Notes under the pieces: model-generated
The model's database searches: none
The model's input: the letters and a program-made list of their open reading frames with translations, nothing else
What the model was told of the DNA's origin: nothing
Origin: a virus
Virus record (IMG/VR): IMGVR_UViG_3300042880_000852
Length of the DNA stretch: 64,000 nt
Reading direction: 5' to 3' (one strand)
Program-made: the position numbers and the translations under genes
Shown here: one piece after another, positions 1-64,000 of the stretch
Layout of the letters: each line of letters starts with the position of its first letter
Numbering within the stretch: position 1 is the stretch's first letter

Positions 1-87
1 AAATATTAACAAAGTCAAAACAATTTTTTAATTAAACATAACGGTTGGGATAATAAAACTATATATGATGTTTAGATAATAACACAA

Positions 88-411
88 ATGAAAGAATCCA
101 AGGACATACAATTCAATACAACAACAAAAGCCTTAATAAAGCTACTCAAGTATATTGATAGTATAAGAGTAGATAGCAATGGTATACAATTAAACAAAAG
201 AAGAAATACACAGAGGAAAATGCGAGAAGAAAGAGACACAGATAAAAGTAGAATATACATCCTTCAAAATGATTTGGGTGATGGTACCAAAGTGGGTACA
301 ACAATAAGAGAAATGTCTGATGGTGGATATGAAACAGAAGATGAACATTATACATATTACTGGTGGACAGAAATAGAAAATAATCCAAACTGGAAAAGAA
401 TAGACAAATGA
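88..411 (+). CDS. hypothetical protein
   Basis: 107-aa ORF; AT-rich coding context; no recognisable motif. Confidence 0.4.
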   Translation: MKESKDIQFNTTTKALIKLLKYIDSIRVDSNGIQLNKRRNTQRKMREERDTDKSRIYILQNDLGDGTKVGTTIREMSDGGYETEDEHYTYYWWTEIENNPNWKRIDK

Positions 412-614
412 ATAAATACGAAAAAGGATTTAAAAGATATAGAAGATTCATAGAAAGAATGTCAGGATGGGAAACTGTTTATGCAGGATTGTCTTATGAA
501 ACATTCTGTACCTATGTAGACCTAGGAAAAAATCCTTATGTAAAGTATGTAATCATGGGTGAGAATGATTCTATGTTTATAGACAACTATATAAGAAAAC
601 ATAAGATGATATGA
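408..614 (+). CDS. hypothetical protein
   Basis: 68-aa ORF whose start overlaps the upstream stop (ATGA); followed by an intrinsic terminator. Confidence 0.4.
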   Translation: MNKYEKGFKRYRRFIERMSGWETVYAGLSYETFCTYVDLGKNPYVKYVIMGENDSMFIDNYIRKHKMI

Positions 615-641
615 AACCCTGAGTAACATCAGGGTTTTTTA
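614..641 (+). terminator. rho-independent terminator
   Basis: hairpin aaccctga/tcagggtt followed by a T6 run. Confidence 0.6.
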
Positions 642-662
642 TGCCATATAAAATTAAATTAT

Positions 663-670
663 TATATTTG
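663..670 (+). promoter_or_regulatory. TAnnTTTG (Bacteroidota -7-like) motif upstream of ATG 675
   Basis: TATATTTG 4 nt upstream of the start codon; the same motif recurs before many genes in this window. Confidence 0.45.
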
Positions 671-674
671 TAGT

Positions 675-863
675 ATGATATTCAGAAAAGGAGACATATA
701 CAAAAATACCCATAGTGAGGGTCTTGTTTATATAACAGAAGTAAACAATAACAAATATAAATTGGAATGGACAAACACTGATGGAACAAAGGTAGAGAAA
801 TGGTATATACATGAATTCTTATCCATGTGCGTTAATAAAGGCTTTATGAAATTAGTATCTTAA
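675..863 (+). CDS. small protein, K-G-D-I-Y family (paralog of 2467..2778)
   Basis: N-terminus M-IFRKGDIYKN aligns with LIKKGDIYRN of ORF 2467. Confidence 0.45.
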   Translation: MIFRKGDIYKNTHSEGLVYITEVNNNKYKLEWTNTDGTKVEKWYIHEFLSMCVNKGFMKLVS

Positions 864-929
864 CTCTACTTTAATAGTTAATCAGGTTTATTTGATTATA
901 TACGATAAACTATCGTTTATTGTCACCTT

Positions 930-1500
930 AATTAACTAAATGTGTGGAAGTCATCGATCCGTACAATAGGCAACGCCCGCTGCCAAAGCCAGTAAAAATC
1001 TCGATCCTACTATAGTTGCATAGGCAAAATAGGCAAGGGTGTGGTAAATAGTGGTAGAAAGTGGTGAGATGTGTTACAAAAGTGCTGGGCAATACAAAAG
1101 GGAACTGACCCCTTCGCGAGCCTTCCCCTAAATTTCCTGACAAAATAACAATGATCCGTGGACTGACAGTATGACAGGCCAAGAAAAGCGTATGTACCAT
1201 AATCCCACTAAACTGGGATTCTGTTTCAAGAGCCATAACCCAGCTAAAATGGGTAGTGACAGACTGTCATGTTAGGAGCGACCATTCAGAGGACAGTTGT
1301 CGAAAACCCGTTGCCACCATTTGAAGTTGTAGGGCGGTGACGATAACGAGCTACGTTATACAATTCCCTGAGAACGAGGTAAAGGTTCACTGTTTGTTTA
1401 AGGTACAAACACAACTTATAAAAAACCTCCAACAACCATTACCTTACTAAGATTAGTTTTTATTAGACAGTGGTACATTCGGTCTCTCGGTTGGGCTACG
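930..1500. other. GC-rich (about 45%) non-coding island with multiple hairpins; candidate large structured RNA
   Basis: abrupt GC rise in a 30%-GC genome; no credible ORF; stems such as aatccca..tgggatt and gacagactgtc; the class (intron or large ncRNA) cannot be assigned by eye. Confidence 0.3.
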
Positions 1501-1571
1501 AGATATTATCATTCCACTGTTACCGTCTTTTAGATCATCAATCTTTGTGTTGATGTCTTTTTCTCTTCAAA

Positions 1572-1748
1572 TTATTTTTTAAACTTATCAATCATTGGTG
1601 GAACTTCATATTGTTCCACGTAGACATTGTTGGTACCCAAAGCTTCAGCTCTTGCGTAAGCGTATAACGCACTTGGACTCCAATATTTTTCACCATCTTT
1701 TGTTTTATAAGAGTAGATGGACTCTATGTTATTATCTTTCTCAATCAT
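1572..1748 (-). CDS. small hypothetical protein (58 aa; absent from the track because it is under 60 aa)
   Basis: reverse-strand ORF MIEKDNNIESIYSYKTKDGEKYW...; TATATTTG motif (1753-1760, minus) immediately upstream. Confidence 0.3.
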   Translation of the reverse strand: MIEKDNNIESIYSYKTKDGEKYWSPSALYAYARAEALGTNNVYVEQYEVPPMIDKFKK

Positions 1749-1784
1749 AGTACAAATATACTGTTTTTTATTTTATGAATCAAA

Positions 1785-2288
1785 TTAATTTTGAATTAAT
1801 CTATAAGTTTTAATTAAGCTAAAATCAACCAAGGTTACTGATTCAACTTTAATACCCCAGTCTTCAACCATTACTTTTGATTTTTCTGTAATTAATGTAT
1901 CTAACTTTGTGGCATCACCCCATGTAAAATCTTCTATTACATTTTTAATTACGCCTTGTACAGTATCAACCAATACATCTCTTGCGCTATTAACCGAAAT
2001 TAAATATTTCTTTGGGTCCTCAATCTTATAACGGATAATGCCCTTTAATACAATATTCTTGTTATCCTTGGTGGTTAAAGTTTGTGATAATAAATCAACC
2101 GTTTGTGGCACGGTATGAACAACCCAAAACTGATCAATAAATGGGATTTTAAAATTTAATCCAGGTTGGGTGGATTTTAAAAACTTGCCAGCTCTCATAT
2201 GAATGCCACCTTCCCATTCATTAATAATTCTAACGGGTATTACCTCGTCTTTTAAATTTAAAACAAAATCAATTAACTTATCAAACAT
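1785..2288 (-). CDS. SPFH/band-7 (stomatin/prohibitin-like) domain protein
   Basis: PGLNFKIPFIDQ...TKDN..I.L...I.YKI.DP.KY pattern typical of the SPFH domain; TATATTTG (2293-2300, minus) just upstream of the ATG. Confidence 0.55.
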   Translation of the reverse strand: MFDKLIDFVLNLKDEVIPVRIINEWEGGIHMRAGKFLKSTQPGLNFKIPFIDQFWVVHTVPQTVDLLSQTLTTKDNKNIVLKGIIRYKIEDPKKYLISVNSARDVLVDTVQGVIKNVIEDFTWGDATKLDTLITEKSKVMVEDWGIKVESVTLVDFSLIKTYRLIQN

Positions 2289-2315
2289 GGTACAAATATA
2301 CAGTATATTAATTTA

Positions 2316-2405
2316 TTGGCCAAATAAATCTTATATGACATTGTGTCATATATTAAAATATAAGGCACGGTTGGCGCTGGATTCCCTCCTGTTATGATTG
2401 GCCAA
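2316..2405. promoter_or_regulatory. operator-like palindrome cluster
   Basis: ATTGGCCAA at 2315-2325 and 2397-2406 flank the perfect inverted repeat TATGACA-ttg-TGTCATA (2334-2350); located between divergent genes. Confidence 0.35.
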
Positions 2406-2431
2406 TCACTATACAAATATAAAAAAATTTT

Positions 2432-2460
2432 TTGACATGGTAAAATAATTTAAGTATTAT
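2432..2460 (+). promoter_or_regulatory. sigma70-like promoter, TTGACA-N17-TATTAT
   Basis: TTGACA 2432-2437, 17-nt spacer, TATTAT 2455-2460, about 7 nt before the GTG start at 2467. Confidence 0.4.
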
Positions 2461-2466
2461 TATGCT

Positions 2467-2778
2467 GTGTTAATTAAAAAAGGTGACATATATAGAAATC
2501 GAGAAACTAATATCGCATGCTTTATCCGACAGGTAAAGAATGATTCATGCCAAGTGGTATGGTCTTTTAAATCTGAACGAGGCGTTGGACATTGGGGTCG
2601 ACCATTACAAGAAGTAATAGAAGGCCCTGATGGTTATATGGAATATAGATGTATAAAGAAACATTCTGAAGTATTAAACGAAATGAGTATGGGCTACCTT
2701 AATACAGAATCATATGGTTACGAAGATACCTTTATACTCAACTGGATTCCCCAACATACTTTTATTGCCGCTATATAA
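2467..2778 (+). CDS. small protein, K-G-D-I-Y family; GTG start
   Basis: GTG start supported by alignment with the N-terminus of paralog 675..863. Confidence 0.4.
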   Translation: MLIKKGDIYRNRETNIACFIRQVKNDSCQVVWSFKSERGVGHWGRPLQEVIEGPDGYMEYRCIKKHSEVLNEMSMGYLNTESYGYEDTFILNWIPQHTFIAAI

Positions 2779-2798
2779 ATTATCCTTATCTTTGTTAT

Positions 2799-3248
2799 AT
2801 GATAGGATATTGGAAAAACGGTCACAGACCCATTACAACAACAGGGAATAACTTTATGGAGAACTTTGTTTTCCTAACTCCCAACTTTGGCATATTAATG
2901 TTTGTATTATTGATAGGCATACCAATTGCCTTTATCTACAACATAGTTAGCCCAACCAATACATATAAGTTTGAAGATTACCATAACTACTTAAAGATTA
3001 CATATCAAACAAGTGGTGATGAGGTAACAGGCACAATAGAAAAAATATGGGATGATAATGATAACAACTATCATGTTGATACCAAGTTTAAGGGCAAGAT
3101 AAATGGGAATACCCTAACCGTTGAATTGGAAAGCCCTTCAGTTAGAAAAGATGTTGGTGGACCTGTATGGGATTTAAATAAGATGGTTACATTAACAGTT
3201 AACAATAATAAGATTTACTTTGATGGTATTGAGGCAGAAAAGATTTGA
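2799..3248 (+). CDS. membrane-anchored protein (alternative start at 2856)
   Basis: hydrophobic helix FVFLTPNFGILMFVLLIGIPIAFIY followed by a soluble domain. Confidence 0.45.
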   Translation: MIGYWKNGHRPITTTGNNFMENFVFLTPNFGILMFVLLIGIPIAFIYNIVSPTNTYKFEDYHNYLKITYQTSGDEVTGTIEKIWDDNDNNYHVDTKFKGKINGNTLTVELESPSVRKDVGGPVWDLNKMVTLTVNNNKIYFDGIEAEKI

Positions 3249-3345
3249 TAGTCTCAAGTATTATAACTATATTTGTATATGAGTAAGAAGAAACATAAAG
3301 GCAAGAAGAAAGTATTCATTTGGGCCGAATAATATATAAAAGAAT

Positions 3346-3432
3346 ATGAACGTAGAAATAATATTAGCAATAAGCGTACCGATAGTTTTGTTCGGTGTGG
3401 GCATAGTAGTTAAGTTAAGGGATAAAAAGTAA
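3346..3432 (+). CDS. 28-aa hydrophobic micro-peptide (putative)
   Basis: MNVEIILAISVPIVLFGVGIVVKLRDKK, a single transmembrane-like helix; precedes the GC island. Confidence 0.25.
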   Translation: MNVEIILAISVPIVLFGVGIVVKLRDKK

Positions 3433-3580
3433 ACCTGACATATTGACAGGGTGGGCTAGACCCCATGGCCACCCCGCTGGGGTATGGCCCCCAGCTACCC
3501 TGCCGGTATCCCCCCTCCCCTAGGGAGAGCCCCCAGGGCCACAAAGGGGGGCTCGGTTCCGTTTTCAGATCTCGGGTTTG
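3433..3580. other. GC-rich (about 60-65%) island with nested palindromes
   Basis: ctgggg-tatggc-ccccag hairpin; CCCTAGGG palindrome; gagccccc/ggggggctc stem; C-tracts; very atypical for this genome. Confidence 0.3.
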
Positions 3581-3585
3581 CCAAT

Positions 3586-3673
3586 AAAAATTTTCCGGGA
3601 AAAATTCTCCCTAAAAATCGAGCGTATCCCCCATGTAATTCTAAAACCCCATAAAAAATTTCCGGAAAAATTT
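3586..3673 (+). promoter_or_regulatory. pair of near-palindromic operator-like sites, AAAAATTTTCCGGGAAAAATT and AAAAAATTTCCGGAAAAATTT
   Basis: two near-identical 21-mers (3586-3606 and 3653-3673) centred on TTCCGGAA, about 67 bp apart, upstream of TATATTTG (3695-3702) and ATG 3707. Confidence 0.4.
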
Positions 3674-3706
3674 GTCTATAAATTTCCTCTTATGTATATT
3701 TGTCTT

Positions 3707-4270
3707 ATGGAACATAAAATTATAAACACAGGGGATTATTTGCTAATAGTAGATGAAGATGTATATTCTATCAAAAATGGTGACTATTGTTATGACCTAG
3801 TAACTAAATCTATAAGACAATGGATTTCTGAAGATAGAGCCTTTATAGAGTTAAGAAAAATCATATCTCATTTACCACTCAACAACTCACCAATACTTAA
3901 AGGTGTAGATTTATTACCACCACTTGAAGATGATATTATAGGAAAACCTTTAGATAACTATATAAGAGAAAGGCATAATCAAGATGAGTGTGTTGGTTTT
4001 ATAGATGGCTACAACAAAGCCAAAGAGAAATATAAGTACACAGAGGAGGATGTTATGAAAGCATATGATTTTGGTAGTAATGCTTTATTGGGTGTATCTA
4101 AAAATAGTCTTATCCAATCCCTCCAACAACCAAAGATGCCTGTTGGGTTTAAGTGTAAAACAGATTGTTGTTATAGGTGTATTGAGGGACTAGATGAATG
4201 TAATCCAAATTTATTAACAACAACCAACTCACAAGGTTTTACTCAATGGGTAGGAGAATGGATTTATTAA
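3707..4270 (+). CDS. hypothetical protein (start moved to the ATG after the TAnnTTTG motif)
   Basis: track ORF begins at TTG 3578 inside the repeat/GC region; ATG 3707 is in frame and preceded by TATATTTG. Confidence 0.5.
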   Translation: MEHKIINTGDYLLIVDEDVYSIKNGDYCYDLVTKSIRQWISEDRAFIELRKIISHLPLNNSPILKGVDLLPPLEDDIIGKPLDNYIRERHNQDECVGFIDGYNKAKEKYKYTEEDVMKAYDFGSNALLGVSKNSLIQSLQQPKMPVGFKCKTDCCYRCIEGLDECNPNLLTTTNSQGFTQWVGEWIY

Positions 4271-4671
4271 ACAAAACTAATATGAAAAATGAATTTGTAA
4301 TATACGAACAAGCATTAGCTTTAAAAGAATTAGGATTTGATGAACCTTGTTTAGCATTTTATTCTCCTAAAGAAGAATTATATCCTGTATTTCAAGAACC
4401 ATCAAAAGGACCTTATTTCAATAATGGAAGTTTTATAGAAACTTTAAGAGCACCACTTTACCAACAAGCATTTAGATGGTTTAGAGAGAAACACAATCTA
4501 GTATTCAACTTTATAAGTTATAATATTGTAAAACCTGGAGAATATCATTGGTCTATAACATGGAATGATGAAGCTAAAGCATCAGGTATAGTTAAAACAT
4601 ATGAAGAAGCAGAACAAGCTTGTTTATCTAAACTTATAGAAATAGTAAATGACAAACGAAGAAATTCATAA
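4246..4671 (+). CDS. hypothetical protein
   Basis: 141-aa ORF overlapping its neighbours by a few codons. Confidence 0.45.
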   Translation: MGRRMDLLNKTNMKNEFVIYEQALALKELGFDEPCLAFYSPKEELYPVFQEPSKGPYFNNGSFIETLRAPLYQQAFRWFREKHNLVFNFISYNIVKPGEYHWSITWNDEAKASGIVKTYEEAEQACLSKLIEIVNDKRRNS

Positions 4672-4969
4672 TATTGAAGTTGGTGATAAGCTTTATGTTG
4701 ACCATAAGATTCATAAAAGAATTTTTAATGGTGATTGGTTTATTGTCTATAAGCCTGATAAATTCTATACCGTTTTTGAAATTGATAAAACAAAAGATTA
4801 TATTAAATTAACCACTGCTTCTGAATTGAGTTTGAATAAGCTTGTTGTTTATAAATCTTCTAATGTTAAAATTCCCATTTCCATTCCCACTCTTTATATG
4901 CAACATTTTAAATTGCTTAAGAAAAAAGATTATGAATTTATTAATATCGATTATTTTGCTCAGATATAG
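4649..4969 (+). CDS. hypothetical protein
   Basis: 106-aa ORF. Confidence 0.4.
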   Translation: MTNEEIHNIEVGDKLYVDHKIHKRIFNGDWFIVYKPDKFYTVFEIDKTKDYIKLTTASELSLNKLVVYKSSNVKIPISIPTLYMQHFKLLKKKDYEFINIDYFAQI

Positions 4970-4997
4970 ATATTTATCTATATAAAAGAAACTTAAT

Positions 4998-5324
4998 ATG
5001 GAAAAAAATATAAAAATAGTTAGGCTAACTGAAAACGATTTGGAGCGTATGGTTAAAAAAATTATAAAAGAAGATTCAGTTGAGCTTACCACTGTTAGGC
5101 TAATTGATGATACTTATGATTTACTAACAACTTTGGGTTATGAATATGTTGAAGATTTATATATTCAGGATTTGTATGAGGCCGCAGAAGTATTGGAGGA
5201 TGAATTATATGATGGTGATCATGGTCCTAATATGAATAAAGAAATTGAAGATTTGTTAACAAACATTTATGAAATAATTGGTTATCCTGATGAGGCCGAA
5301 GATTGGGATGAATCTGAATATTAA
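4998..5324 (+). CDS. small acidic protein with conserved N-terminal leader (VRLTENDLERMVKKIIKED)
   Basis: N-terminus matches the leaders of ORFs 55865 and 63068; the leader ends in I-K-E (an I/L-x-E motif). Confidence 0.5.
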   Translation: MEKNIKIVRLTENDLERMVKKIIKEDSVELTTVRLIDDTYDLLTTLGYEYVEDLYIQDLYEAAEVLEDELYDGDHGPNMNKEIEDLLTNIYEIIGYPDEAEDWDESEY

Positions 5325-5325
5325 C

Positions 5326-5760
5326 ATGAGAAAAAGAGATAAACTAAAAGCCATTAATGAGGCCAACCAAAGATTGGAGGAAAAGTGGTATCATACTTTG
5401 GCTACAACCGCTGCTTTACTTGCCTCTAGTCAGGGAGAATTAAAAGCACAAAATCAGCAAGATTATAAAAGTCATGAAATTGAACAAGTAACTGAAACTA
5501 AAGCTCAAAAGGAAATTAAAGCAATGATGGTCATTGGTCAGGATAATACAATTCCTTCTGTATATGTTGTTGGTAAATCACCAGATATTGCAACGGCAAA
5601 AAAAATAGCCTTAATGAATGCCAAACAAGAACTTATTAAGAAATATAAAGAAAACAAAGATATCTTTAAAAATCTTGGTATGTCAGATATGGGTATTAAA
5701 GCCGAGGTTATAAATAAAACCGAAGATGGAATTGAATATCATATCTTATTTGGCAAGTAA
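5326..5760 (+). CDS. hypothetical protein
   Basis: ATG 5326 in frame within track ORF 5278..5760; followed by a hairpin and T-run at about 5775-5812. Confidence 0.45.
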   Translation: MRKRDKLKAINEANQRLEEKWYHTLATTAALLASSQGELKAQNQQDYKSHEIEQVTETKAQKEIKAMMVIGQDNTIPSVYVVGKSPDIATAKKIALMNAKQELIKKYKENKDIFKNLGMSDMGIKAEVINKTEDGIEYHILFGK

Positions 5761-5918
5761 AAAATTTTTATAATTAATTAATCCCATGGGCATTCTCTGT
5801 GGGATTTTTTGTTTTATCTAATATGTGGAAATGGTTTTTGATGTCCGGAATCCGTCTTTTATCCCCCTACCCCCTTTTTTTATTTGGTCATTTAATTTAT
5901 TCTTCTTATATTTGTCTT

Positions 5919-6155
5919 ATGAAAACATTTGTTAAAATTTTATTGTTCGTTTCTTTTATTATGTCATTTATTTTTGTGGGTGGTGTGGTTGTGGATGGTC
6001 TGATGGCTTTGTTTCCCGTTTCTGCTAGTGAATGGTTTCCCGTTATCAGATTTATCTTGTGGATATTTACCTTTACCTTTAATTTAATTTTAACTTTTAT
6101 TTTATATTTTATATTGGTTTATATTATTTCTGTGGTAATGAGTTTGTTGATGTAA
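5919..6155 (+). CDS. small multi-pass membrane protein
   Basis: TATATTTG at 5907-5914, then ATG 5919; about three hydrophobic helices. Confidence 0.45.
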   Translation: MKTFVKILLFVSFIMSFIFVGGVVVDGLMALFPVSASEWFPVIRFILWIFTFTFNLILTFILYFILVYIISVVMSLLM

Positions 6156-6183
6156 AATAAAATTATTATATTTGTATTAATAA

Positions 6184-6432
6184 ATGGAGGTAGGCAGAAA
6201 ATATAAATTTAAAGATTCGTTAAACTTTGAATCTATTAGAGGTTATGAATTTATCTTTTTGGGCTTTACCGGCCGACACAATGATACTTGTGTGGCCAAT
6301 CTTATTATTGGTGGATTACCTAGTCCTGTTTGTAAACATTTTAATACTATTTCTTGGGATTTATTGGTTGAACCCGATTATGTACCACCCATACAAGGTG
6401 AATCAAGATTAATTTTTAGATTTATTCGTTAA
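6184..6432 (+). CDS. hypothetical protein
   Basis: TATATTTG at 6167-6174 upstream; 82 aa. Confidence 0.4.
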   Translation: MEVGRKYKFKDSLNFESIRGYEFIFLGFTGRHNDTCVANLIIGGLPSPVCKHFNTISWDLLVEPDYVPPIQGESRLIFRFIR

Positions 6433-6644
6433 TGGAAATAGTTAAGGTTATAATTAGAAAGGCAACATTACCAACTTATTGGTATGCCGATAAAATAGGA
6501 CAAGTCTTTGAATGTTATCAACGTGGTTCAAATCAATACCAAGTTGTGGAACATAAAGGTTCGGTTTGTTTTATTGTTGCTGACGATTGTATTCCTACTG
6601 ATTGTATTGGTCGTAAACCAATTAAAAGATTAAAATTAATATAA
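6432..6644 (+). CDS. hypothetical protein
   Basis: tightly packed 70-aa ORF whose start overlaps the previous stop. Confidence 0.35.
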   Translation: MEIVKVIIRKATLPTYWYADKIGQVFECYQRGSNQYQVVEHKGSVCFIVADDCIPTDCIGRKPIKRLKLI

Positions 6645-6829
6645 TGGAAAGACAAGAAGGATATTATTGGGTTAAATATAAAACAGGACATCAAATTGCT
6701 TATTGGGGTGTATGGATATCAAGTAAATTTGCTTGGTTTTGTATAGGAAGTGAAGAACAATATGAAGATTCGGATTTTGAACACATTAATGAAATAAGAA
6801 TTAAACAACCTGGGGAGTTACCTGATTAA
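6644..6829 (+). CDS. hypothetical protein
   Basis: 61-aa ORF in an operon-like array. Confidence 0.3.
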   Translation: MERQEGYYWVKYKTGHQIAYWGVWISSKFAWFCIGSEEQYEDSDFEHINEIRIKQPGELPD

Positions 6830-6832
6830 ACT

Positions 6833-7072
6833 ATGATTGAAGTAGGTCGATATTCTTTTTACGGTGTTACGCATATTAACGTCATGGATATTAAATATGA
6901 AGATGGTGATGTCCACTATTTTGTTCAACCCGATGTAAACCCTGAAGGTTGGTGGGTTAATTCTAATAATATGAAACGTATCTGTACTGATTTTAATTTA
7001 ACGTATGTCGGTCCTTATGTCCCCATCCAACCAAAACCTTATCTAAAGGAATTTCGTTTTCCTGTCGACTAA
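6833..7072 (+). CDS. hypothetical protein
   Basis: 79-aa ORF. Confidence 0.35.
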   Translation: MIEVGRYSFYGVTHINVMDIKYEDGDVHYFVQPDVNPEGWWVNSNNMKRICTDFNLTYVGPYVPIQPKPYLKEFRFPVD

Positions 7073-7082
7073 TTTTATTTTC

Positions 7083-9101
7083 TTGTTGGATATTTATTAT
7101 TTAGTGAGAGAACAATACAATATAGAAGACTTGGATTTTTTCTATAACGCTAGAACATTATTTTATGAAATTGGTTATGATGATAAACCTGTAAAAATTC
7201 ATGATGCTGTTAGTGATGATAATGGTTATTTAATACATGTTGGTATTCGTGATGGTGAATATAATATTTGTTATTATATTTTCGTTGGTGAGGATAGTAC
7301 TGAAGTTGAGGAATGTATTGCAGGTCAAAAGTTATTGCTGAATGCTTTAAATAACGGGAATATTGAACCAATTATGTCAAGTCTTGATGTAGAAGATGTT
7401 TTTAATTCATTAAATGAATCGACCGACAATTACCAACCAAAATTATATCTAAGATTTGAACCACCGATTCATAACGATACTCTTGGCATTAGACAATTGG
7501 ATAAAATTTTAATTTTGATTGAAAATGAATACCCAACAGTTAGTTGGTTTCAAGGTCAAGAACCTTCCCAATACAATCCTTTTATCCAAGAAGGTGAAGA
7601 TATCCCCGAACAAGTTAAATCTATCACCATTGGTTATTGGCCTGATAAACCAAATCTTTTAACTTATGGTCAGTGGGATGATAATGAAGAAGGTTATACA
7701 AATACAATTGACGGTTGGTTGTGGCTTGAAGAACGTGATGTTGATTATGATAAAACTTCCGATTTATTTAATTCATTGAATGAATCCGATGAATCAAGAA
7801 TTCCTAGTGCCGGTGATTATCTTATTTTTGTTGGCAGTGAATATGGTAAATGGTTCCACCCACTTTTTACAGTTGGTAAAGTTTATAAAGTGTTTAACAC
7901 CTCAGAAGGCATTATAGAAGTTCAAAATGATAGGGGTGGTCTATCAAATTTTAGTGTTGATTTACTTGACAATCTTAATTGGGAAACTTGGTTTCGATTA
8001 GCCAAATTTGATTATGACAAAACAACAGAAATCTTCAATCAATTAAACGAATCCACGTACCAACCAAAATTAAATTTAAGATTTGAGGATGGTATTTCTG
8101 ATGCTAATGAACTTGATAAGGTATTAAAAGTTTTAAGTCTTGTTTATCCTGGATTAAAATGGCTAGGAGGCGACCCAATTACGTCACACAATGTTATTCG
8201 TAATGTTGAAGATGATGAAAGAGAAGATTTTATATACGACCCAATTTATTATTTAACAATTGGTTATTTTCCTCACGCTCCAGATAAACTTACTTATACA
8301 AATGGACCTGATGATGATATTGGTTATGCGGATGAGGAACAACATGGTTATAATTGGGTTGACGGTTGGGAATGGGTACAAAAAAATGAGGTTGACTATG
8401 ATGAAACATCAGATATCTTTAATCAACTAAATGAATCGTATGATTTTCTTAAAACAACAAATTTAATTGGTTATAGTTTTAAAACTGTAGCTACTACTGA
8501 CTCTAGGTATTGGATTATTCGTCATGTTTTTAATGATAAAGGTGGTTACGTAACTGTTACTATGGAATACTCACCACTTTTTATTACAGACGTAGGAATA
8601 GAAGGTTTTCCAACAACAAAAACAATAAAAAAAGATAAGGTTATTGATTTTATTAGTTCTGGTAAATGGGAAATTGTTAGTGTACCTAATCAGATTGATT
8701 CTTTTGATGTTTTTGATAAACTAAATGAATCTACTCGAAAAGAAGATGGATTTACTTTAATTTTTGACCCACCAATTGAGGACCCAAAAACAATGGAAAT
8801 GGTTTTGATGAAATTACAAATTATTCATCCTGATTGGACTTGGGTTAATGATAAAAGATTGATTGATTACAATATTTTTGATTCGGGTGAAATAGGGTTT
8901 TATAAAGGACAATATGATACTGTAGTTGGTGCCTTAACCGTTAACCATCCTGAATGGGAAAACTCAAAAGGGGTTAGTTGGAGTTCTACCGATTATGACG
9001 AACCTTATATCAGAAATATGCCAAAATATAATGGTTGGGAGTATATAGAAGAATTAGGTGACATACCAACTACTGAAGACATTTTTAATCAATTAGGTTA
9101 A
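7083..9101 (+). CDS. tandem-module repeat protein (FN-x-LNES-linked modules)
   Basis: at least 5 modules, each introduced by D(I/L/V)FN(S/Q)LNES and often preceded by DYDKT; two alternating module types; C-terminus EDIFNQLG; the track start is TTG, so the true start is uncertain. Confidence 0.5.
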   Translation: MLDIYYLVREQYNIEDLDFFYNARTLFYEIGYDDKPVKIHDAVSDDNGYLIHVGIRDGEYNICYYIFVGEDSTEVEECIAGQKLLLNALNNGNIEPIMSSLDVEDVFNSLNESTDNYQPKLYLRFEPPIHNDTLGIRQLDKILILIENEYPTVSWFQGQEPSQYNPFIQEGEDIPEQVKSITIGYWPDKPNLLTYGQWDDNEEGYTNTIDGWLWLEERDVDYDKTSDLFNSLNESDESRIPSAGDYLIFVGSEYGKWFHPLFTVGKVYKVFNTSEGIIEVQNDRGGLSNFSVDLLDNLNWETWFRLAKFDYDKTTEIFNQLNESTYQPKLNLRFEDGISDANELDKVLKVLSLVYPGLKWLGGDPITSHNVIRNVEDDEREDFIYDPIYYLTIGYFPHAPDKLTYTNGPDDDIGYADEEQHGYNWVDGWEWVQKNEVDYDETSDIFNQLNESYDFLKTTNLIGYSFKTVATTDSRYWIIRHVFNDKGGYVTVTMEYSPLFITDVGIEGFPTTKTIKKDKVIDFISSGKWEIVSVPNQIDSFDVFDKLNESTRKEDGFTLIFDPPIEDPKTMEMVLMKLQIIHPDWTWVNDKRLIDYNIFDSGEIGFYKGQYDTVVGALTVNHPEWENSKGVSWSSTDYDEPYIRNMPKYNGWEYIEELGDIPTTEDIFNQLG

Positions 9102-9154
9102 AAAACTTTTCAATTTAAAGTTAATTTATTATCTTTGTTTAAATAATTAAATCT

Positions 9155-9403
9155 ATGAAATTCGGAACATTTTTATCTTTATTAGGTGGTACCACTAATC
9201 TTATCCTCACTATTGTTAATTTACTTGAAGGACAAAATCAAATAGCTTCAGTATGGGGTACAGCATCTATTTGGGCCTTTTCTACTTTTTTTACTGAATT
9301 AAACCTTAGTAAAAAAGAAAAACAAATTCAAAACATTAAAGACGCTATTGTTTCTTCTGAAAACGAAGTTGAGGCGATTAACAAAATTAACGACATACTT
9401 TAA
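9155..9403 (+). CDS. small membrane protein
   Basis: two hydrophobic helices in the N-terminal half. Confidence 0.4.
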   Translation: MKFGTFLSLLGGTTNLILTIVNLLEGQNQIASVWGTASIWAFSTFFTELNLSKKEKQIQNIKDAIVSSENEVEAINKINDIL

Positions 9404-9405
9404 AT

Positions 9406-9627
9406 ATGATTCGTACTGTCACTGTAAACTACAAAGGTCTTGAACTAGAATGTAAGGGTTATCATACACCTTATAAAAATAATGGGCGGGATAATCCACC
9501 TGATAATGAATGTTTTGAAATTGATACCGTTATTTGGAACGGTGTGGATATTTTAGAAGTACTTGATTCTTTAAATGTTGATTGGTGTGAGTTAGAATCG
9601 GTATGTCTCGAGTTTTTAAACGACTAA
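9406..9627 (+). CDS. hypothetical protein
   Basis: 73-aa ORF. Confidence 0.4.
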   Translation: MIRTVTVNYKGLELECKGYHTPYKNNGRDNPPDNECFEIDTVIWNGVDILEVLDSLNVDWCELESVCLEFLND

Positions 9628-9645
9628 TAGAGATATTTATTATCG

Positions 9646-10683
9646 ATGAGTAATATAAATTCTTTCTACGATAAAAAAATTATTTGGTTGGCTGACTACA
9701 ATATTTGTGGTGATAATTTTAACTATTTTAAAAATCAACTAATAACCATACTAAGATCTTTAAAAGAATTAGATAACCATGTTATAGAAACACTTAATAA
9801 TATTGGAATTGATTTAAAAAAATATAATGGTTGTTTATTGTATGTAAGATTCATCAACAGAAGTACTAATATTAAGTATTATTCTGTTGATGATTATGAA
9901 CAAGGGGATGATGCACATTTAGATGCTTTGGAGGCTTATCAAGATTTTGTTGATCGTGGATATTCACCTTTAATATGGTCCGATTTAATAGGTAATACTA
10001 CAGATACTTACGATATTTTTGATAAAATAAGTGAGTCAAATGAGTACTCAAATGTTTCACATTTAATTAATAAAAAAATTTGGTTTGACTATCCAACCGA
10101 AAGGGAAGACATTGAAAAAGTAAATCAATTTTTTATCGATAACGGTTTCCGTGGTTTAAAGAGTGATAATATAGACGAGTTTGAAGATTTTATTTATGAT
10201 AATGATGCAGCTTATTTTAAATTAACACAACATACATCACCTTTACATAGTGTTGAAGAAAGAAGACCTTATATTGATTATTTTTCTTTGGATTGGACAA
10301 ACCCTGAAAGATTAAAAAATGACCCAAGCTTTATTTATTATCAAGATATTTTAAATATGACTGATACCACTTTAGACATTCTTTCCAATTTGAATGAGTC
10401 GGTAGAAGAAATGCAACCAAAAATCGGTGACTACCTTTATTGTCATAAAGAAGTTGTTATGGATGATGGTAGCAAAGAAACAACAGTAGGTAAATTCTAC
10501 CAAATTAAAAATGTAATGCGTGATAGGTTGGAGATATTAAATGACCATAGAGGTGACCACGTATTTGGTACTAACCCTAAAACATATTGGTATTATGGTA
10601 TTTGGTTCCATTTAATACCAAAAGAACATAAAAAAGATTTTGATTCTTTTAATCCTGAAGACATCTTCAATCAGTTAGATTAA
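9646..10683 (+). CDS. repeat protein related to 7083..9101 (LNES-linked modules; C-terminal EDIFNQLD)
   Basis: internal ILSNLNES and IFDKISES linkers; C-terminal motif identical to that of ORF 7083. Confidence 0.5.
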   Translation: MSNINSFYDKKIIWLADYNICGDNFNYFKNQLITILRSLKELDNHVIETLNNIGIDLKKYNGCLLYVRFINRSTNIKYYSVDDYEQGDDAHLDALEAYQDFVDRGYSPLIWSDLIGNTTDTYDIFDKISESNEYSNVSHLINKKIWFDYPTEREDIEKVNQFFIDNGFRGLKSDNIDEFEDFIYDNDAAYFKLTQHTSPLHSVEERRPYIDYFSLDWTNPERLKNDPSFIYYQDILNMTDTTLDILSNLNESVEEMQPKIGDYLYCHKEVVMDDGSKETTVGKFYQIKNVMRDRLEILNDHRGDHVFGTNPKTYWYYGIWFHLIPKEHKKDFDSFNPEDIFNQLD

Positions 10684-10731
10684 CCCTATTATTTTTATTT
10701 CTAAGAACTATATTTATCTAATATAGATAAA

Positions 10732-11091
10732 TTGGTTATGACAGGTACTACAAAAAACGAAACATATAGTGTTAGAGCATTATATGAAGTCATCAAACTT
10801 AGTCTTTTAATGCGAGATAGAGATTTAGTCCATTTCATTAGAACAATGAATGATAATATCATCGAGGACTTTGAAAAGATTAAAAAAAATCCTAATACAC
10901 CTTTAAATGATATTATAAAATACTATGAAAATTATACCATAGTTTTTATGATGATTAGAGCGATAATGCAAGAAGCTAACATTTCTTTTTACCAAGAAAA
11001 AACAAGGGAAGTTACAAATTATTTTTTAACTGACGAATTATATATAAAATCAGAGAAACCATCAAAATCAGTTTATGATGATGAAGATTAG
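10732..11091 (+). CDS. hypothetical protein
   Basis: 119-aa ORF. Confidence 0.4.
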   Translation: MVMTGTTKNETYSVRALYEVIKLSLLMRDRDLVHFIRTMNDNIIEDFEKIKKNPNTPLNDIIKYYENYTIVFMMIRAIMQEANISFYQEKTREVTNYFLTDELYIKSEKPSKSVYDDED

Positions 11092-11108
11092 CATATTTAT
11101 TTGATAGA

Positions 11109-12497
11109 ATGAAAAATATTTTTAAATACGTCATATTAGAACAACTCTTAACTGAGAATAGAATACAACAGGCAAAGGATAAATATCCTTGTTTACCACC
11201 AAAATTGATAGATTATCTATCTAATGGTGATCCTTCAGGTAATAACAAATATCTTGATTGGATGTGTAAACAAGTTTGGGATTCTGATGGAAATAATACT
11301 TTTGGTACTTTTGATGAAAACCAAGGTATATATACTTGGTTGGAGGATAATGGTGACTACAATATAAATAACCCAACAAGTTCACCTGATTGTCAAAAAG
11401 TTTGGTCTGAAAATTATAGAAGAGGTGATTTTAATGTCATACCTGTTGAAGGTTGGCTTAAAGACGTAGCTGATTATATTATAGAAGAAGTTGTTTACTT
11501 CAACCGTTTTTCAGGTTCTTTAGAAAAAAAAGATATAAATAGTTATAGTTATGACACTTTAGCAAAGGCTTTAGCAATTAAAAAACTTCAGTCAAAAGAA
11601 AAAGAATTAGCTAAAGATGTTACTAAAATCTATGAAGATAGTAGTTGGTTGATTGTTTCACCAAAATCACATCAAGCTTCTTGTACTTATGGTGCAAATA
11701 CAAAATGGTGTGTTACTACAAAAAATAACCCTGAATACTTTAAACGTTATACAAACGAACCACAATACTTAATTTTTGTTATCAATAAAGGAAGTAATCA
11801 AAAATGGGCTATTAATACCGCTAGAAAACAAGGTCAGGAAAGTGAAGAAGAAGTAACTGTACCTTGGCATAAAGAAGTTAAAAATTTAGGAAGACGTTAC
11901 GTCAATCCTGAAAATGTGGGGGAAAAATTTGGTACTATAGCAGCACAAAAAACTGAGACAGGTAGAAGATATGCTCAGGCTGGAGAATATCAAACAACAT
12001 ATTGGAACCCTGAAGATTATGAAATTGGGTGGGGTGCGTTTATTAAAGAATCTAGTTTACCTAAAAACTTACAAGAATTATTAAAATTTGTTGAAAAACG
12101 AGTTAAAGTTAACTTCCAAAAAAAAGAAAAAAATCAAAAAGCCTACGAAACAAACCCAAACCCTATTCGTCTTAAAAAAGGTGATAAAGTTAAACTTTTA
12201 GCGAGTGGATATGGTTTATATAAAGGTGATGAAGGTTATGTAATTTCTACTTATATCGGAGCACCTGGTAGAGAAAGAGAGGTATATACAGGTAATGCCG
12301 GTGTTTATGTTATACATGTTAATGATAGAAAATTAGATTACGAGGCTAATAGAGGTGTTAATTTAAAAAAAACTGATAAATTATTAACTAAACTAAAATT
12401 AAGTGACCCTGAAAAAGATAATTTTAGAAATTATGAAAGTTATGTAAACGTTACAGGTATACCAGTTAACGGTTTATTCTTACAAAAAATAAAATAA
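11109..12497 (+). CDS. paralog-family protein A (NKYLDWM ... YGA-x-TKWC core)
   Basis: shares an N-terminal helical region and a conserved core (WLIVSPKSHQASCTYGANTKWCVTT...LIFVINK) with ORFs 20407, 43000 and 62206(-). Confidence 0.55.
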   Translation: MKNIFKYVILEQLLTENRIQQAKDKYPCLPPKLIDYLSNGDPSGNNKYLDWMCKQVWDSDGNNTFGTFDENQGIYTWLEDNGDYNINNPTSSPDCQKVWSENYRRGDFNVIPVEGWLKDVADYIIEEVVYFNRFSGSLEKKDINSYSYDTLAKALAIKKLQSKEKELAKDVTKIYEDSSWLIVSPKSHQASCTYGANTKWCVTTKNNPEYFKRYTNEPQYLIFVINKGSNQKWAINTARKQGQESEEEVTVPWHKEVKNLGRRYVNPENVGEKFGTIAAQKTETGRRYAQAGEYQTTYWNPEDYEIGWGAFIKESSLPKNLQELLKFVEKRVKVNFQKKEKNQKAYETNPNPIRLKKGDKVKLLASGYGLYKGDEGYVISTYIGAPGREREVYTGNAGVYVIHVNDRKLDYEANRGVNLKKTDKLLTKLKLSDPEKDNFRNYESYVNVTGIPVNGLFLQKIK

Positions 12498-12503
12498 AAA
12501 AAA

Positions 12504-13364
12504 ATGAAAAAATTTATACTTTCCGAATTACAATATAGAAATATAAGAAAATACTTAATAGAGTCTAAACTTAGATCTTACGTTTTCGATTGGGACGATA
12601 ACATCCTAAGAATGCCAACAAAGGTTAATATGGAAAAAAATGAAAACGGTAAGTGGGTTCCAGTAAAAGTTTCAACCGAAGAGTTTGCTCATTTTAGAAC
12701 AGATCCTAATTATAGAACAACTTCAAATTCATTTGCTGACTTTACAAACAACGAACCTTTTTTGGTTGACGCTGAAAAGGCCATTCATAACGGAAGTTTC
12801 GCACCAAGCTATAAAAAATTTATTGAAGCTTTGACACATGCAAATCCTTTTGCAATTAATACCGCTAGAGGTCACAGTCCTGAAACTTTAAAAAAAGGTG
12901 TTAAACTTTTTGTTAAAATGGTTTTAAGTGATGATGAAAAAAGAATGATGTTTACAAACATACAGAAAGAACTACCAAACGCTTTAACCCAAGGTCTTAA
13001 TGCCTCACAACTACTAGATTTATATATGGATGAAAGAGGTGAATTTTATCCTGTTTCATCTGAAGAGTTTGGTGAAAGATTTGGTCTTGAGGTTAAAGGA
13101 GGAGCATCAAATCCTGAACATGCTAAGAAAGTAGCAATTGAAAACTTTGTTAAGAAATTAATTGACGGTGTTAAAAAACATATGGTTGCTGGTAAATACA
13201 AAAAAATATCTTTAGGTTTTTCTGATGATGATAAAAGAAATGTTAAAGCGGCACAAGAATTTTTACAAAACGAATTAAGTCAAATGTATCCAGAGGTACA
13301 TTTTGTAATCTACGATACTTCCGAAGGTGGTAAAAGAAAAATTGTTATTGAAAAGGAATCTTAA
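12504..13364 (+). CDS. hypothetical protein, possible HAD-like hydrolase
   Basis: YVFDWDDNIL resembles HAD motif I (DxDx[T/N]) and GFSDDDKRN resembles motif IV; the N-terminus carries an IRKYLIES leader-like segment; weak. Confidence 0.35.
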   Translation: MKKFILSELQYRNIRKYLIESKLRSYVFDWDDNILRMPTKVNMEKNENGKWVPVKVSTEEFAHFRTDPNYRTTSNSFADFTNNEPFLVDAEKAIHNGSFAPSYKKFIEALTHANPFAINTARGHSPETLKKGVKLFVKMVLSDDEKRMMFTNIQKELPNALTQGLNASQLLDLYMDERGEFYPVSSEEFGERFGLEVKGGASNPEHAKKVAIENFVKKLIDGVKKHMVAGKYKKISLGFSDDDKRNVKAAQEFLQNELSQMYPEVHFVIYDTSEGGKRKIVIEKES

Positions 13365-13729
13365 GTAAACTTAAAGGGTTTAATGCTTTGTGATACACTA
13401 CCACTATCTATAACATTTTTTAATGCCATAGAATAACCGTAGTTCATTCCATTAACTATACTGTCCACTATTGCAATATCTGTACTATAATAGTTTTGTA
13501 CTCTTTGGCCTTTAAAGGATATGTATTTACCTTCATGATTAATCTCAAATGGTCTAACACTGTAAGAGCCATCATCATCGATAATTGAGCCTGTACCAAC
13601 AACTTTTTCTAAAAATTCTTTTAATTCCATTTTAATATAAGTTTTCTGAAAATTATCATAAAGAAAAGTTAAATAAATTCCTCTAAACAAAACACACTTA
13701 ATTAAGTGTATCAGTTTTGACCTTTTCAA
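13361..13729 (-). CDS. hypothetical protein
   Basis: 122-aa ORF; alternative start at MELKEF. Confidence 0.35.
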   Translation of the reverse strand: MKRSKLIHLIKCVLFRGIYLTFLYDNFQKTYIKMELKEFLEKVVGTGSIIDDDGSYSVRPFEINHEGKYISFKGQRVQNYYSTDIAIVDSIVNGMNYGYSMALKNVIDSGSVSQSIKPFKFT

Positions 13730-13943
13730 CCCATTTGATTTTTTCTATAGTAATAGTGTCATAAATTTTTATGACTTTTTTAACGGATACGGTATCGTAA
13801 ATTTTTACATGATCCTCAACTTTAATGTCTGTGTTATTTTTTTCTGAAATAATTGGTAGTATGATTAAAATAATCAAAACAAAAAAAGGCAAACCAATAA
13901 GTATTAACCCTGTGTATAATAGATTGTTAAATTGTTTCTTCAT
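13698..13943 (-). CDS. small membrane protein
   Basis: N-terminal transmembrane helix LYTGLILIGLPFFVLIILIILPII. Confidence 0.4.
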   Translation of the reverse strand: MKKQFNNLLYTGLILIGLPFFVLIILIILPIISEKNNTDIKVEDHVKIYDTVSVKKVIKIYDTITIEKIKWVEKVKTDTLN

Positions 13944-14355
13944 TTATTAAACTTTTATAAATGTTAGATAATGAGTGTTTTACATTTGATTTAATTTCTT
14001 TTTCCATAGCAGATCTCCTAGACTCAACCTCATTATCGAAAATATGGATTAATCTTTCACAAGCTTTAGGGTGTAAATCTATTGTGTAACTATATTGATG
14101 ATTGACTATGGTTAAAGTCCTATTTGATTCAAAAATAATGAATATTCTTTTTTGGTCATTTTTTATATAACGTTTTTTAGAAATAGGTGAGATTAAAAGT
14201 TTTGAATCTTCTCTTGAAATTAAATTTTTACAAATAGAAAGACCTTCATTTTCAAAATCACCGTGTTCAAATTGTTCATCTAAAGAAAAAAGCTTGAAAT
14301 ATTTTATAGCAATTTTTTGAATTTTTCTTTTAATTTTATGTTTTAAATTTTTCAT
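13927..14355 (-). CDS. hypothetical protein
   Basis: 142-aa ORF. Confidence 0.4.
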   Translation of the reverse strand: MKNLKHKIKRKIQKIAIKYFKLFSLDEQFEHGDFENEGLSICKNLISREDSKLLISPISKKRYIKNDQKRIFIIFESNRTLTIVNHQYSYTIDLHPKACERLIHIFDNEVESRRSAMEKEIKSNVKHSLSNIYKSLINEETI

Positions 14356-14363
14356 CTTTAATT

Positions 14364-14570
14364 TTAAATTTTAACGTCACTAATATCAACACCACCTAAT
14401 TCATAAAATCTTTTTTCTATATGATTTTTAAAAGTACTAGAGTAAACTACGTCATCTAAGTGTTTGTTGGACCAAAACATTAACATTTTTGACGCACCTT
14501 TTAATTGTTCAATAGTTACACAACTATCGATAACACTTAAAACTTTTTTATAATCTTCCCAAATTTTCAT
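14364..14570 (-). CDS. hypothetical protein
   Basis: 68-aa ORF. Confidence 0.35.
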   Translation of the reverse strand: MKIWEDYKKVLSVIDSCVTIEQLKGASKMLMFWSNKHLDDVVYSSTFKNHIEKRFYELGGVDISDVKI

Positions 14571-14604
14571 AATAAATTTTACTTTACTAATATAATAAAC
14601 TTAT

Positions 14605-15903
14605 TTAAACATTTCTACCGTTTTCGTAAATATATTTTAAAACAGGAAATCTAAGACTAATTCCACCTTCTTGATTTTTAGTTTCTTCAAAATATTGAAT
14701 ATTTACAGTTTTACCCACAATTTTGGATGAATCTTTATAGAATTCTTGACGTTGTTCGATACTAAAACCACTACCAACACCAACCTCAAATCCTTTATGC
14801 TCAATCACAATTTGTGATGTCATAGTTTCAGTAACTTCTTTACCGTTAATAATAATACGAATAGGTCCATAAGTAATTCCTTTAACTACATACTCAGCAT
14901 CATGGAATTTTTTAGCCTTTAAAAGGTCCTTACTACGTTTACCTTTGTAAGTAACATTTTTACGTACCATCACACCTTCCCATTTACCTTCTTCAGACTT
15001 ATCCATCCATTCTTGAAAGTGTTTTACGTCACGTATTTTTTCTTGTGGTAAAATTTCAAGAGTACAATTATTTTCATTACAAATAATAGTTTCACCTAAA
15101 ACTTTAAGACGTTCAGAAAGTTTACGAACACTTCTTTGGTTAGAAAATTCTTCTAAACTTAAACAATCAAATACTTTATACTTAACATTTTGAATGGTGT
15201 GATTTTTTCTACGAATTTCTTTCATAATAGATTGGAAATCTTCGTCACCATTTTCATCGACCATACAAATCTCACCGTCAAAAACAATATTACGAAGTCC
15301 AAGATTAGTAATCACTTCCTCAACTTTGTCTAGAGTATCAAATATTTTACCCTGACGAGAGTAAGAAGTTACTTGACCATTTTCCCCAACAACTGTAATA
15401 CAACGAACACCATCAAGTTTACGAGATACATACCACTCTTCAGTTTCAAAGTTAACCATTTCAGGTTCAAATTTTTCAGCGAGAGCAACATCAAATGTTG
15501 GTACAGTTCCAGGAACGGCTTTATTGATAAGACTTTCACCGACACGACATTTCAAATCTTTGTCAATTATATTAAAAATTAATTCTTTATGTTCAGAATT
15601 TAATTCTACAAATGAATTTACAAGTCCAATAGCATTATGACCTGTAACTTCGCGAGTACGTAACTCATCCAACAATTCAAAAATATTATATTCTTTTTCG
15701 GTTAAAAAAAGAAGTGTGTGTAACTTTTTGCAATTATCGGAAGTTATGTGAAACTGATAAAAAGGATTTGTGACATACATCACAAGTTTCTTCAAATCAG
15801 AATCGTGAAGATATTCTTTTAAAAGTTCTACTTTTTTGTTTGAGGAAGAGTCTGATTGTAACTTAGTAACTAATTCTTGAAGACGTGATAGAATATTTTT
15901 CAT
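14605..15903 (-). CDS. ATP-dependent DNA ligase
   Basis: nucleotidyltransferase motifs: I KLDGVR, III FDGEI, IV EGVMVRK, V DLLKAKKF; size comparable to T7/T4-type ligases. Confidence 0.8.
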   Translation of the reverse strand: MKNILSRLQELVTKLQSDSSSNKKVELLKEYLHDSDLKKLVMYVTNPFYQFHITSDNCKKLHTLLFLTEKEYNIFELLDELRTREVTGHNAIGLVNSFVELNSEHKELIFNIIDKDLKCRVGESLINKAVPGTVPTFDVALAEKFEPEMVNFETEEWYVSRKLDGVRCITVVGENGQVTSYSRQGKIFDTLDKVEEVITNLGLRNIVFDGEICMVDENGDEDFQSIMKEIRRKNHTIQNVKYKVFDCLSLEEFSNQRSVRKLSERLKVLGETIICNENNCTLEILPQEKIRDVKHFQEWMDKSEEGKWEGVMVRKNVTYKGKRSKDLLKAKKFHDAEYVVKGITYGPIRIIINGKEVTETMTSQIVIEHKGFEVGVGSGFSIEQRQEFYKDSSKIVGKTVNIQYFEETKNQEGGISLRFPVLKYIYENGRNV

Positions 15904-15949
15904 TCTACAAAGATACGATTATTAATTTAATATACAAATTTAATAAAAT

Positions 15950-15976
15950 AAAAAAAGGACCTCTAAGGTCCTTTTC
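15950..15976. terminator. bidirectional intrinsic terminator
   Basis: ggacc-tctaa-ggtcc hairpin with A7 upstream and T4 downstream; follows the minus-strand lipoprotein gene. Confidence 0.55.
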
Positions 15977-15995
15977 CCAATTCAGTGTTCTACTT

Positions 15996-16178
15996 TTATT
16001 TTGTAGCTGTAGATACTGCTGTTGAATCAGTAACAACTACTGATTCTGTAGCAACAACTGCAGTTGTGTCAACTGCGGCTACAACTGTACTATCAGTTTT
16101 AGGAGCTTCAGATTCTGATGAAGATCCACAAGCGGTCATAAGACCAATAACACTTAGAACTAAGATAACTTTTTTCAT
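15996..16178 (-). CDS. small secreted lipoprotein (putative)
   Basis: signal peptide plus lipobox LMTAC; Thr/Ser/Ala/Val-rich mature part; locally higher GC. Confidence 0.45.
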   Translation of the reverse strand: MKKVILVLSVIGLMTACGSSSESEAPKTDSTVVAAVDTTAVVATESVVVTDSTAVSTATK

Positions 16179-16248
16179 TTTGTTTTTGTTTTTGTTTTTT
16201 TGTTTATGTGATTAATTATAATTAATTTATTTCTAATTGTAAATATGT

Positions 16249-17160
16249 TTAGACTAATAAAAGTCCGAATTTTTTACGATATTCTAACACAGAAAGTTCT
16301 TTTGCCTTAGATTCAAACATTAAATCTAAATCATAACCGTAAGTGTCAACTTCGTTTTGAATATAGTCATGGTGTGCACGAAAATTTTGTTCATCACGAG
16401 GTTCAGAAATATGAACAACTGGTGTTATATCAGAAGGCCAAGTTGCCACGGCAAGTTTTAAGGCATCTTCGATACTCATACCATCATTGTGACAGTTATG
16501 GTGATGATAGTCGAATACAATAGGTATTTTGGTGTTTTCATGGATATATAACAAGTCTTTAACAGTAAACATATTTGGCTTGTCATCATTCTCAACAGTC
16601 AAACGTTTTTTGGTGTTTTCACCAAGTAATTGGAAGTTATCAACCCAACGTTTCATCGCATCTTGTTTATTACCATAGGCACCACCAACGTGAATGTTAA
16701 TTTTAGAAAAAGGTGAAACAGGCAAACCTATCATATCCATAATTTCTGAATGTTTGTCTAATTCTGAAATTGTTTTTTTAACAACATTTTCACTAGGTGA
16801 GGCTAAAACATTAAATGGACCTGGGTGAAAACTTAAACGATGGTTATATTGTCTGACAAGGTTACCTAAACCATTTAATAAGTTTTTAATTTTACCAATG
16901 TCAGGTAAGTCATCAAAATTATATTCACTCGACCAAGGAAACATATCAGAACTCATGCGGTAAAGATTGATACCGTTTTTTTCATTCCATTTAATAACTT
17001 CAATAAGGTCCCGAACATTTTGTAAAGAAAGTTCTGACACATAATTAAGCCCTTTGGAGTCAAAAGTTTTTCGAATCATACCACGATTAGTCGTAATATT
17101 TTTCTCACCTAGGGTCATGTTGATACACGCGTAACCAATTTTCATAATACAAACATACAC
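16249..17160 (-). CDS. uvdE: UV DNA damage endonuclease (UvdE family)
   Basis: N-terminal IGYACIN..L......T.R motif, HPGPF and INIHVGG...VENDD TIM-barrel signatures of UVDE. Confidence 0.7.
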   Translation of the reverse strand: MYVCIMKIGYACINMTLGEKNITTNRGMIRKTFDSKGLNYVSELSLQNVRDLIEVIKWNEKNGINLYRMSSDMFPWSSEYNFDDLPDIGKIKNLLNGLGNLVRQYNHRLSFHPGPFNVLASPSENVVKKTISELDKHSEIMDMIGLPVSPFSKINIHVGGAYGNKQDAMKRWVDNFQLLGENTKKRLTVENDDKPNMFTVKDLLYIHENTKIPIVFDYHHHNCHNDGMSIEDALKLAVATWPSDITPVVHISEPRDEQNFRAHHDYIQNEVDTYGYDLDLMFESKAKELSVLEYRKKFGLLLV

Positions 17161-17362
17161 ATTTATATTTTATTGTACAATATTAATCTTATGAAAAATT
17201 ATTTTGTTAATGCTTATGTTAGAAGTAGGTCATCTAGTTTTATAGACGCTCATATAAGAATGATGGAAATGTATGTACCGTATCTTAAAAACGGTAAATT
17301 AGAATACAAAGAAAAATCGATTGAACCTGAATATAGGTTAAAACCACATATATTTATTAGCA

Positions 17363-17602
17363 ATGGAAGATAAAGCTAGTAAAGTGTTTATTATTTTGGA
17401 TTCACTACTTGAATCTAAAGCTAGATATATTGAAATATCTAAAAACGGTGAGTCTATTTTTAAAGTTAAATTGATTACTGAGGCTGAAGACATGGTTGAG
17501 TTTTTGGATGGTTTTTTTGATAACGGTTTTACTGTTAAAGAAATTAGTAAAAAAGAATTTGACGATTTTGAAGGTATAGAAACTTTAAAATTTAATATCT
17601 AA
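17363..17602 (+). CDS. hypothetical acidic protein
   Basis: 79-aa ORF. Confidence 0.35.
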   Translation: MEDKASKVFIILDSLLESKARYIEISKNGESIFKVKLITEAEDMVEFLDGFFDNGFTVKEISKKEFDDFEGIETLKFNI

Positions 17603-17633
17603 AGACATATTTATTATTAAACATAAAGGTAAA

Positions 17634-18047
17634 ATGAAAAAGAGAGTTAGAATTAACAATGATAAAGTTAAAAAACTTGTTAGTGAAAAACTAAAACAGG
17701 GTGGTACCTTTGTGCATGAATCTAAAATTGATAAAGCAATTAAACAATATTTAAGTGAACGTAAAGAAGGTTTAGACCCTGAAAACGCTCCTGAATATGA
17801 AGAAAAAAACTTTAGTGATAGAGCTAGAAAAAGTTTTAGTGATATGACTAAGGCTTTATACGATATTGTAGAAGATTTAATGATAATTCAGGCCAAAGAA
17901 CCAGATGTTTTAGTAGATATGTACCCAGAAGAGGTATATTCGGAAGGTTATATAGAGGAAGTTGTTAACCAATTAGAGCTTATTATAGAACATCTTGAAT
18001 ACTTGGAAGGTCTTAACCCGGAAGATTTCGAGGATTTTAAAAAGTAA
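17634..18047 (+). CDS. hypothetical acidic protein with leader-like N-terminus (VRINNDKVKKLVSEKLKQ)
   Basis: N-terminal similarity to the VRLNENDIE-LVKKIIKE leader family. Confidence 0.4.
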   Translation: MKKRVRINNDKVKKLVSEKLKQGGTFVHESKIDKAIKQYLSERKEGLDPENAPEYEEKNFSDRARKSFSDMTKALYDIVEDLMIIQAKEPDVLVDMYPEEVYSEGYIEEVVNQLELIIEHLEYLEGLNPEDFEDFKK

Positions 18048-18097
18048 TATTTAGTATCAATTATAAATTATTTAGTTTTATCTAAACAATCAAATTT

Positions 18098-18343
18098 ATG
18101 ATAGATGAATTATACGATTCCGTATTAAGTATTACAAATCAAACAGGTTATATAGATAAAATAGCAGAATTTGAAGATAAAAAATCTTATTTACGCTGGT
18201 CTTCGAACAATCTATTCAAACACAATAACCATAAAATTTACAATCCAAATTACCCAATAAAAACTTTTTCACACGATTACAATTTTAGACTACCTTTTTC
18301 TTTTATAATAAAAGAAGATGGTACCATTGACAATGTTGATTGA
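18098..18343 (+). CDS. hypothetical protein
   Basis: 81-aa ORF. Confidence 0.35.
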   Translation: MIDELYDSVLSITNQTGYIDKIAEFEDKKSYLRWSSNNLFKHNNHKIYNPNYPIKTFSHDYNFRLPFSFIIKEDGTIDNVD

Positions 18344-18355
18344 TATTTATATCTG

Positions 18356-19573
18356 ATGGCAATTAAAGGACATAAAGAAAGAGCGTTATTACGTAGAGGT
18401 TATCAAGTTCAAGAGGCATTAAAAAGAAGACCTATGTTGAATGAAACTTCTTTTTTACGTAGAAGTCTGATTTCTGAAAGTATTGATGCAGAAAAAAATT
18501 TAAAACTAAGCCAACTTTGTGGGGAAGATATATCACACAACATCAAAGATAGTGTGTATTGTGATTTAGCTAAAATTTTAGATGAATTACCACAAGCTTT
18601 AGCTGAAGAAACTTATGGTGCAATAGTTAATTTATATAACTTTTTTAAACCCATTAAAAAAGATAATAGGATTGTTTTTATAAAAACTATCAAAGTTATT
18701 TTAAAAAATGAAAATCCAGCCAACTCTTTAAGGTTAATATCTAAATTTTTAAAAGACCCTGAATTTGAAAAAGATGATGTTAAAAAAGCACTTATAAGTT
18801 TTAGAAATAAAGAATCTGTACCACAAAACCAGTTAGAAGAATTTTTAAAGAAAGCTAGATATAAAGAGTATTCTAAATACGAAGAATCTTTTTCAGGTAA
18901 TAATTTTGATTTATTAAGAGGTAAAAGTAAATTAAGTCATGGTCAAATAAATCCCGAAACTGGTAAATCAGAATCATTTTTTAAAATGGTTAGAAGTGTT
19001 TATGAAGGAAATATTGATGTTAAATTATTTATCGATTCAGTCTCTAAGGCTGTATTAAATACTGATATAGAAGACTTACTTTTTAAATCAGATTTAAAAG
19101 TAAAAAGTGATTTAATGGTTGGTGAAGATGTTATAATCCCACAGGGTTCCAGTATTGAGGTTAAAAAATTTGATTACGAAATTGATAGTTATTTTTCAGA
19201 ATATTTTGCTATATACAAAAATAGTGACATACCTGAAATAGCTTACGAGGAAGATTTTAAAGATTTATATAATTACATTATTGATAGTATTTTTAAAAAT
19301 GTTGAAAAAAATGGTCAATACATGATTAACAAAATCTCTGATAATGTTGATGGTATTATGTACGACAGAAACATTATTGTGTTAAAAAAAGATATTGAGT
19401 TTTACTGGAGTAATAAAGGTCAAAGAGGTTGTGATGAACGTAGATTAAGTGTTAGGTTTAGAATAAAAAACCCAAACATTATCGCTTACACGTATGATTC
19501 AAAAACACACAGTAACCAGTTAATCCCTCAAGAGCTTGACGTTGATGTTAAGTCTAAAGTTTTTTGTCAGTAA
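18356..19573 (+). CDS. hypothetical protein
   Basis: 405-aa ORF, no recognised motif. Confidence 0.5.
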   Translation: MAIKGHKERALLRRGYQVQEALKRRPMLNETSFLRRSLISESIDAEKNLKLSQLCGEDISHNIKDSVYCDLAKILDELPQALAEETYGAIVNLYNFFKPIKKDNRIVFIKTIKVILKNENPANSLRLISKFLKDPEFEKDDVKKALISFRNKESVPQNQLEEFLKKARYKEYSKYEESFSGNNFDLLRGKSKLSHGQINPETGKSESFFKMVRSVYEGNIDVKLFIDSVSKAVLNTDIEDLLFKSDLKVKSDLMVGEDVIIPQGSSIEVKKFDYEIDSYFSEYFAIYKNSDIPEIAYEEDFKDLYNYIIDSIFKNVEKNGQYMINKISDNVDGIMYDRNIIVLKKDIEFYWSNKGQRGCDERRLSVRFRIKNPNIIAYTYDSKTHSNQLIPQELDVDVKSKVFCQ

Positions 19574-20361
19574 TTTTTAACGACACTTTTAGCTGTTATA
19601 GCGTTGTAGTTAATTAAAATTTTACACAAATCTATTGGTATTATTACTCTGTCAGATTCAAAAATAAATTTTTTAGGTTGATTATCGAAAACTGCGACGT
19701 GATACTCCTGACCACTCTGTTTCCCAAAAATTATCAAATCAGTGTTGTAATCTCTTCTTAGAGAATCTGTCGATACATACCAATATTTTTTACCTTTTGA
19801 TAGATTTTCAAAAGTTTTAACTTGTGCAGTTGACGATTTTCTAGGAAATCCGTTATAATTTGATTCTATAGACATATCAATACCTGCAAAATCTAAACTA
19901 CCACCAGCTTCGGAAACCATAGTAACTTTAGTTTCAGGTAATGATTCTAAAACAATTTTAACAAAATTTTCCCTTTTAACCCCACTACGTCTTGTTTTAT
20001 TTACCGTATTTACAATATCATTTTTTAAAGTAGAGTTTGGACCAAAAATATTTTGTCTTTCTTGCCATAATAATCTAAAAAAATTACGGTTACCTTCATC
20101 TTCGGTGTAACTTTTATTAAAATCTATAGTAAAATCACCAATATTTTTTAAATAAGGTATAACAATTTTATCTCTAACAATATAATGTGTATTAATAAAA
20201 TTATAATTTGACCAATTAAGGTCATCTTCGTCAGTCAAAGGTCTAACTACGCCTTCATTACCGGCAGAACCAATACCCCAATATGGAGTATTTTCATATA
20301 TATCTTTAATAATGTTACTTATCGCAACTTTATAATCGTTTTCAAATTTAGTACGTGCCAT
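19567..20361 (-). CDS. hypothetical protein
   Basis: 264-aa ORF convergent with 18356..19573. Confidence 0.5.
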   Translation of the reverse strand: MARTKFENDYKVAISNIIKDIYENTPYWGIGSAGNEGVVRPLTDEDDLNWSNYNFINTHYIVRDKIVIPYLKNIGDFTIDFNKSYTEDEGNRNFFRLLWQERQNIFGPNSTLKNDIVNTVNKTRRSGVKRENFVKIVLESLPETKVTMVSEAGGSLDFAGIDMSIESNYNGFPRKSSTAQVKTFENLSKGKKYWYVSTDSLRRDYNTDLIIFGKQSGQEYHVAVFDNQPKKFIFESDRVIIPIDLCKILINYNAITAKSVVKNY

Positions 20362-20406
20362 TTAGTTAAATTTTGATATTTATAAATATAATCAAAAATT
20401 TCTTTA

Positions 20407-22083
20407 ATGAACATAATTTTAGAAAACATAAGAAAAGTTTTATTAGAAAACAGGGTTGATGATGTTAAGAAAAAATATCCTGAAGTTGACCCTGCTATTA
20501 TTGACTATTTTGTAAAAGAAGACCCGTCAGGTAACAACAAATATCTTGATTGGTTGGTTAAGGCTATGACCCATGGACCAACAATCCAATCTGTTGAAGA
20601 TATTTTGGATGAGGCTATGCAATTTAACACACCTCAAGAGTTTTTAATGATGTTGGTTAAAAAATTTCACGAATTATTACCTTATATGGTATATGTTGAA
20701 GATGGTAAGAAAGTTGGTACTACTGATTTGTATCAATATAAATTTACTGACAGTGAAATGATTAATTTTTTGGGTTTTGATTTATCTCAAGCAAAAGAAA
20801 GAAAAGACGAAAAGAATAAACAAAAAGACGCGAAGAAAAATTCTGATAAAATCTATGAAGATAAAAATTGGTTGGTAGTTAGACCAAAAAATTGGGAGTC
20901 TTCTTGTGTATATGGAGCCGGTACTAAGTGGTGTACAACATCCAAAGAAAATAGTTCACACTTTAAACGTGAAACTGACCGTAACTTTTTAATTTACGTA
21001 ATTAACAAAAATAAAACTTCTAAAGATACTGAATACAAGGTTGCTTGGCAAATTCCTTATACGAAAAAAGTAAATAAATACGTTACCTCAACACCAGGTA
21101 ACCCATCAGTTTGGACTTTAAATACCGATAAAATTAAATTATGGAATGCTGAGGATACTAATATAGCAAGTAGAGGTTCTTCTGGTTATGATTATTTAGA
21201 TACGGTTCCGGCCTCTGTTAAGGGGAATATTTTAAAATACATGCAAAGACAAATGGATGAAATGTATGCCAACATGGCTTACGTTGAAGATCCTTACACC
21301 CAAGCTTTGGTTGAGCATTTGGCTTTAAGTGAAGAAGAAGTTGAAGAGGTTGAACAAAGAGATTACGGTTATTACGGTATGCGTGTTTATACCGTAGACG
21401 GTAGTGATGATTATGCTGTAGCAACAACAGATGAGGTTGAGAGGGCGAAACACGAATGGGCGGAAAATTATATTAACGATTTAGGTATTTGGGAAGCTAT
21501 TGGTAATAATCCCGAAAAATACATTTATATTAACGACCCAAGGACTATAGCAAATGATATGGCTGAAAATTATATAGGGGATTTAAATGTAACTGACGAT
21601 ATATTACACGAAGGAAAAAGATTGGACAAAGAAACCAAAGCTATGGTTGAAGAATGGGAAGTTAATCAATCAATCATGGAAACTAATCAAGAAGATATTG
21701 ATGATATGATGGAAAGATATGGTGAATTAGATGAAGACGAAGAACAAGAATTGTCAGAATTAGAAATTGAAAATGAATCAATAGAAAAAACAAACGATAA
21801 ACTTTTACAATCTATTAAAGATAGAATTCGTGACGATTATTATGAAACTTATGTTACTCGTATGACAGACGACCCATTAGATTGGTTGGAAGAGTTTGGT
21901 TACTGGAGTAGTAAAACTGGTTTAGATAAATTTGCCATTAAAAACGGTTTGGTTGGTATTGACGAAACCGAATTAATTAATGATATGGCAGATGATTTAG
22001 ATTACGAATATTTTAGTAGGACTGGTAATTACGAGTATGTAAACATAGAAGGTGATAGATACTACATCTTCCCAACAGATTAA
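20407..22083 (+). CDS. paralog-family protein B (NKYLDWL ... YGAGTKWCTT core) with acidic C-terminal region
   Basis: core WLVVRPKNWESSCVYGAGTKWCTTSKENSSHFKRE...LIYVINK aligns with ORFs 11109, 43000 and 62206. Confidence 0.55.
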   Translation: MNIILENIRKVLLENRVDDVKKKYPEVDPAIIDYFVKEDPSGNNKYLDWLVKAMTHGPTIQSVEDILDEAMQFNTPQEFLMMLVKKFHELLPYMVYVEDGKKVGTTDLYQYKFTDSEMINFLGFDLSQAKERKDEKNKQKDAKKNSDKIYEDKNWLVVRPKNWESSCVYGAGTKWCTTSKENSSHFKRETDRNFLIYVINKNKTSKDTEYKVAWQIPYTKKVNKYVTSTPGNPSVWTLNTDKIKLWNAEDTNIASRGSSGYDYLDTVPASVKGNILKYMQRQMDEMYANMAYVEDPYTQALVEHLALSEEEVEEVEQRDYGYYGMRVYTVDGSDDYAVATTDEVERAKHEWAENYINDLGIWEAIGNNPEKYIYINDPRTIANDMAENYIGDLNVTDDILHEGKRLDKETKAMVEEWEVNQSIMETNQEDIDDMMERYGELDEDEEQELSELEIENESIEKTNDKLLQSIKDRIRDDYYETYVTRMTDDPLDWLEEFGYWSSKTGLDKFAIKNGLVGIDETELINDMADDLDYEYFSRTGNYEYVNIEGDRYYIFPTD

Positions 22084-22262
22084 AAAGGGTAAGTATTTGT
22101 TAGAGCAAATATTTTTTCACACTCAAATCTTTCTTTATTTTCCTCATAAAAATCCACAATAGCTTTATCCTCTTGTTGTTTAAGCCATTCTGTGTACTGA
22201 TAATCGTAGTCTTCATTTACACGATTAATTTCATCAATAAATTGTTCTTTAATTCTGCTCAT
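22080..22262 (-). CDS. hypothetical protein
   Basis: 60-aa ORF. Confidence 0.3.
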   Translation of the reverse strand: MSRIKEQFIDEINRVNEDYDYQYTEWLKQQEDKAIVDFYEENKERFECEKIFALTNTYPF

Positions 22263-22498
22263 ACGAATGATAATTTTTTAAGTTCTTGTTTTGGTTTAAT
22301 ATTTTCGATAATTTTTATAACACCCATATTAATATCTCTTTTGAAAATTTCATACCCATACCAACCAGGGTGAACACTATTATTGGTGTTGTAAGTAAAA
22401 CCAGCTACTTCACCATCCAAACCGTAGTTTGGTTCAAAATAATGTTCGAAATAATAATTTGGATATCTTTCTGATAGTGGGTAAACTCTTACTTTCAT
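22259..22498 (-). CDS. hypothetical protein
   Basis: 79-aa ORF. Confidence 0.35.
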   Translation of the reverse strand: MKVRVYPLSERYPNYYFEHYFEPNYGLDGEVAGFTYNTNNSVHPGWYGYEIFKRDINMGVIKIIENIKPKQELKKLSFV

Positions 22499-22510
22499 AC
22501 CACAAAGATA

Positions 22511-22551
22511 TAAAAAAAATGGGAACCTAAAAAGATTCCCATTGATTTTTT
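22511..22551 (-). terminator. intrinsic terminator for gene 22564..23664
   Basis: atgggaa/ttcccat hairpin with a T8 run on the minus strand. Confidence 0.5.
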
Positions 22552-22563
22552 CTAACTAATTTT

Positions 22564-23664
22564 TTAGAAAACAAATTCACAATCATGTTCCTTTTTGAAC
22601 ATAAATAAACCAGCTTGTTTTCTCAAATCAGCTTTCGCATATTCACCGATACCCATACCATAATCGTGAGATGCCACATCAGTCAAAGAGTTAAGAAGTT
22701 CCCAAGAAGTCATGTTAGTCTTAGCATTTTTCCAATGACGATTAGTCAAAGTATCAAGGTTGTAACCTTTTTGATTGTAATCTGCCTTAATTTCGTTTGT
22801 AGGGAAGAAACGGTCAAGAACTGCCTCAACACGTGCGTCATTCTTGTCAGTAACTTTGTTTGCCACCATTTCACGAAGTTTCATAACTTCATTATAAGAA
22901 GCTGAAATTGAATTCATTTTTCTTACTTGGTCAGAAAACACCCCTTGAAATTTTTGGTTAGTTTCAGCCAAACCTTTAACATCTGTCATAAATTTGTTGA
23001 TACTTTCAATAGAGTTATCCATCAAACGAGGACCCATTTCAAGACGACGAGGACCAACCATCCCGTTCTCACAAACAAGACGAAGAATATAAGGGTCAAT
23101 TGCGATATCCTCAGTAGGACCTGCGGTTACAATAACACCTGTATGGAAAGCTTCATCCTTCAAATCAGGAATATCAAAACCCCAATTACTTTTTACAGTA
23201 GAGATTTGGATGTTTCCGTCACTTGAGATTGACATGTTACCAACATCCAATTGGTGGTCATTGATTACATTTTCAACCATATCAAAATAGAAATCTGTTG
23301 AAATGTATGGTTTACTTGCGTCAGTGATAGCCACAACTCTCATAGTTGAAGGGGATATATAAATCGCCACTTTCATGTCTTTTTGAGTTGCCATCTTGGT
23401 TTTAATGACTTTTACCAATTGGTTACGAGAATTCATACCGAAGATATCAGTAAATTTACCCATAAAAGAATCACTAATCTTAAGAGTTTTAAGTAATGAC
23501 TTAAAAGCCCCAGACGATAGTTTTAATTTTACTCCGTCAATAGAGATATTACCATTACGACTTTCAACATCTTCAAAATCAATGTTAAGTTCAGCAAGAG
23601 TCATATTCTTACGGATGGGATAATTGTCTTTTACTTCTTTTTTAAAATTTTCGTAGTTTTCCAT
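22564..23664 (-). CDS. hypothetical protein
   Basis: 366-aa ORF; TAnnTTTG-like motif upstream on the minus strand. Confidence 0.5.
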   Translation of the reverse strand: MENYENFKKEVKDNYPIRKNMTLAELNIDFEDVESRNGNISIDGVKLKLSSGAFKSLLKTLKISDSFMGKFTDIFGMNSRNQLVKVIKTKMATQKDMKVAIYISPSTMRVVAITDASKPYISTDFYFDMVENVINDHQLDVGNMSISSDGNIQISTVKSNWGFDIPDLKDEAFHTGVIVTAGPTEDIAIDPYILRLVCENGMVGPRRLEMGPRLMDNSIESINKFMTDVKGLAETNQKFQGVFSDQVRKMNSISASYNEVMKLREMVANKVTDKNDARVEAVLDRFFPTNEIKADYNQKGYNLDTLTNRHWKNAKTNMTSWELLNSLTDVASHDYGMGIGEYAKADLRKQAGLFMFKKEHDCEFVF

Positions 23665-23726
23665 ATTTTTTTATTGTTTATACAAATATAATGATTTTTT
23701 TAATAAATACAACACTTTATAGATAA

Positions 23727-24740
23727 TTATCTACCCATTTGGATTATTCTTTCCGCCTCAATTTCATCATCAGATTCACCCTCAAACTCTCTCATTATTT
23801 GTTCTTCAGTTTCACTAGTAAATAAAACATCACTAACGGTATCTTCTTCAACAAATTCTTTTACCAAAGGAACCTTACTATAAATTTCTTTGTCAGAAGT
23901 TTCTGATTGTTGGAGAAGTTCCAAAAGTTTTTGGTCATTTTCATTTTGAAATGAATCCATTTGTTTTTGAATTTCAATAGCCTTTTCTAACTCATTGTAT
24001 TTTTTAGAGTCATAGTTAATCTCACCACTAATTTTATCTAAAACCATATAAAGTTTTTTACGTGTATCACCTCTACGGTTTTTAACATAAACTAAATAAC
24101 GTTGTCCAGTAACTTCATCAACACGAACAAACATCATAGCTGTTGTATTGTGTTTAAGTTTAGTAGAACCTGCGTACTCACCACCTTTAGTGATATGTTG
24201 GATAACATCGAAAGATGTATATTTTTTAAGTTCGTTTTGACCTTTAGTGTGTTTAACTAATAGATTAATTAACCAAGTTTCAACGGTTGAAGCGTTCATC
24301 TTACTTTGTGAGTCTTTGATTTTATCTTTCACATCCATAAAAGAGTCCATGATAACATAATCCCAACCCATATCAAGAGCTTGTTCCAAGGCTAATTTAG
24401 GATTTTCATAATCCGCCATGTAAAGTGTATTCAAATTCATTAATTGTGGGAGTTCTTCAGCTAATTCACGGTTGTCAATTGGATTCATTTCAGATGAAAT
24501 ATAAAGACATTTTTTGTCGGGGTTATAACGTTCAATACCAGTCATTTTATCAACTAACATTGTGGTTTTACCTGAACCTGGTTCACCAACTACAACCGAA
24601 ATGGTTGCTGGCATGGTACCACCTTTTTTAGATATTACAGTATCGATGAATTTACCACTTTTTAATGGGATAAAAACTTCAGGCGGAAAATTAAAGTCAG
24701 TTAGTTTTACAATTTGTACCGATTCTTTTTGTTTTGTCAT
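23727..24740 (-). CDS. RecA-superfamily ATPase (DnaB-C/KaiC/Sak4-like) with acidic C-terminal tail
   Basis: Walker A VVVGEPGSGKTT, YISSEM and VIMDSF (Walker B-like) motifs. Confidence 0.5.
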   Translation of the reverse strand: MTKQKESVQIVKLTDFNFPPEVFIPLKSGKFIDTVISKKGGTMPATISVVVGEPGSGKTTMLVDKMTGIERYNPDKKCLYISSEMNPIDNRELAEELPQLMNLNTLYMADYENPKLALEQALDMGWDYVIMDSFMDVKDKIKDSQSKMNASTVETWLINLLVKHTKGQNELKKYTSFDVIQHITKGGEYAGSTKLKHNTTAMMFVRVDEVTGQRYLVYVKNRRGDTRKKLYMVLDKISGEINYDSKKYNELEKAIEIQKQMDSFQNENDQKLLELLQQSETSDKEIYSKVPLVKEFVEEDTVSDVLFTSETEEQIMREFEGESDDEIEAERIIQMGR

Positions 24741-24809
24741 ACAGTTTGTGTTTAGTTTTATTTACTCTTACAAAGATATAATATTGTTATTTAACAAACA
24801 AATTTATTT

Positions 24810-25046
24810 ATGGAAAACAAAGAAATGGTTAGTCATCCACAACATTATGGTGGTAAAGATAACGTTTATGAGGCAATTAAAGTAATAGATGCTTGGGATT
24901 TAGGATTTTCTTTGGGGAATACCATAAAATATATCTCAAGAGCTGGTAAAAAGAATCAAACTAAAGAATTAGAGGATTTAAAAAAAGCCTTATGGTATTT
25001 AAATCACCATATTAAAACATTAGAAAGTAAATTGAAAGAAAATTAG
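24810..25046 (+). CDS. DUF3310-like phage protein
   Basis: SHPxHY...E.IKVIDAWDLGF.LGN.IKYI.RAG.K pattern of the DUF3310 family. Confidence 0.45.
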   Translation: MENKEMVSHPQHYGGKDNVYEAIKVIDAWDLGFSLGNTIKYISRAGKKNQTKELEDLKKALWYLNHHIKTLESKLKEN

Positions 25047-25073
25047 TGATATTTATTATTAAAGTAATTTTTA

Positions 25074-26504
25074 ATGTCAACTTTATTATTAGAAAACAAA
25101 TATCTCATAACTGAATCTGGTATCAGAGATATAAACAAATTAGCACAACGTTATGATAACGCTAAAATATACTTCCACCAAGACTTAGATGGTGTAACCA
25201 CCGCTATTGCAATGAAAAACTACCTTGAACAAAATGGTATCAAAGTTGTTGAAACAGAAGTTATACAGTATGGTGATAAAGAATTTAGTATTAAAAAACC
25301 AATGGCAAGAGGTGATATAATGCCGGTTTTGGTTGACTTTGCACACGGTAAACCAATGTTTGTTATTCATACTGATCATCACGATAAACAGGTTGGTGCT
25401 GAAAAAGGAGCGTCAACATCTTTTAGACAATCACGTTCAAACGTTGAAACTATTTCACAAATAGTTTCCCCAAAAGAAATATTCCCATACTTAGATGTTT
25501 TAATGATTTCTACTGTTGATAGTGCGGATTATGCTAAAATGGGTATTACCCCTGAACAAGTTATGAACTATGTGTTTGTTTTGGATAAGGAAAAAAGTCT
25601 TGAAAAGAATAAAAAGATGATGGCCCTTGTAACTAACAAATTATTGTTAGCTTATAAAAACAAACCTAAATTTTTAGAAAGGCTGGTTATGGAATCTTCC
25701 GCATCCCTTTTAAGTATATATCAAAATATAGTTAGATTAGCAAAAGAAGAAGGTTATACTTCACCTGAAGTAATGACACAACACGCTAAGGAATACGCTG
25801 AATCAATGAAGACTAGTAAAAATGTATCATATGACCCTACAACTGGTATTATTTCACAGTATGGTGGTGGTTACATGGTAAAACCTGGTTCTTATGATAG
25901 ATACGTACCTTTTAAAAACTTTCCTGAGGCTAATTTCTTAATTATAGCATGGCCTTTAGGTTTACTACAAGCTAGTTGTAACCCATTTAAGGCTGAAAGA
26001 AGTCTTAAAGGTGTTAATTTGGGTGAAATAGCTCAAGAAGTTTTAGTCAAATTTAAACCACAATTAGAACAGTTTGAAATTACTGTTGATACAATCAAAT
26101 ATTTTGCTGAAAAACACAAAGATTTTAGTCAAGAATCAGTTGGTTTTACCTATAATGACCTTATGGCAATTTATGGTCAGACAGAAGGTGGTATCACTGG
26201 TTTAAATACGGTACCCGAAGGTGCTAAAGAAGGTTACACGGTTGAAAGGTGGAGGGAAGCTATTAAAAAAGTTATGGATAAACCTTATACAAGTTTGGGT
26301 GAGAAAGAAATTAAAGCCTTAAAAATGTTAAAAGTTTCGGGGTGGGATATCATTCAAGCTAATAGTGGTGGTCACAAGTGTATAACCAATATTTCAGGTC
26401 TTATGTATTTTGGAAAACAAGGTGTACCTTATCTTAAAGAATTTCAAGCTGAGTTTGAAAAAGAACTTAGAACAAAAATATTAACAAACAATCAAACAAA
26501 ATAA
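25074..26504 (+). CDS. DHH-family phosphoesterase
   Basis: DHH motifs: I HQDLDGV, II VLVDFAHG, III HTDHHD. Confidence 0.65.
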   Translation: MSTLLLENKYLITESGIRDINKLAQRYDNAKIYFHQDLDGVTTAIAMKNYLEQNGIKVVETEVIQYGDKEFSIKKPMARGDIMPVLVDFAHGKPMFVIHTDHHDKQVGAEKGASTSFRQSRSNVETISQIVSPKEIFPYLDVLMISTVDSADYAKMGITPEQVMNYVFVLDKEKSLEKNKKMMALVTNKLLLAYKNKPKFLERLVMESSASLLSIYQNIVRLAKEEGYTSPEVMTQHAKEYAESMKTSKNVSYDPTTGIISQYGGGYMVKPGSYDRYVPFKNFPEANFLIIAWPLGLLQASCNPFKAERSLKGVNLGEIAQEVLVKFKPQLEQFEITVDTIKYFAEKHKDFSQESVGFTYNDLMAIYGQTEGGITGLNTVPEGAKEGYTVERWREAIKKVMDKPYTSLGEKEIKALKMLKVSGWDIIQANSGGHKCITNISGLMYFGKQGVPYLKEFQAEFEKELRTKILTNNQTK

Positions 26505-26530
26505 AAAAGGGGTTTTTAACCCCTTTTTTA
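26503..26530. terminator. bidirectional intrinsic terminator
   Basis: aaaaaaggggtt-ttt-aacccctttttt between convergent genes. Confidence 0.6.
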
Positions 26531-27124
26531 ATCTTTAACATATTTTTCAATATTATCAGCAATGTTTTTTAAATCGGAAAGATAATTCACGTTTCCCGGG
26601 TGTTCGGTATCAAAATAATTCATCTCTTTTAAAAACTGTAAGTAATCTTCTTCTGTTTTTATTTTACTTAAACCTATATAAGTTTGGTAAAAAGCATAAT
26701 CTATGACAGCGTCCTTCCAAGTATCGTAATAAGCGTGTCCGTGTTGTGACCCATTTTGTTTATTTGGTCTTTTATTAGCCTCTTTCATACCAAAAGGGTT
26801 GTGATTATCTTTCCATATTCTAGATTTAAACCCACTTTCTTTAATTGCTTGAGCAAAAACAAGATTAGGAAACTTAATATTAATTTTTTTCAGGTATTCG
26901 TAAAAATTTTTCTTACTAAAAGAGTTATTTTCAGAATCCATGTAAAGTAAAACAACATCATTTTCCGTTATCTTTTCATTTTTACCCACTTTTACCCCTT
27001 GTTTGTAACAAATAACGCTAATTACAAAATAAAACCATATAACTGCTAATATTACAAATAAAATAGTTTTAGGATTTATTTTAACCATTTCAAGTCCTGT
27101 TTTGTCCCATCGATAAATTTTCAT
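26528..27124 (-). CDS. glucosaminidase-domain (GH73/FlgJ-like) peptidoglycan hydrolase with N-terminal transmembrane anchor
   Basis: FAQAIKESGFKS...NPFGMK glucosaminidase signature; N-terminal helix ILFVILAVIWFYFVISVI. Confidence 0.6.
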   Translation of the reverse strand: MKIYRWDKTGLEMVKINPKTILFVILAVIWFYFVISVICYKQGVKVGKNEKITENDVVLLYMDSENNSFSKKNFYEYLKKINIKFPNLVFAQAIKESGFKSRIWKDNHNPFGMKEANKRPNKQNGSQHGHAYYDTWKDAVIDYAFYQTYIGLSKIKTEEDYLQFLKEMNYFDTEHPGNVNYLSDLKNIADNIEKYVKD

Positions 27125-27170
27125 AATTTAATTTTTTTTAATTTAAACAAATATAATCAAAATATTAACA

Positions 27171-27199
27171 AAAAACCCCTCAAAAGAGGGGTTTTTTAG
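27171..27199. terminator. bidirectional intrinsic terminator
   Basis: aaaaa-cccctc-aaaa-gagggg-tttttt; follows the ClpC-like gene on the minus strand. Confidence 0.6.
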
Positions 27200-27201
27200 T
27201 A

Positions 27202-29718
27202 TTACTTACCTTTATCTTCCTTTTTTTTAGAATTTTTAGGTTTTTTGATATCAACTTTAACATCTTCAATTTTGGTATTGTAAGAAATTGTGATTGTATC
27301 ACCAATACTAAGTTCACCCTCGAGTACTTTTTCAGAAATTGGGTCTTCTACGTACTTTTGGATTGCTCTATTTAAAGGACGTGCTCCATATTTTTCGTCA
27401 TAACCTTTTTCAACCAAATACTCTTTTAAAGTATCTTCAATTTTAAGGACATAACCCATTTCTTTAACACGACCAACTACTTCACTTAAAGGAATATCGA
27501 CAATTCTCTTAATATTTTCTTTGTCAAGTGATTTGAAAACAATAACATCGTCGATACGATTTAAAAATTCAGGTGAAAAGGCCTTCTTTAATGAATCTTG
27601 TATCACACCTTCAGCTATTTCATCGTGAGCATTATTTTTAGATTGAGTACCAAAACCCACACCAGTTCCAAACTCTTGAAGTTTACGAGCTCCTACGTTT
27701 GAAGTCATAATGATAAGACAGTTTTTAAAATCAACTTTACGACCTAAACCATCACTTAAATGACCATCATCAAATACTTGAAGTAAAACATTAAAAACAT
27801 CTGGATGTGCTTTTTCAACTTCATCTAAAAGAATTACCGAAAATGGTTTTCTTCTAATTTTTTCAGTCAACTGACCACCTTCTTCATACCCAACATAACC
27901 TGGAGGAGCCCCGATTAATTTAGATACCGTGTGTTTTTCCATATACTCAGACATGTCAACACGAATTAAAGATTCAGGAGAACCAAAAATACTTTCAGCT
28001 AACATTTTAGCTAAGTGAGTTTTACCTACACCTGTTGGACCTAGAAACATAAAAGAACCTATCGGTTTCTTTTGGTTTTTAATACCTACACGATTACGTT
28101 TAATTGCTTTAGTAATTTTATCGATAGCATTATCTTGACCAATAACTTTAGTCTTAATTTCCTTATCCATGTTACGGAGTTTTTCATTTTCACTTTGTGA
28201 AACTTTAGTAACAGGAATACCTGTAACCATAGAAACAACTTTGGCAACATCATCTTCATTAACAGTAGGTCTTACTCTATCAAGATTTTTGGCCCACTCA
28301 TTAGTGGAATGTTCTAAATCATCTTGTAAATGTTTTTCTTCATCACGAAGTTTTGCTGCGTCTTCATAACGTTGTTGTTTTACAACTTCAATTTTTTGAC
28401 GACCTACTTCAGTTATTTTTTCTTCAAGGTCAATAATTTCTTGTGGGGGTTTAATATGAACTTGCATTCTAGCCCCAACCTCATCTAAAATATCTATAGC
28501 TTTATCAGGTTGTTCACGGTCACTAATATAACGGTCAGCTAAATTAACACAAGCCTCAATAGCTTCAGTTGTATAATTCACCTTGTGATGGTCTTCATAC
28601 TTATTCTTAATGTTGTTAAGAATTATAAGTGTTTCATCTTTAGAAGGTGGATCAACCACTACCATTTGAAAACGTCTAGCCAAAGCTCCATCTTTTTCAA
28701 TATTCTCACGATATTCGTCAAGGGTTGTTGCCCCAATACATTGAACTTCTCCACGAGCCAAAGCTGGTTTTAAAATATTAGAAGCGTCTAGAGAACCTGA
28801 AGCATTACCCGCTCCAACCATTGTGTGAATTTCATCAATAAAAAGAATAACATCATCGGCTTTTTCAAGTTCTTGCATGATACCTTTCATTCTTTCTTCA
28901 AATTGACCCCGATATTTGGTTCCAGCAACTAAAGATGCTAAATCCAAACTTACAACACGTTTGTCAAAAAGAATACGAGGACATTTCCTCTCAACAATTT
29001 TAAGAGCTAACCCCTCAACGATTGCGGTTTTACCCACACCAGGTTCACCAATAAGAATTGGATTGTTCTTTTTACGTCTTGAAAGAATTTGTGACACTCT
29101 CTCAATCTCATCTTCCCTTCCAATAATTGGGTCTATCTGACCTTCAGAGGCAAGTTTTGTAATGTCTCGACCAAAATTGTCAAGTACTGGGGTTGTTGAT
29201 TTACCTTGAGCAGCTTTTTTAGCTTTTTTACCCAAGTCGTCGATTTCTTCAAAGTCTCCTGTCATATTCATTATTTTTTGTTTCTTTAAATGTAATAAAG
29301 TTTCTTTAAAAGTTCTATAGGTAATACCCTGATTTCCTAAAACTTTTGTACCGTCTAACGATTTATTTTTTAAAATAGATAAAAACAAATGTTCCACACC
29401 AATAGAATCATCACGTAATTTATCAGATTCAAGTTCAGCGGAACTGATAGCGTTTTTTGATGACTCACTAAAAGGTACTATTTTTAGTTCTACAATATTA
29501 GGATTTTTTATTTTAAATCTCAAGTAACCTTCTAATTTTTCCATCAAATCGTCAACATCAGAACCCATGGCCTCTAACACCTCAATTACTTGATTATCAT
29601 CAAGGTTTAAAATAGAAAGTAATAGATGTTCGGGTTTTATTTTGTTTTCACCAAATCTTACTGATTCTTTAAAAGCCTCTTTCATTATAGCTTTTAAATT
29701 AGGCGTCATTTTTTTCAT
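27202..29718 (-). CDS. ClpC/ClpA-like double-ring AAA+ unfoldase (Clp ATPase)
   Basis: Clp N-domain repeats; Walker A in AAA-1 GEPGVGKTA and in AAA-2 GPTGVGKT; sensor motifs; short UVR-like linker; start chosen at MKKMTPNL (29718). Confidence 0.85.
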   Translation of the reverse strand: MKKMTPNLKAIMKEAFKESVRFGENKIKPEHLLLSILNLDDNQVIEVLEAMGSDVDDLMEKLEGYLRFKIKNPNIVELKIVPFSESSKNAISSAELESDKLRDDSIGVEHLFLSILKNKSLDGTKVLGNQGITYRTFKETLLHLKKQKIMNMTGDFEEIDDLGKKAKKAAQGKSTTPVLDNFGRDITKLASEGQIDPIIGREDEIERVSQILSRRKKNNPILIGEPGVGKTAIVEGLALKIVERKCPRILFDKRVVSLDLASLVAGTKYRGQFEERMKGIMQELEKADDVILFIDEIHTMVGAGNASGSLDASNILKPALARGEVQCIGATTLDEYRENIEKDGALARRFQMVVVDPPSKDETLIILNNIKNKYEDHHKVNYTTEAIEACVNLADRYISDREQPDKAIDILDEVGARMQVHIKPPQEIIDLEEKITEVGRQKIEVVKQQRYEDAAKLRDEEKHLQDDLEHSTNEWAKNLDRVRPTVNEDDVAKVVSMVTGIPVTKVSQSENEKLRNMDKEIKTKVIGQDNAIDKITKAIKRNRVGIKNQKKPIGSFMFLGPTGVGKTHLAKMLAESIFGSPESLIRVDMSEYMEKHTVSKLIGAPPGYVGYEEGGQLTEKIRRKPFSVILLDEVEKAHPDVFNVLLQVFDDGHLSDGLGRKVDFKNCLIIMTSNVGARKLQEFGTGVGFGTQSKNNAHDEIAEGVIQDSLKKAFSPEFLNRIDDVIVFKSLDKENIKRIVDIPLSEVVGRVKEMGYVLKIEDTLKEYLVEKGYDEKYGARPLNRAIQKYVEDPISEKVLEGELSIGDTITISYNTKIEDVKVDIKKPKNSKKKEDKGK

Positions 29719-29828
29719 TTTCCTAACTTTATTTAAATGAAATATATTTAAAAATAAGGGAAAGAAAAGTTTACAGAACAATTCCCTTTTATTGGTAAAA
29801 TTATTAGTTTTAAATAAAAATTAGACAT

Positions 29829-30020
29829 ATGTTATACAAAAAACTTACACTTTGGATTAAAGACAATGGTTCTGTAATCGCTTTAGAATATCACAGGGTT
29901 ATGGTGACAGTATCTGGTGATTACATGATACTTTCACTTCATAATGATGATAGTACAGAAGTTACTACTGAGGTACACCATTTAAGTACCATAAAGAATT
30001 GGAAAACTTACATTAATTAA
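29829..30020 (+). CDS. hypothetical protein
   Basis: 63-aa ORF. Confidence 0.35.
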   Translation: MLYKKLTLWIKDNGSVIALEYHRVMVTVSGDYMILSLHNDDSTEVTTEVHHLSTIKNWKTYIN

Positions 30021-30340
30021 TGTTTATAGAAAGAAATGAAAAAGACGGGGTAATTTCCTGTCTTTTTAAATCATCCAATATCTTGGCATCAGATTATAAT
30101 CAAGAAAAAAAAGAATTAACTATAATCTTTAACGCAGGACGTAGATATACATATTCTGATGTTAATCACAAAGATTACCATCGTTTTGAAATGGCTGAGA
30201 GTCAAGGTCAATTTTTCAATAAGTACATTAAAAAGTACCCAACAAAGAAAAATAGTGATATTAACCCAGCAGAATTGTTAAACAGAGTAACAGAAATTTT
30301 AAATGAGCAAAATAGAACAACAATACCTAAATCTTCTTAA
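30020..30340 (+). CDS. KTSC-domain protein
   Basis: L.I.F..G..Y.Y.DV....Y..F..A.S.G.FFN.YI..Y matches the KTSC domain pattern. Confidence 0.5.
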   Translation: MFIERNEKDGVISCLFKSSNILASDYNQEKKELTIIFNAGRRYTYSDVNHKDYHRFEMAESQGQFFNKYIKKYPTKKNSDINPAELLNRVTEILNEQNRTTIPKSS

Positions 30341-30517
30341 AGATATCTTAGAAAATGGAACAAGAAAAAATGGATGAAAAATACTTAGAAGATAACATGG
30401 ATATGATATTTGGTACTGAATGTATAAACGGTAGTTTTAGTGTAAATCTTCGTAAAAAATTAGAAAATAATGTAGTAGAAAAAGATGATAGAACATATTT
30501 ATCTAATAAAGAAAAAT

Positions 30518-31261
30518 ATGGTAATATACAAGACTACAAATTTGGTGAATGATAAAATCTATATCGGACAAGACAAAAACAATAACCCAAATTATTTAGG
30601 TTCTGGTAAAAAATTAAAAAGAGCTATTAAAAAATACGGTAAAAATAATTTTTTAAAAGAGGTTATTGAAATTTGTGATAGTGAAGAGTTACTAAATGAA
30701 AGGGAGATTTTTTGGATATCTTATTATAAATCAACAGATAGAAAAACAGGTTATAACATAAGTGACGGTAGTAAAGAAGGTGATAGAAGATTAGGGTATA
30801 ATTCTCTTATAAAAAAAGGTAGGTATAAAACTTGGTTAGAAAAATACGGTAAAGAGGAGGCTGATAGAAAACATCATGAATGGAAACAAAAAATATCCGA
30901 TTATCAAAAAATAAAAATGTTAAATGGTTGGTCTCACACTGAAGAGGTTAGAAAAAAAATCTCAGAAGCACAAAAAGGTAAAATTCTTACTCAAGAAACA
31001 AGAGATAAGATGAGAAAACCAAAACCAAATGGGTTTTCAGAAACCATATCAAAAATTAAAAAAGGTGTGCCTTTAGGACCTTCAAAAAGAAGAAAACCGG
31101 TTGACCAATTTGATTTAAAATGGAATTATATTAAAACTTGGGAGAGTATAAGTAAAGTTGAACAAGAGTTGAGAATTTATAACATAAACGCGGTCTGTAA
31201 AGATAAACAAGATACTGCCGGTGGGTATAGATGGAAATATAGTATAAAAGAAAATGAATAA
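30518..31261 (+). CDS. GIY-YIG homing endonuclease (Seg/I-TevI-like) with NUMOD3-like repeats
   Basis: VIYKTTNLVNDKIYIGQD...YLGSG..L..AI.KYG GIY-YIG motif; C-terminal GWSHTEEVRKKISEAQKGK NUMOD3 repeats; overlaps the thyA start. Confidence 0.7.
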   Translation: MVIYKTTNLVNDKIYIGQDKNNNPNYLGSGKKLKRAIKKYGKNNFLKEVIEICDSEELLNEREIFWISYYKSTDRKTGYNISDGSKEGDRRLGYNSLIKKGRYKTWLEKYGKEEADRKHHEWKQKISDYQKIKMLNGWSHTEEVRKKISEAQKGKILTQETRDKMRKPKPNGFSETISKIKKGVPLGPSKRRKPVDQFDLKWNYIKTWESISKVEQELRIYNINAVCKDKQDTAGGYRWKYSIKENE

Positions 31262-32498
31262 ATTAGATTTAGATTACCAAAACCTATTAAGAGATATATT
31301 AGAGAATGGTACAAAAAAAGAAACTAGAAATGGTGGCACTATCTCAGTATTTGGAAGACAACTCCGACATGATTTTCGGGACGGATTTCCTCTACTCACC
31401 ACCAAGCGAATGGCTTTTAAAGCGATTGTCACCGAGTTATTATGGTTTCTTAGAGGAGACACAAACATCAAATACTTAGTTGACAACAATTGTCATATTT
31501 GGGATGGTGATGCTTATAAGAACTTTGAAAAGAGATATTATAAAGAGATTTTTAATTATGAAACGGGTTCTCATAATAGATTAATGAGTTTAGATGAATT
31601 CATACTCAATATCAAAACAAATGATGAGTTTGCTAATAAGTGGGGTGATTTAGGTCCAATTTATGGTAAGCAATGGAGAAGTTGGGAAGGTGTAATAAAA
31701 AAACAATTAACATCTATAAGCTATGAAATGAATTGGGGTAGTCTTGACCAAATCACAAACCTAATCAATGACCTTAAAACAAATCCAGACTCAAGACGAT
31801 TAATGGTTAATGCTTGGAATGTAGGTGAATTAGACCAAATGGTACTTCCACCTTGTCATTATGGATTTCAAGTTTATACAAGAGAGTTGAGTTTAGAAGA
31901 GAGAAAACAAATCTTCGATGACAGAGGCTATGTTTGTGATTTATGGCCTTTTAATGGTGATTGGCACGGTGAGTATGATGGTTTTGGAATACCTAGTAGA
32001 GCAATCTCATTAATGTGGAATCAACGTTCAGTAGATACATTCTTAGGTTTACCATTCAACATTGCTTCTTATGGATTGTTATTAGAGATAATCGCTAAAG
32101 CAGTCAACATGATTCCTGATGAATTGATTGGTAATTTAGGTGATGTACATTTATATTCAAATCATGTTGAACAAGCTAAGGAACAGATTGGTAGAGATTA
32201 TTCAGTTGGAGAAAGATTAGAATTTTTATCTGAAAAAAAACCTGACTTTAATCCTGAAACCGCTTTTGGTATTACAAAACACATTGATAGTTATTGTCAT
32301 TATGTTATTGACGATTACAGTATTCCTAGAAGAACAAGGGAACCTTATCCACTACCTAAACTAAATATTAATTCAGGTAACGAAAATTGGCATCTATTAG
32401 ATATTGATGATATTATAAATTCTTTAGATAATGAACTAACTTTTAAATTAGAAAACTATCAATCACACCCTAAAATATCAGCACCTTTAAGTAATTAA
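31254..32498 (+). CDS. thyA: thymidylate synthase (ThyA) with lineage-specific insertions
   Basis: LWFL.GDTN, GDLGPIYGKQWR, DQIT..I..LK.NPDSRR..V.AWN, catalytic PPCH, DTFLGLPFNIASYGLL and HLYSNH motifs. Confidence 0.9.
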   Translation: MNKLDLDYQNLLRDILENGTKKETRNGGTISVFGRQLRHDFRDGFPLLTTKRMAFKAIVTELLWFLRGDTNIKYLVDNNCHIWDGDAYKNFEKRYYKEIFNYETGSHNRLMSLDEFILNIKTNDEFANKWGDLGPIYGKQWRSWEGVIKKQLTSISYEMNWGSLDQITNLINDLKTNPDSRRLMVNAWNVGELDQMVLPPCHYGFQVYTRELSLEERKQIFDDRGYVCDLWPFNGDWHGEYDGFGIPSRAISLMWNQRSVDTFLGLPFNIASYGLLLEIIAKAVNMIPDELIGNLGDVHLYSNHVEQAKEQIGRDYSVGERLEFLSEKKPDFNPETAFGITKHIDSYCHYVIDDYSIPRRTREPYPLPKLNINSGNENWHLLDIDDIINSLDNELTFKLENYQSHPKISAPLSN

Positions 32499-32501
32499 AT
32501 T

Positions 32502-32822
32502 ATGTCAAAAAGAAGAGCAAAATACCAAAAAATAATTAAAGAATGGAATGAAGCTACACCACAAGAAATATGGGAAGGCATCAGAGACAATTTTACTTTT
32601 GGTTTCATAGGTGCAACACTTGTTGTATTTATAGCATTAAAAATAGATATAGCCGTTTTAGTTGGTTACTTATCTTATTACATGTTTATGGGTAAAATAG
32701 TAAACAGACCTAAATATGTAACTGATTTAGGACAACTTATAGTATTCCCAGTACCATCCGCTTTAGGGGCATTTACTGGTTATAAACTATCATACGCTTT
32801 AATTCAACTTTTAACTTATTAA
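32502..32822 (+). CDS. small membrane protein
   Basis: two hydrophobic helices. Confidence 0.4.
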   Translation: MSKRRAKYQKIIKEWNEATPQEIWEGIRDNFTFGFIGATLVVFIALKIDIAVLVGYLSYYMFMGKIVNRPKYVTDLGQLIVFPVPSALGAFTGYKLSYALIQLLTY

Positions 32823-32833
32823 AAATATAAAAT

Positions 32834-33037
32834 ATGGAAAATAAAAAATACGAGGCTGGTTCAGTTAATACAGCTGAAATTAAAGAAACAATAAAATCAA
32901 TTGAGGTATTAACTTCTCAGTATAAAAAAAGAAGATTAAATACTGAAAACTACATTAAGTTAATACACGAAAATTTGTCTAACTTAACAAATCAAAGAAA
33001 CTATAGGGAATATTTAAATAAAATCGGACAAAATTAA
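32834..33037 (+). CDS. hypothetical protein
   Basis: 67-aa ORF. Confidence 0.35.
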   Translation: MENKKYEAGSVNTAEIKETIKSIEVLTSQYKKRRLNTENYIKLIHENLSNLTNQRNYREYLNKIGQN

Positions 33038-33038
33038 T

Positions 33039-33275
33039 ATGTTCATACAAATTTTACCTGACGAATTAATAGAGGAGTTCAGAGCTCCTTGGAAACAACA
33101 ATTGATTAAAAATCTACACATAGATTATGCGACTAATGCGATACATGGTTGGTTTGAAGACAAAGAAGTTATTATTTTTAGATTTAAAGATTATGGTTGG
33201 GTTATGGATAATAGAAATTCTGGGTATAAAATATCAAATGGTGGTGCCGGAATTTTAATTTGTGTAAAAACTTAA
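33039..33275 (+). CDS. hypothetical protein
   Basis: 78-aa ORF. Confidence 0.35.
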   Translation: MFIQILPDELIEEFRAPWKQQLIKNLHIDYATNAIHGWFEDKEVIIFRFKDYGWVMDNRNSGYKISNGGAGILICVKT

Positions 33276-33287
33276 ATATTTATAATT

Positions 33288-33539
33288 ATGAAAAAAATTT
33301 ATTATCTAATCATATTTTTAGGGTTTTATAGTTGTACACCTAAGTACAAAGAATTATTTGACCTAAAATATAAAGAACATGAGTCTTTGAAGAAAAAATA
33401 CGAAAGTTTACATTACGAGTACATAACAATAAAAGACGAAAAAGAATACTTAAGAGACCAATGTAGAGTTTTCTATATGGAAAAAGAAAACCTTAACTTT
33501 AAAATAGATTCTTTGAAAAAAGTTATATCAGGAAAATAA
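33288..33539 (+). CDS. small putative lipoprotein
   Basis: MKKIYYLIIFLGFYSC signal with Cys16 (lipobox-like). Confidence 0.35.
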   Translation: MKKIYYLIIFLGFYSCTPKYKELFDLKYKEHESLKKKYESLHYEYITIKDEKEYLRDQCRVFYMEKENLNFKIDSLKKVISGK

Positions 33540-33615
33540 AAAAGATATTATTATATTTGAAAAAAATTGGTGATGCTCAAATAAGAATGATGTTACATTC
33601 TGGTTGGGGTAAGTT

Positions 33616-33948
33616 TTAAATTTGTTGATAAACTTTAACGTCATATATTGTTAAACAAGGTCTGTCATCAGCAGTAACTTCAGATTTTGTTTTATAAAAA
33701 AATACAGGACCTTCCGTATAGGCAATATATCGAAGGTCTTTTGTTTGCTCATCATAACCTAAAAATAAAACTTTAATATCTTCATATCCGTATTTAGTTA
33801 ATATTTTTTTAACCAAATACTTTAAATCAGCACCAGTACATTCTATTGATTCTAACTTAGTTGCAATATCCTCAATATTAAAGTCGTTGATACGAGTTTC
33901 AATTAATTTCTTAAGTTGATGTTCTTTTAGTATGATTTTTCTCTTCAT
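33616..33948 (-). CDS. hypothetical protein with N-terminal leader (MKRKIILKE...)
   Basis: in-frame ATG at 33948 gives N-terminus MKRKIILKEHQLKKLIE, matching the KIL(K/R)E leader family. Confidence 0.4.
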   Translation of the reverse strand: MKRKIILKEHQLKKLIETRINDFNIEDIATKLESIECTGADLKYLVKKILTKYGYEDIKVLFLGYDEQTKDLRYIAYTEGPVFFYKTKSEVTADDRPCLTIYDVKVYQQI

Positions 33949-33952
33949 TTTA

Positions 33953-34549
33953 TTACAATAATCTGTTTCTTTTGATATTACGATTAACCTTACTACAAAG
34001 TGGCTGTAAATTTGTGTAATGAAATAATTGTAATAACTCATCTTTAGTCTTTACCGAAGATAAGGGTGTGATATAATCTATATCCCAACCGTAATTTAAC
34101 TCACCGTTATATAAACCGTAATTATCCCAAGACATCCAATCTTCAAATTTAGATTCTAAATGTCTTTTAAAATCTTCAAATGAACAACCTAAAATTTGAT
34201 TTGCTTTTACTTGTGAAGTGTATTTTTTTCTTTTAAGACTTTGTTTAACCTGATTTTTTATTTTAATGGATAATTTAAACAAGGGATTATTTTTTCTTTT
34301 TAGTTTTTGATACTCTACACTATTTTTTACTATTTTTTCTTTATTACTTGAATAATACTTTTCCCAGTAATTTGAATTATTGTCCTTCCATAACTTATTA
34401 TATTCAGTCAACTTATCTTTATTTATTTTTTTATAAGTTTTTTGGTAATTTTTTCTTTTTTCTTTATATTCAGGGTCATTTTTTTTACTAAGATAATGTT
34501 GTTTTCTTTTTTCTAAAATATCTTTTTTATTTCTTTCGTAGTAAGTCAT
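33953..34549 (-). CDS. HNH-endonuclease-like protein, probably degenerate (paralog of 60612..61544)
   Basis: shares the lysine-rich repeat region and MSWDNYG...NLQPL with ORF 60612, but the HVDH catalytic site is replaced by DIDY. Confidence 0.45.
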   Translation of the reverse strand: MTYYERNKKDILEKRKQHYLSKKNDPEYKEKRKNYQKTYKKINKDKLTEYNKLWKDNNSNYWEKYYSSNKEKIVKNSVEYQKLKRKNNPLFKLSIKIKNQVKQSLKRKKYTSQVKANQILGCSFEDFKRHLESKFEDWMSWDNYGLYNGELNYGWDIDYITPLSSVKTKDELLQLFHYTNLQPLCSKVNRNIKRNRLL

Positions 34550-34605
34550 AAAATAATCTTCTTTTTCATTCTTTTTAATAAATATCTCGAATATTTATAA
34601 TGTAG

Positions 34606-35427
34606 ATGAAAAAGGCTACACAAATAAAAGAAATTAGTAAAGTTACTAAAAGTGATAGGTATGTAGATTTAACAGGTTTTAAAATGCAAGATGATTTAAA
34701 TCCTAAAATTTGGGATAAAAATCAAAAATTACGTCCTGAAATTAGAAAAAACTTACTTAAAATTGCTGACGATTATATTGAAAGTTTAGAAATTGAAAAT
34801 CTTGACATTGATGACGTTACTTTTACAGGTAGTTTAGCGAATTATAATTGGTCACAATACTCTGATGTTGATTTACACATTCTTATTGATTATAAGGAAA
34901 TCCCTGTCGATGAGACCTTAGTTCAAGATTTTTTAAAATCTAAAAGTACGGCATGGAATCAAAATCATGATATAAAAATTTATGGTTATGATGTTGAACT
35001 TTACGTTCAGGATATATCAGAAGAACATGTTTCAACTGGTGTTTATTCCATTTTAAAAAATGAATGGATAGTACAACCTGAAAAAAAAGTTATCACTGTT
35101 GATGATAAAAACGTAAGGCTAAAAGCTAATCGTATAATGGATTCAATTGATGATTTATACGATGAAATGAAAAAATCAAAAAATTACGACGATGTTGTAA
35201 TTAAATCAGATAAAATAAAAGATAAAATTAAAAAAATGCGTCAAGCTGGTTTAGATGAGGCAGGTGAATTTTCAGTAGAAAACATGGTCTTTAAAGTATT
35301 AAGACGTAATGGTATGTTGGAAAGACTTTCTGATATCAAAACTGTGGCTTACGATAAATCTGTTACGTTAGAAAATAACAGATATTTATATAAAAAAATA
35401 TTAAAAAATGGCATGTCGTTGTTATAA
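34606..35427 (+). CDS. Pol-beta-superfamily nucleotidyltransferase
   Basis: GS-x(10)-DVD signature (FTGSLANYNWSQYSDVDLHIL) of minimal/CD-type nucleotidyltransferases. Confidence 0.5.
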   Translation: MKKATQIKEISKVTKSDRYVDLTGFKMQDDLNPKIWDKNQKLRPEIRKNLLKIADDYIESLEIENLDIDDVTFTGSLANYNWSQYSDVDLHILIDYKEIPVDETLVQDFLKSKSTAWNQNHDIKIYGYDVELYVQDISEEHVSTGVYSILKNEWIVQPEKKVITVDDKNVRLKANRIMDSIDDLYDEMKKSKNYDDVVIKSDKIKDKIKKMRQAGLDEAGEFSVENMVFKVLRRNGMLERLSDIKTVAYDKSVTLENNRYLYKKILKNGMSLL

Positions 35428-35767
35428 AATAGTTCAAGGTGGCTCAGGAGCCTGTGACTTTGATTATATAGATTGTAATGGTGTTTCAGGTACAACTAGT
35501 TTTCTTGCTGAATCAACAAATTATATTTGTATTAGGTCGGTTACAAGTTCTACTTGTGATTCTTATACAGATAACGCACCTTGTTATAATGGTGTTTGTT
35601 TAACTGGTACAACTGACCAATTATTATACGGTTTATTAAACACATTGGGACCTTGTCCTGATATCTGTGACGGAACAACCCCTGTTGGTGGTCCTGCTGG
35701 CATTGGCCTTGTTGATATTAAAACAGGTCGAGCTTTAAAACCTAACGGTGAATCTTACTTACCTTAA
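35408..35767 (+). CDS. Cys-rich small protein sharing a C-terminal module with 35776..38082
   Basis: C-terminus PCYNGVC...DQLLYGLLNTLGPCPDICDG..GGPAGIGLVDIKTG parallels the C-terminus of the next ORF. Confidence 0.5.
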   Translation: MACRCYKIVQGGSGACDFDYIDCNGVSGTTSFLAESTNYICIRSVTSSTCDSYTDNAPCYNGVCLTGTTDQLLYGLLNTLGPCPDICDGTTPVGGPAGIGLVDIKTGRALKPNGESYLP

Positions 35768-35775
35768 TTTAAAAT

Positions 35776-38082
35776 ATGGCCTGTAATCTCTATTCAGTTA
35801 TACTACCACCCTCCAGTACTAATCAATACAACATTTTAGATTGTTCTGGTAATACACAATCAAAATTATATTTACCATTCGGTGGTGGTGAAATTAAATT
35901 TTGTGCTAACGAAATTGTAGAATTTACAGGAGCCACACCTTCTGTAACTTCAGGGGCTTGTCAAAGTAATTGTACATGTTTTACAACTAATTTATTAACA
36001 AATGAAAGTAATTTAACTAATTTAACTTATGTAGATTGTAACAACAATTATTATGTTGATAAGGGACCTGCGTTTGCTCCTGATAAACAAATCTTAAATG
36101 CTCAACCAGGTGAATTTTTTGATTTTTGTGCTTTATATGTTTCTGTAAACACCAGAGGTTGGTCTGTTACTAATAATGGTGATTGTGAAACTGGTTGTAC
36201 TTTTTGTCGATGTATAATTGTTAGTAATACAACCAGCGAACTGACCGAAAATTTTACTTATACTGATTGTAACGGTAGCCCAAATTTAGTCACACTTAAT
36301 CCTAAAGAAACAATCACTTTTTGTGGGTTAGATACAGATATTACTGTTGCACAGTCTACCAACAATTTAGCGGTTAACTACGGTAATCAATGTGTTGATG
36401 ATCCAGGTGCTGATTATCCTTTTAAATGCCCTTGTAAGTGTACAACATTTTCTAATGACACACAAGCGTATAATGATGATGTTTATTTACTTTATACTGA
36501 CTGTGATAACAACACCAACACAATACAACCAAATATAAGTACAAAATTTGAAACTATTACTTGTGTTCAAAATTTTGTGTCCATAATTCCTGGAATTCCG
36601 AATGATAGACCAGAACCAAATGCTTGGTCTGCAACATATCAATCAGATTGTACAGATGGTTCGTGCCCTTGTTATTGTTATAGTATTTTCAACGATGGAC
36701 CTGAATTTTCACTTGGTTATGTAGATTGTGGTGCGACTGGAACAACAATTCATACTATTTACAATTCCTTTTTCGGTATAAATACTTCTTTTTGTAGTCC
36801 TTCAATTATTACTCAACAAGACATAACTGAATTATCAACCAACAGCAAATTATACACAGGTAATACTTGTTCTAGTGGTAGTTGTGTTTGTAATTGTTAT
36901 AGTTTGACAAATAATAATGGTTTTAGAACACAACCTAAATATATCGATTGTAACGGTAATTTACAAACTATATCATTAGAAGATGGGGAAACACAAAAAG
37001 TTTGTAGCATTGGTTTAAGTTATAGTGATACTGAAAATATAGATATAATAAATGAAGGTCCTTGTATTGATGGTGAATGTCCATCCACACCAATAACTGG
37101 TGATTGTACTTGTTATTATGTTATATCAACAAATGGTCTTGAAACTATAGATGTTTCAATAGTAGATTGTGACAATATTCCCAATGTTTTAACTTTAACA
37201 GAAGGTAAAGGTTTTTGTGCGAAAAGTTATATTTCAGCTAGTGAAGTGGGTAGTTTAATAGGTAGGAGTAATGGTTTATGTACAGGGGGTGAATGCCCTC
37301 AAAATGTTAATTGTTACAATATAGATGCTGGTGGAAGTTCAGATGTTCAAACATATTATATTGATCCCGAAGGAATTGTTAGTTTAATATCAGAACCTGG
37401 TCCCGTTAGTTTTTGTGCAAAAGTTGTTTTAACTGAATATGATAGTACGGGAAATCCTGTCGGTAATGAACTGGGTACTGTTACAAATACAGGTGATTGT
37501 ATTTTTAACGAAACTGAAGGTCTTTATAACTGTCCGGCACCTTGTTATTGTCTTTATTCATTCAATTCTACGTTTGTTGATTACATTAACTGTAATTACG
37601 AATCTGTAACTTTATCTTTAAGTCCAGGATTTAATAAAATTTGTGCACAATCCGTGATTAGTTCTGATGGTACTTTTTTTGATAGTGGGTTACTTTGTGA
37701 TAATAATAGATGTCCTAATTACTGTTGTAATTGTTATACTATTACTAATTTAGGGTCAAGACCATTTATCGGTTTTACTTATTTAACATGTGATTTAACT
37801 ATGTCAGAACCGTATGATATTCCGGCAAGTGAATCTTTAACAGTTTGTGCATTAAACGTACCTCCTGATGCTAATGGAGGGGCAGCCAGATATAGCGTGA
37901 CTTTAAACGGACCTTGTTACAATGGACAATGTGTAGATACAATGTCAATTCAAGATCAATTATTATATGACATTTTAACAACATACGGACCTTGTCCTGA
38001 TATATGTTGTGGTAAAAACGAAGGTTTTGGTGGTCCAGTTGGTATCGATATCAACGACATCAAATCTGGTAAAGTTCTATAA
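35776..38082 (+). CDS. Cys-rich tandem-repeat protein (about 8 Y-x-DC...FC modules); candidate adhesin or fibre component
   Basis: repeated modules such as YTDCNGSPNLVTLNPKETITFCG and YIDCNGNLQTISLEDGETQKVCS; conserved C-terminal GPCPDICCG..GGPVGIDINDIKSG. Confidence 0.5.
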   Translation: MACNLYSVILPPSSTNQYNILDCSGNTQSKLYLPFGGGEIKFCANEIVEFTGATPSVTSGACQSNCTCFTTNLLTNESNLTNLTYVDCNNNYYVDKGPAFAPDKQILNAQPGEFFDFCALYVSVNTRGWSVTNNGDCETGCTFCRCIIVSNTTSELTENFTYTDCNGSPNLVTLNPKETITFCGLDTDITVAQSTNNLAVNYGNQCVDDPGADYPFKCPCKCTTFSNDTQAYNDDVYLLYTDCDNNTNTIQPNISTKFETITCVQNFVSIIPGIPNDRPEPNAWSATYQSDCTDGSCPCYCYSIFNDGPEFSLGYVDCGATGTTIHTIYNSFFGINTSFCSPSIITQQDITELSTNSKLYTGNTCSSGSCVCNCYSLTNNNGFRTQPKYIDCNGNLQTISLEDGETQKVCSIGLSYSDTENIDIINEGPCIDGECPSTPITGDCTCYYVISTNGLETIDVSIVDCDNIPNVLTLTEGKGFCAKSYISASEVGSLIGRSNGLCTGGECPQNVNCYNIDAGGSSDVQTYYIDPEGIVSLISEPGPVSFCAKVVLTEYDSTGNPVGNELGTVTNTGDCIFNETEGLYNCPAPCYCLYSFNSTFVDYINCNYESVTLSLSPGFNKICAQSVISSDGTFFDSGLLCDNNRCPNYCCNCYTITNLGSRPFIGFTYLTCDLTMSEPYDIPASESLTVCALNVPPDANGGAARYSVTLNGPCYNGQCVDTMSIQDQLLYDILTTYGPCPDICCGKNEGFGGPVGIDINDIKSGKVL

Positions 38083-38184
38083 TCCTATTTATCTTAACTA
38101 TAATGGTATAATTACCGCATTTAGTGCATATTTATTAAGAAATAATGGAAATATGCCAGTAACTCATTTTAATTATATAAAAAT

Positions 38185-40719
38185 ATGAAAAATATAACAA
38201 ATAAAGATTTACAAAGAATGATAAGTTTAATGGGTAATAAAAAACCTATTACTGAAAATAAAATTCATTCATCTCTTGAATTAATCAAAAAATCTCCAAA
38301 CGGCAAATATTATGGTGTTGTTAGAGAAACAAAAAAATACTATATAAAAGAATCTAATGATGGTTCTAATTTTGATTTTATCGGCGGTGTTGCTAATAAA
38401 ATTAAAAATCAGTTTGAATCTTACGAACAAGCTGTTAGAAAACTTAATTTAATGTTAGAAGATACTGATGTATTAACTCCAGACATTATTCAAGAAAAAA
38501 AGTTTGTTATTAAAACAAAAAAGAAAAAATCTGTTGAGCCTAAAGCTGAAGAAACACCTGAAGGTGGGGGTGATTTTAGTTTTGGTGGTGAGGAAACTGA
38601 AAGTGAAGAAGAAGGTGGTGATTTTGGCAGTGAAGAAGGTGGTGAAGATTTTAATTTTGGTGGTGAAGAAGAAACAGAAGAAAGTGATGAGTTTGGTGGT
38701 GAAGAAGAAACAGAAGGTGGAGAAGATTTTGAATTTGGTGGTGAAGAAGAAGAAAGTACTGAGGATACTGAAGAAGAAACCGACGAAGATTTAGATTTAG
38801 AAGACGAGGGTGAAGATTCTATTAAATACATTCAAAAAATGACTGGTAAATTAGGTCAAAAACTTAGAGATACTGAAGATTTATCATCGGATACAATGAA
38901 ATGGGTTGCTAAAAGTGTTCTTTCAGCATTAGACCTTGACCAAATGGATTCTGAAGATAAAAAAGATATTATTCGTACTGTTAAAAAGAAAAAAGAAGAA
39001 AGTTCTGACGAAGAATTTGATTTCATGAACGACAAACAAGTTATGTCAACACCAATCATGACTTATATGTCTAATGACGATATGGTCGATTGGAATAAAT
39101 TGTCTGACCAAGAAAAGGCTCAAATTGTTAATAACGGTGATGATGATTTAATGGATATGGAAGAAACAAACACTTGTTCACACTGTAATGGTTTAGGTCT
39201 TGATGATATGACAGGTGAAGAATGTGAGTGGTGTATGGGAACTGGTGTTGAAGACATGGAAGATTATATGATGGATTCAAAAGAAGAAGATGATATGTAC
39301 GGACCTGGTGAAGATAAAATTGAAAGTGGTGAAGAAATATTATCTGATGATAATTGTTCTTATGGTAGTGACCGTAATCAACCTTACTATGGTGAAACTG
39401 AAATGGAAGGTTATCCAGGTATGGAAGAAGACTGGATGTCTGATAAAAAAGACTACATGTCAAGATTCGCTAAAAACGTTAAACGTTCAGTCCAAGGTAA
39501 AAAAATGGATGAAGAAGAACTTGATTCTCATTTAAGAAAAATTAAAAATAAATTAGGTGGTTCAGATATTAGTATAGATGACAATAAAGTTGTAGGTAGA
39601 TTTGGTTACGTTGACGTAAAGTCTAATGGTTATACAGTTCATTTAGAAGGTCAAAAATTTGGTAAAACTTTTCAATTCAATGAATTAGGTAAATTACACG
39701 ATTATGTTAGAGAAATGGGTGAAGATTATATGGATGACCCATATATGATGCCTCAACCAGCTCCAGCAAGACCTCAGACAAGACCTGATACACCTACAAA
39801 ACCTGCTAAACCAGGTACCGATAAACCAAGTCCTTCAAAACGTCCTTTTACACCTCCGCCTCATATTACACCTGGTGAAGAACCAAATCCTAAAGCAGGG
39901 TATGATGAATATGGTATGGAAAGTTACGGACCAACTGAAGGTATGGATTATATGGAAGATGATACTATAGAAATGTGTTCAGCCTGTGAAGGTAGAGGAC
40001 ATGAATATGGTCGTATAGGTTTTAATCGTCAAACAAACTTTTGTATTACTTGTGCAGGTACTGGTATGGTTCCTAGAATGGAAATTAATGGTGAGGTTGA
40101 TGAGCCTTATACGGACGATGCTAACCCTATGTACGGTAATCAAACAAATACTTTACCAAAAGGTATGGGTACTAGATACCAATACAAAGAAAAATTTACT
40201 TTTCCATTTGGTATGGGTGAAAATAGTAAACGTAACAAAAAAACTATTAAAGAAGACCATTTAAACAATAAAATGGCTTCTTATGAACAGGATATGGCTT
40301 ACGAAGATGTTGAAGATATGGCTAGACAACACGGTATGGATGTTGAATTTTGTCACAAAGATATGGCTAAAGACCCTGAAGAACAAACCATTTATTTGGA
40401 TTTAATGAAAAAGGGTAAGGTTGTGGCTAAGATTAGAATTAACACGGCAGGTGATATTGAAATGGGTGGTATGAAAGGTAAAGTTTTTAAAGGTGAACCA
40501 GTTGACTCTCATTCAGATTTTGACGAAGTTTTAGATGAAAAAGGAATAAAAATGATGCCTCAACCAGCTCCAGCAAGACCACAAACAAGACCTGAAACAC
40601 CTGTTAAACCGGCAAAACCGGGAACAGATAAACCATCTCCATCTAAGAGACCGTTTACACCTCCGCCTCATATTACACCTGGTGAAGAACCAAATCCTAA
40701 GGCAAGATATAGAAGATAA
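38185..40719 (+). CDS. large acidic repeat protein with two DnaJ-type CxxCxGxG zinc-finger pairs and a duplicated Pro-rich C-terminal segment
   Basis: GGDF/EE tandem repeats (38560-38770); CSHCNGLG..CEWCMGTG and CSACEGRG..CITCAGTG; 155-nt direct repeat at 39745-39899 and 40552-40706. Confidence 0.55.
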   Translation: MKNITNKDLQRMISLMGNKKPITENKIHSSLELIKKSPNGKYYGVVRETKKYYIKESNDGSNFDFIGGVANKIKNQFESYEQAVRKLNLMLEDTDVLTPDIIQEKKFVIKTKKKKSVEPKAEETPEGGGDFSFGGEETESEEEGGDFGSEEGGEDFNFGGEEETEESDEFGGEEETEGGEDFEFGGEEEESTEDTEEETDEDLDLEDEGEDSIKYIQKMTGKLGQKLRDTEDLSSDTMKWVAKSVLSALDLDQMDSEDKKDIIRTVKKKKEESSDEEFDFMNDKQVMSTPIMTYMSNDDMVDWNKLSDQEKAQIVNNGDDDLMDMEETNTCSHCNGLGLDDMTGEECEWCMGTGVEDMEDYMMDSKEEDDMYGPGEDKIESGEEILSDDNCSYGSDRNQPYYGETEMEGYPGMEEDWMSDKKDYMSRFAKNVKRSVQGKKMDEEELDSHLRKIKNKLGGSDISIDDNKVVGRFGYVDVKSNGYTVHLEGQKFGKTFQFNELGKLHDYVREMGEDYMDDPYMMPQPAPARPQTRPDTPTKPAKPGTDKPSPSKRPFTPPPHITPGEEPNPKAGYDEYGMESYGPTEGMDYMEDDTIEMCSACEGRGHEYGRIGFNRQTNFCITCAGTGMVPRMEINGEVDEPYTDDANPMYGNQTNTLPKGMGTRYQYKEKFTFPFGMGENSKRNKKTIKEDHLNNKMASYEQDMAYEDVEDMARQHGMDVEFCHKDMAKDPEEQTIYLDLMKKGKVVAKIRINTAGDIEMGGMKGKVFKGEPVDSHSDFDEVLDEKGIKMMPQPAPARPQTRPETPVKPAKPGTDKPSPSKRPFTPPPHITPGEEPNPKARYRR

Positions 40720-41135
40720 TGAAAGAATTGTATTTAATATACATAAATAAAATCGGAACGAACTTTAGAGGGGAGCACATTTTTGAGTTCCTCTTTTCAG
40801 ATCGAACTAATTACGATTGGGATGAAACTTGGTATGAATCTTCTGTTGTTACCGATAAAAATGATTTGACTCCAGACCCAAGTTTTATTAAACTTGTTGG
40901 TGGTTTAAAAACTCCTGAATTAGATTTAGAATTAATTCAAAATTCGGGTGTATTTCAAATTTATAATGCAGTAGAAGGTATTATTGCATTAGGTTGGGAA
41001 AAACTACAAGACGACCAAGACTACCCTGAAGAAAGGTTGGTTTTTAGATTTGGTGAAACCAAAGAATCAGTAGAAGAAAAGTTATATTCTCTTGATTTGG
41101 TTTTAAATTATGATGAAAGTAAAGTTAAAAAGTAA
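40719..41135 (+). CDS. hypothetical protein
   Basis: 138-aa ORF overlapping by ATGA. Confidence 0.4.
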   Translation: MKELYLIYINKIGTNFRGEHIFEFLFSDRTNYDWDETWYESSVVTDKNDLTPDPSFIKLVGGLKTPELDLELIQNSGVFQIYNAVEGIIALGWEKLQDDQDYPEERLVFRFGETKESVEEKLYSLDLVLNYDESKVKK

Positions 41136-42877
41136 TGTCTAAAAAATACATAAAAGAGGCTGACGAAAATTTTGATAGTAAAGTTGCTACCGTAGATGAA
41201 AAACTTAAAAACTTAAACGAAAAATTGATAGAACTTAATAAAAGAATATCTAACAGTAAAACAGAAGCGACGGCAGCAAATTCTCAAGCTAATAAAGCGG
41301 TAGGTGTTAATCCTGAGGCTCAAACACAGGATAAAAAAATGAAAATGGCACAAGCAGCAAAGTCAATAGCTGATTCAAGGTATTATCAAGAAGAACTTAA
41401 AAAAATTAAAAATGAGATTAGTTTGGTAAACCAAGAAAAATCTGATTTATTAAAAAATAAAAATACTCAAACAGAAAATATAATGGCAAAATTAACAAAA
41501 AAAGATATTCTTAAAATGGTTGAATCCAGTGAACCCGCTAGAATGACAAAAAGAGAATTAGTAGAATCTGTTACTAACAGATTGTTACTATCTGAAGATA
41601 TGAATGACGATTTAAGACGTAAAATTGAACGTGGTGAACACGATTATTCGGAACATATAGATCCTGAAACTGTTAAAAGAATGTCTGACGAAATTGTTAG
41701 AGCTGCCAAAGAAAATATTGAATCAAGAGGTGGTAGAGCTAACCTTGAGGGGGCTCAAGAATTAATGTCCCGTGGTTTAATGGGTGCGTTACAAAAAGAA
41801 GCACGTCACAAAAGAGAATTAGAACAATTAGCTATTAAATTAGTTAGTGAAGAATACGGTGTACCCCAAGACGCGGTTGATTTTGAGGCAAAAATTACTG
41901 GTCACCCACAGTTAGGTGGAGAAGAAATCCGTAAAACAGGTTTAAAAATGAGAAAAGGTGATAAGAGACCACCACAAGGTAAAACCGCTGAAGAATTAAA
42001 ACCTAATGTTACAAAACGTAGATTAATGAATGCGATGATGCATGGTGCAGCACGTAAAGGGCAAAATCTTTTCCATATGGCATCAGATGATTTACGTAGA
42101 ATAGACCCAAGTTTAGCTCAAGATTATAGTAAACTTATGGCTGGTAATGATTTTATGTATTGGGCATTAAGTGATGATACAATTGCACAAGAAAGTGAAA
42201 GTGGTGTACATGCTGGACAAGTAAAAGTTAGTCTTGCCGGACCAAAACCAAAAATTATTGCTCAAGGTATGACATTCCCTTTCTTACTTCATGAATTAAC
42301 AAAAGGTGTGTTAGAATTAATTTCTTTACATGGCCTTGATGTTGATAAAGAAACAAGAGATTATGTTTTAGACAAAACCGATAATCTTGAATCTGAACCA
42401 ATGGATATTCGTTTAGGTGTTAAAATTTGGGAAAAACTTTTAGAAACTATGGATGTTGACGCTTTACCTTATAAGGCTCAAATTTTTACTAGAATGTCTG
42501 AATTATCTCCTTCTGAATTTAATAACATTGTTAACGGATTGTTAAATGATTCTGAACAAGCAAAAGAAAAAGTTAGAGAGATTGTTTATGATGTTATTAG
42601 AGAAAATAATGAAGATGATGTTGAACAGGCTATGAAACAATTCCGTGAACCAGAAGGCCCAAGTCCTGATGATGAAGGCCCAGTAGCACCTGAAGGTCCA
42701 GATGATGAAGATGATGAATTAGCAAAACTTTTAGGTAAAAAAGGTGGTGAAGAAGAAGTTGACGACCCAAGAACTTGGTCTAAACGTGAACTTGAAAATG
42801 CTAGAGATGAGGCTTTAGATAATGAAGATTATAAAATGGTGGCTTTTTATCAAACTATTTTAGATGAAAAGTATTAA
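41135..42877 (+). CDS. coiled-coil protein with acidic C-terminus
   Basis: 580 aa; heptad-rich N-terminus; DDEGPVAPEGPDDEDDE tail. Confidence 0.5.
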   Translation: MSKKYIKEADENFDSKVATVDEKLKNLNEKLIELNKRISNSKTEATAANSQANKAVGVNPEAQTQDKKMKMAQAAKSIADSRYYQEELKKIKNEISLVNQEKSDLLKNKNTQTENIMAKLTKKDILKMVESSEPARMTKRELVESVTNRLLLSEDMNDDLRRKIERGEHDYSEHIDPETVKRMSDEIVRAAKENIESRGGRANLEGAQELMSRGLMGALQKEARHKRELEQLAIKLVSEEYGVPQDAVDFEAKITGHPQLGGEEIRKTGLKMRKGDKRPPQGKTAEELKPNVTKRRLMNAMMHGAARKGQNLFHMASDDLRRIDPSLAQDYSKLMAGNDFMYWALSDDTIAQESESGVHAGQVKVSLAGPKPKIIAQGMTFPFLLHELTKGVLELISLHGLDVDKETRDYVLDKTDNLESEPMDIRLGVKIWEKLLETMDVDALPYKAQIFTRMSELSPSEFNNIVNGLLNDSEQAKEKVREIVYDVIRENNEDDVEQAMKQFREPEGPSPDDEGPVAPEGPDDEDDELAKLLGKKGGEEEVDDPRTWSKRELENARDEALDNEDYKMVAFYQTILDEKY

Positions 42878-42927
42878 AAATCTTAGCGTTAGGACCGTTA
42901 AGTTATGAAGGTGAAAGCCCTCAAATT

Positions 42928-42960
42928 AAAACCCATCTTTCGCTCAGATGGGTTTTTTTA
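42928..42960 (+). terminator. intrinsic terminator
   Basis: cccatct-ttcgctc-agatggg hairpin followed by T7. Confidence 0.6.
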
Positions 42961-42999
42961 TGCTTTAGTTTCTAATTTAAATTCAGATATTTATTTGAT

Positions 43000-45771
43000 A
43001 TGAGAAATATATTTTTGTTAGAAGAATTACTTTTAGAAAATAGAATAGATGATGTTAAAAAGAAATATCCTAACGTACCTTCTGAAGTTATAGAAGAGTT
43101 TGCTAGTAATGACCCTTCTGGTACCAACAAATATTTGGATTGGATGGTTTATACCAAGTCTATAGGTTTTCCCGGTATTGGTACGTCAAATGTTATTAAA
43201 AATATAAATTTATTTCATAAAAACATTAACAAATTAACCAAAGAATTTTTTGATGAATTTATTAAAGAAAATAAATTTGAATGGTTACTTACTGATAACT
43301 CACCTGTAGCCAAAACTTTTCAAAATATTTATAAAAGTCCTAAAGATATTAATACTTACAAAGATTACGGTATTGCTTCAGTAATTTTTAAATCTGTTGA
43401 TAACGTGTTATCTAAATCTGAGGTTAAAAAATTAGAAGCAAATGTTTTATACAACTCTGATGATTTATTAATCATGATTCCTAAATCACATAGAGCATCT
43501 TGTTACTACGGAGCTGGAACTAAATGGTGTACAACAAATAAAGAAAGTGATAATTATTTTAAAAATTATACTAATAAAGGTACTTTAATTTATGTTATAA
43601 ATAAAAAAGAACCTGAAACAAACCCTTGGTATAAAACTGCCTTTTTAATTGAAAAAGAAAATGGTAAAGTTCAAGCCTATGATGCTCCAGACCATCCGAC
43701 CGATATAAATATTGCGGCAGAAAAATTAGGTGATAATTGGGGAATTATCAGAGACGTTATTGTAGAATATCTTTATAAAAATGAATTAAAAGGTATTGAA
43801 AACCTTTATTTTGGACAAGATTTGATTGCTTGGTTAGAATCCAAAGATATTGATCCACTTAAAACTTTAAATTCAAATCAATTAATTGAAAAATTGGGTC
43901 ACAATACTTTAATATCTTATTTAAATAAAAGGGGTATTAATATATACGAATATCTACCGTATAGACAAATATTAGAAATTTATTCGATTCAAAAAATATG
44001 GGAAGGTTATAAAAATATCGGTATTAACCCGTTAACCAAAATGTTTATCAAACGTAATGACGCAGACGATTTAATTCAGGCAATAAAAAATAAAACCATT
44101 TCTTTAGATGAGTTTTTACATTTAAGTTCTGACCCAAAATTTTTAGAATCTGTTTCAGGTGGTGAAGTACAAGGAACTAAAAACATTTTTACAATAATGA
44201 ATTTGTTTTTTGGAAGTAGTAGACCGGACGATTGGATGAGTTCTAGAATAGCACCAGCCTTAATAGAATTATTTAACAATGATGTTGATTTGATATTTGG
44301 TTACGCTAAAAACATAGGAGTAAACTTATTCCAAGCTTTAGATGTTAGGGGTATGAACCATCTTTTAAATAAAAAATTTGATTTTGAAAATGCTTTAAAA
44401 TATACCTTACAAAATAAAGATTATTTAAAAAGTACTTTAGTTAATTACGGTTTCCCTAAAAAAGAAGTTATTGAGTATCTTTCTAAACAACCCAACGGAA
44501 TAGAGTTATTTAAAGAATTAGTTGACAAGGACTTAATAAAAGATTTAAGGATAGAAGAAGTTTTACCGTTTTTTAAAGATGACAGAAAAGAAGTTTTTTT
44601 ATTTTGGTTAAAATCTAAATTTAGAGGCAGGTTTGATGTTGAGGATGTTTTGGATGCTGCAGGTCCCGAAATAGGTAAAGTTTTTTCAAACATAGAATCT
44701 TTTGAAGCTTTTATAAGTGAAAATTATTTACACAAAGATTACGATATTTTAAAATCTGTTTCCATAAAATCTTTATGGAAAAGTTTTTTCAACAAAGATT
44801 TTTATCAATTATATAAAACGTTTTTAGAAAAAGGTAGAGCTAATGAACTAGATACTTTGATGTTGATAAAGGCTTATGAAGATGCTCCTGTTGAAGAGGG
44901 TACTGGGTTAAAAAATATTGTTTTAGAAAGAGCTCATTATGAATTAAAAGGCGATAACAGATGTAAATTAGAAACTAGAGACGGTGTTGATTATATCATT
45001 TTTGAAGATTTGGACCGTGTTTTAGGGTTATTTGATGATAATGCTGATTATTACAGTGTCCTATCAAGTAGTTTTAACCCTGATACTTATGAAAATTTTT
45101 CTGATATAAGTTATTTTTTAGACAATGAAATCACAATTAAAGTAATTAAAGATTACCTAATGGATAATTTTAGAGAAAAAAAGGTGGGTTTAAATTTAGA
45201 CTGGTTGGAAGATTTTGATGATTTAGGTGATAGAATTAAAATAGACGACATCAACGATAAATTTTATTTTAAATTATATGATGAATTAATTCAGGGGATG
45301 TCTGGTTATAATATATTAGTATTAGTTGAAAACTCACCTGAATTAAAAAAACTTAAAGAAGTAATTGAATCGTCTTACAGTATTGTTTATAAAGATTTAC
45401 TTAGGAAAGAACTTAAAGATGAGTTGACATCGAAAATGGAAGGTATTTTTGGTGATGATTTTATGCGAACTAAAAAAATTCAAAATAAATATAAAGAACC
45501 GAAAACTGTTTATGAATTTAGGTATGATTATTTAATGGATGATATTATCACTTTTGCTGATGATTTTGTTTTTTATGAAGAAGAACTACCCAATTCGGTT
45601 TATGATTTAATTGTATCGTTAATGGAGAATAATAAAGGTAGGTTTGACGGTACTGTTAGTTTAGATTTAGAATATGTTATGGAAATTTGGTCCCCGTATG
45701 AAAATCAGGAATTGTTTTTAGAAACTTTTACCAATGAACTATATCAAACCCTAAGTAAATCCGAAGATTAG
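43000..45771 (+). CDS. paralog-family protein C (NKYLDWMV ... YGAGTKWCTT core) with a roughly 700-aa C-terminal extension
   Basis: core LLIMIPKSHRASCYYGAGTKWCTTNKESDNYFKNYTNKGTLIYVINK; lies immediately upstream of the large terminase. Confidence 0.55.
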   Translation: MRNIFLLEELLLENRIDDVKKKYPNVPSEVIEEFASNDPSGTNKYLDWMVYTKSIGFPGIGTSNVIKNINLFHKNINKLTKEFFDEFIKENKFEWLLTDNSPVAKTFQNIYKSPKDINTYKDYGIASVIFKSVDNVLSKSEVKKLEANVLYNSDDLLIMIPKSHRASCYYGAGTKWCTTNKESDNYFKNYTNKGTLIYVINKKEPETNPWYKTAFLIEKENGKVQAYDAPDHPTDINIAAEKLGDNWGIIRDVIVEYLYKNELKGIENLYFGQDLIAWLESKDIDPLKTLNSNQLIEKLGHNTLISYLNKRGINIYEYLPYRQILEIYSIQKIWEGYKNIGINPLTKMFIKRNDADDLIQAIKNKTISLDEFLHLSSDPKFLESVSGGEVQGTKNIFTIMNLFFGSSRPDDWMSSRIAPALIELFNNDVDLIFGYAKNIGVNLFQALDVRGMNHLLNKKFDFENALKYTLQNKDYLKSTLVNYGFPKKEVIEYLSKQPNGIELFKELVDKDLIKDLRIEEVLPFFKDDRKEVFLFWLKSKFRGRFDVEDVLDAAGPEIGKVFSNIESFEAFISENYLHKDYDILKSVSIKSLWKSFFNKDFYQLYKTFLEKGRANELDTLMLIKAYEDAPVEEGTGLKNIVLERAHYELKGDNRCKLETRDGVDYIIFEDLDRVLGLFDDNADYYSVLSSSFNPDTYENFSDISYFLDNEITIKVIKDYLMDNFREKKVGLNLDWLEDFDDLGDRIKIDDINDKFYFKLYDELIQGMSGYNILVLVENSPELKKLKEVIESSYSIVYKDLLRKELKDELTSKMEGIFGDDFMRTKKIQNKYKEPKTVYEFRYDYLMDDIITFADDFVFYEEELPNSVYDLIVSLMENNKGRFDGTVSLDLEYVMEIWSPYENQELFLETFTNELYQTLSKSED

Positions 45772-45819
45772 GACTTAAATAATGTTCTTGATATTTATAT
45801 ATCAAAAGAACGTTATATT

Positions 45820-47649
45820 ATGTCAAATGTACCACAAAATAAGGCTCAAAAATTAATGGAGATTGGAAAGTCCATGAAGGACCCAATTTATGCCATTGAG
45901 AACTATCTTGAGACTTTTGATCAAACACAAAAAAGTTTTGTCAGATTTAAATTATTTCCCAAACAAAAAGAATTAATAACGGCGTATAAAAACAACCGTT
46001 TTAATATAGTGATGAAACCCCGTCAGGCTGGTGTTTCTACTACAACAGCAGCTTATATAGCTGTTATGACAGCATTAGCTGACCCAAACAATCCACAAAG
46101 GGTTCTTATTTTAGCCAATAAACAAGAAACAGCGATTGAGTTTCTTAAAAAAATTAAAGATTTTACTTCACAAATACCAACATGGATGAATGTTTGGACA
46201 TCAGGAAATGATGATTCTTGGTACGATGCTGAAAAAAACTCTGCAAAACATTATCGTTTAAAAAATGGTTCTGAAATTAAAGCAGTGGCAACTTCTTTAG
46301 ATGCGTTACGTGGTTATACACCTACGTTACTTGTTATGGATGAGGCGGCTTATATTGAGGGTGGTGAAGAAGTTTACGCGGCAGCTCAACCAGCTTTATC
46401 GACGGGTGGTGGAGCCATTCTTATTAGTACACCTAATGGTATGGACCCATTATACTATAAAACTTACATGTCAGCTAAAACTAAAGATAAAACAAACAAT
46501 CCTTTTAATATCGTTGAAATGAGATGGTTCCAAGACCCACGTTATAATAAGGGTATGGTTTGGCAGAAAAAAGATGAAGTGGGTGAAGTAATAGAAGAAA
46601 AGGTTGACATGGACTACGCAAATTTTGAACAGTTAGAGTCTGAAGGTTGGCAACCAACTGCCCCTTGGTTTGAGATGATGTGTGGTCAGTTAAATAATAA
46701 CCCAAGAACTATTGCACAAGAGTTATTATGTGCATTTAACGGTTCGGGTGATAATGTTATAAACTCAAAATACGTTGAGTATCAAAAGAAAAATAACGTC
46801 AAAGACCCTATTAGAACTGAATGGTTAGACGGTAACATGTGGATATGGGAAGACCCACAATTAGGTCACGAATATATTTTATCTGTCGATGCCGCTTCTG
46901 GTTCGGCTGATGACTTCGCATCTATTTGTGTTATGGATTTTACTACAGGTCACCAAGTTGCTGAATATCACGGTAAAATTGCACCCGATACTTTGGGTGA
47001 AATCGCGGTAGAATATGGTAATCGATATGAGGCATTTGTGGTTGTTGATATTACGGGTGGTTATGGTGTGTCTTCAGTTTTAAAAATGATTGAGATGGGT
47101 TATTCTTCTAAAAAAATGTATTATGACGTTGTTTTAGGTATTGATTCTGTTACAAACAATAAAAATTTAGAAAGACATATGAGAGATGGTAAATTACCTG
47201 GTCTAAACTTTCAAAAAAATAGAAATACTATTATTACTAAATTAGAAGAGGCTGTTAGATTAGATTCTTTTAAAGTACGTTCTATTAGGTCTATTGCTGA
47301 AATGGATACATTTGTATTTAAAAACGGTCGTCCTGACCATATGAAAGGTTACCACGATGATTTATTAATGGCAATAGCGATGTGTTGTTTTGTATCTCAA
47401 ACTTCTTTTAAAGATTTTGAAAAAAGTAAGGGTCAAACTAAAGCGATGTTAGATTCTTGGGTTGTTTCAACCAACACTAGTGAAACAGTTGACGCATTAA
47501 ATACTTCAGAATATAACGCAGTAGTTAATAGAGAAGCGACAGCAAAACAAGTACAACATGCTTTATCTGAACATAATTGGGTTTTTGCTGGTATGAAAGG
47601 TTTTAAGGACATGGATAAAAACAAAAAAATAATAAATAGAAGAAGTTAA
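45820..47649 (+). CDS. terL: terminase large subunit (T4 gp17-like)
   Basis: Walker A-like KPRQAGVSTT; ATPase motif LLVMDEAAY; ILISTPNG; C-terminal nuclease region. Confidence 0.9.
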   Translation: MSNVPQNKAQKLMEIGKSMKDPIYAIENYLETFDQTQKSFVRFKLFPKQKELITAYKNNRFNIVMKPRQAGVSTTTAAYIAVMTALADPNNPQRVLILANKQETAIEFLKKIKDFTSQIPTWMNVWTSGNDDSWYDAEKNSAKHYRLKNGSEIKAVATSLDALRGYTPTLLVMDEAAYIEGGEEVYAAAQPALSTGGGAILISTPNGMDPLYYKTYMSAKTKDKTNNPFNIVEMRWFQDPRYNKGMVWQKKDEVGEVIEEKVDMDYANFEQLESEGWQPTAPWFEMMCGQLNNNPRTIAQELLCAFNGSGDNVINSKYVEYQKKNNVKDPIRTEWLDGNMWIWEDPQLGHEYILSVDAASGSADDFASICVMDFTTGHQVAEYHGKIAPDTLGEIAVEYGNRYEAFVVVDITGGYGVSSVLKMIEMGYSSKKMYYDVVLGIDSVTNNKNLERHMRDGKLPGLNFQKNRNTIITKLEEAVRLDSFKVRSIRSIAEMDTFVFKNGRPDHMKGYHDDLLMAIAMCCFVSQTSFKDFEKSKGQTKAMLDSWVVSTNTSETVDALNTSEYNAVVNREATAKQVQHALSEHNWVFAGMKGFKDMDKNKKIINRRS

Positions 47650-47735
47650 TACATTCACATTTAAAGATAGATGGTTTACTTTTAGTATGAATATTTATTT
47701 CTAAATATAATATAACAAGGTTTGAAAATTAATTA

Positions 47736-49661
47736 ATGGCCGACAATAAAGATTTAACAGTATATCAGAAATTATTTTACCTTTTTGGTCAAAATAAAAA
47801 ACCTGAAAGAACTACCCCAAAATATAGTTTTGGTGACGGTGATTTAATCACCATGCAATCAAAACAAGATTACGATAAACAAAAATTAGAATTACAACAA
47901 AAAAGTTATCTTGAGTCGCAATGGCAAAGAGTAGATAATGAACTTTATCAAAAAGCTGTTTACTATGAGACCTCAAGAATTGCTTCATATATGGATTATG
48001 AGGCTATGGAATTTACACCTGAAATTTCTGCCGCTTTAGATATTATGGCAGAAGAATCTTGTACACCAAGTGAACAAGGTAAAGTACTTACCATACAATC
48101 AAACTCTAAAAGAGTTAAAAATGTTTTAGAAGATTTATTTTACAACGTAGTTGATATTCAAACTAATTTACCAATGTGGACTCGTAATACATGTAAGTAT
48201 GGTGATAATTTTGTTTTCTTAAAAATTGATAATAAAAGAGGTATTATAGGTTCTTCACAATTAACTAATATTGAAATAGAACGTAAAGAAGAGGGTATGT
48301 TTCCTACACAAAAAGAAGGTAACACAACACCTATGCAAGAACAAAAGAAAAAACAAGTTATATTTCATTGGCGTGAAAAGGCCATGGATTTTAACCCATG
48401 GGAGATTGCACATTTTCGTTTATTAGGTGATGATAGACGTTTACCTTACGGTACTTCGGTGTTGGAAAAGGCTAGACGTATTTGGAAACAAATGTTATTA
48501 TCTGAAGATGCGATGTTAGTTTATCGTGTTGTTAGAGCACCTGAAAGACGTGTATTTAAAATTTATGTCGGTAACATTGATGATAAAGATGTTGATGCTT
48601 ATGTACAAAAAGTAGCTAATAAATTTAAAAGACAACAAATTGTTGACCAAAAAACAGGACAGGTTGATTTACGTTACAACACATTAGCTGTAGATCAAGA
48701 TTATTTCGTTCCTGTTCGTGACCCTAACGCACCAAACCCAATAGATACTTTGGCGGGTGCTAGTAATTTAGATCAAATTGCTGACATTGAGTATATTCAA
48801 AAGAAATTATTAACAGCGCTTAGAGTACCTAAAGCATTTTTAGGTTTTGATGAATCTCCTGGTGACGGTAAAAATTTAGCTTTATTAGATATTCGTTTCG
48901 CTAGAACAATTAATAGAATTCAACAATCTATGATTCAAGAATTGAATAAATTAGCTATTATTCATTTATTTATTTTAGGGTTTACTGATGATTTAAATAA
49001 TTTTACTTTAAATCTTACTAACCCATCTACTCAGGGTGAAATGTTAAAAGTTGAACAATGGAAAGAAAAAGTTCTTCTTTATAAAGATTTAGTGACTCAA
49101 GTTGATGGTGGTATAGCTCCTTCATCACATACTTGGGCTAAGAAAAATATTTTTAATTGGACCGATGAGGAAATTAAAACCGACCTTGAACAACAAATGA
49201 TGGAGAGAGCTGCATCTAAAGAATTAGAAAACACACCTGAAGTTGTTAAGAAAACAGGTTTCTTTGATAGGGTTACTAAACTTTATGGTGAAATTGGTGG
49301 ACCTACTCCTGCAGCTGGAGCTGAAGGTGGTGGGGTTGAAGAAGGTGGAGCTGAAGCTGGCGGTGGATTTGGTGGCGGAGGAGGATTTGGTGGTGGTGGC
49401 CTTGAACTAGGTGGTGGTGAAGAAATTGGTGGTGGAGCTGAAGTTGGTGAAGAAGGTGGTGAAGAAGGTGGTGGGGCTGAAACCGGATTTGGTGAAAGTT
49501 TTCGTTATAAAGACAAATCAATTATCGATAAGTTATTAATGGAGGGTAGAAGAAAAAATGAGGATATTATGATGATGACCGAAGGAATTAAAAATTTAAT
49601 AGGTGAAGAAGAAGAAAATAGTGACAAAGATTTAGATGACTTTAATTTATTACAAGATTAA
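47736..49661 (+). CDS. portal protein (gp20-like) with Gly/Glu-rich low-complexity C-terminal insertion
   Basis: position after terL; loose similarity to the T4 gp20 N-terminal region; (G)n-E tract encoded at about 49300-49500. Confidence 0.65.
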   Translation: MADNKDLTVYQKLFYLFGQNKKPERTTPKYSFGDGDLITMQSKQDYDKQKLELQQKSYLESQWQRVDNELYQKAVYYETSRIASYMDYEAMEFTPEISAALDIMAEESCTPSEQGKVLTIQSNSKRVKNVLEDLFYNVVDIQTNLPMWTRNTCKYGDNFVFLKIDNKRGIIGSSQLTNIEIERKEEGMFPTQKEGNTTPMQEQKKKQVIFHWREKAMDFNPWEIAHFRLLGDDRRLPYGTSVLEKARRIWKQMLLSEDAMLVYRVVRAPERRVFKIYVGNIDDKDVDAYVQKVANKFKRQQIVDQKTGQVDLRYNTLAVDQDYFVPVRDPNAPNPIDTLAGASNLDQIADIEYIQKKLLTALRVPKAFLGFDESPGDGKNLALLDIRFARTINRIQQSMIQELNKLAIIHLFILGFTDDLNNFTLNLTNPSTQGEMLKVEQWKEKVLLYKDLVTQVDGGIAPSSHTWAKKNIFNWTDEEIKTDLEQQMMERAASKELENTPEVVKKTGFFDRVTKLYGEIGGPTPAAGAEGGGVEEGGAEAGGGFGGGGGFGGGGLELGGGEEIGGGAEVGEEGGEEGGGAETGFGESFRYKDKSIIDKLLMEGRRKNEDIMMMTEGIKNLIGEEEENSDKDLDDFNLLQD

Positions 49662-49687
49662 TAATATTTATATATTAAAAGCTAAAA

Positions 49688-50458
49688 ATGAATTTCGGTA
49701 TAATTAAAAACACATACGCAAAATCCCTAATAGATTCATACATAAACGAATCAAAAGGAGGTAACAAAAAGAAATATAAAGAATTTATTAAAAGTATTTC
49801 TGAAAGTCCTATTCTAAGAACACAGTTTATTGTTTATAAAAACATTGAGAACGGTTGTTTTGACTCAGAAGTTAATGCCACTGAATATTTAAAAGAAAAT
49901 ATTTCATTATTTAATGAGTTTGGTAAAAAAGATATCATTAAAGAAAATGAAAAGTTAGGTAATAAAATAAAAATTACTTCTTTTGGTTATGAATTAAAAC
50001 AGTTACACGAATCTTTAAATGATTTAATTGTTTTAGAAAAAAAGGCTGAAACTATTAATAAAATCCACAATTCTTTTGAGTACGTTAAAAAATGGTTACT
50101 TTCACCTAAAAAAATTAACGAATCGACAAGTAATGTAAAACCTGTTGATGCTAATAAATTTTTAGATATTGTAACTAAAAAATATAACGAAAAGTATTCT
50201 AATATTTCTGAAGAAGAAAAAAAAGTTTTAAAAACTATTCTTTCTACAAATGATATAGAAAAAGAAAGTTTATTAAAAGACATGGTTAAAGAATCTATCA
50301 CACTTATCAACAACTCTTTAAAACAATTTGGTGATAATTTAGAAATTAAATCTAAATTATTAGAGGCTAAAGATGTTGTTTATAATTTAGAGTATAACAA
50401 GGACTCTTTTAAAGAAGATATTTTAAAAGTTTACGAACTTAAAACAAATTTAAGTTAA
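49688..50458 (+). CDS. hypothetical protein (head-module position; possible prohead core component)
   Basis: 256 aa, Lys/Glu-rich; no recognised motif. Confidence 0.4.
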   Translation: MNFGIIKNTYAKSLIDSYINESKGGNKKKYKEFIKSISESPILRTQFIVYKNIENGCFDSEVNATEYLKENISLFNEFGKKDIIKENEKLGNKIKITSFGYELKQLHESLNDLIVLEKKAETINKIHNSFEYVKKWLLSPKKINESTSNVKPVDANKFLDIVTKKYNEKYSNISEEEKKVLKTILSTNDIEKESLLKDMVKESITLINNSLKQFGDNLEIKSKLLEAKDVVYNLEYNKDSFKEDILKVYELKTNLS

Positions 50459-50483
50459 TAACAAATTTTAAAACCCGTTTCTA

Positions 50484-50729
50484 ATGATTAAAACAGAATC
50501 AGAAAATTTAGTAAAGTTACGTCAAATAGTAAAAGAAATCGAATCTAAAGAATTTGATTTTGGTGATGATAAAGATTATCAGAGACTTATTGAAAGTGTT
50601 GATAGTTTGATACATAATGAAATGGGTAAGATTAATTGTGAAACTAATAAAGATTGTAAAATAAAATCTTACGAAACTTTATTCACGTCTATTATAACAA
50701 TTTTAGAAGGTAGTAAACATTTAATTTAA
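50484..50729 (+). CDS. hypothetical protein
   Basis: 81-aa ORF. Confidence 0.35.
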   Translation: MIKTESENLVKLRQIVKEIESKEFDFGDDKDYQRLIESVDSLIHNEMGKINCETNKDCKIKSYETLFTSIITILEGSKHLI

Positions 50730-50730
50730 A

Positions 50731-51066
50731 ATGTCACAACAAGAAGAAAATTTCAAAACACTTTGGGCTGAATATTCTAAGTTGGTCCTTAAAGAACTTG
50801 ATAGGATGAACAACAACTATGAAAATTTAAGAGAGAATATTGAAAATATTAACTCTAAATTAAATGATGTTAAAAACACAGAAAAATCCTTACATGATTT
50901 AAAAATTTGGCAAGAAAAAATAAATGATGTGTGGTCACCTTCTCAAATGAAAGAAGCTAAAGATGAGGTTTATAAACAAAAAAATCGTTGGACAGCGACT
51001 ATAGCAATTTTATTATTTATACAAATAATAGTCGGAATTATTGTCTCACTAAAAGTATTTTTTTAA
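50731..51066 (+). CDS. coiled-coil protein with C-terminal transmembrane anchor
   Basis: C-terminal helix TATIAILLFIQIIVGIIVSL. Confidence 0.4.
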   Translation: MSQQEENFKTLWAEYSKLVLKELDRMNNNYENLRENIENINSKLNDVKNTEKSLHDLKIWQEKINDVWSPSQMKEAKDEVYKQKNRWTATIAILLFIQIIVGIIVSLKVFF

Positions 51067-51067
51067 T

Positions 51068-51093
51068 AAACCCTCCAATTGGAGGGTTTTTTG
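51068..51093 (+). terminator. intrinsic terminator
   Basis: ccctcc-aatt-ggaggg hairpin followed by T6. Confidence 0.6.
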
Positions 51094-51168
51094 TTTATAG
51101 CGGTTTTCTAAATGGATTAAATTTAGTATAATTAAAACATATAACAAAAAATAAATAATAACAAAATT

Positions 51169-52320
51169 ATGAGTAAAGTTTTTTTAGAATACATTTGGTT
51201 AGATGGTAATAGTCCCCAAAATCTAAGAAGTAAAACAAAAGTTGTTGACAGTACAGATATACTTGAAAGAGATGGTAATTCTAAACAAGGTTACCCTGAA
51301 TCCTATCCACTTTGGAGTTTCGATGGCAGTTCAACAAAACAAGCCGGTGAGGAATTTGGTTTTGATGGTACTGATTGTGTTTTAAAACCTGTCTGTGTTG
51401 TTAGTGACCCTTTTAGAAGTAAAAGTTCATCTTACCTTCACAAATTAGTTTTTTGTGAGGTTTTTAACCCTGACGGTAAAACACCACATAAAACAAACAC
51501 AAGAAGTAAGTTAAGGGATTTATTAGCCGACCTTAAATTCAAAGAGTATGACGCAAATCATTCAGAAGTTCCTTGGTTTGGGTGGGAACAAGAATACGTT
51601 ATAACACACGCTCCAGACCCGAATAACCATTTTAGGTATGGTGGAGGATTTCCTTTAGGTTTTTTAGCCGGTGATTCAGGTAAACCAAGACCACAAGGTG
51701 ATTACTACTGTGGTGTCGGTGGACTTAACGTTATTGGTAGAGACATTGTAGAAGAACATCTTACAAAATGTGCAGAAATAGGGTTAGATATAGGTGGAAT
51801 TAATGCCGAGGTATTGATAGGTCAATGGGAATATCAAATAGGCCCTGTGACTGCTTTAAACGGTTCTGACCAATTATGGATTTCACGTTACATACTTGAA
51901 AGAGTTGCTGAGAAAAAAGGTTTAGGAATTTCTTATCACCCAAAACCTGTTAACGGTGATTGGAATGGTAGTGGTTGTCACGTAAACTTTTCAACCAAAG
52001 AAATGAGAGAAAAAGGTGGAATTAAAAAAATTCTTGAATCATGTGATAAATTGTCTGAAAGACATAAAGAACATATTGAAGTTTACGGTGAGTTTAATGA
52101 AAAACGTTTAACTGGTAAACACGAAACATCTAGTATGGAAAAATTTAGTTTTGGTAATTCTGATAGAGGTTCAAGTATTAGAATACCTGTACATACATAT
52201 ACCAACGAAAGGGGTTATTTCGAAGATAGAAGGCCAGCGGCTAACTGTGACCCATACAAAGTTTCTAACGTAATGATTGAAACAGTATTTGATAAGGCTG
52301 GAATAACAGTGGAACAATAA
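51169..52320 (+). CDS. glnA: glutamine synthetase, type II-like
   Basis: N-terminal EYIWLDG beta-grasp motif; about 380 aa, typical of GS-II; catalytic-domain conservation (WFGWEQEY, GPCH-like region). Confidence 0.7.
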   Translation: MSKVFLEYIWLDGNSPQNLRSKTKVVDSTDILERDGNSKQGYPESYPLWSFDGSSTKQAGEEFGFDGTDCVLKPVCVVSDPFRSKSSSYLHKLVFCEVFNPDGKTPHKTNTRSKLRDLLADLKFKEYDANHSEVPWFGWEQEYVITHAPDPNNHFRYGGGFPLGFLAGDSGKPRPQGDYYCGVGGLNVIGRDIVEEHLTKCAEIGLDIGGINAEVLIGQWEYQIGPVTALNGSDQLWISRYILERVAEKKGLGISYHPKPVNGDWNGSGCHVNFSTKEMREKGGIKKILESCDKLSERHKEHIEVYGEFNEKRLTGKHETSSMEKFSFGNSDRGSSIRIPVHTYTNERGYFEDRRPAANCDPYKVSNVMIETVFDKAGITVEQ

Positions 52321-52327
52321 CTGTTTT

Positions 52328-52759
52328 ATGAAAAGAGGAAAAGAAATTAAACTGAATTTACCTTATGAATATAATGTAATTTCAGGAGCTGTGGACAATA
52401 GAAATCCAGAATCAATATACATTCAAATATCAGCTTGGGGTAAACCTAAAAATAAAGAAGAAGAAGATTTTGATTCAATAATTAAACAAAAATCTAAAAG
52501 AGTTAAAAAGAAATTATTTGAGGTGTTAGATACTGAACAATTTTTACCAAAAGTGATTGTTGATTTTAACATGGCCTCTTCAGGTGTTTCTTATGAAAAA
52601 AGAAGTTACATGTCAGTAGAAATGACACTGTTTCAGAAAAACCCAATACCTGTAAACTCTGATAAACTATTACCTACTTTAAATAAAATATCGGAAAAAA
52701 TAATAACCGATATTTTTGAAAAAGATGAGGACTTTAAATTCTTTAAAAGAAAAGGATAA
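52328..52759 (+). CDS. hypothetical protein
   Basis: 143-aa ORF. Confidence 0.4.
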   Translation: MKRGKEIKLNLPYEYNVISGAVDNRNPESIYIQISAWGKPKNKEEEDFDSIIKQKSKRVKKKLFEVLDTEQFLPKVIVDFNMASSGVSYEKRSYMSVEMTLFQKNPIPVNSDKLLPTLNKISEKIITDIFEKDEDFKFFKRKG

Positions 52760-52788
52760 AAAAAACCCCGAATAATCGGGGTTTTTTA
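52759..52788. terminator. bidirectional intrinsic terminator
   Basis: aaaaaaa-ccccga-ataa-tcgggg-tttttt between convergent genes. Confidence 0.6.
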
Positions 52789-52790
52789 TT

Positions 52791-53429
52791 TTAAGCCTTT
52801 GGGGACTTAAGTTGGAGTTGTGGTTCCACTTCGGCTAACAAAGTTGTAACGTTTACACCTTTATCTTTTGCCACCTTATAGATACTGTCAATCAAACCTT
52901 TTTTAACAGAGTACTTAGTTACACCTACAATAAGGGTTTCTTTATCCTTATCAGATATTTTATCACAAGTTTCAATTAACTCAGAGATAACTTCTTGGTT
53001 ACGTTCAAGAACTTCGTTGTTAAACTTAAACTCAGTAGCCTCGTCAACGATATCTTCACCGTAAGTTTCTTTAAGGTAATTGGCTCTTTCTTCGTTGATA
53101 GATTTGTACTTATCTTGAACAACCACCATTACTGATGCACCTTGTTCGGAAGCCATAATGAATGAAGACTCACGTTTACCTGTACGCTCAATTAAATTAG
53201 AAAATTCAGACATACCCAATTCACGAACATAACCATCAGCGTCTTTGATTTCAGCCTCAAGCTTGTCAATTTGTTCTTTAAGGGTTGCTAACTTCACCAA
53301 TTTAGCGTGGAATTCTGCCATTTCAACAGGTGATTCAAACGCTGGTATAACGTGTGATTTGTCTTTTGATTTTGCAGTCTTAGTGTCTGTAGATTTTGCT
53401 TTCGCCTTGTTGAAAAGATTTGATGCCAT
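52791..53429 (-). CDS. hypothetical protein
   Basis: 212-aa ORF, Lys/Glu-rich. Confidence 0.45.
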   Translation of the reverse strand: MASNLFNKAKAKSTDTKTAKSKDKSHVIPAFESPVEMAEFHAKLVKLATLKEQIDKLEAEIKDADGYVRELGMSEFSNLIERTGKRESSFIMASEQGASVMVVVQDKYKSINEERANYLKETYGEDIVDEATEFKFNNEVLERNQEVISELIETCDKISDKDKETLIVGVTKYSVKKGLIDSIYKVAKDKGVNVTTLLAEVEPQLQLKSPKA

Positions 53430-53494
53430 ATGTATTGTTTTTTAGTGATTGATTAACAATACAAAGATATAAAGTTTTTTGACTTAGGCAAAAA

Positions 53495-55027
53495 TTAAAT
53501 AGAAATTTCTTCTACTTTTCCTTCAACTTCAAAAGGATATATTGGAGACCATTCTGTAATATCGTTTGACATTACGGGTTTACCACCTTCCATTCTATTA
53601 ACAGCAATTGTAATATGTGGGATTTTATTTTGTGTTTTAATTTCGGATTCCACCTTAACAGCCACAACTTTGTCTGTTTGTCCTATATGAGTTACTAATA
53701 AATCAAAGGGTTGGTCTAAAAGAGGTTTAGACTCTTCTTTAAGTGGGCCCATATTGATGGTCATGTGATGCCCAATAAATTCCCAATCTTTTGGGTGCGG
53801 AATATATTTTTTTAATAGTTTTCTTGATTCTTCATTAAGAATTACGCCTGAATAACTTACCTTTTTTTTAGATTCATTCATAAGTTTTAAAAATTTTTCT
53901 TTTTCTATTCTTTCTTTTTCTTGGCCAATTTCACGACCTTTAAAACCTTTTTTTATTAGGTCATCACCTGAAGTTGTTATTTTATATTCTAAAAAAGTGT
54001 CTACAATTTTATTAGGTATTTTCATTAAGTTACTAAATGTTCTTAGTGTTTCTTCAGATATCCCGATAACTTCAAATCTTTCACGTAATTTATAAACATC
54101 TGTCCCGTATTGTAAAAACTTAATTAAGAAACTGATTTCTTTTACTTCATCAACTGTATACTTAAGCTTGTTAACTAATGTTTTTTCAACCAATGTAGGC
54201 TCGTTACTTTGTAGTAAAACAGCTATAAGTACGTTAGCCTCTTTAGTCTCAATTAAAGGTTCTGTTGTAACTACAAGTCTACCAAATATCCAGTCCCAAA
54301 GATTGTACTTAGTTATTAATTGTGTAAAATACCCTACAGACTGTGCTTGTTTAATACCTTTAAGAAATTCATCTCTAATACGTTCTTGTGATATTGGAAG
54401 TCCGTTACCACTAATAGTGGTTTTATCTTTACTTATAGCACTTTCAATGTCTTTATCCACATCGGAACCAACACGGGCGGCAAATCTAAGTGCTCTAAGT
54501 ACACGTAGTTTATCCTCATCGAAACGCTCTACTGCTGAACCAACTGTTCTAACCACGTTTCTTTCAATGTCACCAATACCACCAACCAAGTCAACCACTT
54601 CACCTTTATCTATATCATAGAAAAGAGCGTTGATGGTTAAATCACGACGCTTAACATCTTGGTCAATTGTAGTAAACTCTACAGAGTCAGGTCGTCTACC
54701 TTTACCAATGTCTTTACGGAAAGTAGCTATTTCATATTGACCATCTTCCGTGACTACGTTAACAATCCCAAATTGTTCACCCAATTCAATTGTACGGTAC
54801 ATGTTTAGAATAGACTTAATTTCTTCGGGTTTAGCGTTAGTAGCTAAATCAAAATCTTTAGGTTCATTACCATAAAGTAAATCCCGCACAGCACCACCAA
54901 CAACATATAACTCATAACCGTTTTCCTTGAAAATTTGGTTCATTTTCAATACGGAATTAGGTAGGTCCATGTGTATTTTCTTTCTTACCACTTCTTCTTT
55001 TAAGATTTTTCGAATCAGGTTCTTCAT
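53495..55027 (-). CDS. tRNA nucleotidyltransferase (CCA-adding / class II poly(A) polymerase head) fused to a C-terminal 2H phosphoesterase (LigT-like) domain; N-terminal leader MKNLIRKILKEE
   Basis: LYVVGGAVRDLL...DFDLAT head motif and RRDLTINAL; C-terminal paired H-x-T-x motifs GHHMTI and PHITIA typical of 2H phosphoesterases. Confidence 0.75.
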   Translation of the reverse strand: MKNLIRKILKEEVVRKKIHMDLPNSVLKMNQIFKENGYELYVVGGAVRDLLYGNEPKDFDLATNAKPEEIKSILNMYRTIELGEQFGIVNVVTEDGQYEIATFRKDIGKGRRPDSVEFTTIDQDVKRRDLTINALFYDIDKGEVVDLVGGIGDIERNVVRTVGSAVERFDEDKLRVLRALRFAARVGSDVDKDIESAISKDKTTISGNGLPISQERIRDEFLKGIKQAQSVGYFTQLITKYNLWDWIFGRLVVTTEPLIETKEANVLIAVLLQSNEPTLVEKTLVNKLKYTVDEVKEISFLIKFLQYGTDVYKLRERFEVIGISEETLRTFSNLMKIPNKIVDTFLEYKITTSGDDLIKKGFKGREIGQEKERIEKEKFLKLMNESKKKVSYSGVILNEESRKLLKKYIPHPKDWEFIGHHMTINMGPLKEESKPLLDQPFDLLVTHIGQTDKVVAVKVESEIKTQNKIPHITIAVNRMEGGKPVMSNDITEWSPIYPFEVEGKVEEISI

Positions 55028-55082
55028 ATAATGTAAATATATGAATTTATTGCATATTTATATAGAAAAACTTTTTATAAAA

Positions 55083-55868
55083 ATGAAAATTTTAAAATCT
55101 AACGAAACAGGTAAAGGTATCTTAGTCGAATATGACGCGGGTTATATTTCACCTGATATATCGTATAAAGGTACAAAAAATGCTGATTTAATTCGTGAAT
55201 TTAAATCAGGTACAAATATAGGAAAAGACGGTAGTCTACCAGACGTAGTTATTGTTTACGCAGTACTTCAAAAATGGGGTATTGAAAATAAAAACGGAAG
55301 ATTATACCCAAAAGAAATTCTTGAAAGAGAAAATACTAGATACCAAGAATATATTAAAATGGGTACATCTCTTGGTGAGTTAAACCACCCTGAATCTTCC
55401 ATCATTGATGCAGACAGAGTATCTCACAGAATTACTAAAACTTGGTGGGATGGTAAAACACTTATGGGTGAGATGGAATTGGATACAACTCCAGGATATC
55501 ACAAGTTAGGTGTTATTTCTTCGGTTGGTGATAAAGTTGTTAACATGATTAGAAAAGGTTGGACTGTTGGTATTTCATCTCGTGGTGTTGGATCACTTAA
55601 AGTTGAAAACGGTAAAAACGTAGTACAAGATGACTTTGAATTAATTTGTTGGGATATTGTAACATCTCCGTCAACCCCAGGTTCTTGGATTTCAACTGAC
55701 GCTGGTGATTTAAAAACATTTACAGAATCAACCCAAGGTTGTAACGGTTACTCTTGTCAATGGAACCTAATTGAAGAGGCCCCTAAAAAAGAAACTGTAA
55801 GTTTCAAAGATATCACTAACCATAATAGTGATAAATTATTAAACAGTTTAAATAAATTTTTAAAATGA
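55083..55868 (+). CDS. prohead protease (T4 gp21-like), putative
   Basis: LGELNHP...VSH...W.DG..L.G and ISSRGVGS region consistent with the prohead serine protease fold; head-module position; alternative start at 55041. Confidence 0.5.
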   Translation: MKILKSNETGKGILVEYDAGYISPDISYKGTKNADLIREFKSGTNIGKDGSLPDVVIVYAVLQKWGIENKNGRLYPKEILERENTRYQEYIKMGTSLGELNHPESSIIDADRVSHRITKTWWDGKTLMGEMELDTTPGYHKLGVISSVGDKVVNMIRKGWTVGISSRGVGSLKVENGKNVVQDDFELICWDIVTSPSTPGSWISTDAGDLKTFTESTQGCNGYSCQWNLIEEAPKKETVSFKDITNHNSDKLLNSLNKFLK

Positions 55869-56149
55869 GTAAAGTAGTTAGATTAAACGAAAAAGATATT
55901 GAAAGATTGGTTAGAAAAATCATGTCCGAAGATAAACAATCGAAGACGGTTGATATGAAAGGTAAGAAGTGTACCAATTGTAAAAAAGGTAAATACGGTG
56001 AAACATCACAACTTGACGATTTAGAAGGTGTACTTCATTGTACAAATTGTGGAAAAAAAACCGATAGATATGTAGATAAAACCGTAAAAGAATCTTGGCC
56101 AAAAAGAGAATTAGAAAGAAAAGTAATTAATTTCCGTAGAGATATTTAA
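55865..56149 (+). CDS. zinc-ribbon protein with N-terminal leader (VVRLNEKDIERLVRKIMSED)
   Basis: CTNCKKGK...CTNCGKK four-Cys ribbon; leader ends in I-M-S-E. Confidence 0.5.
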   Translation: MSKVVRLNEKDIERLVRKIMSEDKQSKTVDMKGKKCTNCKKGKYGETSQLDDLEGVLHCTNCGKKTDRYVDKTVKESWPKRELERKVINFRRDI

Positions 56150-56218
56150 ATTGCGCAGCTGCGCTTTTGCAAAAGCAGCTTAGCAAGCAGCAAAAGATCT
56201 AAAAAATTAAAAATGGAA

Positions 56219-56250
56219 GGGGATATGTAGTTTACATATCCCTTTTTTTT
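56219..56250 (+). terminator. intrinsic terminator
   Basis: ggatatgta-gtt-tacatatcc hairpin followed by T8; preceded by the palindromes GCGCAGCTGCGC and TTTTGCAAAA (56153-56174). Confidence 0.65.
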
Positions 56251-56288
56251 ATATAAAATTACCGTATAACAATTAAAATAATAAACAA

Positions 56289-56522
56289 ATGGATAATAAT
56301 GTAGCAAAATACTTTTTAGTAAAAGTAGAATTTGAAACCATTAATGAAAGTAATGGTAAACAGAAAAAAATTAGAACACAATATCTTGTGGATGCAATGA
56401 CTTGTACTGAGGCTGAAGCTCGTACTCGTACTTATTTAAAAGATTCTGTAATGGATTATGAAATTGTAAGTACAACAAAAAGTCCTATTGAAGACGTTAT
56501 TGAAGTACTTGTAAAGGCTTAA
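56289..56522 (+). CDS. hypothetical protein
   Basis: 77-aa ORF. Confidence 0.4.
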   Translation: MDNNVAKYFLVKVEFETINESNGKQKKIRTQYLVDAMTCTEAEARTRTYLKDSVMDYEIVSTTKSPIEDVIEVLVKA

Positions 56523-56998
56523 TGACGATATTGTTTTGGTAAACCTACTTTGTTAGCAACCTTTTGGAAAACCCCACCATGGTTTCTAGCTTCAGTATCT
56601 TCCAATCCGTGAGCGGCATGAATTAATTCGTGTTTAATAATATCTTCAACGTATTCAGTATCATTAAGGGCCTTGGGATGAATCTTCATTATTCCAAGGT
56701 CTTTTTTATTTTCAGGATGTTTAAATGAACCTATCTTTCCGGCTTTAATTTTATCATCCACTTTAACAACAATGTTATCGTCACTAACAGGTTCTTCACC
56801 TGTAATTTCTTTATAAGCTTTTTCTACCTTTTTTTTAATACGGTCCTTCATGTTGTCAACTTTTTTAGTTTCTTTTGGAAACTTGGAATTCTTTGTTGCC
56901 TTTTCCTGAGCATAGTCAACTTTTCTCATAAAATCATTCGATTCTAAATGATCCTCAATAAATTCTCGTAATATTTTTCTGATATTATTTCTCATCAT
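56519..56998 (-). CDS. SprT-like HExxH zinc-metallopeptidase-domain protein with N-terminal leader (MMRNNIRKILRE)
   Basis: HELIHAAHG...HGGVF motif; start chosen at the in-frame ATG 56998. Confidence 0.5.
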   Translation of the reverse strand: MMRNNIRKILREFIEDHLESNDFMRKVDYAQEKATKNSKFPKETKKVDNMKDRIKKKVEKAYKEITGEEPVSDDNIVVKVDDKIKAGKIGSFKHPENKKDLGIMKIHPKALNDTEYVEDIIKHELIHAAHGLEDTEARNHGGVFQKVANKVGLPKQYRH

Positions 56999-57134
56999 AA
57001 ATAAATATCCCAATTTTTTAATAAAAAAATTACTTTTTTCTCTTGACTTGTTGCACTTTACTGTAGGCAAACATATTTATTTAAAAATCTTGCATAAGTG
57101 TGCAAGATAAATTATAATTCGTTAAAAAATAAAA

Positions 57135-58685
57135 ATGAAAATGGCAAACGAAAAGAAATCAATTATTGAGGAAGCTCTTCTTGAAGCCGAGCAAATCGAC
57201 GCCGCTTTCAAATCTAACGCAAAAGAAATACTGTCTCAGACAATGAGTTCAGAAATTGAAGAAATGGTAAAGGAATCATTAACTGGTTCGAAAAAAAGAT
57301 TGAAGGAGGAAGATGAAGAGGAAGAAATGGATTTAGACCTTGAATTAGACACCGAAGAAGGTGAAGAAGAAGGGGAAGAATTCGAAGAAATGGATTTAGA
57401 TATGGACACCGAAGAAGGTGAAGAATCTGAAGACATGGATTTAGACATGGACATGGATACTGAAGACATGGGTATGGACTTAGATTTAGGCGATGAGTCT
57501 GAAGAAGGTTCTGAAATGGATTTAGATATGGATATGGACATGGAAAATGAACCGTCTGGTGAGGAAATGGAAACAGTAGACCTTACTAACGTTAGTGATG
57601 ATTCTAAATTAATCTCCGTTTTTAAAAAAATGGGCCCAGAAGATGAAATAGAAGTTGTTAACGATAACGGAATGGTTACATTAAAAGATAACAAATCTGG
57701 TTCTGAGTACAGAATCGAACTTAATTCAACTGGAGGAGTTTCTAACGTTGAGACTTCTGAAATTGAATTGGGTGAAGGTACTGAAGAATCTGGTCAAATT
57801 ATTTATGAAATCGTTGTGGATGATGAAGACGAAATGTCTGATTACATGATGGATTACGCATCTGATGAAGACGAAATGTCTGATTACATGATGGACTACG
57901 CATCTGATGAAGATAAAATGATGGACCATATGGATTACGCATCTGATGAAGATGAAATGTCTTCTTACATGGATTATAAGAAAAGTGGTTTAAAGAACCC
58001 AGGTAAAGCTGATTTAAATAAAGACCATGACATTACCCCTTACGAAAAGAAAAGAGGAATGGCAATCGAAAAATCTATGGCCGGTAAAGATGATGAAGAT
58101 GAAATGTCTTATATGTCTAGAAGAGTAACTACTAAAGGTAGATACGCTACTGGAAATAGAACAAACACTAATGCCATTAACAGAATGGGTGGTGCTGAAT
58201 CTTATAAGTCTACTTACGGAATGTCTGAATCAAAAACTCCACAGATTACAAAACTCATCAAAGAAAATACAAATTTAAATACAAAATTAACATCTATTGA
58301 AAGTGAAAATACTGAATTAAAAGATACTCAAGAAAAAATGGTTGAGGCTCTTAAACAATTCAGAAAGAAACTTCAAGAGGTGGCTGTCTTTAACAGCAAT
58401 CTTACTTACGCTGTAAGATTATTCACTGAAAACTCTACTACAAAAGAAGAAAAACAAGAAATTTTAAAAAGATTAGATTCGGCTAAAGATTTAAAAGAAT
58501 CTCAATCAATTTATAAACAACTTGTTAAAGAATACACCAACGGTAAAGCTACTATTAAGGAATCTATCGAAGAGAAAATTAACAAGACTGCTTCTAGTGG
58601 GGCACAAATTAGTGAATCAAGCGTATTTGTACACCCTGAGTTACAAAACATGAAAAAACTTTGGGAGTACTCATATAAAAAATAA
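57135..58685 (+). CDS. acidic scaffold / prohead core protein (gp22-like position) with tandem repeats
   Basis: extreme Asp/Glu content; MDLD and DEDEMSDYMMDYASDE tandem repeats; immediately upstream of the major capsid gene. Confidence 0.55.
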   Translation: MKMANEKKSIIEEALLEAEQIDAAFKSNAKEILSQTMSSEIEEMVKESLTGSKKRLKEEDEEEEMDLDLELDTEEGEEEGEEFEEMDLDMDTEEGEESEDMDLDMDMDTEDMGMDLDLGDESEEGSEMDLDMDMDMENEPSGEEMETVDLTNVSDDSKLISVFKKMGPEDEIEVVNDNGMVTLKDNKSGSEYRIELNSTGGVSNVETSEIELGEGTEESGQIIYEIVVDDEDEMSDYMMDYASDEDEMSDYMMDYASDEDKMMDHMDYASDEDEMSSYMDYKKSGLKNPGKADLNKDHDITPYEKKRGMAIEKSMAGKDDEDEMSYMSRRVTTKGRYATGNRTNTNAINRMGGAESYKSTYGMSESKTPQITKLIKENTNLNTKLTSIESENTELKDTQEKMVEALKQFRKKLQEVAVFNSNLTYAVRLFTENSTTKEEKQEILKRLDSAKDLKESQSIYKQLVKEYTNGKATIKESIEEKINKTASSGAQISESSVFVHPELQNMKKLWEYSYKK

Positions 58686-58719
58686 TAATAAAAAATAACA
58701 AAAACAAAAACCTATAAAA

Positions 58720-60516
58720 ATGGGATATTTATTAAAATCAGGTGAGGTTGGTAATATCGGATTAAAGCACCAAAAAGCTATCCGTGAGGCAACTGTAAAC
58801 AAATGGGAATCTTTAGGATTCTTAGAAGGCTTAGAAGGCCATATCAGAGAAAACATCGCTTTGTTATATGAAAACCAAGCGTCAGTTCTTATCAATGAAA
58901 CTACCACTGCTGGTGGTGTTGGTACACAAGGAAGTTCTTCTGGTTCTTTCGAAACAGTTGTATTTCCTATCGTAAGACGTGTGTTCTCTAAATTATTAGC
59001 TAACGACATCGTTTCTGTACAAGCATTAAACTTACCTATCGGTAAATTATTCTACTTCGTACCTAAACGTTCTGAGAGAATTGATGATTCAGCTTTCTTG
59101 GCAGGTACAAATGGTGGTACATCTAAACATGGTGAGCCTATCGTTACAACTTGTGTTGATGCAGCTAGTAACTGTGATTTAACATCATACAGTGCTTGTT
59201 TAAAGAATCTTTATGATGCTTTCTACAATGACGGTCTTTTTGATCAATCAAAAGGTATGATAACTTTAAAAGTTGTTACAGGTTCTACTTGTGTAGTATG
59301 GACAGCTTGTACTAATGGATTTGAATTTGGTGCAGGAAAAACTCCAGCAGCAACTGATGGTTCATTACGTCACCAAATTATTGAAGTTACAGGATTTAAT
59401 TCAACCGGTGCTGGTCGTTTAATCACTCCAGACGGTAATGAAATGGATACTGAATCTTTCTTAGCATCTTTAACTGTTTCTGCAACTGCAAACATTCTTG
59501 ACCCAGCTGGTCAAACAATTTACAGTAACGGTGATTCAATTCCTTTCCGTGTGGTAACACAAAAATATGGTAAAGGTATTGTTCAGTACGGTGATATCTG
59601 TACAGCTGATGGTAAACTTTATATTGAAGTTGACTTAACTCACCCAACTTGTGTAACTTGTGGTACTAACACATTTGATGGTTACATTGGAGCTGATTAT
59701 ACTGGAACTACTTGTTCTGAAATCGCTGGTTTCATTTCTTGGAGACAATACTCTGACCTTGAAGCTGAATCAGAAATGGGAGAAGTTTCTTTCGAACTTC
59801 AATCTGTAACTGTATCTGTTACTGAAAGAAAATTAAGAGCTACTTGGACTCCTGAATTAGCACAAGACGTTAGTGCATTCCACAACATCGATGCTGAAGC
59901 TGAATTAACAGCATTATTATCTGAGCAAGTTGCAGCTGAAATTGACCGTGAAATCTTAATCGATTTACGTAAAGGTGCAGCATGGCAATTACGTTGGGAT
60001 TACAACGGTTGGAAGCGTTTACCAAACAACAATGGTTACACTCAAAAAGATTGGAACCAAACTTTGATGACAGCTATCAACCAAATCTCAGCTCAAATCC
60101 ATAAATCTACATTAAGAGGTGGAGCTAACTTTATCGTTGTATCTTCTGAGGTATCAGCAGTATTCGATGATTTAGAATATTTCCACGTATCTAACGCAGC
60201 TCCTGAGCAAGATCAGTATAACATGGGTATTGAAAGAGTAGGTTCATTAAGTGGACGTTACACTGTATACCGTGACCCTTACGCTCCAGCATATTCAGTT
60301 ATCATTGGACACAAAGGTAAGTCATTGTTAGACACTGGTTACATCTACGCTCCATACGTACCGATGCAGTTAACACCTACAATGTACAATCCGTTTAACT
60401 TCGTACCTGTTAAAGGTATCATGACTCGTTACGCTAAAAAAATGGTGAACAACCGCTTTTACGGCCATATCAGAGTTGACGGTTTACGTACTTTTGATGT
60501 TAGAGAATTACGTTAA
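58720..60516 (+). CDS. major capsid protein (T4 gp23-like)
   Basis: FPIVRRVFSKLLANDIVSVQALNLPIGKLFY resembles the T4 gp23 region MVRRAIPNLIAFDICGVQPMNSPTGQVFAL; N-terminal propeptide ends VLINE (an I-x-E motif). Confidence 0.85.
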   Translation: MGYLLKSGEVGNIGLKHQKAIREATVNKWESLGFLEGLEGHIRENIALLYENQASVLINETTTAGGVGTQGSSSGSFETVVFPIVRRVFSKLLANDIVSVQALNLPIGKLFYFVPKRSERIDDSAFLAGTNGGTSKHGEPIVTTCVDAASNCDLTSYSACLKNLYDAFYNDGLFDQSKGMITLKVVTGSTCVVWTACTNGFEFGAGKTPAATDGSLRHQIIEVTGFNSTGAGRLITPDGNEMDTESFLASLTVSATANILDPAGQTIYSNGDSIPFRVVTQKYGKGIVQYGDICTADGKLYIEVDLTHPTCVTCGTNTFDGYIGADYTGTTCSEIAGFISWRQYSDLEAESEMGEVSFELQSVTVSVTERKLRATWTPELAQDVSAFHNIDAEAELTALLSEQVAAEIDREILIDLRKGAAWQLRWDYNGWKRLPNNNGYTQKDWNQTLMTAINQISAQIHKSTLRGGANFIVVSSEVSAVFDDLEYFHVSNAAPEQDQYNMGIERVGSLSGRYTVYRDPYAPAYSVIIGHKGKSLLDTGYIYAPYVPMQLTPTMYNPFNFVPVKGIMTRYAKKMVNNRFYGHIRVDGLRTFDVRELR

Positions 60517-60537
60517 TCGTATTATACTCTATAAATT

Positions 60538-60567
60538 TAAAAGGGTGGTTTTTACCACCCTTTTTTA
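60538..60567 (+). terminator. intrinsic terminator
   Basis: gggtgg-ttttta-ccaccc hairpin followed by T6. Confidence 0.65.
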
Positions 60568-60611
60568 TGATCTATTTATAATAAACGTTAATATGGGTAT
60601 ATTTATATTAT

Positions 60612-61544
60612 ATGGGAAAGAAAAGAATTGAAATACCTGAAGATGTTTTATTAGAAATGGTAAGATTATATAATGAAGAATATGTTGGTACCCCATCATT
60701 GTCAGATAGATTTGGTTACCATAAATCTATTATATTAAGAAGTTTTAAAAACAAAGGTGTTGTCTTAGGTCCATCTGGTCGTAAATGGACTGGTGGTAGA
60801 GAGATTGCTGATAAAAAATGGAGAGAAAAAAATAAAGAAAAATTATCCGAATATCATAAAGAATGGTCAGAAAAAAACCGAGAATATTTACGTGAATATC
60901 ATGCCAAATGGCGTGAAGTAAATCGTGAATCATTAAACGAATATAAAAGACATTACGAAAAAACCAAAAAAGATTCTGACCCAGCTTATAAATTGGCTTG
61001 TTACACCAGAACTGCCATCTATACTTGTTTAAAAGAAAGAAATGTTGATAAATATAAAAATACTTTTGATTTATTACCTTATACGTTGGAAGAGCTGATT
61101 CAACATTTGGAACTTAGATTTCAAGAAGGTATGTCGTGGGATAATTATGGAAGATGGCATGTTGATCACATTAAACCAATGGTTTCTTTTAATATTAAAG
61201 AACCGACTGATAAAGAATTTCAAGATTGTTGGTCTTTAAGTAATTTACAACCATTATGGGAACAAGATAATTTATCCAAAGGTGGTAGATATTTATATTA
61301 TATGCCAAAGAACTATATACCATACGATCTAGCCTTAAAATTGAATGAAAAGGGTTATAATGTATCCACTCATGCTTATTATAACATCTATAATAAACAT
61401 ATATTTATTCACACACCTGTCAATCATAATGAAGCTATATGGGCACCAACTTTTGGTGAGACTATTGATTGGTTCAAAGAAAATTACGATATTGATGTAC
61501 AACCAAATGTAGAATCTATTGAAGAGGCTTTGAATAAAATATGA
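60612..61544 (+). CDS. HNH homing endonuclease
   Basis: HVDHIKP...NLQPLWEQDNLSKG HNH motif; Lys/Glu/Tyr-rich repeat region; classic position after the capsid gene. Confidence 0.6.
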   Translation: MGKKRIEIPEDVLLEMVRLYNEEYVGTPSLSDRFGYHKSIILRSFKNKGVVLGPSGRKWTGGREIADKKWREKNKEKLSEYHKEWSEKNREYLREYHAKWREVNRESLNEYKRHYEKTKKDSDPAYKLACYTRTAIYTCLKERNVDKYKNTFDLLPYTLEELIQHLELRFQEGMSWDNYGRWHVDHIKPMVSFNIKEPTDKEFQDCWSLSNLQPLWEQDNLSKGGRYLYYMPKNYIPYDLALKLNEKGYNVSTHAYYNIYNKHIFIHTPVNHNEAIWAPTFGETIDWFKENYDIDVQPNVESIEEALNKI

Positions 61545-61858
61545 AAGATTTAATTCTTAAAATACTAAAAGAATCGGAAGATGAATTTGATTGGATTGAG
61601 TCACCTTTCGGTATTGACGATAATCTAATGAACTATCTAATCCAAAATTACCGTGTTGGGGAATATAATGACATGGCAAAAGAGTTCTTAGGTGATAAAT
61701 ACGTGATGGTTGATGATAAAATGTATCCACTTGAAGGCCATAAAAAACAATTAACTAATAAAATCTATTGGGAGGTTGTTGATGAATTTCCTAACATGAA
61801 CCAACCTGTTTTAAGAAGAACAATTAAAACTTTTTTAAACAATATCACTAGTAACTAA
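61541..61858 (+). CDS. hypothetical protein with N-terminal leader (MKDLILKILKESEDEFDW); paralog of 63544..63930
   Basis: N-terminus nearly identical to MKHLIRKILKESDFDW of ORF 63544(-). Confidence 0.45.
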   Translation: MKDLILKILKESEDEFDWIESPFGIDDNLMNYLIQNYRVGEYNDMAKEFLGDKYVMVDDKMYPLEGHKKQLTNKIYWEVVDEFPNMNQPVLRRTIKTFLNNITSN

Positions 61859-62182
61859 ATGTTGCCACACATTACCGTCCCAATATTCCAATCTTTGTAA
61901 TTCTTGATTCCAAATTACGGTTCCAACTGAATGTAATCTACCCGTAACCCACATATCACCATCAGCATCTAAAACAAGTCTTTCTTGACCCCCTAAATTA
62001 ACTTGCCACATGTTTGGGTATGTATCGTTTGTAAGTGGGCCTCCAATGGTTATTACATCACCACCTAAATCAATATCATAATGTAATTCTTCCGAATGTA
62101 GTATAAGACGGTGTTTTTTAATTCTTTTTTTAATCACAAAACAAAAATAAAAATGGGAAGTACTTTTGTAAATACTTCCCAT
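61835..62182 (-). CDS. hypothetical protein
   Basis: 115-aa ORF; Gly/Trp-rich C-terminal half. Confidence 0.4.
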   Translation of the reverse strand: MGSIYKSTSHFYFCFVIKKRIKKHRLILHSEELHYDIDLGGDVITIGGPLTNDTYPNMWQVNLGGQERLVLDADGDMWVTGRLHSVGTVIWNQELQRLEYWDGNVWQHLVTSDIV

Positions 62183-62205
62183 TCTATTATATATGATTAA
62201 AAAAA

Positions 62206-62964
62206 TTAACCTTTATAAGTATCGTCTTTGATGCCTCTTTCTTTAGCAATTTCCTTATTGGTCTTACCTTTAAGAGTTGTATTAACCACTTTCATAACAT
62301 CTTGTGGTATAATCTCCATTAATTCCATCATACCTACAGCTGTAACTGGAATATCTTTAGAATCCCAAATTGTGGTTGCTGAATGACCTGTTTTGGTTTT
62401 GTCATAGTGAAAAGCCACCTTAGAAAAGATGTTATCACGAGTTTGTTCTTCTTTGATTGATTTGTCAATCACAAACACAAGAACACCATTCTCAGTGTAT
62501 TGGTTAAAATACTTTTTAAAGTCATTTTGGTCGGAAGAAACACACCACTTAGTTGACTTACCGTAAACATTAGAACTACGAGAAGTAAGTGGTTGGAGTA
62601 CTACAAATCTGTCGTCTTCGTGTACAGTAATAGTTTCAAATTTCTTAACTTGACTCTTAGTCACTTTTTCACGTGCCAATTTAATTGTGTCAACAATTTC
62701 TTGGTTAGAACCATAAGAGTAGATATCTTTATTTTCTAAAAGATTTTTATCAGAAAGTTCTTCAAATTCTTTTACAATATCAAACATTTCTTTAAATGTA
62801 TTTGACTTTAATTCTTCTTTAAGCCAATCCACCCAAGATTCTGCTTGTTTAACCATAAACGGTAAGTATTTATTAGTACTTGAAGGATCATTTTTAGCCA
62901 AAATTTCAACTAAATCAATAACAAATTTTGGGTTCTGTTCTTTAAGGTCTTTCTTTTTTGCCAT
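62206..62964 (-). CDS. paralog-family protein D (TNKYLPFMV ... YGKSTKWCVSS core), shortest member
   Basis: core FVVLQPLTSRSSNVYGKSTKWCVSSDQNDFKKY...LVFVIDK aligns with ORFs 11109, 20407 and 43000. Confidence 0.5.
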   Translation of the reverse strand: MAKKKDLKEQNPKFVIDLVEILAKNDPSSTNKYLPFMVKQAESWVDWLKEELKSNTFKEMFDIVKEFEELSDKNLLENKDIYSYGSNQEIVDTIKLAREKVTKSQVKKFETITVHEDDRFVVLQPLTSRSSNVYGKSTKWCVSSDQNDFKKYFNQYTENGVLVFVIDKSIKEEQTRDNIFSKVAFHYDKTKTGHSATTIWDSKDIPVTAVGMMELMEIIPQDVMKVVNTTLKGKTNKEIAKERGIKDDTYKG

Positions 62965-63067
62965 ATCTTATTTGTATTACAGTACAAAGATATGATTTTT
63001 ATTTTAAGTCGTCAACAGATATTGATATTTTATTTAATAATGAGATATTTATATAGAAAATGTAATT

Positions 63068-63490
63068 ATGAAAGTAGTTAGACTAAACGAAAACGATATA
63101 GAAAATTTGGTTAAAAAAATTATCAAAGAAGATGAGGGTCAAATGAAGCCTTCGGAACCAAAAGAAAAATCACTTGTATTATTAAAAACTAATAATGGTG
63201 AATTATCTACGGTTGATGAAATTGTTAGAGCAATTCAACACGCTAAAATAGCTTTTGAAGATTTGTGTAACTCTAAGTTAACTGGTAAAGACGGTTATTC
63301 TAGAGAAATTGATGGTATTGTAAATGACTTTACAAAACTAGAAGATAAAGTTCGTAAATCAAAAGAAACTATCGGCAAATTTGTTCAACAAAAAGGTAAA
63401 CAAGACCATATGGCTTATATGAAAAAAAGAAAAATGGATTATATGGCAAACCAAGAAAAAGCACGTAAGAGAGGTAGTTACTACGCATAA
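63068..63490 (+). CDS. hypothetical protein with N-terminal leader (VVRLNENDIENLVKKIIKEDE)
   Basis: leader matches ORFs 4998 and 55865. Confidence 0.45.
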   Translation: MKVVRLNENDIENLVKKIIKEDEGQMKPSEPKEKSLVLLKTNNGELSTVDEIVRAIQHAKIAFEDLCNSKLTGKDGYSREIDGIVNDFTKLEDKVRKSKETIGKFVQQKGKQDHMAYMKKRKMDYMANQEKARKRGSYYA

Positions 63491-63511
63491 GGATTTTGAG
63501 AAATTGTATGT

Positions 63512-63543
63512 AAAAAGAAACCCCGATAATTCGGGGTTTTTTG
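63512..63543. terminator. bidirectional intrinsic terminator
   Basis: aaaaagaaa-ccccga-taat-tcgggg-tttttt between convergent genes. Confidence 0.6.
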
Positions 63544-63930
63544 TTATGAGTATGGTGGTCCTGGATTAGAACCCCTTACTTTAATATTTTCCGGATCAAA
63601 TACGTTAAATCTTTTCCAAGCGTATGGGTTTATTGACATTTTTAAGTAATCTAAAGCCCAATCGATATCATCACCTTCTTGAAATGACATACCTCGCCAA
63701 CGTGTAATGTCTCCGATGGCGTTTCTAATATTTTGTTTACTCGGATTTCTTTTTATATTTTCGATTGCATTACCTATCTCATCATCTTCTTGATAGGCAT
63801 AACCCTTCCATTCTTCAAACCCTTTAATACCGTCTTCAACCCAAGGCCAATAAACATTGTTAGGTAAACCCAATTCGTCAACCCAATCAAAATCACTTTC
63901 TTTTAATATTTTTCTAATTAAATGTTTCAT
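63544..63930 (-). CDS. hypothetical protein with N-terminal leader (MKHLIRKILKESDFDW)
   Basis: leader family member; paralog of ORF 61541. Confidence 0.45.
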   Translation of the reverse strand: MKHLIRKILKESDFDWVDELGLPNNVYWPWVEDGIKGFEEWKGYAYQEDDEIGNAIENIKRNPSKQNIRNAIGDITRWRGMSFQEGDDIDWALDYLKMSINPYAWKRFNVFDPENIKVRGSNPGPPYS

Positions 63931-64000
63931 TACGGAAATTTATCTAATCCGTAAGCTTTACACCAATCCTCTTCGGAAACAATTGTAAAAGGTATAATTG

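Follow-up and report, generated by a model that had tools for sequence, protein, structure and literature searches.

What is encoded by a GC-rich island of some 600 nt that carries no convincing open reading frame in the AT-rich genome of a large phage? The question was raised by a 64,000-nt stretch of viral DNA (IMG/VR record IMGVR_UViG_3300042880_000852; hereafter the window), for which an initial annotation had marked positions 930-1500 as a hairpin-dense region of about 45% GC against a background of about 30%, and had suggested a large structured RNA, either intron-like or resembling the phage-associated RNAs ROOL and GOLLD. The compositional claim was borne out on measurement (43-46% against about 30%): GC content in 200-nt windows was 0.40-0.46 across 901-1500 and 0.25-0.33 in the flanks, and the island is among the few 300-nt windows above 0.42 GC in the 64 kb. 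Its location stood as well, with a conserved core slightly wider than proposed (922..1529) and a leader hairpin (1533..1557) in addition. Our best explanation, to which we assign a probability of about 0.82 from the comparison of homologous sequences, is that 1529..922(-) encodes a free-standing non-coding RNA of ~600 nt, highly structured and belonging to an uncatalogued family.

The presence of T4-type portal and large terminase genes in the window identifies its source as a phage, and a near-identical contig carrying the island is 298.8 kb in length. The nearest cultured relatives by portal protein (~40% identity) are Microcystis phage Mel-JY01 and Flavobacterium phage immuto. The sequence TAnnTTTG is the -7 element of Bacteroidetes sigma-A promoters. 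Combined with a start codon as TAnnTTTG-N4-ATG, it was found at 10 sites in the window against 2.0 expected, a count reached by none of 100 shuffles, and its identity as a Bacteroidetes promoter element makes a member of the Bacteroidota the probable host. The source is thus probably a T4-like large phage with a host in that phylum. The island is flanked by two small convergent genes, 675..863(+) and 1748..1572(-), each preceded by this motif, in agreement with the earlier remark that both have a promoter motif of their own.

Coding potential was assessed in all six frames. TAA, TAG and TGA are present in every frame of the island, so that reassignment of a stop codon cannot rescue an ORF, and the ORFs listed within it are short ones only. 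The single frame deserving attention is 1200..928(-), which runs for 91-122 codons free of stops in nine of ten full-length variants and has its ATG inside the invariant block UUAUGGUACAC; on these grounds the island might code for a protein of ~90 aa after all, or be a recoded gene. We consider this highly improbable. Substitutions between the window and homolog L060 (homologous loci are given L numbers throughout) fall evenly on codon positions 1, 2 and 3 of the frame (25/25/27), as do its variable columns in the alignment (36/47/41). The frame is shifted by indels of 11 and 23 nt (L011, L077, L076), interrupted by two in-frame stops in L083, and lacks its stop codon in L064, L068 and L083. 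All three minus-strand frames are unusually open around a G-poor tract, because such a tract cannot form TAG or TGA. Protein-coding DNA would be expected to keep its frame, to vary mainly at third positions and to restrict indels to multiples of three; the island shows none of these hallmarks. The RNA of 1529..922(-) is not translated, and the initial annotation was right both in seeing no plausible ORF here and in dismissing the listed ORF 928..1236(-) as spurious.

Homologs were collected by way of an adjacent Band_7 gene, then by way of a small gene of 58 aa that lies next to the island, and by one metagenome motif scan. More than 40 metagenomic contigs, all from related phages, proved to carry the element, which occurred only beside a gene of 57-60 aa, directly downstream of it and on the same strand (the minus strand of the window). 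An alignment of 22 homologous sequences placed the conserved core at 922..1529(-), which is 608 nt long in the window and 552-608 nt in homologs. The core starts with AAGACGGUAACAGUGGAAUGA and ends with UUCCACACAUUUAGUUAAUUAAGGU here, and spans AAGACGGTAACAGTGG to TTAAGGT in the homologs; these ends were placed from conservation and promoter position only. RNA positions are numbered from the start of the core, such that nt n corresponds to window coordinate 1530-n. A covariance-model search found one copy of the element within the window, and a diversity-generating retroelement (DGR), a retron or a repeat partner was discarded, since the window contains neither a second copy nor any A-mutated repeat.

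Searches of wider collections returned few further copies. No DNA similar to the island was found in GenBank phages, and two scans of GTDB genomes gave zero matches to the element, by which an origin as host-derived DNA was rejected. Scans of IMG/VR with four motif patterns gave the L011 contig as the sole true match, the other matches being coding regions of GC-rich phages (e.g. a tape-measure gene) or chance 16-mers, and an 18-mer scan of metagenomes gave four true matches and 10 chance ones, the latter GC-rich soil contigs. The element was not found by nhmmer in the more distant Band_7 loci L012-L040. Several of the loci in that set have other GC islands. As far as these collections show, the family is confined to one lineage of large uncultured phages.

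Conservation along the core is strongly uneven. Identity is 93-99% over nt 1-75 in all variants and 80-100% over nt 221-284 and 330-435, and drops to 55-63% over nt 96-220, even in comparison with L001, whose flanking genes are 99% identical to those of the window. The first 75 nt of the RNA are better conserved than the 58-aa gene itself. The stems of nt 96-220 differ completely between variants, yet stay complementary in all six helices of this region.

The energy of folding of the single sequence did not differ from that of shuffled sequences (minimum free energy z of +0.40 for the plus strand and -0.09 for the minus strand), and the description of the island as hairpin-dense is not upheld in this sense; the evidence for structure comes from homologs. 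A covariance model of nt 75-224 (R1) found all homologs, and its realignment kept 1-nt register offsets, for which reason the alignment was curated by hand. In the curated alignment of 15 distinct sequences, which was fitted to the proposed helices and in which every row was checked as true sequence, the proposed partners are complementary in 94.9% of 469 cells, a share that falls to 31-47% once they are slid out of register, cell counts being inflated by relatedness within one phage lineage. Both sides have changed in 23 of 32 pairs, and covariation scored 0.523, as compared with 0.165 in shuffled alignments (0 of 500 shuffles reach it), a result that rests on a few deep allele types. Because the curated alignment had been fitted to the helices, the count was repeated on the raw MAFFT alignment, where 80.9% of cells pair against 34-48% when slid, 18 pairs show double changes, and the score is 0.320 against 0.164 for shuffles, again reached by 0 of 500. 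Helices H1, H8, H11 and H12 (described below) are invariant and therefore uninformative for covariation, and an all-against-all covariation scan of the 3' domain was dominated by the relatedness of two allele types. The compensatory base-pair changes in these 15 sequences support the earlier proposal of a large structured RNA, and the covariation check that had been suggested for related phages found conserved pairing in nt 96-220.

The same substitutions distinguish the two strands. Read as the minus strand, the variable helices contain 25 G-U and seven A-C pairs, and the conserved helices 127 G-U against about one A-C (18 when 17 from an H10 column pair one column off register are included). 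The one-sided changes are all U/C opposite G or G/A opposite U on the minus strand; because each is a wobble on that strand and an A-C mismatch on the other, the minus strand is marked as the functional one. The RNAalifold consensus was also lower in energy for the minus strand (-117 kcal/mol) than for the plus strand (-100 kcal/mol). On these comparative grounds the RNA is read from the minus strand, an assignment that the initial annotation had not made.

These observations also bear on whether the island acts as DNA, as a replication origin, a packaging or recombination site, or a set of iterons or cruciforms, or is simply foreign DNA of higher GC content. A GC island within an AT-rich genome would fit such an account, as would three copies of ACCAC at 10-nt spacing (window 1075..1046) and the exchange of the nt 96-220 module between otherwise identical phages. 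The ACCAC repeats are, however, not kept in L060, L076 and L054, no similar DNA was found in GTDB genomes, GenBank phages or the rest of the window, and RNA is indicated by the compensatory changes, by a bias in G-U pairs that is specific to one strand and by the promoter preceding the element. We therefore regard a DNA-level element or foreign DNA as very unlikely, and a conserved, structured non-coding RNA gene on the minus strand, of a family absent from Rfam, as very likely.

The comparison supports at least 12 helices in this RNA, including two pseudoknots, and at least eight of the helices covary. The 5' domain (1467..1520) consists of helix H1 (nt 10-16 with 57-63), which is invariant and encloses hairpin H2 (nt 27-31 with 41-45); both sit within the nearly invariant first 75 nt, and H2 is compensated in L083, where CUCG/CGAG has become CUUG/CAAG. 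The variable module follows. An H-type pseudoknot (1392..1429) is formed by hairpin H3 (nt 120-125 with 133-138) and helix PKB, in which the first five bases of the H3 loop (nt 126-130) pair with nt 101-105. Compensated versions were found for both parts, three for H3 and four for PKB (GAGGU/ACCUU, GCGGU/ACCGU, GGGCU/GGCCU and GAGCC/GGCUU). Hairpin H4 (nt 140-145 with 155-160; 1370..1390) has a conserved loop core, UUACC, on six different compensated stems, with both sides changing in all six pairs. In the second pseudoknot (1313..1369), H7 (nt 161-164 with 196-199) encloses hairpin H5 (nt 172-176 with 182-186), whose UAGCU loop is invariant, and is crossed by H6 (nt 189-195 with 211-217); four stem versions were seen for H5, at least five for H6 and three for H7. 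The count of two pseudoknots follows from the crossing of H3 by PKB and of H7 by H6. In L054 the H5 loop holds 35 extra nt. An alternative pairing of ACCUG with UUAGG (nt 97-101) or AAGGU (nt 85-89) was rejected, being broken in L011 and L054, where H7 is preserved.

The variable module is followed by the long helix H8 (nt 221-224 with 276-279 and 229-238 with 262-272; 1251..1309), with a conserved internal hairpin. Its sequence is almost invariant, and a C-to-U change opposite G in L077 is a wobble on the minus strand only. Between nt 284 and 327 (1203..1246) lies a variable insertion site, which is empty in most homologs and holds an optional 36-nt hairpin in the window; in L002 and L051 it holds an orphan ORF of 216 aa, flanked by a 24-nt duplication. 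The central conserved domain (1095..1189) includes an invariant 34-nt block, GGGGAAGGCUCGCGAAGGGGUCAGUUCCCUUUUG, and three helices: H9 (nt 341-349 with 402-410), which is G-U-rich, with U and C alternating opposite G at three positions; H10 (nt 352-355 with 391-394), in which CCUG/CAGG has become UAUG/CAUA in L083; and H11 (nt 414-421 with 428-435). The tract from nt 436 to 490 (1040..1094) is C/A/U-rich and G-poor, with 2-5 G in 55-77 nt, and varies in length by up to 22 nt among homologs; it is probably an unstructured internal linker. The 3' domain (922..1039) contains the invariant blocks CCCUUG, GGCAGCGGGCGUUGCCUAUU and UUCCACACAUUUAG. Hairpin H12 is formed by GGCAGCGGGCGUUGCCUAUU (nt 546-551 with 556-561; 6 bp, GGGC loop), and the tail at nt 599-606 could pair alternatively with the H3 loop, to which it is complementary (PKA). 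A terminal helix joining the 5' and 3' ends was not found.

None of the three stem-loops singled out by the initial annotation is among the elements conserved in this model, and the case for a structured RNA does not depend on them. The first (aatccca..tgggatt, 1201-1220) belongs to the optional 36-nt insert, missing from most homologs; the second (gacagactgtc, 1259-1269) forms one side of a long-range helix, as its 3' strand; and the third (acccagc..gggt) is broken in L064, L054 and L061.

How the RNA is produced is bound up with the small gene that always lies immediately upstream. The 58-aa gene (1748..1572(-)) is preceded by the promoter TATATTTGTACTATG (1760..1746), and a variable 5' leader hairpin (GACAUCAAC..AUUGAUGAUC, 1533..1557(-)) lies between its stop codon and nt 1 of the RNA. 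The product has no Pfam or PHROG family; its AlphaFold model (pLDDT 77, beta-beta-alpha-beta) gave no PDB match at E<=0.001 and shows no membrane or known RNA-binding fold. Four arrangements were found upstream of nt 1 among the homologs. The first has a promoter belonging to the RNA itself (TTATCTTTG) followed by the leader hairpin, the promoter being at -48/-49 or at -68 to -73; the second has the same promoter just 16 nt before nt 1 (L071-L080). There is no promoter in the third, in which the stop codon of the small gene overlaps nt 1 (lineage L062-L070/L083). The window represents the fourth: the 31-nt segment bearing TTATCTTTG, which is retained in the 99%-identical L005 and in L001 and L011, has been deleted with a breakpoint at 1568/1569, and the promoter of the 58-aa gene is the only one left that could drive the RNA. 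Overall, a TAnnTTTG promoter stands ahead of the RNA in most lineages and is absent in about a third, so the RNA would be made either from its own promoter or by read-through. No conserved terminator was found, and none was found between the 58-aa gene and the RNA. A 5' leader or riboswitch was ruled out by the lack of a same-strand gene downstream of the RNA; the next gene past its 3' end is convergent (675..863(+) here, a 161-aa gene in L001).

Given this arrangement, the RNA could instead be a long structured 3' UTR of the 58-aa gene, acting in cis on the stability, localisation or regulation of that mRNA or as a terminator of convergent transcription. Its constant position directly downstream on the same strand would suit such a role, as would the interval without a terminator, the overlap of the stop codon with nt 1 in L062-L070/L083, the deletion of the RNA's own promoter in the window and the lack of one in about a third of lineages. 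We nevertheless think it unlikely. Most lineages place a dedicated promoter between gene and RNA, and with that promoter 16 nt before nt 1, as in L071-L080, the RNA would be made apart from the mRNA; moreover, the first 75 nt of the RNA are more conserved than the gene whose message they would serve. As far as is known, 3'-UTR stabilisers need far less than a 600-nt RNA containing two pseudoknots and extended single-stranded stretches of invariant sequence. A free-standing, trans-acting particle is, on balance, somewhat favoured over a 3' UTR.

Membership in a known family was sought with Rfam release 15, at gathering thresholds over the whole window and at E<=10 over 800-1700 and over six homolog loci. 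There was no match at gathering thresholds anywhere in the window; at E<=10, region 800-1700 gave two meaningless weak matches only, and the homolog loci gave nothing within the element. Among the models without a match were ROOL (RF03087), GOLLD (RF01998) and OLE (RF01071), and those for tmRNA, RNase P RNA, 6S RNA and SRP RNA; ARAGORN likewise detected no tRNA or tmRNA in the 64 kb. The search that the initial annotation had proposed (group I, group II, GOLLD, ROOL, OLE, RNase P, tmRNA) thus matched no family.

The intron-like branch of that proposal did not hold. An ORF-less self-splicing group I or group II intron, or a decayed remnant of one, would be of the right size, and phage introns of both groups resemble this element in being pseudoknotted, structured RNAs a few hundred nt long that form GC islands in AT-rich genomes; the peripheral site that takes an ORF in L002 and L051 recalls the intron loops that take homing-endonuclease genes. 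The group I (Intron_gpI, RF00028) and group II (RF00029, D1-D4) models, however, had no match at E<=10 in the window or in six homologs, and no core resembling P7 or domain V was found, H12 being a 6-bp hairpin with a GGGC loop. The RNA begins with AAGACGG and not with the GUGYG of group II introns, which as a rule also bear a reverse-transcriptase ORF in domain IV. No gene is interrupted and there are no exons: a stop codon or promoter lies upstream, the 3' end of a convergent gene lies downstream, and the flanks differ between homologs. The 216-aa ORF is an orphan, with no nuclease domain in Pfam or PHROG and neither a homing-endonuclease nor a reverse-transcriptase domain. We judge an intron to be as improbable as a coding region.

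A large ribozyme of a new class, either one that cuts itself from a co-transcript at nt 1 or one with some other catalytic activity, deserves slightly more weight. Catalysis would be in keeping with the size of the RNA, its pseudoknots and the long stretches of invariant, unpaired sequence, among them GGCUCGCGAAGGGGUCAG, and the 5' end AAGACGGUAACAGUGG is invariant in 22 of 22 sequences, whether a promoter, a leader hairpin or coding sequence precedes it, so that it resembles a defined processing site. Helix H1 and tertiary contacts would explain the conservation of the 5' end equally well, however, and no Rfam ribozyme was matched; we hold such a ribozyme to be quite unlikely.

A ribozyme, an intron and a cis-regulator all seem to us less probable than a role like that of ROOL, GOLLD or OLE, in which the RNA, by itself or together with protein, would form an architectural or binding particle that may associate with itself. 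In the proposed mechanism, host RNA polymerase would transcribe the RNA from the sigma-A-type TAnnTTTG promoter just upstream or, in lineages without one, including that of this window, by read-through from the promoter of the 58-aa gene. The transcript would fold into a compact particle of several domains: an invariant 5' domain would come first, followed by a pseudoknot module (nt 96-220) fixed in structure though hypervariable in sequence, a conserved centre, the flexible G-poor linker and the 3' domain. This particle would act in trans during infection. Oligomerisation or catalysis by the RNA is doubtful on present evidence. An equally tentative extension is that the RNA is the founding member of a new ornate phage RNA class, being either a self-assembling RNA-only machine in the manner of ROOL, GOLLD and OLE or a new large ribozyme; self-assembly might proceed via the invariant palindromic UAGCU loop, via the complementarity of the H3 loop and the 3' tail, or via both. 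In this extension the nt 96-220 module would be a recombining, hypervariable specificity element that phages alike in all other respects exchange as part of an arms race against their host.

RNAs that exceed 500 nt and have elaborate, conserved folds are a great rarity in bacteria and phages, comprising rRNA, group II introns, OLE, GOLLD, ROOL and HEARO, and each has proved, or is expected, to have unusual biochemistry. An additional family, unrelated to the others and tied to another host phylum, would show large phages to have evolved such RNAs repeatedly. In the family described here the promoter is defined, the gene partner is fixed, and a partial structure is already available from the natural variants. 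At ~560-610 nt it is compact enough to be a new subject for cryo-EM and for work on the roles of such RNAs during infection. The pairing of an invariant 5' domain with a module swapped between 99%-identical phages constitutes a testable evolutionary signal.

The proposal that the RNA is ROOL- or GOLLD-like stands as an analogy of size, phage context, pseudoknots and a G-poor linker, and fails as a statement of membership, given the lack of a model match and of nearby tRNA genes. ROOL RNAs average 581 nt, are phage-borne, and contain three pseudoknots and a disordered linker at nt 414-464 (Weinberg et al. 2017, PMC5737381; cryo-EM, PMC12286853); ROOL and GOLLD have been shown to build RNA-only nanocages (PMC12286853). 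The present RNA is comparable to ROOL in length (552-608 nt), in being phage-encoded, in having more than one pseudoknot and a probable multistem architecture, in having few strictly required proteins known, and in placing a probably unstructured linker about two thirds along (the G-poor tract at nt 436-490). It differs in that ROOL is often found near tRNA islands, whereas there is no tRNA gene in the 64-kb window, and in that ROOL is associated with rumen samples and Lactobacillales, whereas the phage here probably infects Bacteroidota; also, the RNA here showed no terminal helix between its two ends. GOLLD is likewise a large ornate RNA of phages and prophages known from environmental (lake or marine) metagenomes, with one part more conserved and one more variable; both RNAs also accept inserted genes, GOLLD in the form of tRNAs within its linker and the RNA here in the form of an ORF at its variable site. 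GOLLD is usually longer than 800 nt, has a conserved 3' half and often has tRNA neighbours, in contrast to the ~600 nt here, with the 5' 75 nt and the centre most conserved and no tRNA nearby. OLE shows no similarity to this RNA in sequence or by model and differs in being a cellular RNA of anaerobic Firmicutes bound by membrane proteins, whereas the 58-aa neighbour here shows neither a membrane nor a known RNA-binding fold. These likenesses to ROOL, GOLLD and OLE are analogies and carry no evidence of homology or of oligomerisation. Nonetheless, OLE is similarly an ornate RNA of ~600 nt with a small partner gene (oapA), and it dimerises via a hairpin loop whose palindromic sequence alternates by covariation between GGCC, GAUC and AGCU (PMC12286853), to which the invariant UAGCU loop of H5 may be likened.

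Between the window and the homologous metagenomic locus L001, nucleotides 96-220 of the conserved ~600-nt non-coding RNA (window 1434..1310) showed an identity of just 62%, and their alignment contained 15 gap positions; in the same comparison the 58-aa gene directly upstream of the RNA was 98.9% identical and the neighbouring Band_7 gene 99.6% identical. In a further homologous locus, L067, the 96-220 module was found as in the window and was joined to the 5' junction of another lineage. The RNA is a recombining locus of mosaic composition. The homolog L054 carried a 35-nt insertion within the loop of helix H5 (L054 1160-1200), and past the linker its sequence (1440-1592) ceased to match the 3' domain of the family. 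L054 may be a genuine variant, or else the end of this contig is chimeric.

A 216-aa ORF on the strand of the RNA was inserted in the variable site of the RNA in L002 (7047-7740, corresponding to window ~1246) and also in L051, and the insertion was accompanied by a 24-nt duplication, TGACAGTYTGTCACTACCCATTTT, a copy of the 3' strand of helix H8. Searches of the L002 ORF against Pfam and PHROG gave no match, and the sole match among 5.8 billion proteins was its own sequence cluster (100% identity); the ORF of L002 and L051 is an orphan. An additional, convergent 161-aa gene was located between the RNA and a 62-aa gene in L001 (7423-7908). This gene was found in the 89%-identical lineage (L001, L003 and L010) and was missing from the window, and its sole match was a weak, sub-threshold one to Tox-ART-HYD1 (ADP-ribosyltransferase; E=0.004).

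The motif TAnnTTTG was present exactly 4 nt ahead of an ATG at 10 window sites, versus 2.0 expected (663-677, 1746-1760, 2286-2300, 2787-2801, 3695-3709, 5907-5921, 15901-15915, 17143-17157, 22496-22510 and 34007-34021). These ten sites are Bacteroidetes-type promoters; from them, many small genes of the early region would be transcribed into mRNAs that are leaderless or nearly so. Another non-coding GC-rich island was observed at window 3435-3570 (and 3575-3680), with GC reaching 56%. The island contained a nearly invariant core, CCCCAGCTACCCYGCYGGTATCCCCCCTCCCCTRGGGAGAGCCCCCAGGGCCACAAAGGGGGGCTC, which was 83-100% conserved among relatives, and was predicted to form GC-rich hairpins with scant covariation; an Rfam search returned no match. 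It is followed by the palindromes TTTTCCGGGAAAAA and ATTTCCGGAAAAAT, immediately upstream of the 3695 promoter. The island may comprise a further small RNA and an operator region.

Near its C-terminus, the T4-type portal protein (gene at window 47736..49661) has a low-complexity tail rich in Gly and Glu (GGGFGGGGGFGGGG...), which is encoded by a GC-rich, strongly G-skewed segment of the gene (49290-49480). The phage also encodes, on the minus strand at window 27202-29781, a full-length double AAA+ chaperone of the ClpB/Hsp104 type, with the domains Clp_N, AAA, AAA_lid_9, AAA_2 and ClpB_D2-small.

Follow-up and report, generated by a model that had tools for sequence, protein, structure and literature searches.

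Four genes with a common N-terminal module

The window, the whole 64,000-nucleotide stretch of viral DNA that was analysed (IMG/VR record IMGVR_UViG_3300042880_000852), contains four ORFs that are referred to here as A (11109..12497, plus strand), B (20407..22083, plus strand), C (43000..45771, plus strand) and D (62206..62964, minus strand). A sequence-only reading had described them as a paralogous family with products of 462, 558, 923 and 252 aa, respectively, and the ORFs and their lengths were present exactly as given. The proposed four-copy paralogy was highly significant, with pairwise BLASTP alignments yielding E values of 1e-12 to 1e-30. A and B matched over residues 1 to ~200–230 with an E value of 1.5e-30 and 35% identity, and the same N-terminal ~200–230 residues gave E values of 1e-24 to 1e-27 for A and C, 2e-28 to 3e-30 for B and C, and 2e-12, 1.5e-16 and 4e-18 for D with A, B and C, respectively. 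As had been proposed, the C-terminal extensions differ; similarity stopped after about 200–250 residues, and past the module BLASTP detected only chance-level matches among the four ORFs (E > 0.2). Thirty-two columns were invariant among A–D, including D-P-S..N-K-Y-L, P, S, Y-G, T-K-W-C and V-I-x-K. The earlier description of a ~60-aa core was correct in that TKWC is invariant in all four proteins, but the shared region is longer (~200–250 aa). We conclude that the four ORFs are paralogues, each composed of a constant, two-part N-terminal module of about 200–250 aa and its own C-terminal extension.

The module spans residues ~1–262 of A (nt 11109–11894, TKWC at nt 11700–11711), ~1–259 of B (nt 20407–21183, TKWC at nt 20923–20934) and ~1–247 of C (nt 43000–43740, TKWC at nt 43519–43530). 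D is essentially the module with a short helical tail (TKWC at nt 62542–62553). A six-frame HMM search of the window recovered exactly A, B, C and D (E 1e-53 to 1e-106). No fifth copy was found in the window, the next best six-frame match having an E value of ~0.02–0.1; profiles built from the four sequences and from 184 modules gave the same outcome. The extension of A is basic (net +8) with a weak SH3-like stretch, that of B, with a net charge of −50 and a pI of 4.1, is very acidic and includes a stretch resembling a coiled coil, and that of C is acidic (net −42), 700 aa long and without a family match. In D, the most conserved of the four members, Asn stands where the SC..WC pair has its first Cys, and the initial LLxENR helix is missing; a weak HTH-like (GerE) match lies at its C-terminus (E 0.03).

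C lies directly 5′ of the large terminase gene (TerL; 45820–47649), with the portal gene also downstream, and D has minus-strand early genes of the DNA-metabolism type around it. The promoter-like motif ATATTTAT occurs at 34 sites compared to 16 ± 3.7 expected, and 21 of the 34 lie ≤45 nt 5′ of the start of a gene on the same strand, where 3% would be expected; A, B, C, TerL and portal are among these genes. It is found on the plus strand at 11093..11100 (8 nt 5′ of the A start), 20376..20383 (23 nt 5′ of B) and 42987..42994 (5 nt 5′ of C), as well as before TerL (45791) and portal (47691). An inverted copy (20382–20389, minus strand) overlaps the motif of B and serves the divergent gene at 19567–20361. 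The motif may mark "middle plus late" or merely "phage-specific" transcription, since it is also present 5′ of genes with no obvious structural role, one being the DHH-family gene at 25074. Upstream of D is TATCTTTGTA (62983..62992, minus strand), which contains TAnnTTTG, a Bacteroidota-type −7 box, with TTGACG further upstream. The D promoter is predicted to be of the host type, like those of the ligase and UvdE genes, where TAnnTTTG is found likewise.

Predicted structure of the module and its possible relationship to PcfJ

Structure models were confident (pLDDT 88 and 86) and predict a helical bundle, with a DPSxxNKY loop and a KDIxxY loop, set against a small alpha/beta core; the loop of this core has the sequence (A/S)-S-C-x-Y-G-x-x-T-(K/R)-W-C. 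Over 184 modules W-C was conserved in 99%, G in 98% and D in 95%, and the conserved residues are located in predicted loops. The signature DPSxxNKY ... KDIxxY ... (A/S)SCxYGxxT(K/R)WC ... IxK should be useful for annotation. Searches of the PDB by sequence profile, using the module and full-length orthologue alignments of A, B and C, returned nothing significant, and a PDB fold search gave no match to any solved anti-defence protein or to any enzyme or regulator fold. Readings of the conserved residues as PD-(D/E)xK, P-loop, PTP-like C-x5-R or papain-like motifs were rejected, as the topology or the invariant residues appear not to fit.

Most copies had been thought to carry leader-like N-termini. 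This interpretation did not hold, as the stretch concerned, LLxE(G/N)R..KKYP, is the first helix of the domain; it aligns to profile positions 2–25, was modelled as helix 1 of the bundle and recurs before internal modules of relatives (P0123 residue 424, P0254 residues 217 and 715, P0128 residue 483). The stretch is missing from D, the aligned N-terminal region of which was modelled as helices, and from the homologue gp205 of Pseudomonas phage PA5oct. A T4-type capsid-targeting propeptide ending in an (L/I)xE protease site is not supported, since the helix is part of the fold and recurs internally. A secretion signal peptide, for which we looked for a basic N-terminal region, a 10–15-residue hydrophobic core and a cleavage site, is not supported either; the N-termini read as amphipathic and charged (e.g. 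MNIILENIRKVLLENRVDDVKKKYP), and a continuous hydrophobic core is absent.

Pfam, NCBIfam and PADLOC searches with A–D gave only sub-threshold PcfJ matches and noise (SH3_2, GerE, Drf_FH3). No catalogued anti-defence or defence family (PADLOC, NCBIfam, Pfam, PDB sequence and fold) and no fibre, spike or depolymerase family matched A–D. The PcfJ HMM (PF14284) matched the same core region of A (16.0 bits, E 0.011) and D (13.2 bits, E 0.077), and the Pfam search gave no PF14284 match for B and C. All four ORFs were thus below the gathering threshold of 25 bits, compared to 148.9 bits for the prototype, PcfJ of Enterococcus faecalis plasmid pCF10 (WP_011109626.1). Four of 82 family representatives matched PF14284 at E ≤ 1e-3 (best 5.1e-5). 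Alignment of the 184-module profile with pCF10-type PcfJ by hhalign gave an E value of 0.0033 and a probability of 9.7% over 57 columns with the Cys aligned, the PcfJ profile being shallow (near-identical Enterococcus sequences only, mutually at least 71% identical). The module profile scored 5–10 bits against PcfJ in hmmsearch, and Foldseek searches of BFVD matched "PcfJ like protein" models with E values of 2.1e-3 (prob 0.87), 2e-2, 3.6e-2 and 4.5e-2; the PDB contains no PcfJ structure. PcfJ therefore appears to be the nearest named family, the link being weak but consistent across four methods, and the module may represent a phage-specific branch of a PcfJ-like superfamily. The earlier view that the core is not assignable stands in that no curated family accepts it, and is modified by this link.

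Distribution and age of the family

At E ≤ 1e-3 the family comprised 8,089 representative clusters (clustered at 50% identity), and it is very large, widespread, mostly viral and uncharacterised. The phrog_17056 HMM matched all four proteins (A, E 7.5e-9; B, 2.3e-5; C, 2.6e-9; D, 9.2e-11), and A and D also matched phrog_28193 over the core. Hence the family is already catalogued as a phage protein cluster of "unknown function", although these matches span the core alone, without the whole module or the extensions. Among the best 150 family members, 111 had a single N-terminal module followed by variable sequence and ~26 had 2–5 modules. Domains co-occurring with the module were WG_beta_rep, LRV, HEAT, DUF4116 and Peptidase_M23; the M23 peptidase and a Lyase_8_N-like region are each present in some relatives, and BFVD matches include proteins annotated as LRR and ankyrin. 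The family is usually multi-copy per phage genome, with several copies in many viral contigs and in Salicola phage SCTP-2. Only eight loci were found in cellular genomes, seven of them on MAG contigs; the eighth, on a WOR-3 MAG chromosome, has ClpP-like, Dam and GroEL-like genes as neighbours and resembles a prophage. No match was obtained by tblastn of D against plasmids or of A and the B module against phages; cultured phages were reached by tblastn only from the D and PA5oct gp205 queries.

Each paralogue has its own full-length orthologue group, of conserved length down to about 30–37% identity (A, 448–471 aa; B, 538–570 aa; C, 921–961 aa; D, >100 clusters of 243–254 aa), which argues that the duplications are ancient. 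Because identity between paralogues (25–35%) is saturated for dN/dS, we instead compared orthologue identity, which was 45–75% in the module vs 25–45% in the extensions; conservation of the module is consistent with purifying selection. Local synteny of the paralogues was conserved where tested. The idea of a diversifying duplication, i.e. recent and fast-evolving, is not supported, given the fixed-length orthologue groups and a module that is more conserved than the extensions. A–D are instead old, stably retained, subfunctionalised paralogues. Core-gene-like conservation of each paralogue is unusual for arms-race effectors.

A gene encoding 140 aa (63068..63490, plus strand) is divergent from D. 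The pair is kept in diverged relatives, among them L013 and L034 (35% identity, E 3e-17 for the latter), suggesting that the 63068..63490 product is a possible partner of D.

Interpretation and comparison with known systems

The reading that we tentatively prefer, while giving it somewhat less than an even chance, is that the module is a helical head joined to targeting extensions, and that A–D serve as establishment or host-takeover factors, e.g. in counter-defence, at or just after genome entry. The module would be the working "head", with a catalytic or ligand-binding pocket that uses Cys, because the near-invariant residues, including the 99%-conserved Trp-Cys, are polar and lie in loops. 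Different partners would be reached through the variable extensions, of which that of A is basic, that of B strongly acidic and that of C both long and acidic; elsewhere in the family, LRR, ankyrin, HEAT/LRV, WG or DUF4116 repeats or an M23 peptidase could play this role. Judging from motif sharing, A, B and C would be transcribed from the phage's own promoter-like motif, which is used by the terminase, portal and head genes. They would probably be made late and, by analogy with the PA5oct homologue, may be packaged in the virion and enter the cell together with the DNA; D would be made early, from its host-type promoter. A–D would then correspond, in phages, to the PcfJ genes that conjugative elements carry in their leading or anti-defence regions. 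The earlier suggestion of a host-interaction or injected-effector family is compatible with the circumstantial evidence from virion MS of gp205, motif sharing with head genes and the plasmid context of PcfJ. D, with neither the first Cys nor a substantial targeting extension, counts against an effector reading.

The virion evidence comes from PA5oct gp205 (QCG76086.1), which is annotated "structural protein, ESI-MS/MS" and adjoins TerL, as does its orthologue in all PA5oct-like jumbo phages. Its designation as a depolymerase is a guess resting on a 66.5%-confidence Phyre2 model (PMC6950013). Of the 93 proteins detected by MS in PA5oct, 7 are "virion-unrelated enzymes" (PMC7318152), so detection of gp205 is no proof of packaging. 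It is possible, if unlikely, that A–D are themselves structural or assembly components of the virion, with the module anchoring the varied C-terminal parts on the capsid interior, portal/neck or baseplate in the manner of tail-fibre N-terminal anchor domains or the paralogous inner-head proteins of jumbo phages. The MS detection and position of gp205 would fit such a role, as would the location of C directly upstream of TerL and portal, the presence at A, B and C of the motif found at head and packaging genes, the fixed-length conservation of each paralogue, which resembles that of a core structural gene, and the M23 peptidase or Lyase_8_N-like region of some relatives, which is typical of virion-borne enzymes. 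However, polar loop residues with an invariant Cys form a pattern more of a pocket than of a docking surface, and the extensions read as acidic/helical or as solenoid repeats rather than as beta-rich and fibre-like. The host-type, early-looking promoter of D, the occurrence of 2–5 modules in one polypeptide and the presence of PcfJ relatives on plasmids, which make no virions, also argue against a structural role.

The enzyme-like conservation pattern would suit intracellular enzymes or regulators that act during infection without being delivered, an explanation that we consider improbable. Their targets might be nucleic acids, nucleotides or proteins of phage or host, the extensions would specialise the paralogues, and the PA5oct MS signal would be carry-over, in keeping with the non-virion enzymes in that MS list. 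The early-type promoter of D and its position among minus-strand early genes, its weak GerE-like match and the core-gene-like conservation of the family point in this direction. Set against this are the absence of similarity to any known enzyme or regulator fold in the PDB searches, the morphogenesis-gene motif shared by A, B and C together with the location of C inside the packaging block, and the repeat-type protein-binding extensions and multi-module giants, which resemble conflict proteins more than metabolic enzymes. That the copies are selfish or mobile cassettes that spread within phage genomes without serving the phage, comparable to the homing endonucleases of T4-like phages, is very improbable, since despite the scattered multiple copies per genome in many phages and a GIY-YIG homing-type endonuclease gene in the window, the orthologue groups are stable and of fixed length with local synteny conserved where tested, Pfam, PHROG and NCBIfam searches found no nuclease-type domain in A–D, and module conservation is consistent with purifying selection.

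Returning to the preferred reading of A–D as entry-stage factors, a broader form of it, to which we give only a small chance, is that the module is an unrecognised fold with a Cys-centred pocket that serves as an entry-stage effector head in both phages and conjugative elements, with three to six copies per large phage. The head would belong to one of the largest groups of uncharacterised proteins on mobile elements, with more than 8,000 clusters at 50% identity. Its members would arrive with the incoming DNA or be produced straight afterwards, as virion cargo in large phages and as leading-region PcfJ in conjugative elements, and their variable extensions would point them at different host targets such as defence systems. 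An effector head common to jumbo-phage virion proteins and plasmid PcfJ would name and connect thousands of "hypothetical" proteins and, if true, would imply that phages and conjugative elements follow a shared strategy at entry. Whatever the function, annotation and the choice of experimental targets can draw on the module boundaries, the signature and the status of each paralogue as an old conserved lineage, and gp205 belongs to a cultivable system.

PA5oct gp205 carries both signature motifs, first DPTSNQKYLQW and then GKGTRWC, as in the proteins described here, and continues into an unrelated extension (HMM E 7e-18, tblastn E 6e-4, Foldseek E 2.4e-7); like C, it is encoded next to the large terminase gene. 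It differs in being single copy, in its ~25% identity to D and in its N-terminal start. In the hhalign alignment with PcfJ, the core elements correspond one by one: a beta-hairpin that closes with Pro is followed by a helix, by a loop that contains Gly and finishes with (K/R)-(W/H)-C, by a helix in which a Tyr is conserved and by a hydrophobic strand with K/R at its end. Both families are found on mobile elements and neither has a known function; our literature search found no paper assigning one to PcfJ. In pCF10 PcfJ the domain is C-terminal (residues 287–433 of 447), whereas the phage module is N-terminal, and the plasmid protein lacks the DPSxxNKY helical sub-domain and has ..RHC in place of SC..T(K/R)WC. 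Unlike pCF10 PcfJ, the phage module occurs in large phages, usually in several copies. The pCF10 pcfJ gene adjoins an AcrIIA9-family gene and a DpnD/PcfM gene, and a "PcfJ-like" family has been placed under "Other unknown leading families" (PMC11541004). In CPR target genes, a PcfJ-like motif has also been described 5′ of the DGR variable regions (PMC5758913). The T4 internal proteins and Alt, P1 DarA/DarB and the "polyvalent proteins" that phages and conjugative elements encode (PMC5512222), in the survey of which PcfJ is absent from the domains discussed, have no sequence or fold relationship to the module and are comparable only in how they work. These DNA-delivered proteins resemble it in being built of modules, with several paralogues or modules in each element, and in their fusion to peptidase or repeat domains, and they are likewise tied to the virion or to the first-entering part of the plasmid.

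Four paralogues and their shared module

The sequence-only reading had placed four paralogous ORFs in the window, and A (11109–12497, +, 462 aa), B (20407–22083, +, 558 aa), C (43000–45771, +, 923 aa) and D (62206–62964, −, 252 aa) have exactly the coordinates and lengths that it listed. Pairwise BLASTP over the first ~200–230 residues yielded E values of 1.5e-30 for A–B, about 1e-28 to 3e-30 for B–C, 1e-24 to 1e-27 for A–C and 2e-12 to 4e-18 for D against A, B or C; past this region, pairwise similarity was at chance level only. The alignment of A–D contained 32 invariant columns, including DPS..NKYL, P, S, YG, TKWC and VIxK. Six-frame HMM scans of the window with two profiles, one of the four paralogues and one of 184 diverse modules, had the same outcome: A, B, C and D were the only matches, and no fifth copy was found in the window (next best E about 0.02–0.1). 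From these data we conclude that the four ORFs are paralogous. The common region proposed earlier is real, and its extent is that of a two-part module of ~200–250 residues instead of a leader joined to a 60-residue core. We refer to bearers of this module as the TKWC family.

The N-termini described as leader-like belong to the fold and are not signal peptides. The stretch LLxE(G/N)R..KKYP occupies the first profile positions and recurs before internal modules, as in ...NLLTEGRKEDAKVKYP... near residue ~430 of P0123, another protein of the family. The aligned N-terminal region of D was modelled as helices, and the LLxE(G/N)R motif is absent from D and from gp205, the homologue in Pseudomonas jumbo phage PA5oct. 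A T4-type prohead-protease site at LLxE is conceivable, but nothing supports it. Another N-terminal peptide that recurs, VRL(N/T)E(N/K)D(I/L)ExhVKKIIKED, opens three window ORFs (63068–63490, 55865–56149 and 4998–5324, all +), and a similar L-x-E-x-x-h-x-x-h-V-x-E motif opens several giant multi-module family members found in other metagenomes (P0121, P0144, P0149, P0150 and P0153); this type of peptide may act in targeting or may be a short helix that these proteins share. Peptides of the type M-K-x-L-I-R-K-I-L-K-E (MKNLIRKILKEE, MKHLIRKILKES, MKDLILKILKES, MMRNNIRKILRE) open four otherwise unrelated ORFs at 53495–55027 (−), 63544–63930 (−), 61541–61858 (+) and 56519–56998 (−).

D was modelled by AlphaFold2 with a 55-sequence alignment (pLDDT 88, pTM 0.66). 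The model consists of a helical bundle (residues 4–110), an alpha/beta core and three short C-terminal helices. Within the core, strands 111–116 and 120–125 and helix 128–135 are followed by a loop of lower confidence containing TKWC (136–148), helix 149–158 and strands 160–167, 182–188 and 197–200; a core-only model contained the same elements (pLDDT 86, pTM 0.78). Conservation among 184 modules of the wider family was highest for W-C (99%), G (98%) and the D of KDIxxY (95%), followed by T, P, S, Y, the first C (84%) and the K of IxK. As the best conserved positions are nearly all in predicted loops or helix ends, we infer from the model that they would form a pocket rather than a hydrophobic core.

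Diversifying duplication had been suggested for the four copies. Each paralogue has its own full-length orthologue set, reaching down to about 30–37% identity, in which length is kept (A, 448–471; B, 538–570; C, 921–961; D, 243–254 aa). Identity within these sets is 45–75% for the module and 25–45% for the extension, so the duplications are old and the copies have been stably kept. The extensions have diversified faster than the module, and at these identities they are not hypervariable. Comparison of the A, B and C extensions with solved structures by sequence gave no match. Their net charges are +8 for A, −50 for B (pI 4.1) and −42 for C. The B extension (residues ~280–558 of 20407–22083, +) has 81 D+E against 31 K+R and a coiled-coil-like stretch near residues 400–500; from its composition, a DNA mimic is conceivable.

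Spread of the family and its probable relationship to PcfJ

At E ≤ 1e-3, exhaustive searching of 1.84 billion representatives with HMMER identified 8,089 clusters, of which 3,804 also passed E ≤ 1e-10. Among the best 150 clusters, 111 had one N-terminal module followed by unrelated sequence, ~26 had two to five modules per polypeptide (up to 1,844 aa), and some had internal modules. The extensions seldom match Pfam; the matches were WG repeats, LRV/HEAT, DUF4116, a Lyase_8_N-like region and a C-terminal M23 peptidase, and LRR- and ankyrin-annotated proteins were present among BFVD relatives. Among cultured phages, bearers were found only in jumbo phages, namely PA5oct-like Pseudomonas phages, Caulobacter phage CcrBL9 and Salicola phage SCTP-2, the last with the family at six places; IMG/VR contigs commonly have two to four copies per 10–20 kb. 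A narrow motif scan of 185,579 species genomes found eight loci only. Seven are on MAG contigs, several binned as Bacteroidota, and the eighth (L027; CP070664.1, a WOR-3 MAG chromosome, 61–10232) encodes an 808-aa member at the edge of a block with a ClpP-like protease, a Dam methylase and a GroEL-like chaperonin. Ordinary bacterial genes adjoin this block, which looks like a prophage.

Profile searches of the module against PDB sequences gave no match, nor did A–D match NCBIfam or PADLOC. In PHROGs, all four match phrog_17056, and phrog_28193 is matched by A and D as well (both 'unknown function'). The only Pfam matches were sub-threshold ones to the plasmid family PcfJ (PF14284; A, E 0.011; D, E 0.077), with the A and D cores mapping to one common part of the HMM. 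Of 82 family representatives, four matched PcfJ at E ≤ 1e-3, the lowest value being 5.1e-5, and Foldseek matched viral models annotated 'PcfJ like' (E 2e-3, probability 0.87; others weaker). Alignment by hhalign of the 184-module profile with PcfJ of Enterococcus faecalis plasmid pCF10, for which the profile was shallow, gave E 0.0033 with a probability of only 9.7%, over the pattern ED-D-hhhh-P ... G ... (K/R)(W/H)C ... Y ... G-hhhh-(K/R). The pCF10 protein is a genuine PcfJ (148.9 bits on Pfam PcfJ), without a counterpart of the module's N-terminal helical sub-domain. We conclude that the family probably branches off distantly within a PcfJ-like superfamily and lies outside Pfam PcfJ as defined. 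Because PHROG clusters and the fringe of Pfam PcfJ already show the family, it is not categorically new; we found no literature describing it as a defined two-part module, as multi-copy in large phages or as PcfJ-linked.

Gene content and promoter-like motifs

The window, which has a G+C content of 31%, derives from a tailed phage and codes for a T4-type portal, large terminase (TerL), T4-type major head protein (58720–60516), ClpC/ClpB-like ATPase, thymidylate synthase, ATP-dependent ligase, UvdE and a glutamine-synthetase-like protein. Identity between this portal and those of cultured phages does not exceed 40%; the nearest are from Microcystis phage Mel-JY01 and Flavobacterium phage immuto. 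An identical A protein was found in 76 blocks of a public assembly collection; those inspected included metagenome contigs from ENA and JGI. The double-AAA+ ATPase (27202–29781, −; Clp_N, AAA, UVR motif, AAA_2, ClpB_D2-small) is encoded within a few kb of TKWC-family genes in related viral contigs L008, L011 and L023. The glutamine-synthetase-like gene (51169–52320, +; Gln-synt_C E 8e-18, Gln-synt_N E 1e-6) lies directly 3' of the portal block and is also kept in L013, a compared viral locus. A GIY-YIG/NUMOD3 homing-type endonuclease gene (30485–31261, +) overlaps the start of the thymidylate synthase (ThyA) gene (31254–32498, +; 414 aa), the product of which is long; as its residues 7–327 span only profile positions 2–236 of a 266-position model, insertions are suggested. 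The repair-type early gene set (all −) comprises the ligase (14605–15903), UvdE (16249–17160; UV-endonuclease match E 1e-68, unusual in phages) and a weakly matching DUF932-like protein (22564–23664); DUF932 (PF06067) is also one annotation given to a top family of plasmid leading regions (PMC11541004). The block that precedes the terminase gene encodes an 844-aa protein (38185–40719, +) whose match to the DnaJ-type CXXCXGXG zinc finger fell short of the cut-off (E 4e-6) and which had no PHROG match.

The promoter-like octamer ATATTTAT occurred at 34 sites in the window compared to 16 ± 3.7 in shuffles, and 21 of the 34, almost all on the + strand, were at most 45 nt upstream of a same-strand gene start (3% expected). 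It lies 8, 23 and 5 nt upstream of A, B and C, respectively, also precedes TerL, the portal gene, the gene after it and an endonuclease-VII-like gene, and is 54 nt upstream of the first gene of the head-protein operon (57135). The consensus is (G)ATATTTAT(A/T), with examples at 45791–45798, 47691–47698, 49664–49671, 60599–60606, 9633–9640, 18343–18350 and 25049–25056; no −35 element was visible near such sites. Several are just 4–8 nt from ATG, which would imply leaderless or near-leaderless mRNAs.

The D upstream region contained no ATATTTAT motif; 20 nt upstream of D is a TATCTTTG box (TAnnTTTG), which we take to be the Bacteroidota sigma-A −7 box. Similar TAnnTTTG(TA) boxes precede most minus-strand genes, including those for the ligase, UvdE, the DUF932-like protein and the AAA ATPase as well as D (62983–62992, 15906–15915, 17148–17157, 23681–23690, 24769–24778, 53460–53469 and 2291–2300, all −), and TAnnTTTGTA occurred at 26 sites compared to 11.5 expected. 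The boxes, the G+C content, Chitinophagaceae/Bacteroidia MAG bins and the portal likeness to a Flavobacterium phage together suggest that the host belongs to the Bacteroidota and that early and late genes lie on separate strands. Our inference is that A, B and C fall into a phage-specific, probably late class and D into a host-promoter, probably early class; 'late' is not firm, as ATATTTAT is likewise found ahead of genes whose type is unknown or non-structural.

Candidate roles and comparison with known systems

Divergent from D is a 140-aa gene (63068–63490, +), the product of which is a possible partner of D. The pair is kept in relatives (L013, 6537–7819; L034, 9459–10741) that have a D orthologue of 55% identity and a different wider neighbourhood; the L034 partner is 35% identical (E 3e-17).

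The host-interaction or injected-effector role raised in the sequence-only reading is plausible on circumstantial grounds. PA5oct gp205 carries both signature motifs (DPTSNQKYLQW and GKGTRWC), and its annotation as a virion protein comes from ESI-MS/MS, with the caveat on its detection that the PA5oct list of 93 proteins holds seven 'virion-unrelated enzymes' (PMC7318152). Our leading but tentative explanation, for which the evidence is circumstantial, is that A–D are modular entry-stage or host-takeover factors with a PcfJ-like head and partner-selecting extensions. The constant head would provide a Cys-containing pocket and the paralogue-specific extensions would pick partners; A, B and C would be made together with the head and packaging genes and possibly packaged, and D would be made early. 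A purely structural or anchoring function in the virion is unlikely, and we consider it equally doubtful that A–D, without being delivered, work as intracellular enzymes or regulators of the phage. Selfish cassettes are highly improbable, and the remaining probability goes to something else.

The family is real, large and open to experiment through PA5oct gp205. In PA5oct-like phages the family gene, gp205 included, adjoins the large terminase gene, as C does here. The pCF10 PcfJ gene adjoins a DpnD/PcfM gene and one annotated as an AcrIIA9-family Cas9 inhibitor. A 'PcfJ-like' family (2209, 19 members) appears under 'Other unknown leading families' in a plasmid leading-region survey (PMC11541004, supplementary file 3). 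A PcfJ-like motif also lies upstream of the variable region in some CPR bacterial DGR target genes (PMC5758913), which have the same layout as the A–D family, a constant head and a variable binding tail.

Follow-up and report, generated by a model that had tools for sequence, protein, structure and literature searches.

A conserved N-terminal leader shared by unrelated proteins of an uncultured T4-like phage is a candidate removable capsid-loading tag

The window, a 64-kb stretch of DNA from an uncultured T4-like phage that was analysed as a whole, encodes a phage head module together with seven otherwise unrelated proteins that begin with a common peptide, here called the leader (Table 1). 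The first-pass annotation had placed a gp21-like protease, an acidic scaffold and a gp23-like major capsid protein (MCP) with a propeptide ending in LINE in this stretch, and all three were recovered. The protease has homologs in 67 related loci. The scaffold-like gene occupies the same place as T4 gp22, between protease and MCP, and its product contains a 110-aa stretch with 49% D+E; the protein is conserved in 78 loci and had no match in PHROG. In the MCP, 55 relatives conserve the sequence LYENQAS.L[IL]NE with [AST]T directly after it. Three leader genes adjoin the gp21-like protease gene. In the window the leader genes cluster around the head module, an arrangement that is not general among relatives, where the density near the MCP is 2.5 leader ORFs per 100 kb.

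Table 1. Leaders and head-module features of the window
Feature	Coordinates	Strand	Gene or product	Evidence
Short leader MKNLIRKILKE	54995..55027	-	CCA-adding/2H phosphoesterase enzyme, gene 53495-55027	short-form HMM 20.0 bits
Short leader MMRNNIRKILRE	56963..56998	-	SprT-like, gene 56519-56998	short-form HMM 20.9 bits
Short leader MKDLILKILKE	61541..61573	+	105-aa protein, 61541-61858	short-form HMM 18.1 bits
Short leader MKHLIRKILKE	63898..63930	-	128-aa 'DFDW' protein, 63544-63930	short-form HMM 22.0 bits
Long leader MEKNIKIVRLTENDLERMVKKIIKE	4998..5072	+	108-aa protein, 4998-5324	independent HMM 29.5 bits
Long leader MSKVVRLNEKDIERLVRKIMSE	55865..55930	+	94-aa Cys-rich (zinc-ribbon-like) protein, 55865-56149	independent HMM 15.1 bits
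Long leader MKVVRLNENDIENLVKKIIKE	63068..63130	+	140-aa protein, 63068-63490	independent HMM 21.9 bits
Borderline leader-like N-terminus MNIILENIRKVLLE	20407..20448	+	paralog-family protein	7.7 bits
Portal protein	47736..49661	+	TerL upstream at 45820-47649	portal phrog_213 E=3e-61; TerL phrog_2 E=1e-46
gp21-like prohead (head maturation) serine protease	55083..55868	+		phrog_207 E=1.3e-40
Acidic scaffold-like protein	57135..58685	+	516 aa	26.6% D+E, pI 4.2
Predicted propeptide of gp23-like MCP	58720..58899	+	ends L-I-N-E at residue 60	
gp23-like MCP	58720-60516	+		phrog_138 E=4e-63

The leader occurs in a short form of about 11 residues, MKxLIRKILKE, on four genes (the CCA/2H enzyme, the SprT-like protein, 61541 and 63544), and in a long form of about 22 residues, (V)VRL(N/T)ExD(I/L)ExLVKKIIKE, on three (4998, 55865 and 63068). 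When the window was translated in all six frames, the strict core [LMI][IV][RK]K[IV][ILM][KSR]E matched five times, always within residues 1-25 of real ORFs. Members were scored with an independent long-form HMM seeded from non-window loci only and with a short-form HMM whose seeds include window sequences; the best internal background was 3.3 bits for the former and at most 4 bits for the latter. A near-identical leader had been listed on about 10-14 proteins, and this holds for the seven members above background. It does not hold for 17634 (1.6 bits), 12504 (no match), 33616 (0-3 bits) or the paralog family, whose paralogy was confirmed and of which 20407 is a borderline case; 11109 (3.0 bits) and the leader-like N-termini of 43000 and 50484 (3 bits or less) were likewise at background level. 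The 50484 sequence (MIKTESENLVKLRQIVKEIE) is an additional weak look-alike, absent from the first-pass annotation. BLAST among the cargo parts of the seven members detected no mutual similarity except a short 'DFDW' motif just past the leader in 61541 and 63544, which bears out the claim that the leaders sit on otherwise unrelated proteins.

Two of the listed members were corrected. For the SprT-like gene (SprT-like Pfam domain, E=8e-6), 56998 is the most probable start and the TTG listed at 57070 an unlikely one, and the supposed leader of 33616 starts from an internal Met (33948). The start of 61541 overlaps the stop of an upstream endonuclease-like gene, and that of 55865 overlaps the stop codon of the protease gene. 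Orthologs of the SprT-like protein in three related loci (L001, L002 and L043) keep diverged short leaders ending in h-h-x-E, and the 63068 ortholog in L043 also keeps its leader. L001 and L002 further encode small long-leader proteins about 3 kb upstream of the MCP, a distance similar to that of 55865; BLAST detected no similarity between these proteins and the 55865 cargo.

We then turn to the reach of the leader outside the window. In 2.58 Mb of related phage contigs it was N-terminal in 250 of 259 occurrences and internal or C-terminal in the other nine, and the 190 unique carriers fell into 142 unrelated cargo clusters. Carriers form arrays of up to eight per 20 kb. An exhaustive search among 1.84 billion proteins returned 8,802 representative clusters with the leader at E<=1e-3; the match starts at residue 1-4 in about 135 of the best 150 of these, and many database matches are proteins of 30-80 aa. 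IMG/VR contained at least 600 leader pattern matches, and 185,579 bacterial and archaeal genomes (596 Gb) gave 27, of which five were confirmed, all in MAGs. The tag is phage-specific, nearly absent from bacterial and archaeal genomes, and limited to lytic-type phage contigs. Core genes of this phage clade are present in 32 of 78 leader-selected loci. In the nearest cultured phage, Flavobacterium phage immuto, whose MCP is 40% identical, the only leader look-alikes are degenerate.

Across 155 unique leader-coding DNAs, four positions are near-invariant (L4 in 154, E6 in 155, D8 in 151 and E19 in 154), and the invariant columns correspond to L-x-E and h-x-E. The terminal Glu is found in 154/155 and P3 is I, L or V in 153/155, with an extra invariant L-T-E upstream in the long form; the (I/L)-x-E ending noted earlier is one of two L/I-x-E motifs among the invariant residues. 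Conservation drops sharply past the terminal Glu; a hydrophobic residue occupies P1' in just 3% of carriers, and polar residues follow at P2'-P5'. The window leaders end in ILKE, ILRE, IIKE or IMSE, the last with Met at P3. The cleavage consensus of T4 gp21 is L/I-x-E (PMC9026906), and the MCP site of this phage, L-[IL]-N-E, resembles the leader ends V-[IL]-[NKS]-E. The leader is basic and amphipathic with a net charge of +3, and the long form has a strand-plus-helix pattern. Since h-h-x-E is expected from any amphipathic helix of this composition, the motif match alone is weak.

An ATATTTA motif (P1 motif) lies upstream of TerL, portal, protease, scaffold and leader genes in the window, at 29 nt from the protease Met at 55083 and at 10, 28 and 23 nt from SprT-like, 4998 and 63068, respectively; the endonuclease-like gene upstream of 61541 carries it as well. 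In relatives, ATATTTA precedes 107/194 leader genes versus 482/1452 control ORFs (odds ratio 2.5, p=6e-9), as well as 47/61 protease and 14/14 scaffold genes. The host-type motif TAnnTTTG, which stands before genes including DNA ligase and a RecA/KaiC-like ATPase, is depleted before leader genes (6/194 versus 131/1452, p=0.003). Leader genes and head genes use one promoter class. However, many genes other than head genes have ATATTTA upstream too (33% of control ORFs), and therefore co-expression is only weakly discriminating.

The CCA/2H enzyme (PolyA_pol head domain, E=9e-37) illustrates how the leader relates to its cargo. Orthologs with as little as about 50% identity still carry its leader, while leaderless orthologs (P0207, P0209 and P0215) start exactly at the leader boundary; other orthologs have an extra domain inserted after the leader, and in P0176 and P0181-P0190 a 63544-type leader plus DFDW module is fused ahead of the CCA enzyme. 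An alternative in-frame start at Met20 is chosen by some gene callers, and CCA enzymes in the PDB align only from residue 20-28, without the first ~19 residues. In the AF2 model (average pLDDT 89.8) residues 1-10 have a pLDDT of 43 (below 50 for residues 1-9) and later residues 88-96, and the leader is predicted to be unpacked and exposed. A leader-bearing relative (L128) encodes a second CCA-like enzyme without a leader. Taken together, these comparisons indicate that the leader is a module at the level of the protein, one that genes can acquire, lose or relocate.

We propose that the leader is a removable capsid-loading tag of the T4-like capsid-targeting kind; by analogy this is the best fit, and we give it slightly better than even standing. 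Every computationally checkable prediction of the capsid-targeting or propeptide idea held. Leader genes would be transcribed from the head-gene promoter class, and the basic, amphipathic strand-plus-helix leader would dock its cargo onto the acidic scaffolding core during prohead assembly, with the scaffold-like protein as the putative partner. After shell closure, the gp21-like prohead protease would cut past the invariant Glu at the leader end and, in the long form, probably also after the upstream L-T-E, which would free the cargo inside the capsid for delivery with the DNA at the next infection. Scaffold binding, cleavage, packaging and ejection are the inferred steps of this model. Removal of the leader has indirect support in the sharp end of conservation, the polar P1'-P5' residues and the leaderless orthologs that start at the boundary, and the natural modularity of the leader would be consistent with its being enough by itself to bring a foreign protein into the capsid. 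The carriers are mostly small ORFans with cargoes of up to 510 aa. Among 57 scanned cargoes, Pfam domains were found in a few (PG_binding_1 twice, a Tae4 amidase, a weak SLT and an alpha/beta hydrolase), and none had a signal peptide in front or was a replication enzyme. Cell-wall-active domains are typical of ejected virion proteins, and their presence among the identifiable cargoes is consistent with capsid targeting. Against this reading, a CCA-adding tRNA repair enzyme is to our knowledge not a known virion protein, and the number of carriers, with up to eight in 20 kb and thousands of families, is far beyond the handful in T4.

The position of some copies also counts against a simple N-terminal propeptide. 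Leaders occur internally or at the extreme C-terminus, two or three copies may stand in one protein, and some mini-proteins of 55-61 aa are little more than two leaders; an autonomous binding module fits such copies at least as well. The leader might accordingly be a docking or self-association helix that gathers accessory proteins elsewhere in phage or host, for instance at the membrane, on nucleic acid, at a host-takeover hub or in a bundle of leaders, with neither packaging nor removal. Its basic, amphipathic character and the very numerous, mostly small ORFan carriers suit this alternative, which we rate as unlikely but the strongest of the rivals. However, internal copies retain the 'KK' of MKK and look like fusions of adjacent leader genes, which a cleavage-site model accepts as polyproteins. 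Moreover, a docking helix leaves unexplained why the conserved stretch ends exactly with an invariant Glu and a polar, non-hydrophobic residue comes next, why two L/I-x-E motifs lie among the invariant residues, and why the genes share the head-gene promoter class with host-type promoters depleted.

That sharp boundary before a polar linker, together with the exposed and unpacked leader of the AF2 model, would also suit a signal for regulated degradation (a degron) or processing that a host or phage protease outside the capsid reads and that times the activity or lifetime of accessory proteins. We consider this improbable, given that no earlier example of such a shared degron in phages came to light, that the gp21-like enzyme, which adjoins three leader genes, is the sole protease recognised in the window, and that expression with late head genes speaks against early regulatory turnover.

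A nucleic-acid-level element, either a translation-initiation enhancer or a homology patch through which recombination exchanges cargo genes, with the peptide incidental, is more improbable still. The leader always stands at the 5' end of genes in the hyperplastic arrays, domains and genes are shuffled right at its boundary, and the sequence after the ATG is AT-rich and rich in Lys codons, all of which such an element would explain. However, the entropy at codon positions 1, 2 and 3 of the 155 unique leader-coding DNAs is 0.70, 0.45 and 1.15 bits, so third positions are the most variable; synonymous codons differ at 41% of identical residues, invariant Thr and Leu positions draw on all four Thr codons and on four Leu codons, upstream regions showed no conservation beyond the promoter motif, and internal and C-terminal copies keep the peptide. 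The leader is selected at the protein level, although its DNA may have a secondary role as recombination homology. A DNA repeat was also considered and was rejected because synonymous codons differ between copies. Finally, the absence of any common function, with generic amphipathic-helix composition or common ancestry of whole proteins behind the likeness, is hardly credible: the looser members (17634, 12504, 33616 and the paralogs) are no better than background and 61541 and 63544 share slight sequence beyond the leader, but the leader is distinct from such composition, with independent HMM scores of 15-30 bits against a 3-bit background, near-invariant residues in 155 genes, 142 unrelated cargo clusters, 8,802 clusters in the protein universe, and a strict N-terminal position.

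Returning to the capsid-loading reading, the pattern may extend to an entire clade of T4-like phages that are uncultured and often of jumbo size (up to ~320-345 kb). It is conceivable, at somewhat less than even standing, that this clade uses a 22-residue tag to load a very large, fast-evolving protein set that includes cell-wall enzymes, membrane proteins, a metalloprotease and the CCA-adding/2H tRNA 3'-end repair enzyme, all injected with the DNA. The hosts are probably Bacteroidota, because the GC content is 30% and the nearest cultured relative is a Flavobacterium phage. The tag is borne by at least 8,800 sequence clusters; if the proposal is true, sequence alone could reveal which proteins thousands of uncultured phages inject, and tRNA repair would come pre-packaged and act at the moment of infection.

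Several known systems place a short shared peptide on diverse proteins. A Sec, Tat or lipoprotein signal peptide, which calls for an unbroken hydrophobic core of roughly 7-15 residues behind a basic N-region, was rejected, as charged residues recur every 2-4 positions in the consensus MKKIIRLTESDLTRIVKRVINE. RiPP and double-glycine bacteriocin leaders are likewise helical, conserved and N-terminal to hypervariable short sequences, but here the GG/GA motif is absent, the leader ends in Glu and the cargo is large; no modifying enzymes or transporters were seen near leader arrays, the neighbours in one such locus (L081) lacking these Pfam domains, and this candidate was rejected as well. Encapsulin cargo-loading peptides are short, conserved, transferable terminal peptides that direct diverse enzymes into an HK97-fold shell from either terminus. 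In contrast to the leader as proposed here, they are usually C-terminal and rich in Gly, Pro and hydrophobic residues, bind the shell directly, are not known to be cleaved or to involve a scaffold or protease, and are cellular.

In the giant phages phiKZ, 201phi2-1 and SPN3US, a gp21-related protease processes many head-internal proteins after Glu at a minimal 3-residue motif; the propeptides, in which redundant cleavage sites occur, are thought to direct these proteins to the prohead, and transmembrane segments are present in some of those that are ejected (PMC5694885, PMC9026906). However, those propeptides are mostly longer than 100 residues, use S/A-x-E and have no single shared sequence, only the paralogs gp53 and gp54 having identical N-termini, whereas here one short consensus stands on all cargoes.

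The T4 capsid-targeting sequence (CTS) MKTYQEFIAE is a 10-residue leader on unrelated internal proteins that is removed by gp21 (PMC8442874, PMC9026906, PMC3012670). Direct comparison with our leader found only Met-Lys and the terminal Glu shared, and any relation between the two is one of functional analogy, homology not being demonstrated. The present leader differs in having 11 or 22 residues, in being basic where that of T4 is slightly acidic, in the strand-plus-helix long form with two tandem L/I-x-E motifs, in its internal and C-terminal copies, and in the scale of its cargo. Nevertheless, both systems place a short N-terminal peptide on hypervariable, unrelated accessory proteins (in T4, IPI, IPII and IPIII, with short propeptides also on Alt and gp24), both leaders end in the L/I-x-E motif that gp21 cuts in T4 (PMC9026906, PMC3012670, PMC8442874), and both phages combine a plastic cargo family with the gene order portal, protease, scaffold and gp23-like MCP.

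The leader, a peptide shared by unrelated proteins, was found with certainty in seven genes of the window, in a short form of about 11 residues (MKxLIRKILKE) and a long form of about 22. The strict core motif occurred five times in the six reading frames, each time in the N-terminal 25 residues of a real ORF. An HMM trained on other loci only scored the long-form genes 4998, 63068 and 55865 at 29.5, 21.9 and 15.1 bits against an internal background of 3.3, and a short-form HMM gave 18-22 bits for 63544, 61541, the SprT-like gene and the CCA/2H enzyme gene against a background of at most 4. The cargo, that is, each protein minus its leader, showed no mutual relationship among the seven by BLAST. 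The first-pass annotation had listed more carriers, and these seven stood; 17634, 12504, 33616 and three of the four members of a paralog family scored at background, and paralog 20407 was borderline (7.7 bits). Moreover, the peptide taken as the N-terminus of 33616 begins at an internal Met, and the start of the SprT-like gene had to be revised, 56998 being the most likely one. The four paralogs (see the table) have a 'DPSG.NKY' region and fall into unknown PHROGs.

The window belongs to an uncultured T4-like phage with a GC content of 30%. The closest deposited phages by major capsid protein (MCP), each about 40% identical, were a 484-kb uncultured phage, Microcystis phage Mel-JY01 and Flavobacterium phage immuto, while IMG/VR held at least 598 closer relatives on contigs of up to 345 kb, and the CCA protein of the window was present at 100% identity on 60 public contigs, the longest of 105 kb. 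A protease resembling the T4 prohead protease gp21, an acidic scaffold and a gp23-like MCP had been claimed for the window, and all three were borne out by the profile matches and the composition listed in the table.

Features of the window outside the leader genes
Feature	Position	Strand	Evidence or remark
Large terminase (TerL)	45820-47649		
Portal	47736-49661		
Glutamine-synthetase-like gene	51169-52320	+	Within the head module, portal-protease interval; Gln-synt_C E=8e-18, Gln-synt_N E=1e-6
gp21-like head maturation protease	55041/55083-55868		phrog_207 E=1e-40
Acidic protein, 516 aa	57135-58685		Between protease and MCP; 26.6% D+E, pI 4.2
gp23-like MCP	58720-60516		phrog_138 E=4e-63
Endonuclease VII/HNH-like paralog	60612-61544	+	
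Endonuclease VII/HNH-like paralog	33953-34549	-	
Paralog family member	11109-12497	+	
Paralog family member	20407-22083	+	
Paralog family member	43000-45771	+	
Paralog family member	62206-62964	-	
GC-rich patches	920-1400 and 3400-3600		43-48% and up to 68% GC

Many relatives have the endonuclease VII/HNH-like gene immediately 3' of the MCP gene (e.g., 11872-12588 in locus L001 and 11974-12675 in L026), like a homing endonuclease insertion. These genes were considered as carriers of leader cassettes and rejected, since their adjacency to leader genes is inconsistent in relatives. The GC-rich patches yielded no convincing ORF, tRNA or Rfam match, the tRNA and Rfam scans gave no matches over the whole window, and the patch at 3395-3600 folded no better than its shuffles (z=0.63).

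Two promoter-like motifs divide the genes of the window into classes that look, from sequence, like a late/early split. ATATTTA was 10.8-fold enriched upstream of window genes. It occurs as ATATTTA(T) 10-30 nt before the ATG of TerL (45820), 49688, the protease (in 55028-55082, the gap between the CCA and protease genes) and several tail-region genes, and lies farther upstream of the portal (45 nt) and the scaffold (62 nt). The same motif precedes leader genes 4998 and 63068, the CCA and SprT-like genes and the weaker candidates 17634, 20407, 11109 and 43000; of the remaining robust leader genes, all share ATATTTA transcription units but 63544, for which the preceding gene falls outside the window. 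TAnnTTTG, a motif of the Bacteroidota type that in many cases sits exactly 12 nt from the ATG, is found ahead of DNA ligase, a RecA/KaiC-like ATPase, a glucosaminidase and small early-looking genes, with sites upstream of 14605(-), 23727(-), 26528(-) and 62206(-). Three members of the paralog family have a leader-like extension at the N-terminus and are preceded by ATATTTA; 62206, which has none, is preceded by TAnnTTTG. Among relatives, ATATTTA preceded 107 of 194 leader genes versus 482 of 1452 control ORFs (p=6e-9), as well as 47 of 61 protease genes and 14 of 14 scaffold genes, and TAnnTTTG was depleted at leader genes (p=0.003). The link to head genes is weakened by the breadth of the ATATTTA class, to which a third of all long ORFs belong. 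Clustering of leader genes at the head module holds in the window and was rejected as a general rule: in 80 relatives only 2.5 per 100 kb lie near the MCP, and leader arrays, with as many as 8 genes in 20 kb, occur away from it.

The gp21 protease of T4 cuts after Glu in L/I-x-E (PMC9026906). The invariant residues of the leader form two motifs of this type, L-T-E and I-x-E, 13 residues apart, in agreement with the earlier proposal that the leader ends in this consensus. Leaders end in V[IL][NKS]E, and where T4 gp23 has its propeptide site, the MCP of 55 relatives conserves LYENQAS.L[IL]NE and then [AST]T; an h-h-x-E ending is also expected from an amphipathic helix of the leader's composition. 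A hydrophobic residue came directly after the terminal Glu in just 3% of carriers, and polar residues occupied the next four positions. As a would-be positive control, we considered a protein encoded 3' of the MCP in relatives, which begins M..LNQIIKKVLSE followed by ATSDSGG; its reading as a gp24-like vertex protein was discarded, as the protein does not resemble an MCP and Pfam gave no match. We consider capsid loading by the leader, with gp21-like cleavage, the most likely mechanism, at somewhat better than an even chance. We infer that the leader would dock its cargo on the acidic scaffolding core while the prohead assembles, and that the gp21-like protease would then cleave after the terminal Glu, with a second cut probably after the upstream L-T-E, breaking the leader into small peptides. 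The cargo would remain in the capsid and be ejected into the next host. What the sequences themselves show is that the tag exists and is modular, that it matches the cleavage motif, and which genes and promoter class accompany it.

Leader copies were also found inside proteins and at extreme C-termini, and many top-scoring database proteins (P0263-P0336) carry two or three. The mini-proteins P0001 and P0002 (55-61 aa) consist of two leaders and almost nothing else, which a simple propeptide model does not explain. Such arrangements would suit an autonomous docking or self-association helix without a capsid link, a reading that we regard as unlikely; the internal copies retain the 'KK' of MKK and look, by sequence, like fusions of neighbouring leader genes, and the cleavage-site model tolerates them as polyproteins. 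In relatives, two conserved leader families that have no member in the window flank the MCP upstream or downstream (e.g., L042 3450, L048 7105 and L050 7757(-)). The first, 'WFG.KKKPKGS.QPKGPWVNIC...', is basic and Cys-rich and carries a leader at each end; the second, 'RYMFFSN...YPSAYANGHAVQVCKG', has the long leader in some members and the short one in others, indicating that the two forms are interchangeable.

The relatives supplied 155 unique leader-coding sequences, in which selection on the peptide itself was examined. The entropy of the first, second and third codon positions was 0.70, 0.45 and 1.15 bits, the invariant Leu was encoded by four codons and the near-invariant Thr by all four, and 41% of identical leader residues were encoded differently between pairs. 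The similarity is not merely generic amphipathic-helix composition, the outcome named beforehand as refuting the idea: L4, E6, D8 and E19 were retained in 151-155 of the 155. A DNA repeat or recombination element was rejected, because synonymous codons and upstream regions differ between the leader copies of the window.

The modularity of the leader is best displayed by the CCA family, in which a leader-like N-terminus is retained down to about 50% identity. The leaderless ortholog P0207 starts MKEVRIKHK exactly at the boundary where its siblings read ...ILKEEKEVRVKH, and P0209 and P0215 start at the same point. Orthologs P0176 and P0181-P0190 run from the leader through an inserted 'DFDW' domain, resembling window genes 63544 and 61541, and a remnant 'KLKEE' to the enzyme; they are 642-769 aa long, with one or two extra 'DFDW' domains before the catalytic core. 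Alignment with solved CCA enzymes starts only at residue 20-28, and the AlphaFold model of the window protein (mean pLDDT 89.8) is below 50 at residues 1-9 and rises to 88 from about residue 11. SprT-like orthologs have diverged short leaders that keep the h-h-x-E ending. The leader is missing, on the other hand, from a further CCA-like enzyme of one leader-bearing relative. Two H-x-T motifs in the alignment of the CCA/2H C-terminal domain and a weak tRNA-ligase CPDase match suggest a tRNA 3'-end repair enzyme. Its packaging is a new and speculative idea, and a packaged enzyme of this kind would be a new type of counter-defence.

Across 2.58 Mb (the window and 168 loci), two HMMs found 250 N-terminal, 7 internal and 2 C-terminal copies. 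The search of relatives for the leader on differing proteins, advised at the outset, gave 142 cargo clusters without detectable similarity among 190 unique N-terminal carriers (median 142 aa). Searched with a profile, a set of 5.8 billion proteins yielded 1,918 matches with the consensus MKK[IV][IV]RLTESDLTRIVKRVI[NKS]E[QDE] and complete divergence past the terminal Glu, the matches listed being proteins of at most 79 aa, in which cargo domains are unreadable. When 1.84 billion cluster representatives were scanned exhaustively with HMMER, 8,802 clusters matched at E<=1e-3, 1,390 of them at E<=1e-10, the leader starting at residue 1-4 in about 135 of the 150 top matches. In 185,579 bacterial and archaeal genomes, only 27 pattern matches were found and 5 confirmed, all in MAGs and four on short contigs, versus at least 600 matches in IMG/VR. 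Core genes of this phage clade lay within 10 kb in 32 of 78 loci retrieved via the leader alone. Another viral contig, which has T4-type SbcCD, primase and sigma-factor genes, contains two copies of an extended variant, MKKVIRLTENDIHRIVKNSVKRILRE. A tblastn search of cultured and deposited phages with the bare leader gave no match at E<=10, the 23-24 aa query being too short to inform.

At the end of a 72-kb Bacteroidales MAG contig (L090, 1-1600), two divergent AT-rich genes with the leader-like N-termini MKKVIRLTESDIHRIVKNSVKKVLTE and MNTLDNIIKESIDNIINE adjoin ordinary GC-richer bacterial genes; either an integrated element or a chimera of assembly or binning may explain them. The MNTLDNIIKESIDNIINE gene resembles a phosphoribosyltransferase by eye. 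In phage immuto, the acidic gp071 (L085, 16592-17690), at the prohead-core position just upstream of the protease, has an internal LIKKVLSE, the leader core, and further genes start with degenerate look-alikes such as MKKSQLRQIIKEAL.

Among 57 cargo representatives, Pfam recognized only two peptidoglycan-binding domains, a Tae4 amidase, a weak SLT match and an alpha/beta hydrolase, and no replication enzymes; nearly all of the 57 were ORFans. Long hydrophobic stretches seen by eye in several cargo sequences are suggestive of membrane segments. If the capsid reading is true, the tagged proteins are probably anti-defence and host-takeover factors, the packaged or injected proteins of a large uncultured environmental phage group could be listed from sequence alone, and the leader would be a ready-made tag for putting foreign proteins into Bacteroidota phages. 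Even if the capsid idea is wrong, few short protein motifs are as widespread in phage metagenomes as the leader, which is without a described function; its motif strings had no match in the literature searched.

The proposed mechanism would mirror that of the T4 capsid targeting sequence (CTS), a 10-residue leader, MKTYQEFIAE, which is common to unrelated hypervariable internal proteins, suffices for loading foreign proteins and is removed by gp21 (PMC8442874, PMC9026906, PMC3012670, PMC5694885). The T4 protein Alt carries a propeptide at each end (PMC9026906). The CTS literature found was confined to T4, P1 and phiKZ-like phages. The leader is proposed to work like the CTS and the ejection-protein propeptides of giant phages, but is homologous in sequence to neither; it shows no similarity to the CTS and has the opposite charge. 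Length, charge, the doubled cleavage motif and the freedom of position set it apart from both, but the greatest difference is scale: against the handful of such proteins in T4, the leader-bearing clade would have thousands of cargo families, which would make it a rich source of new effectors.
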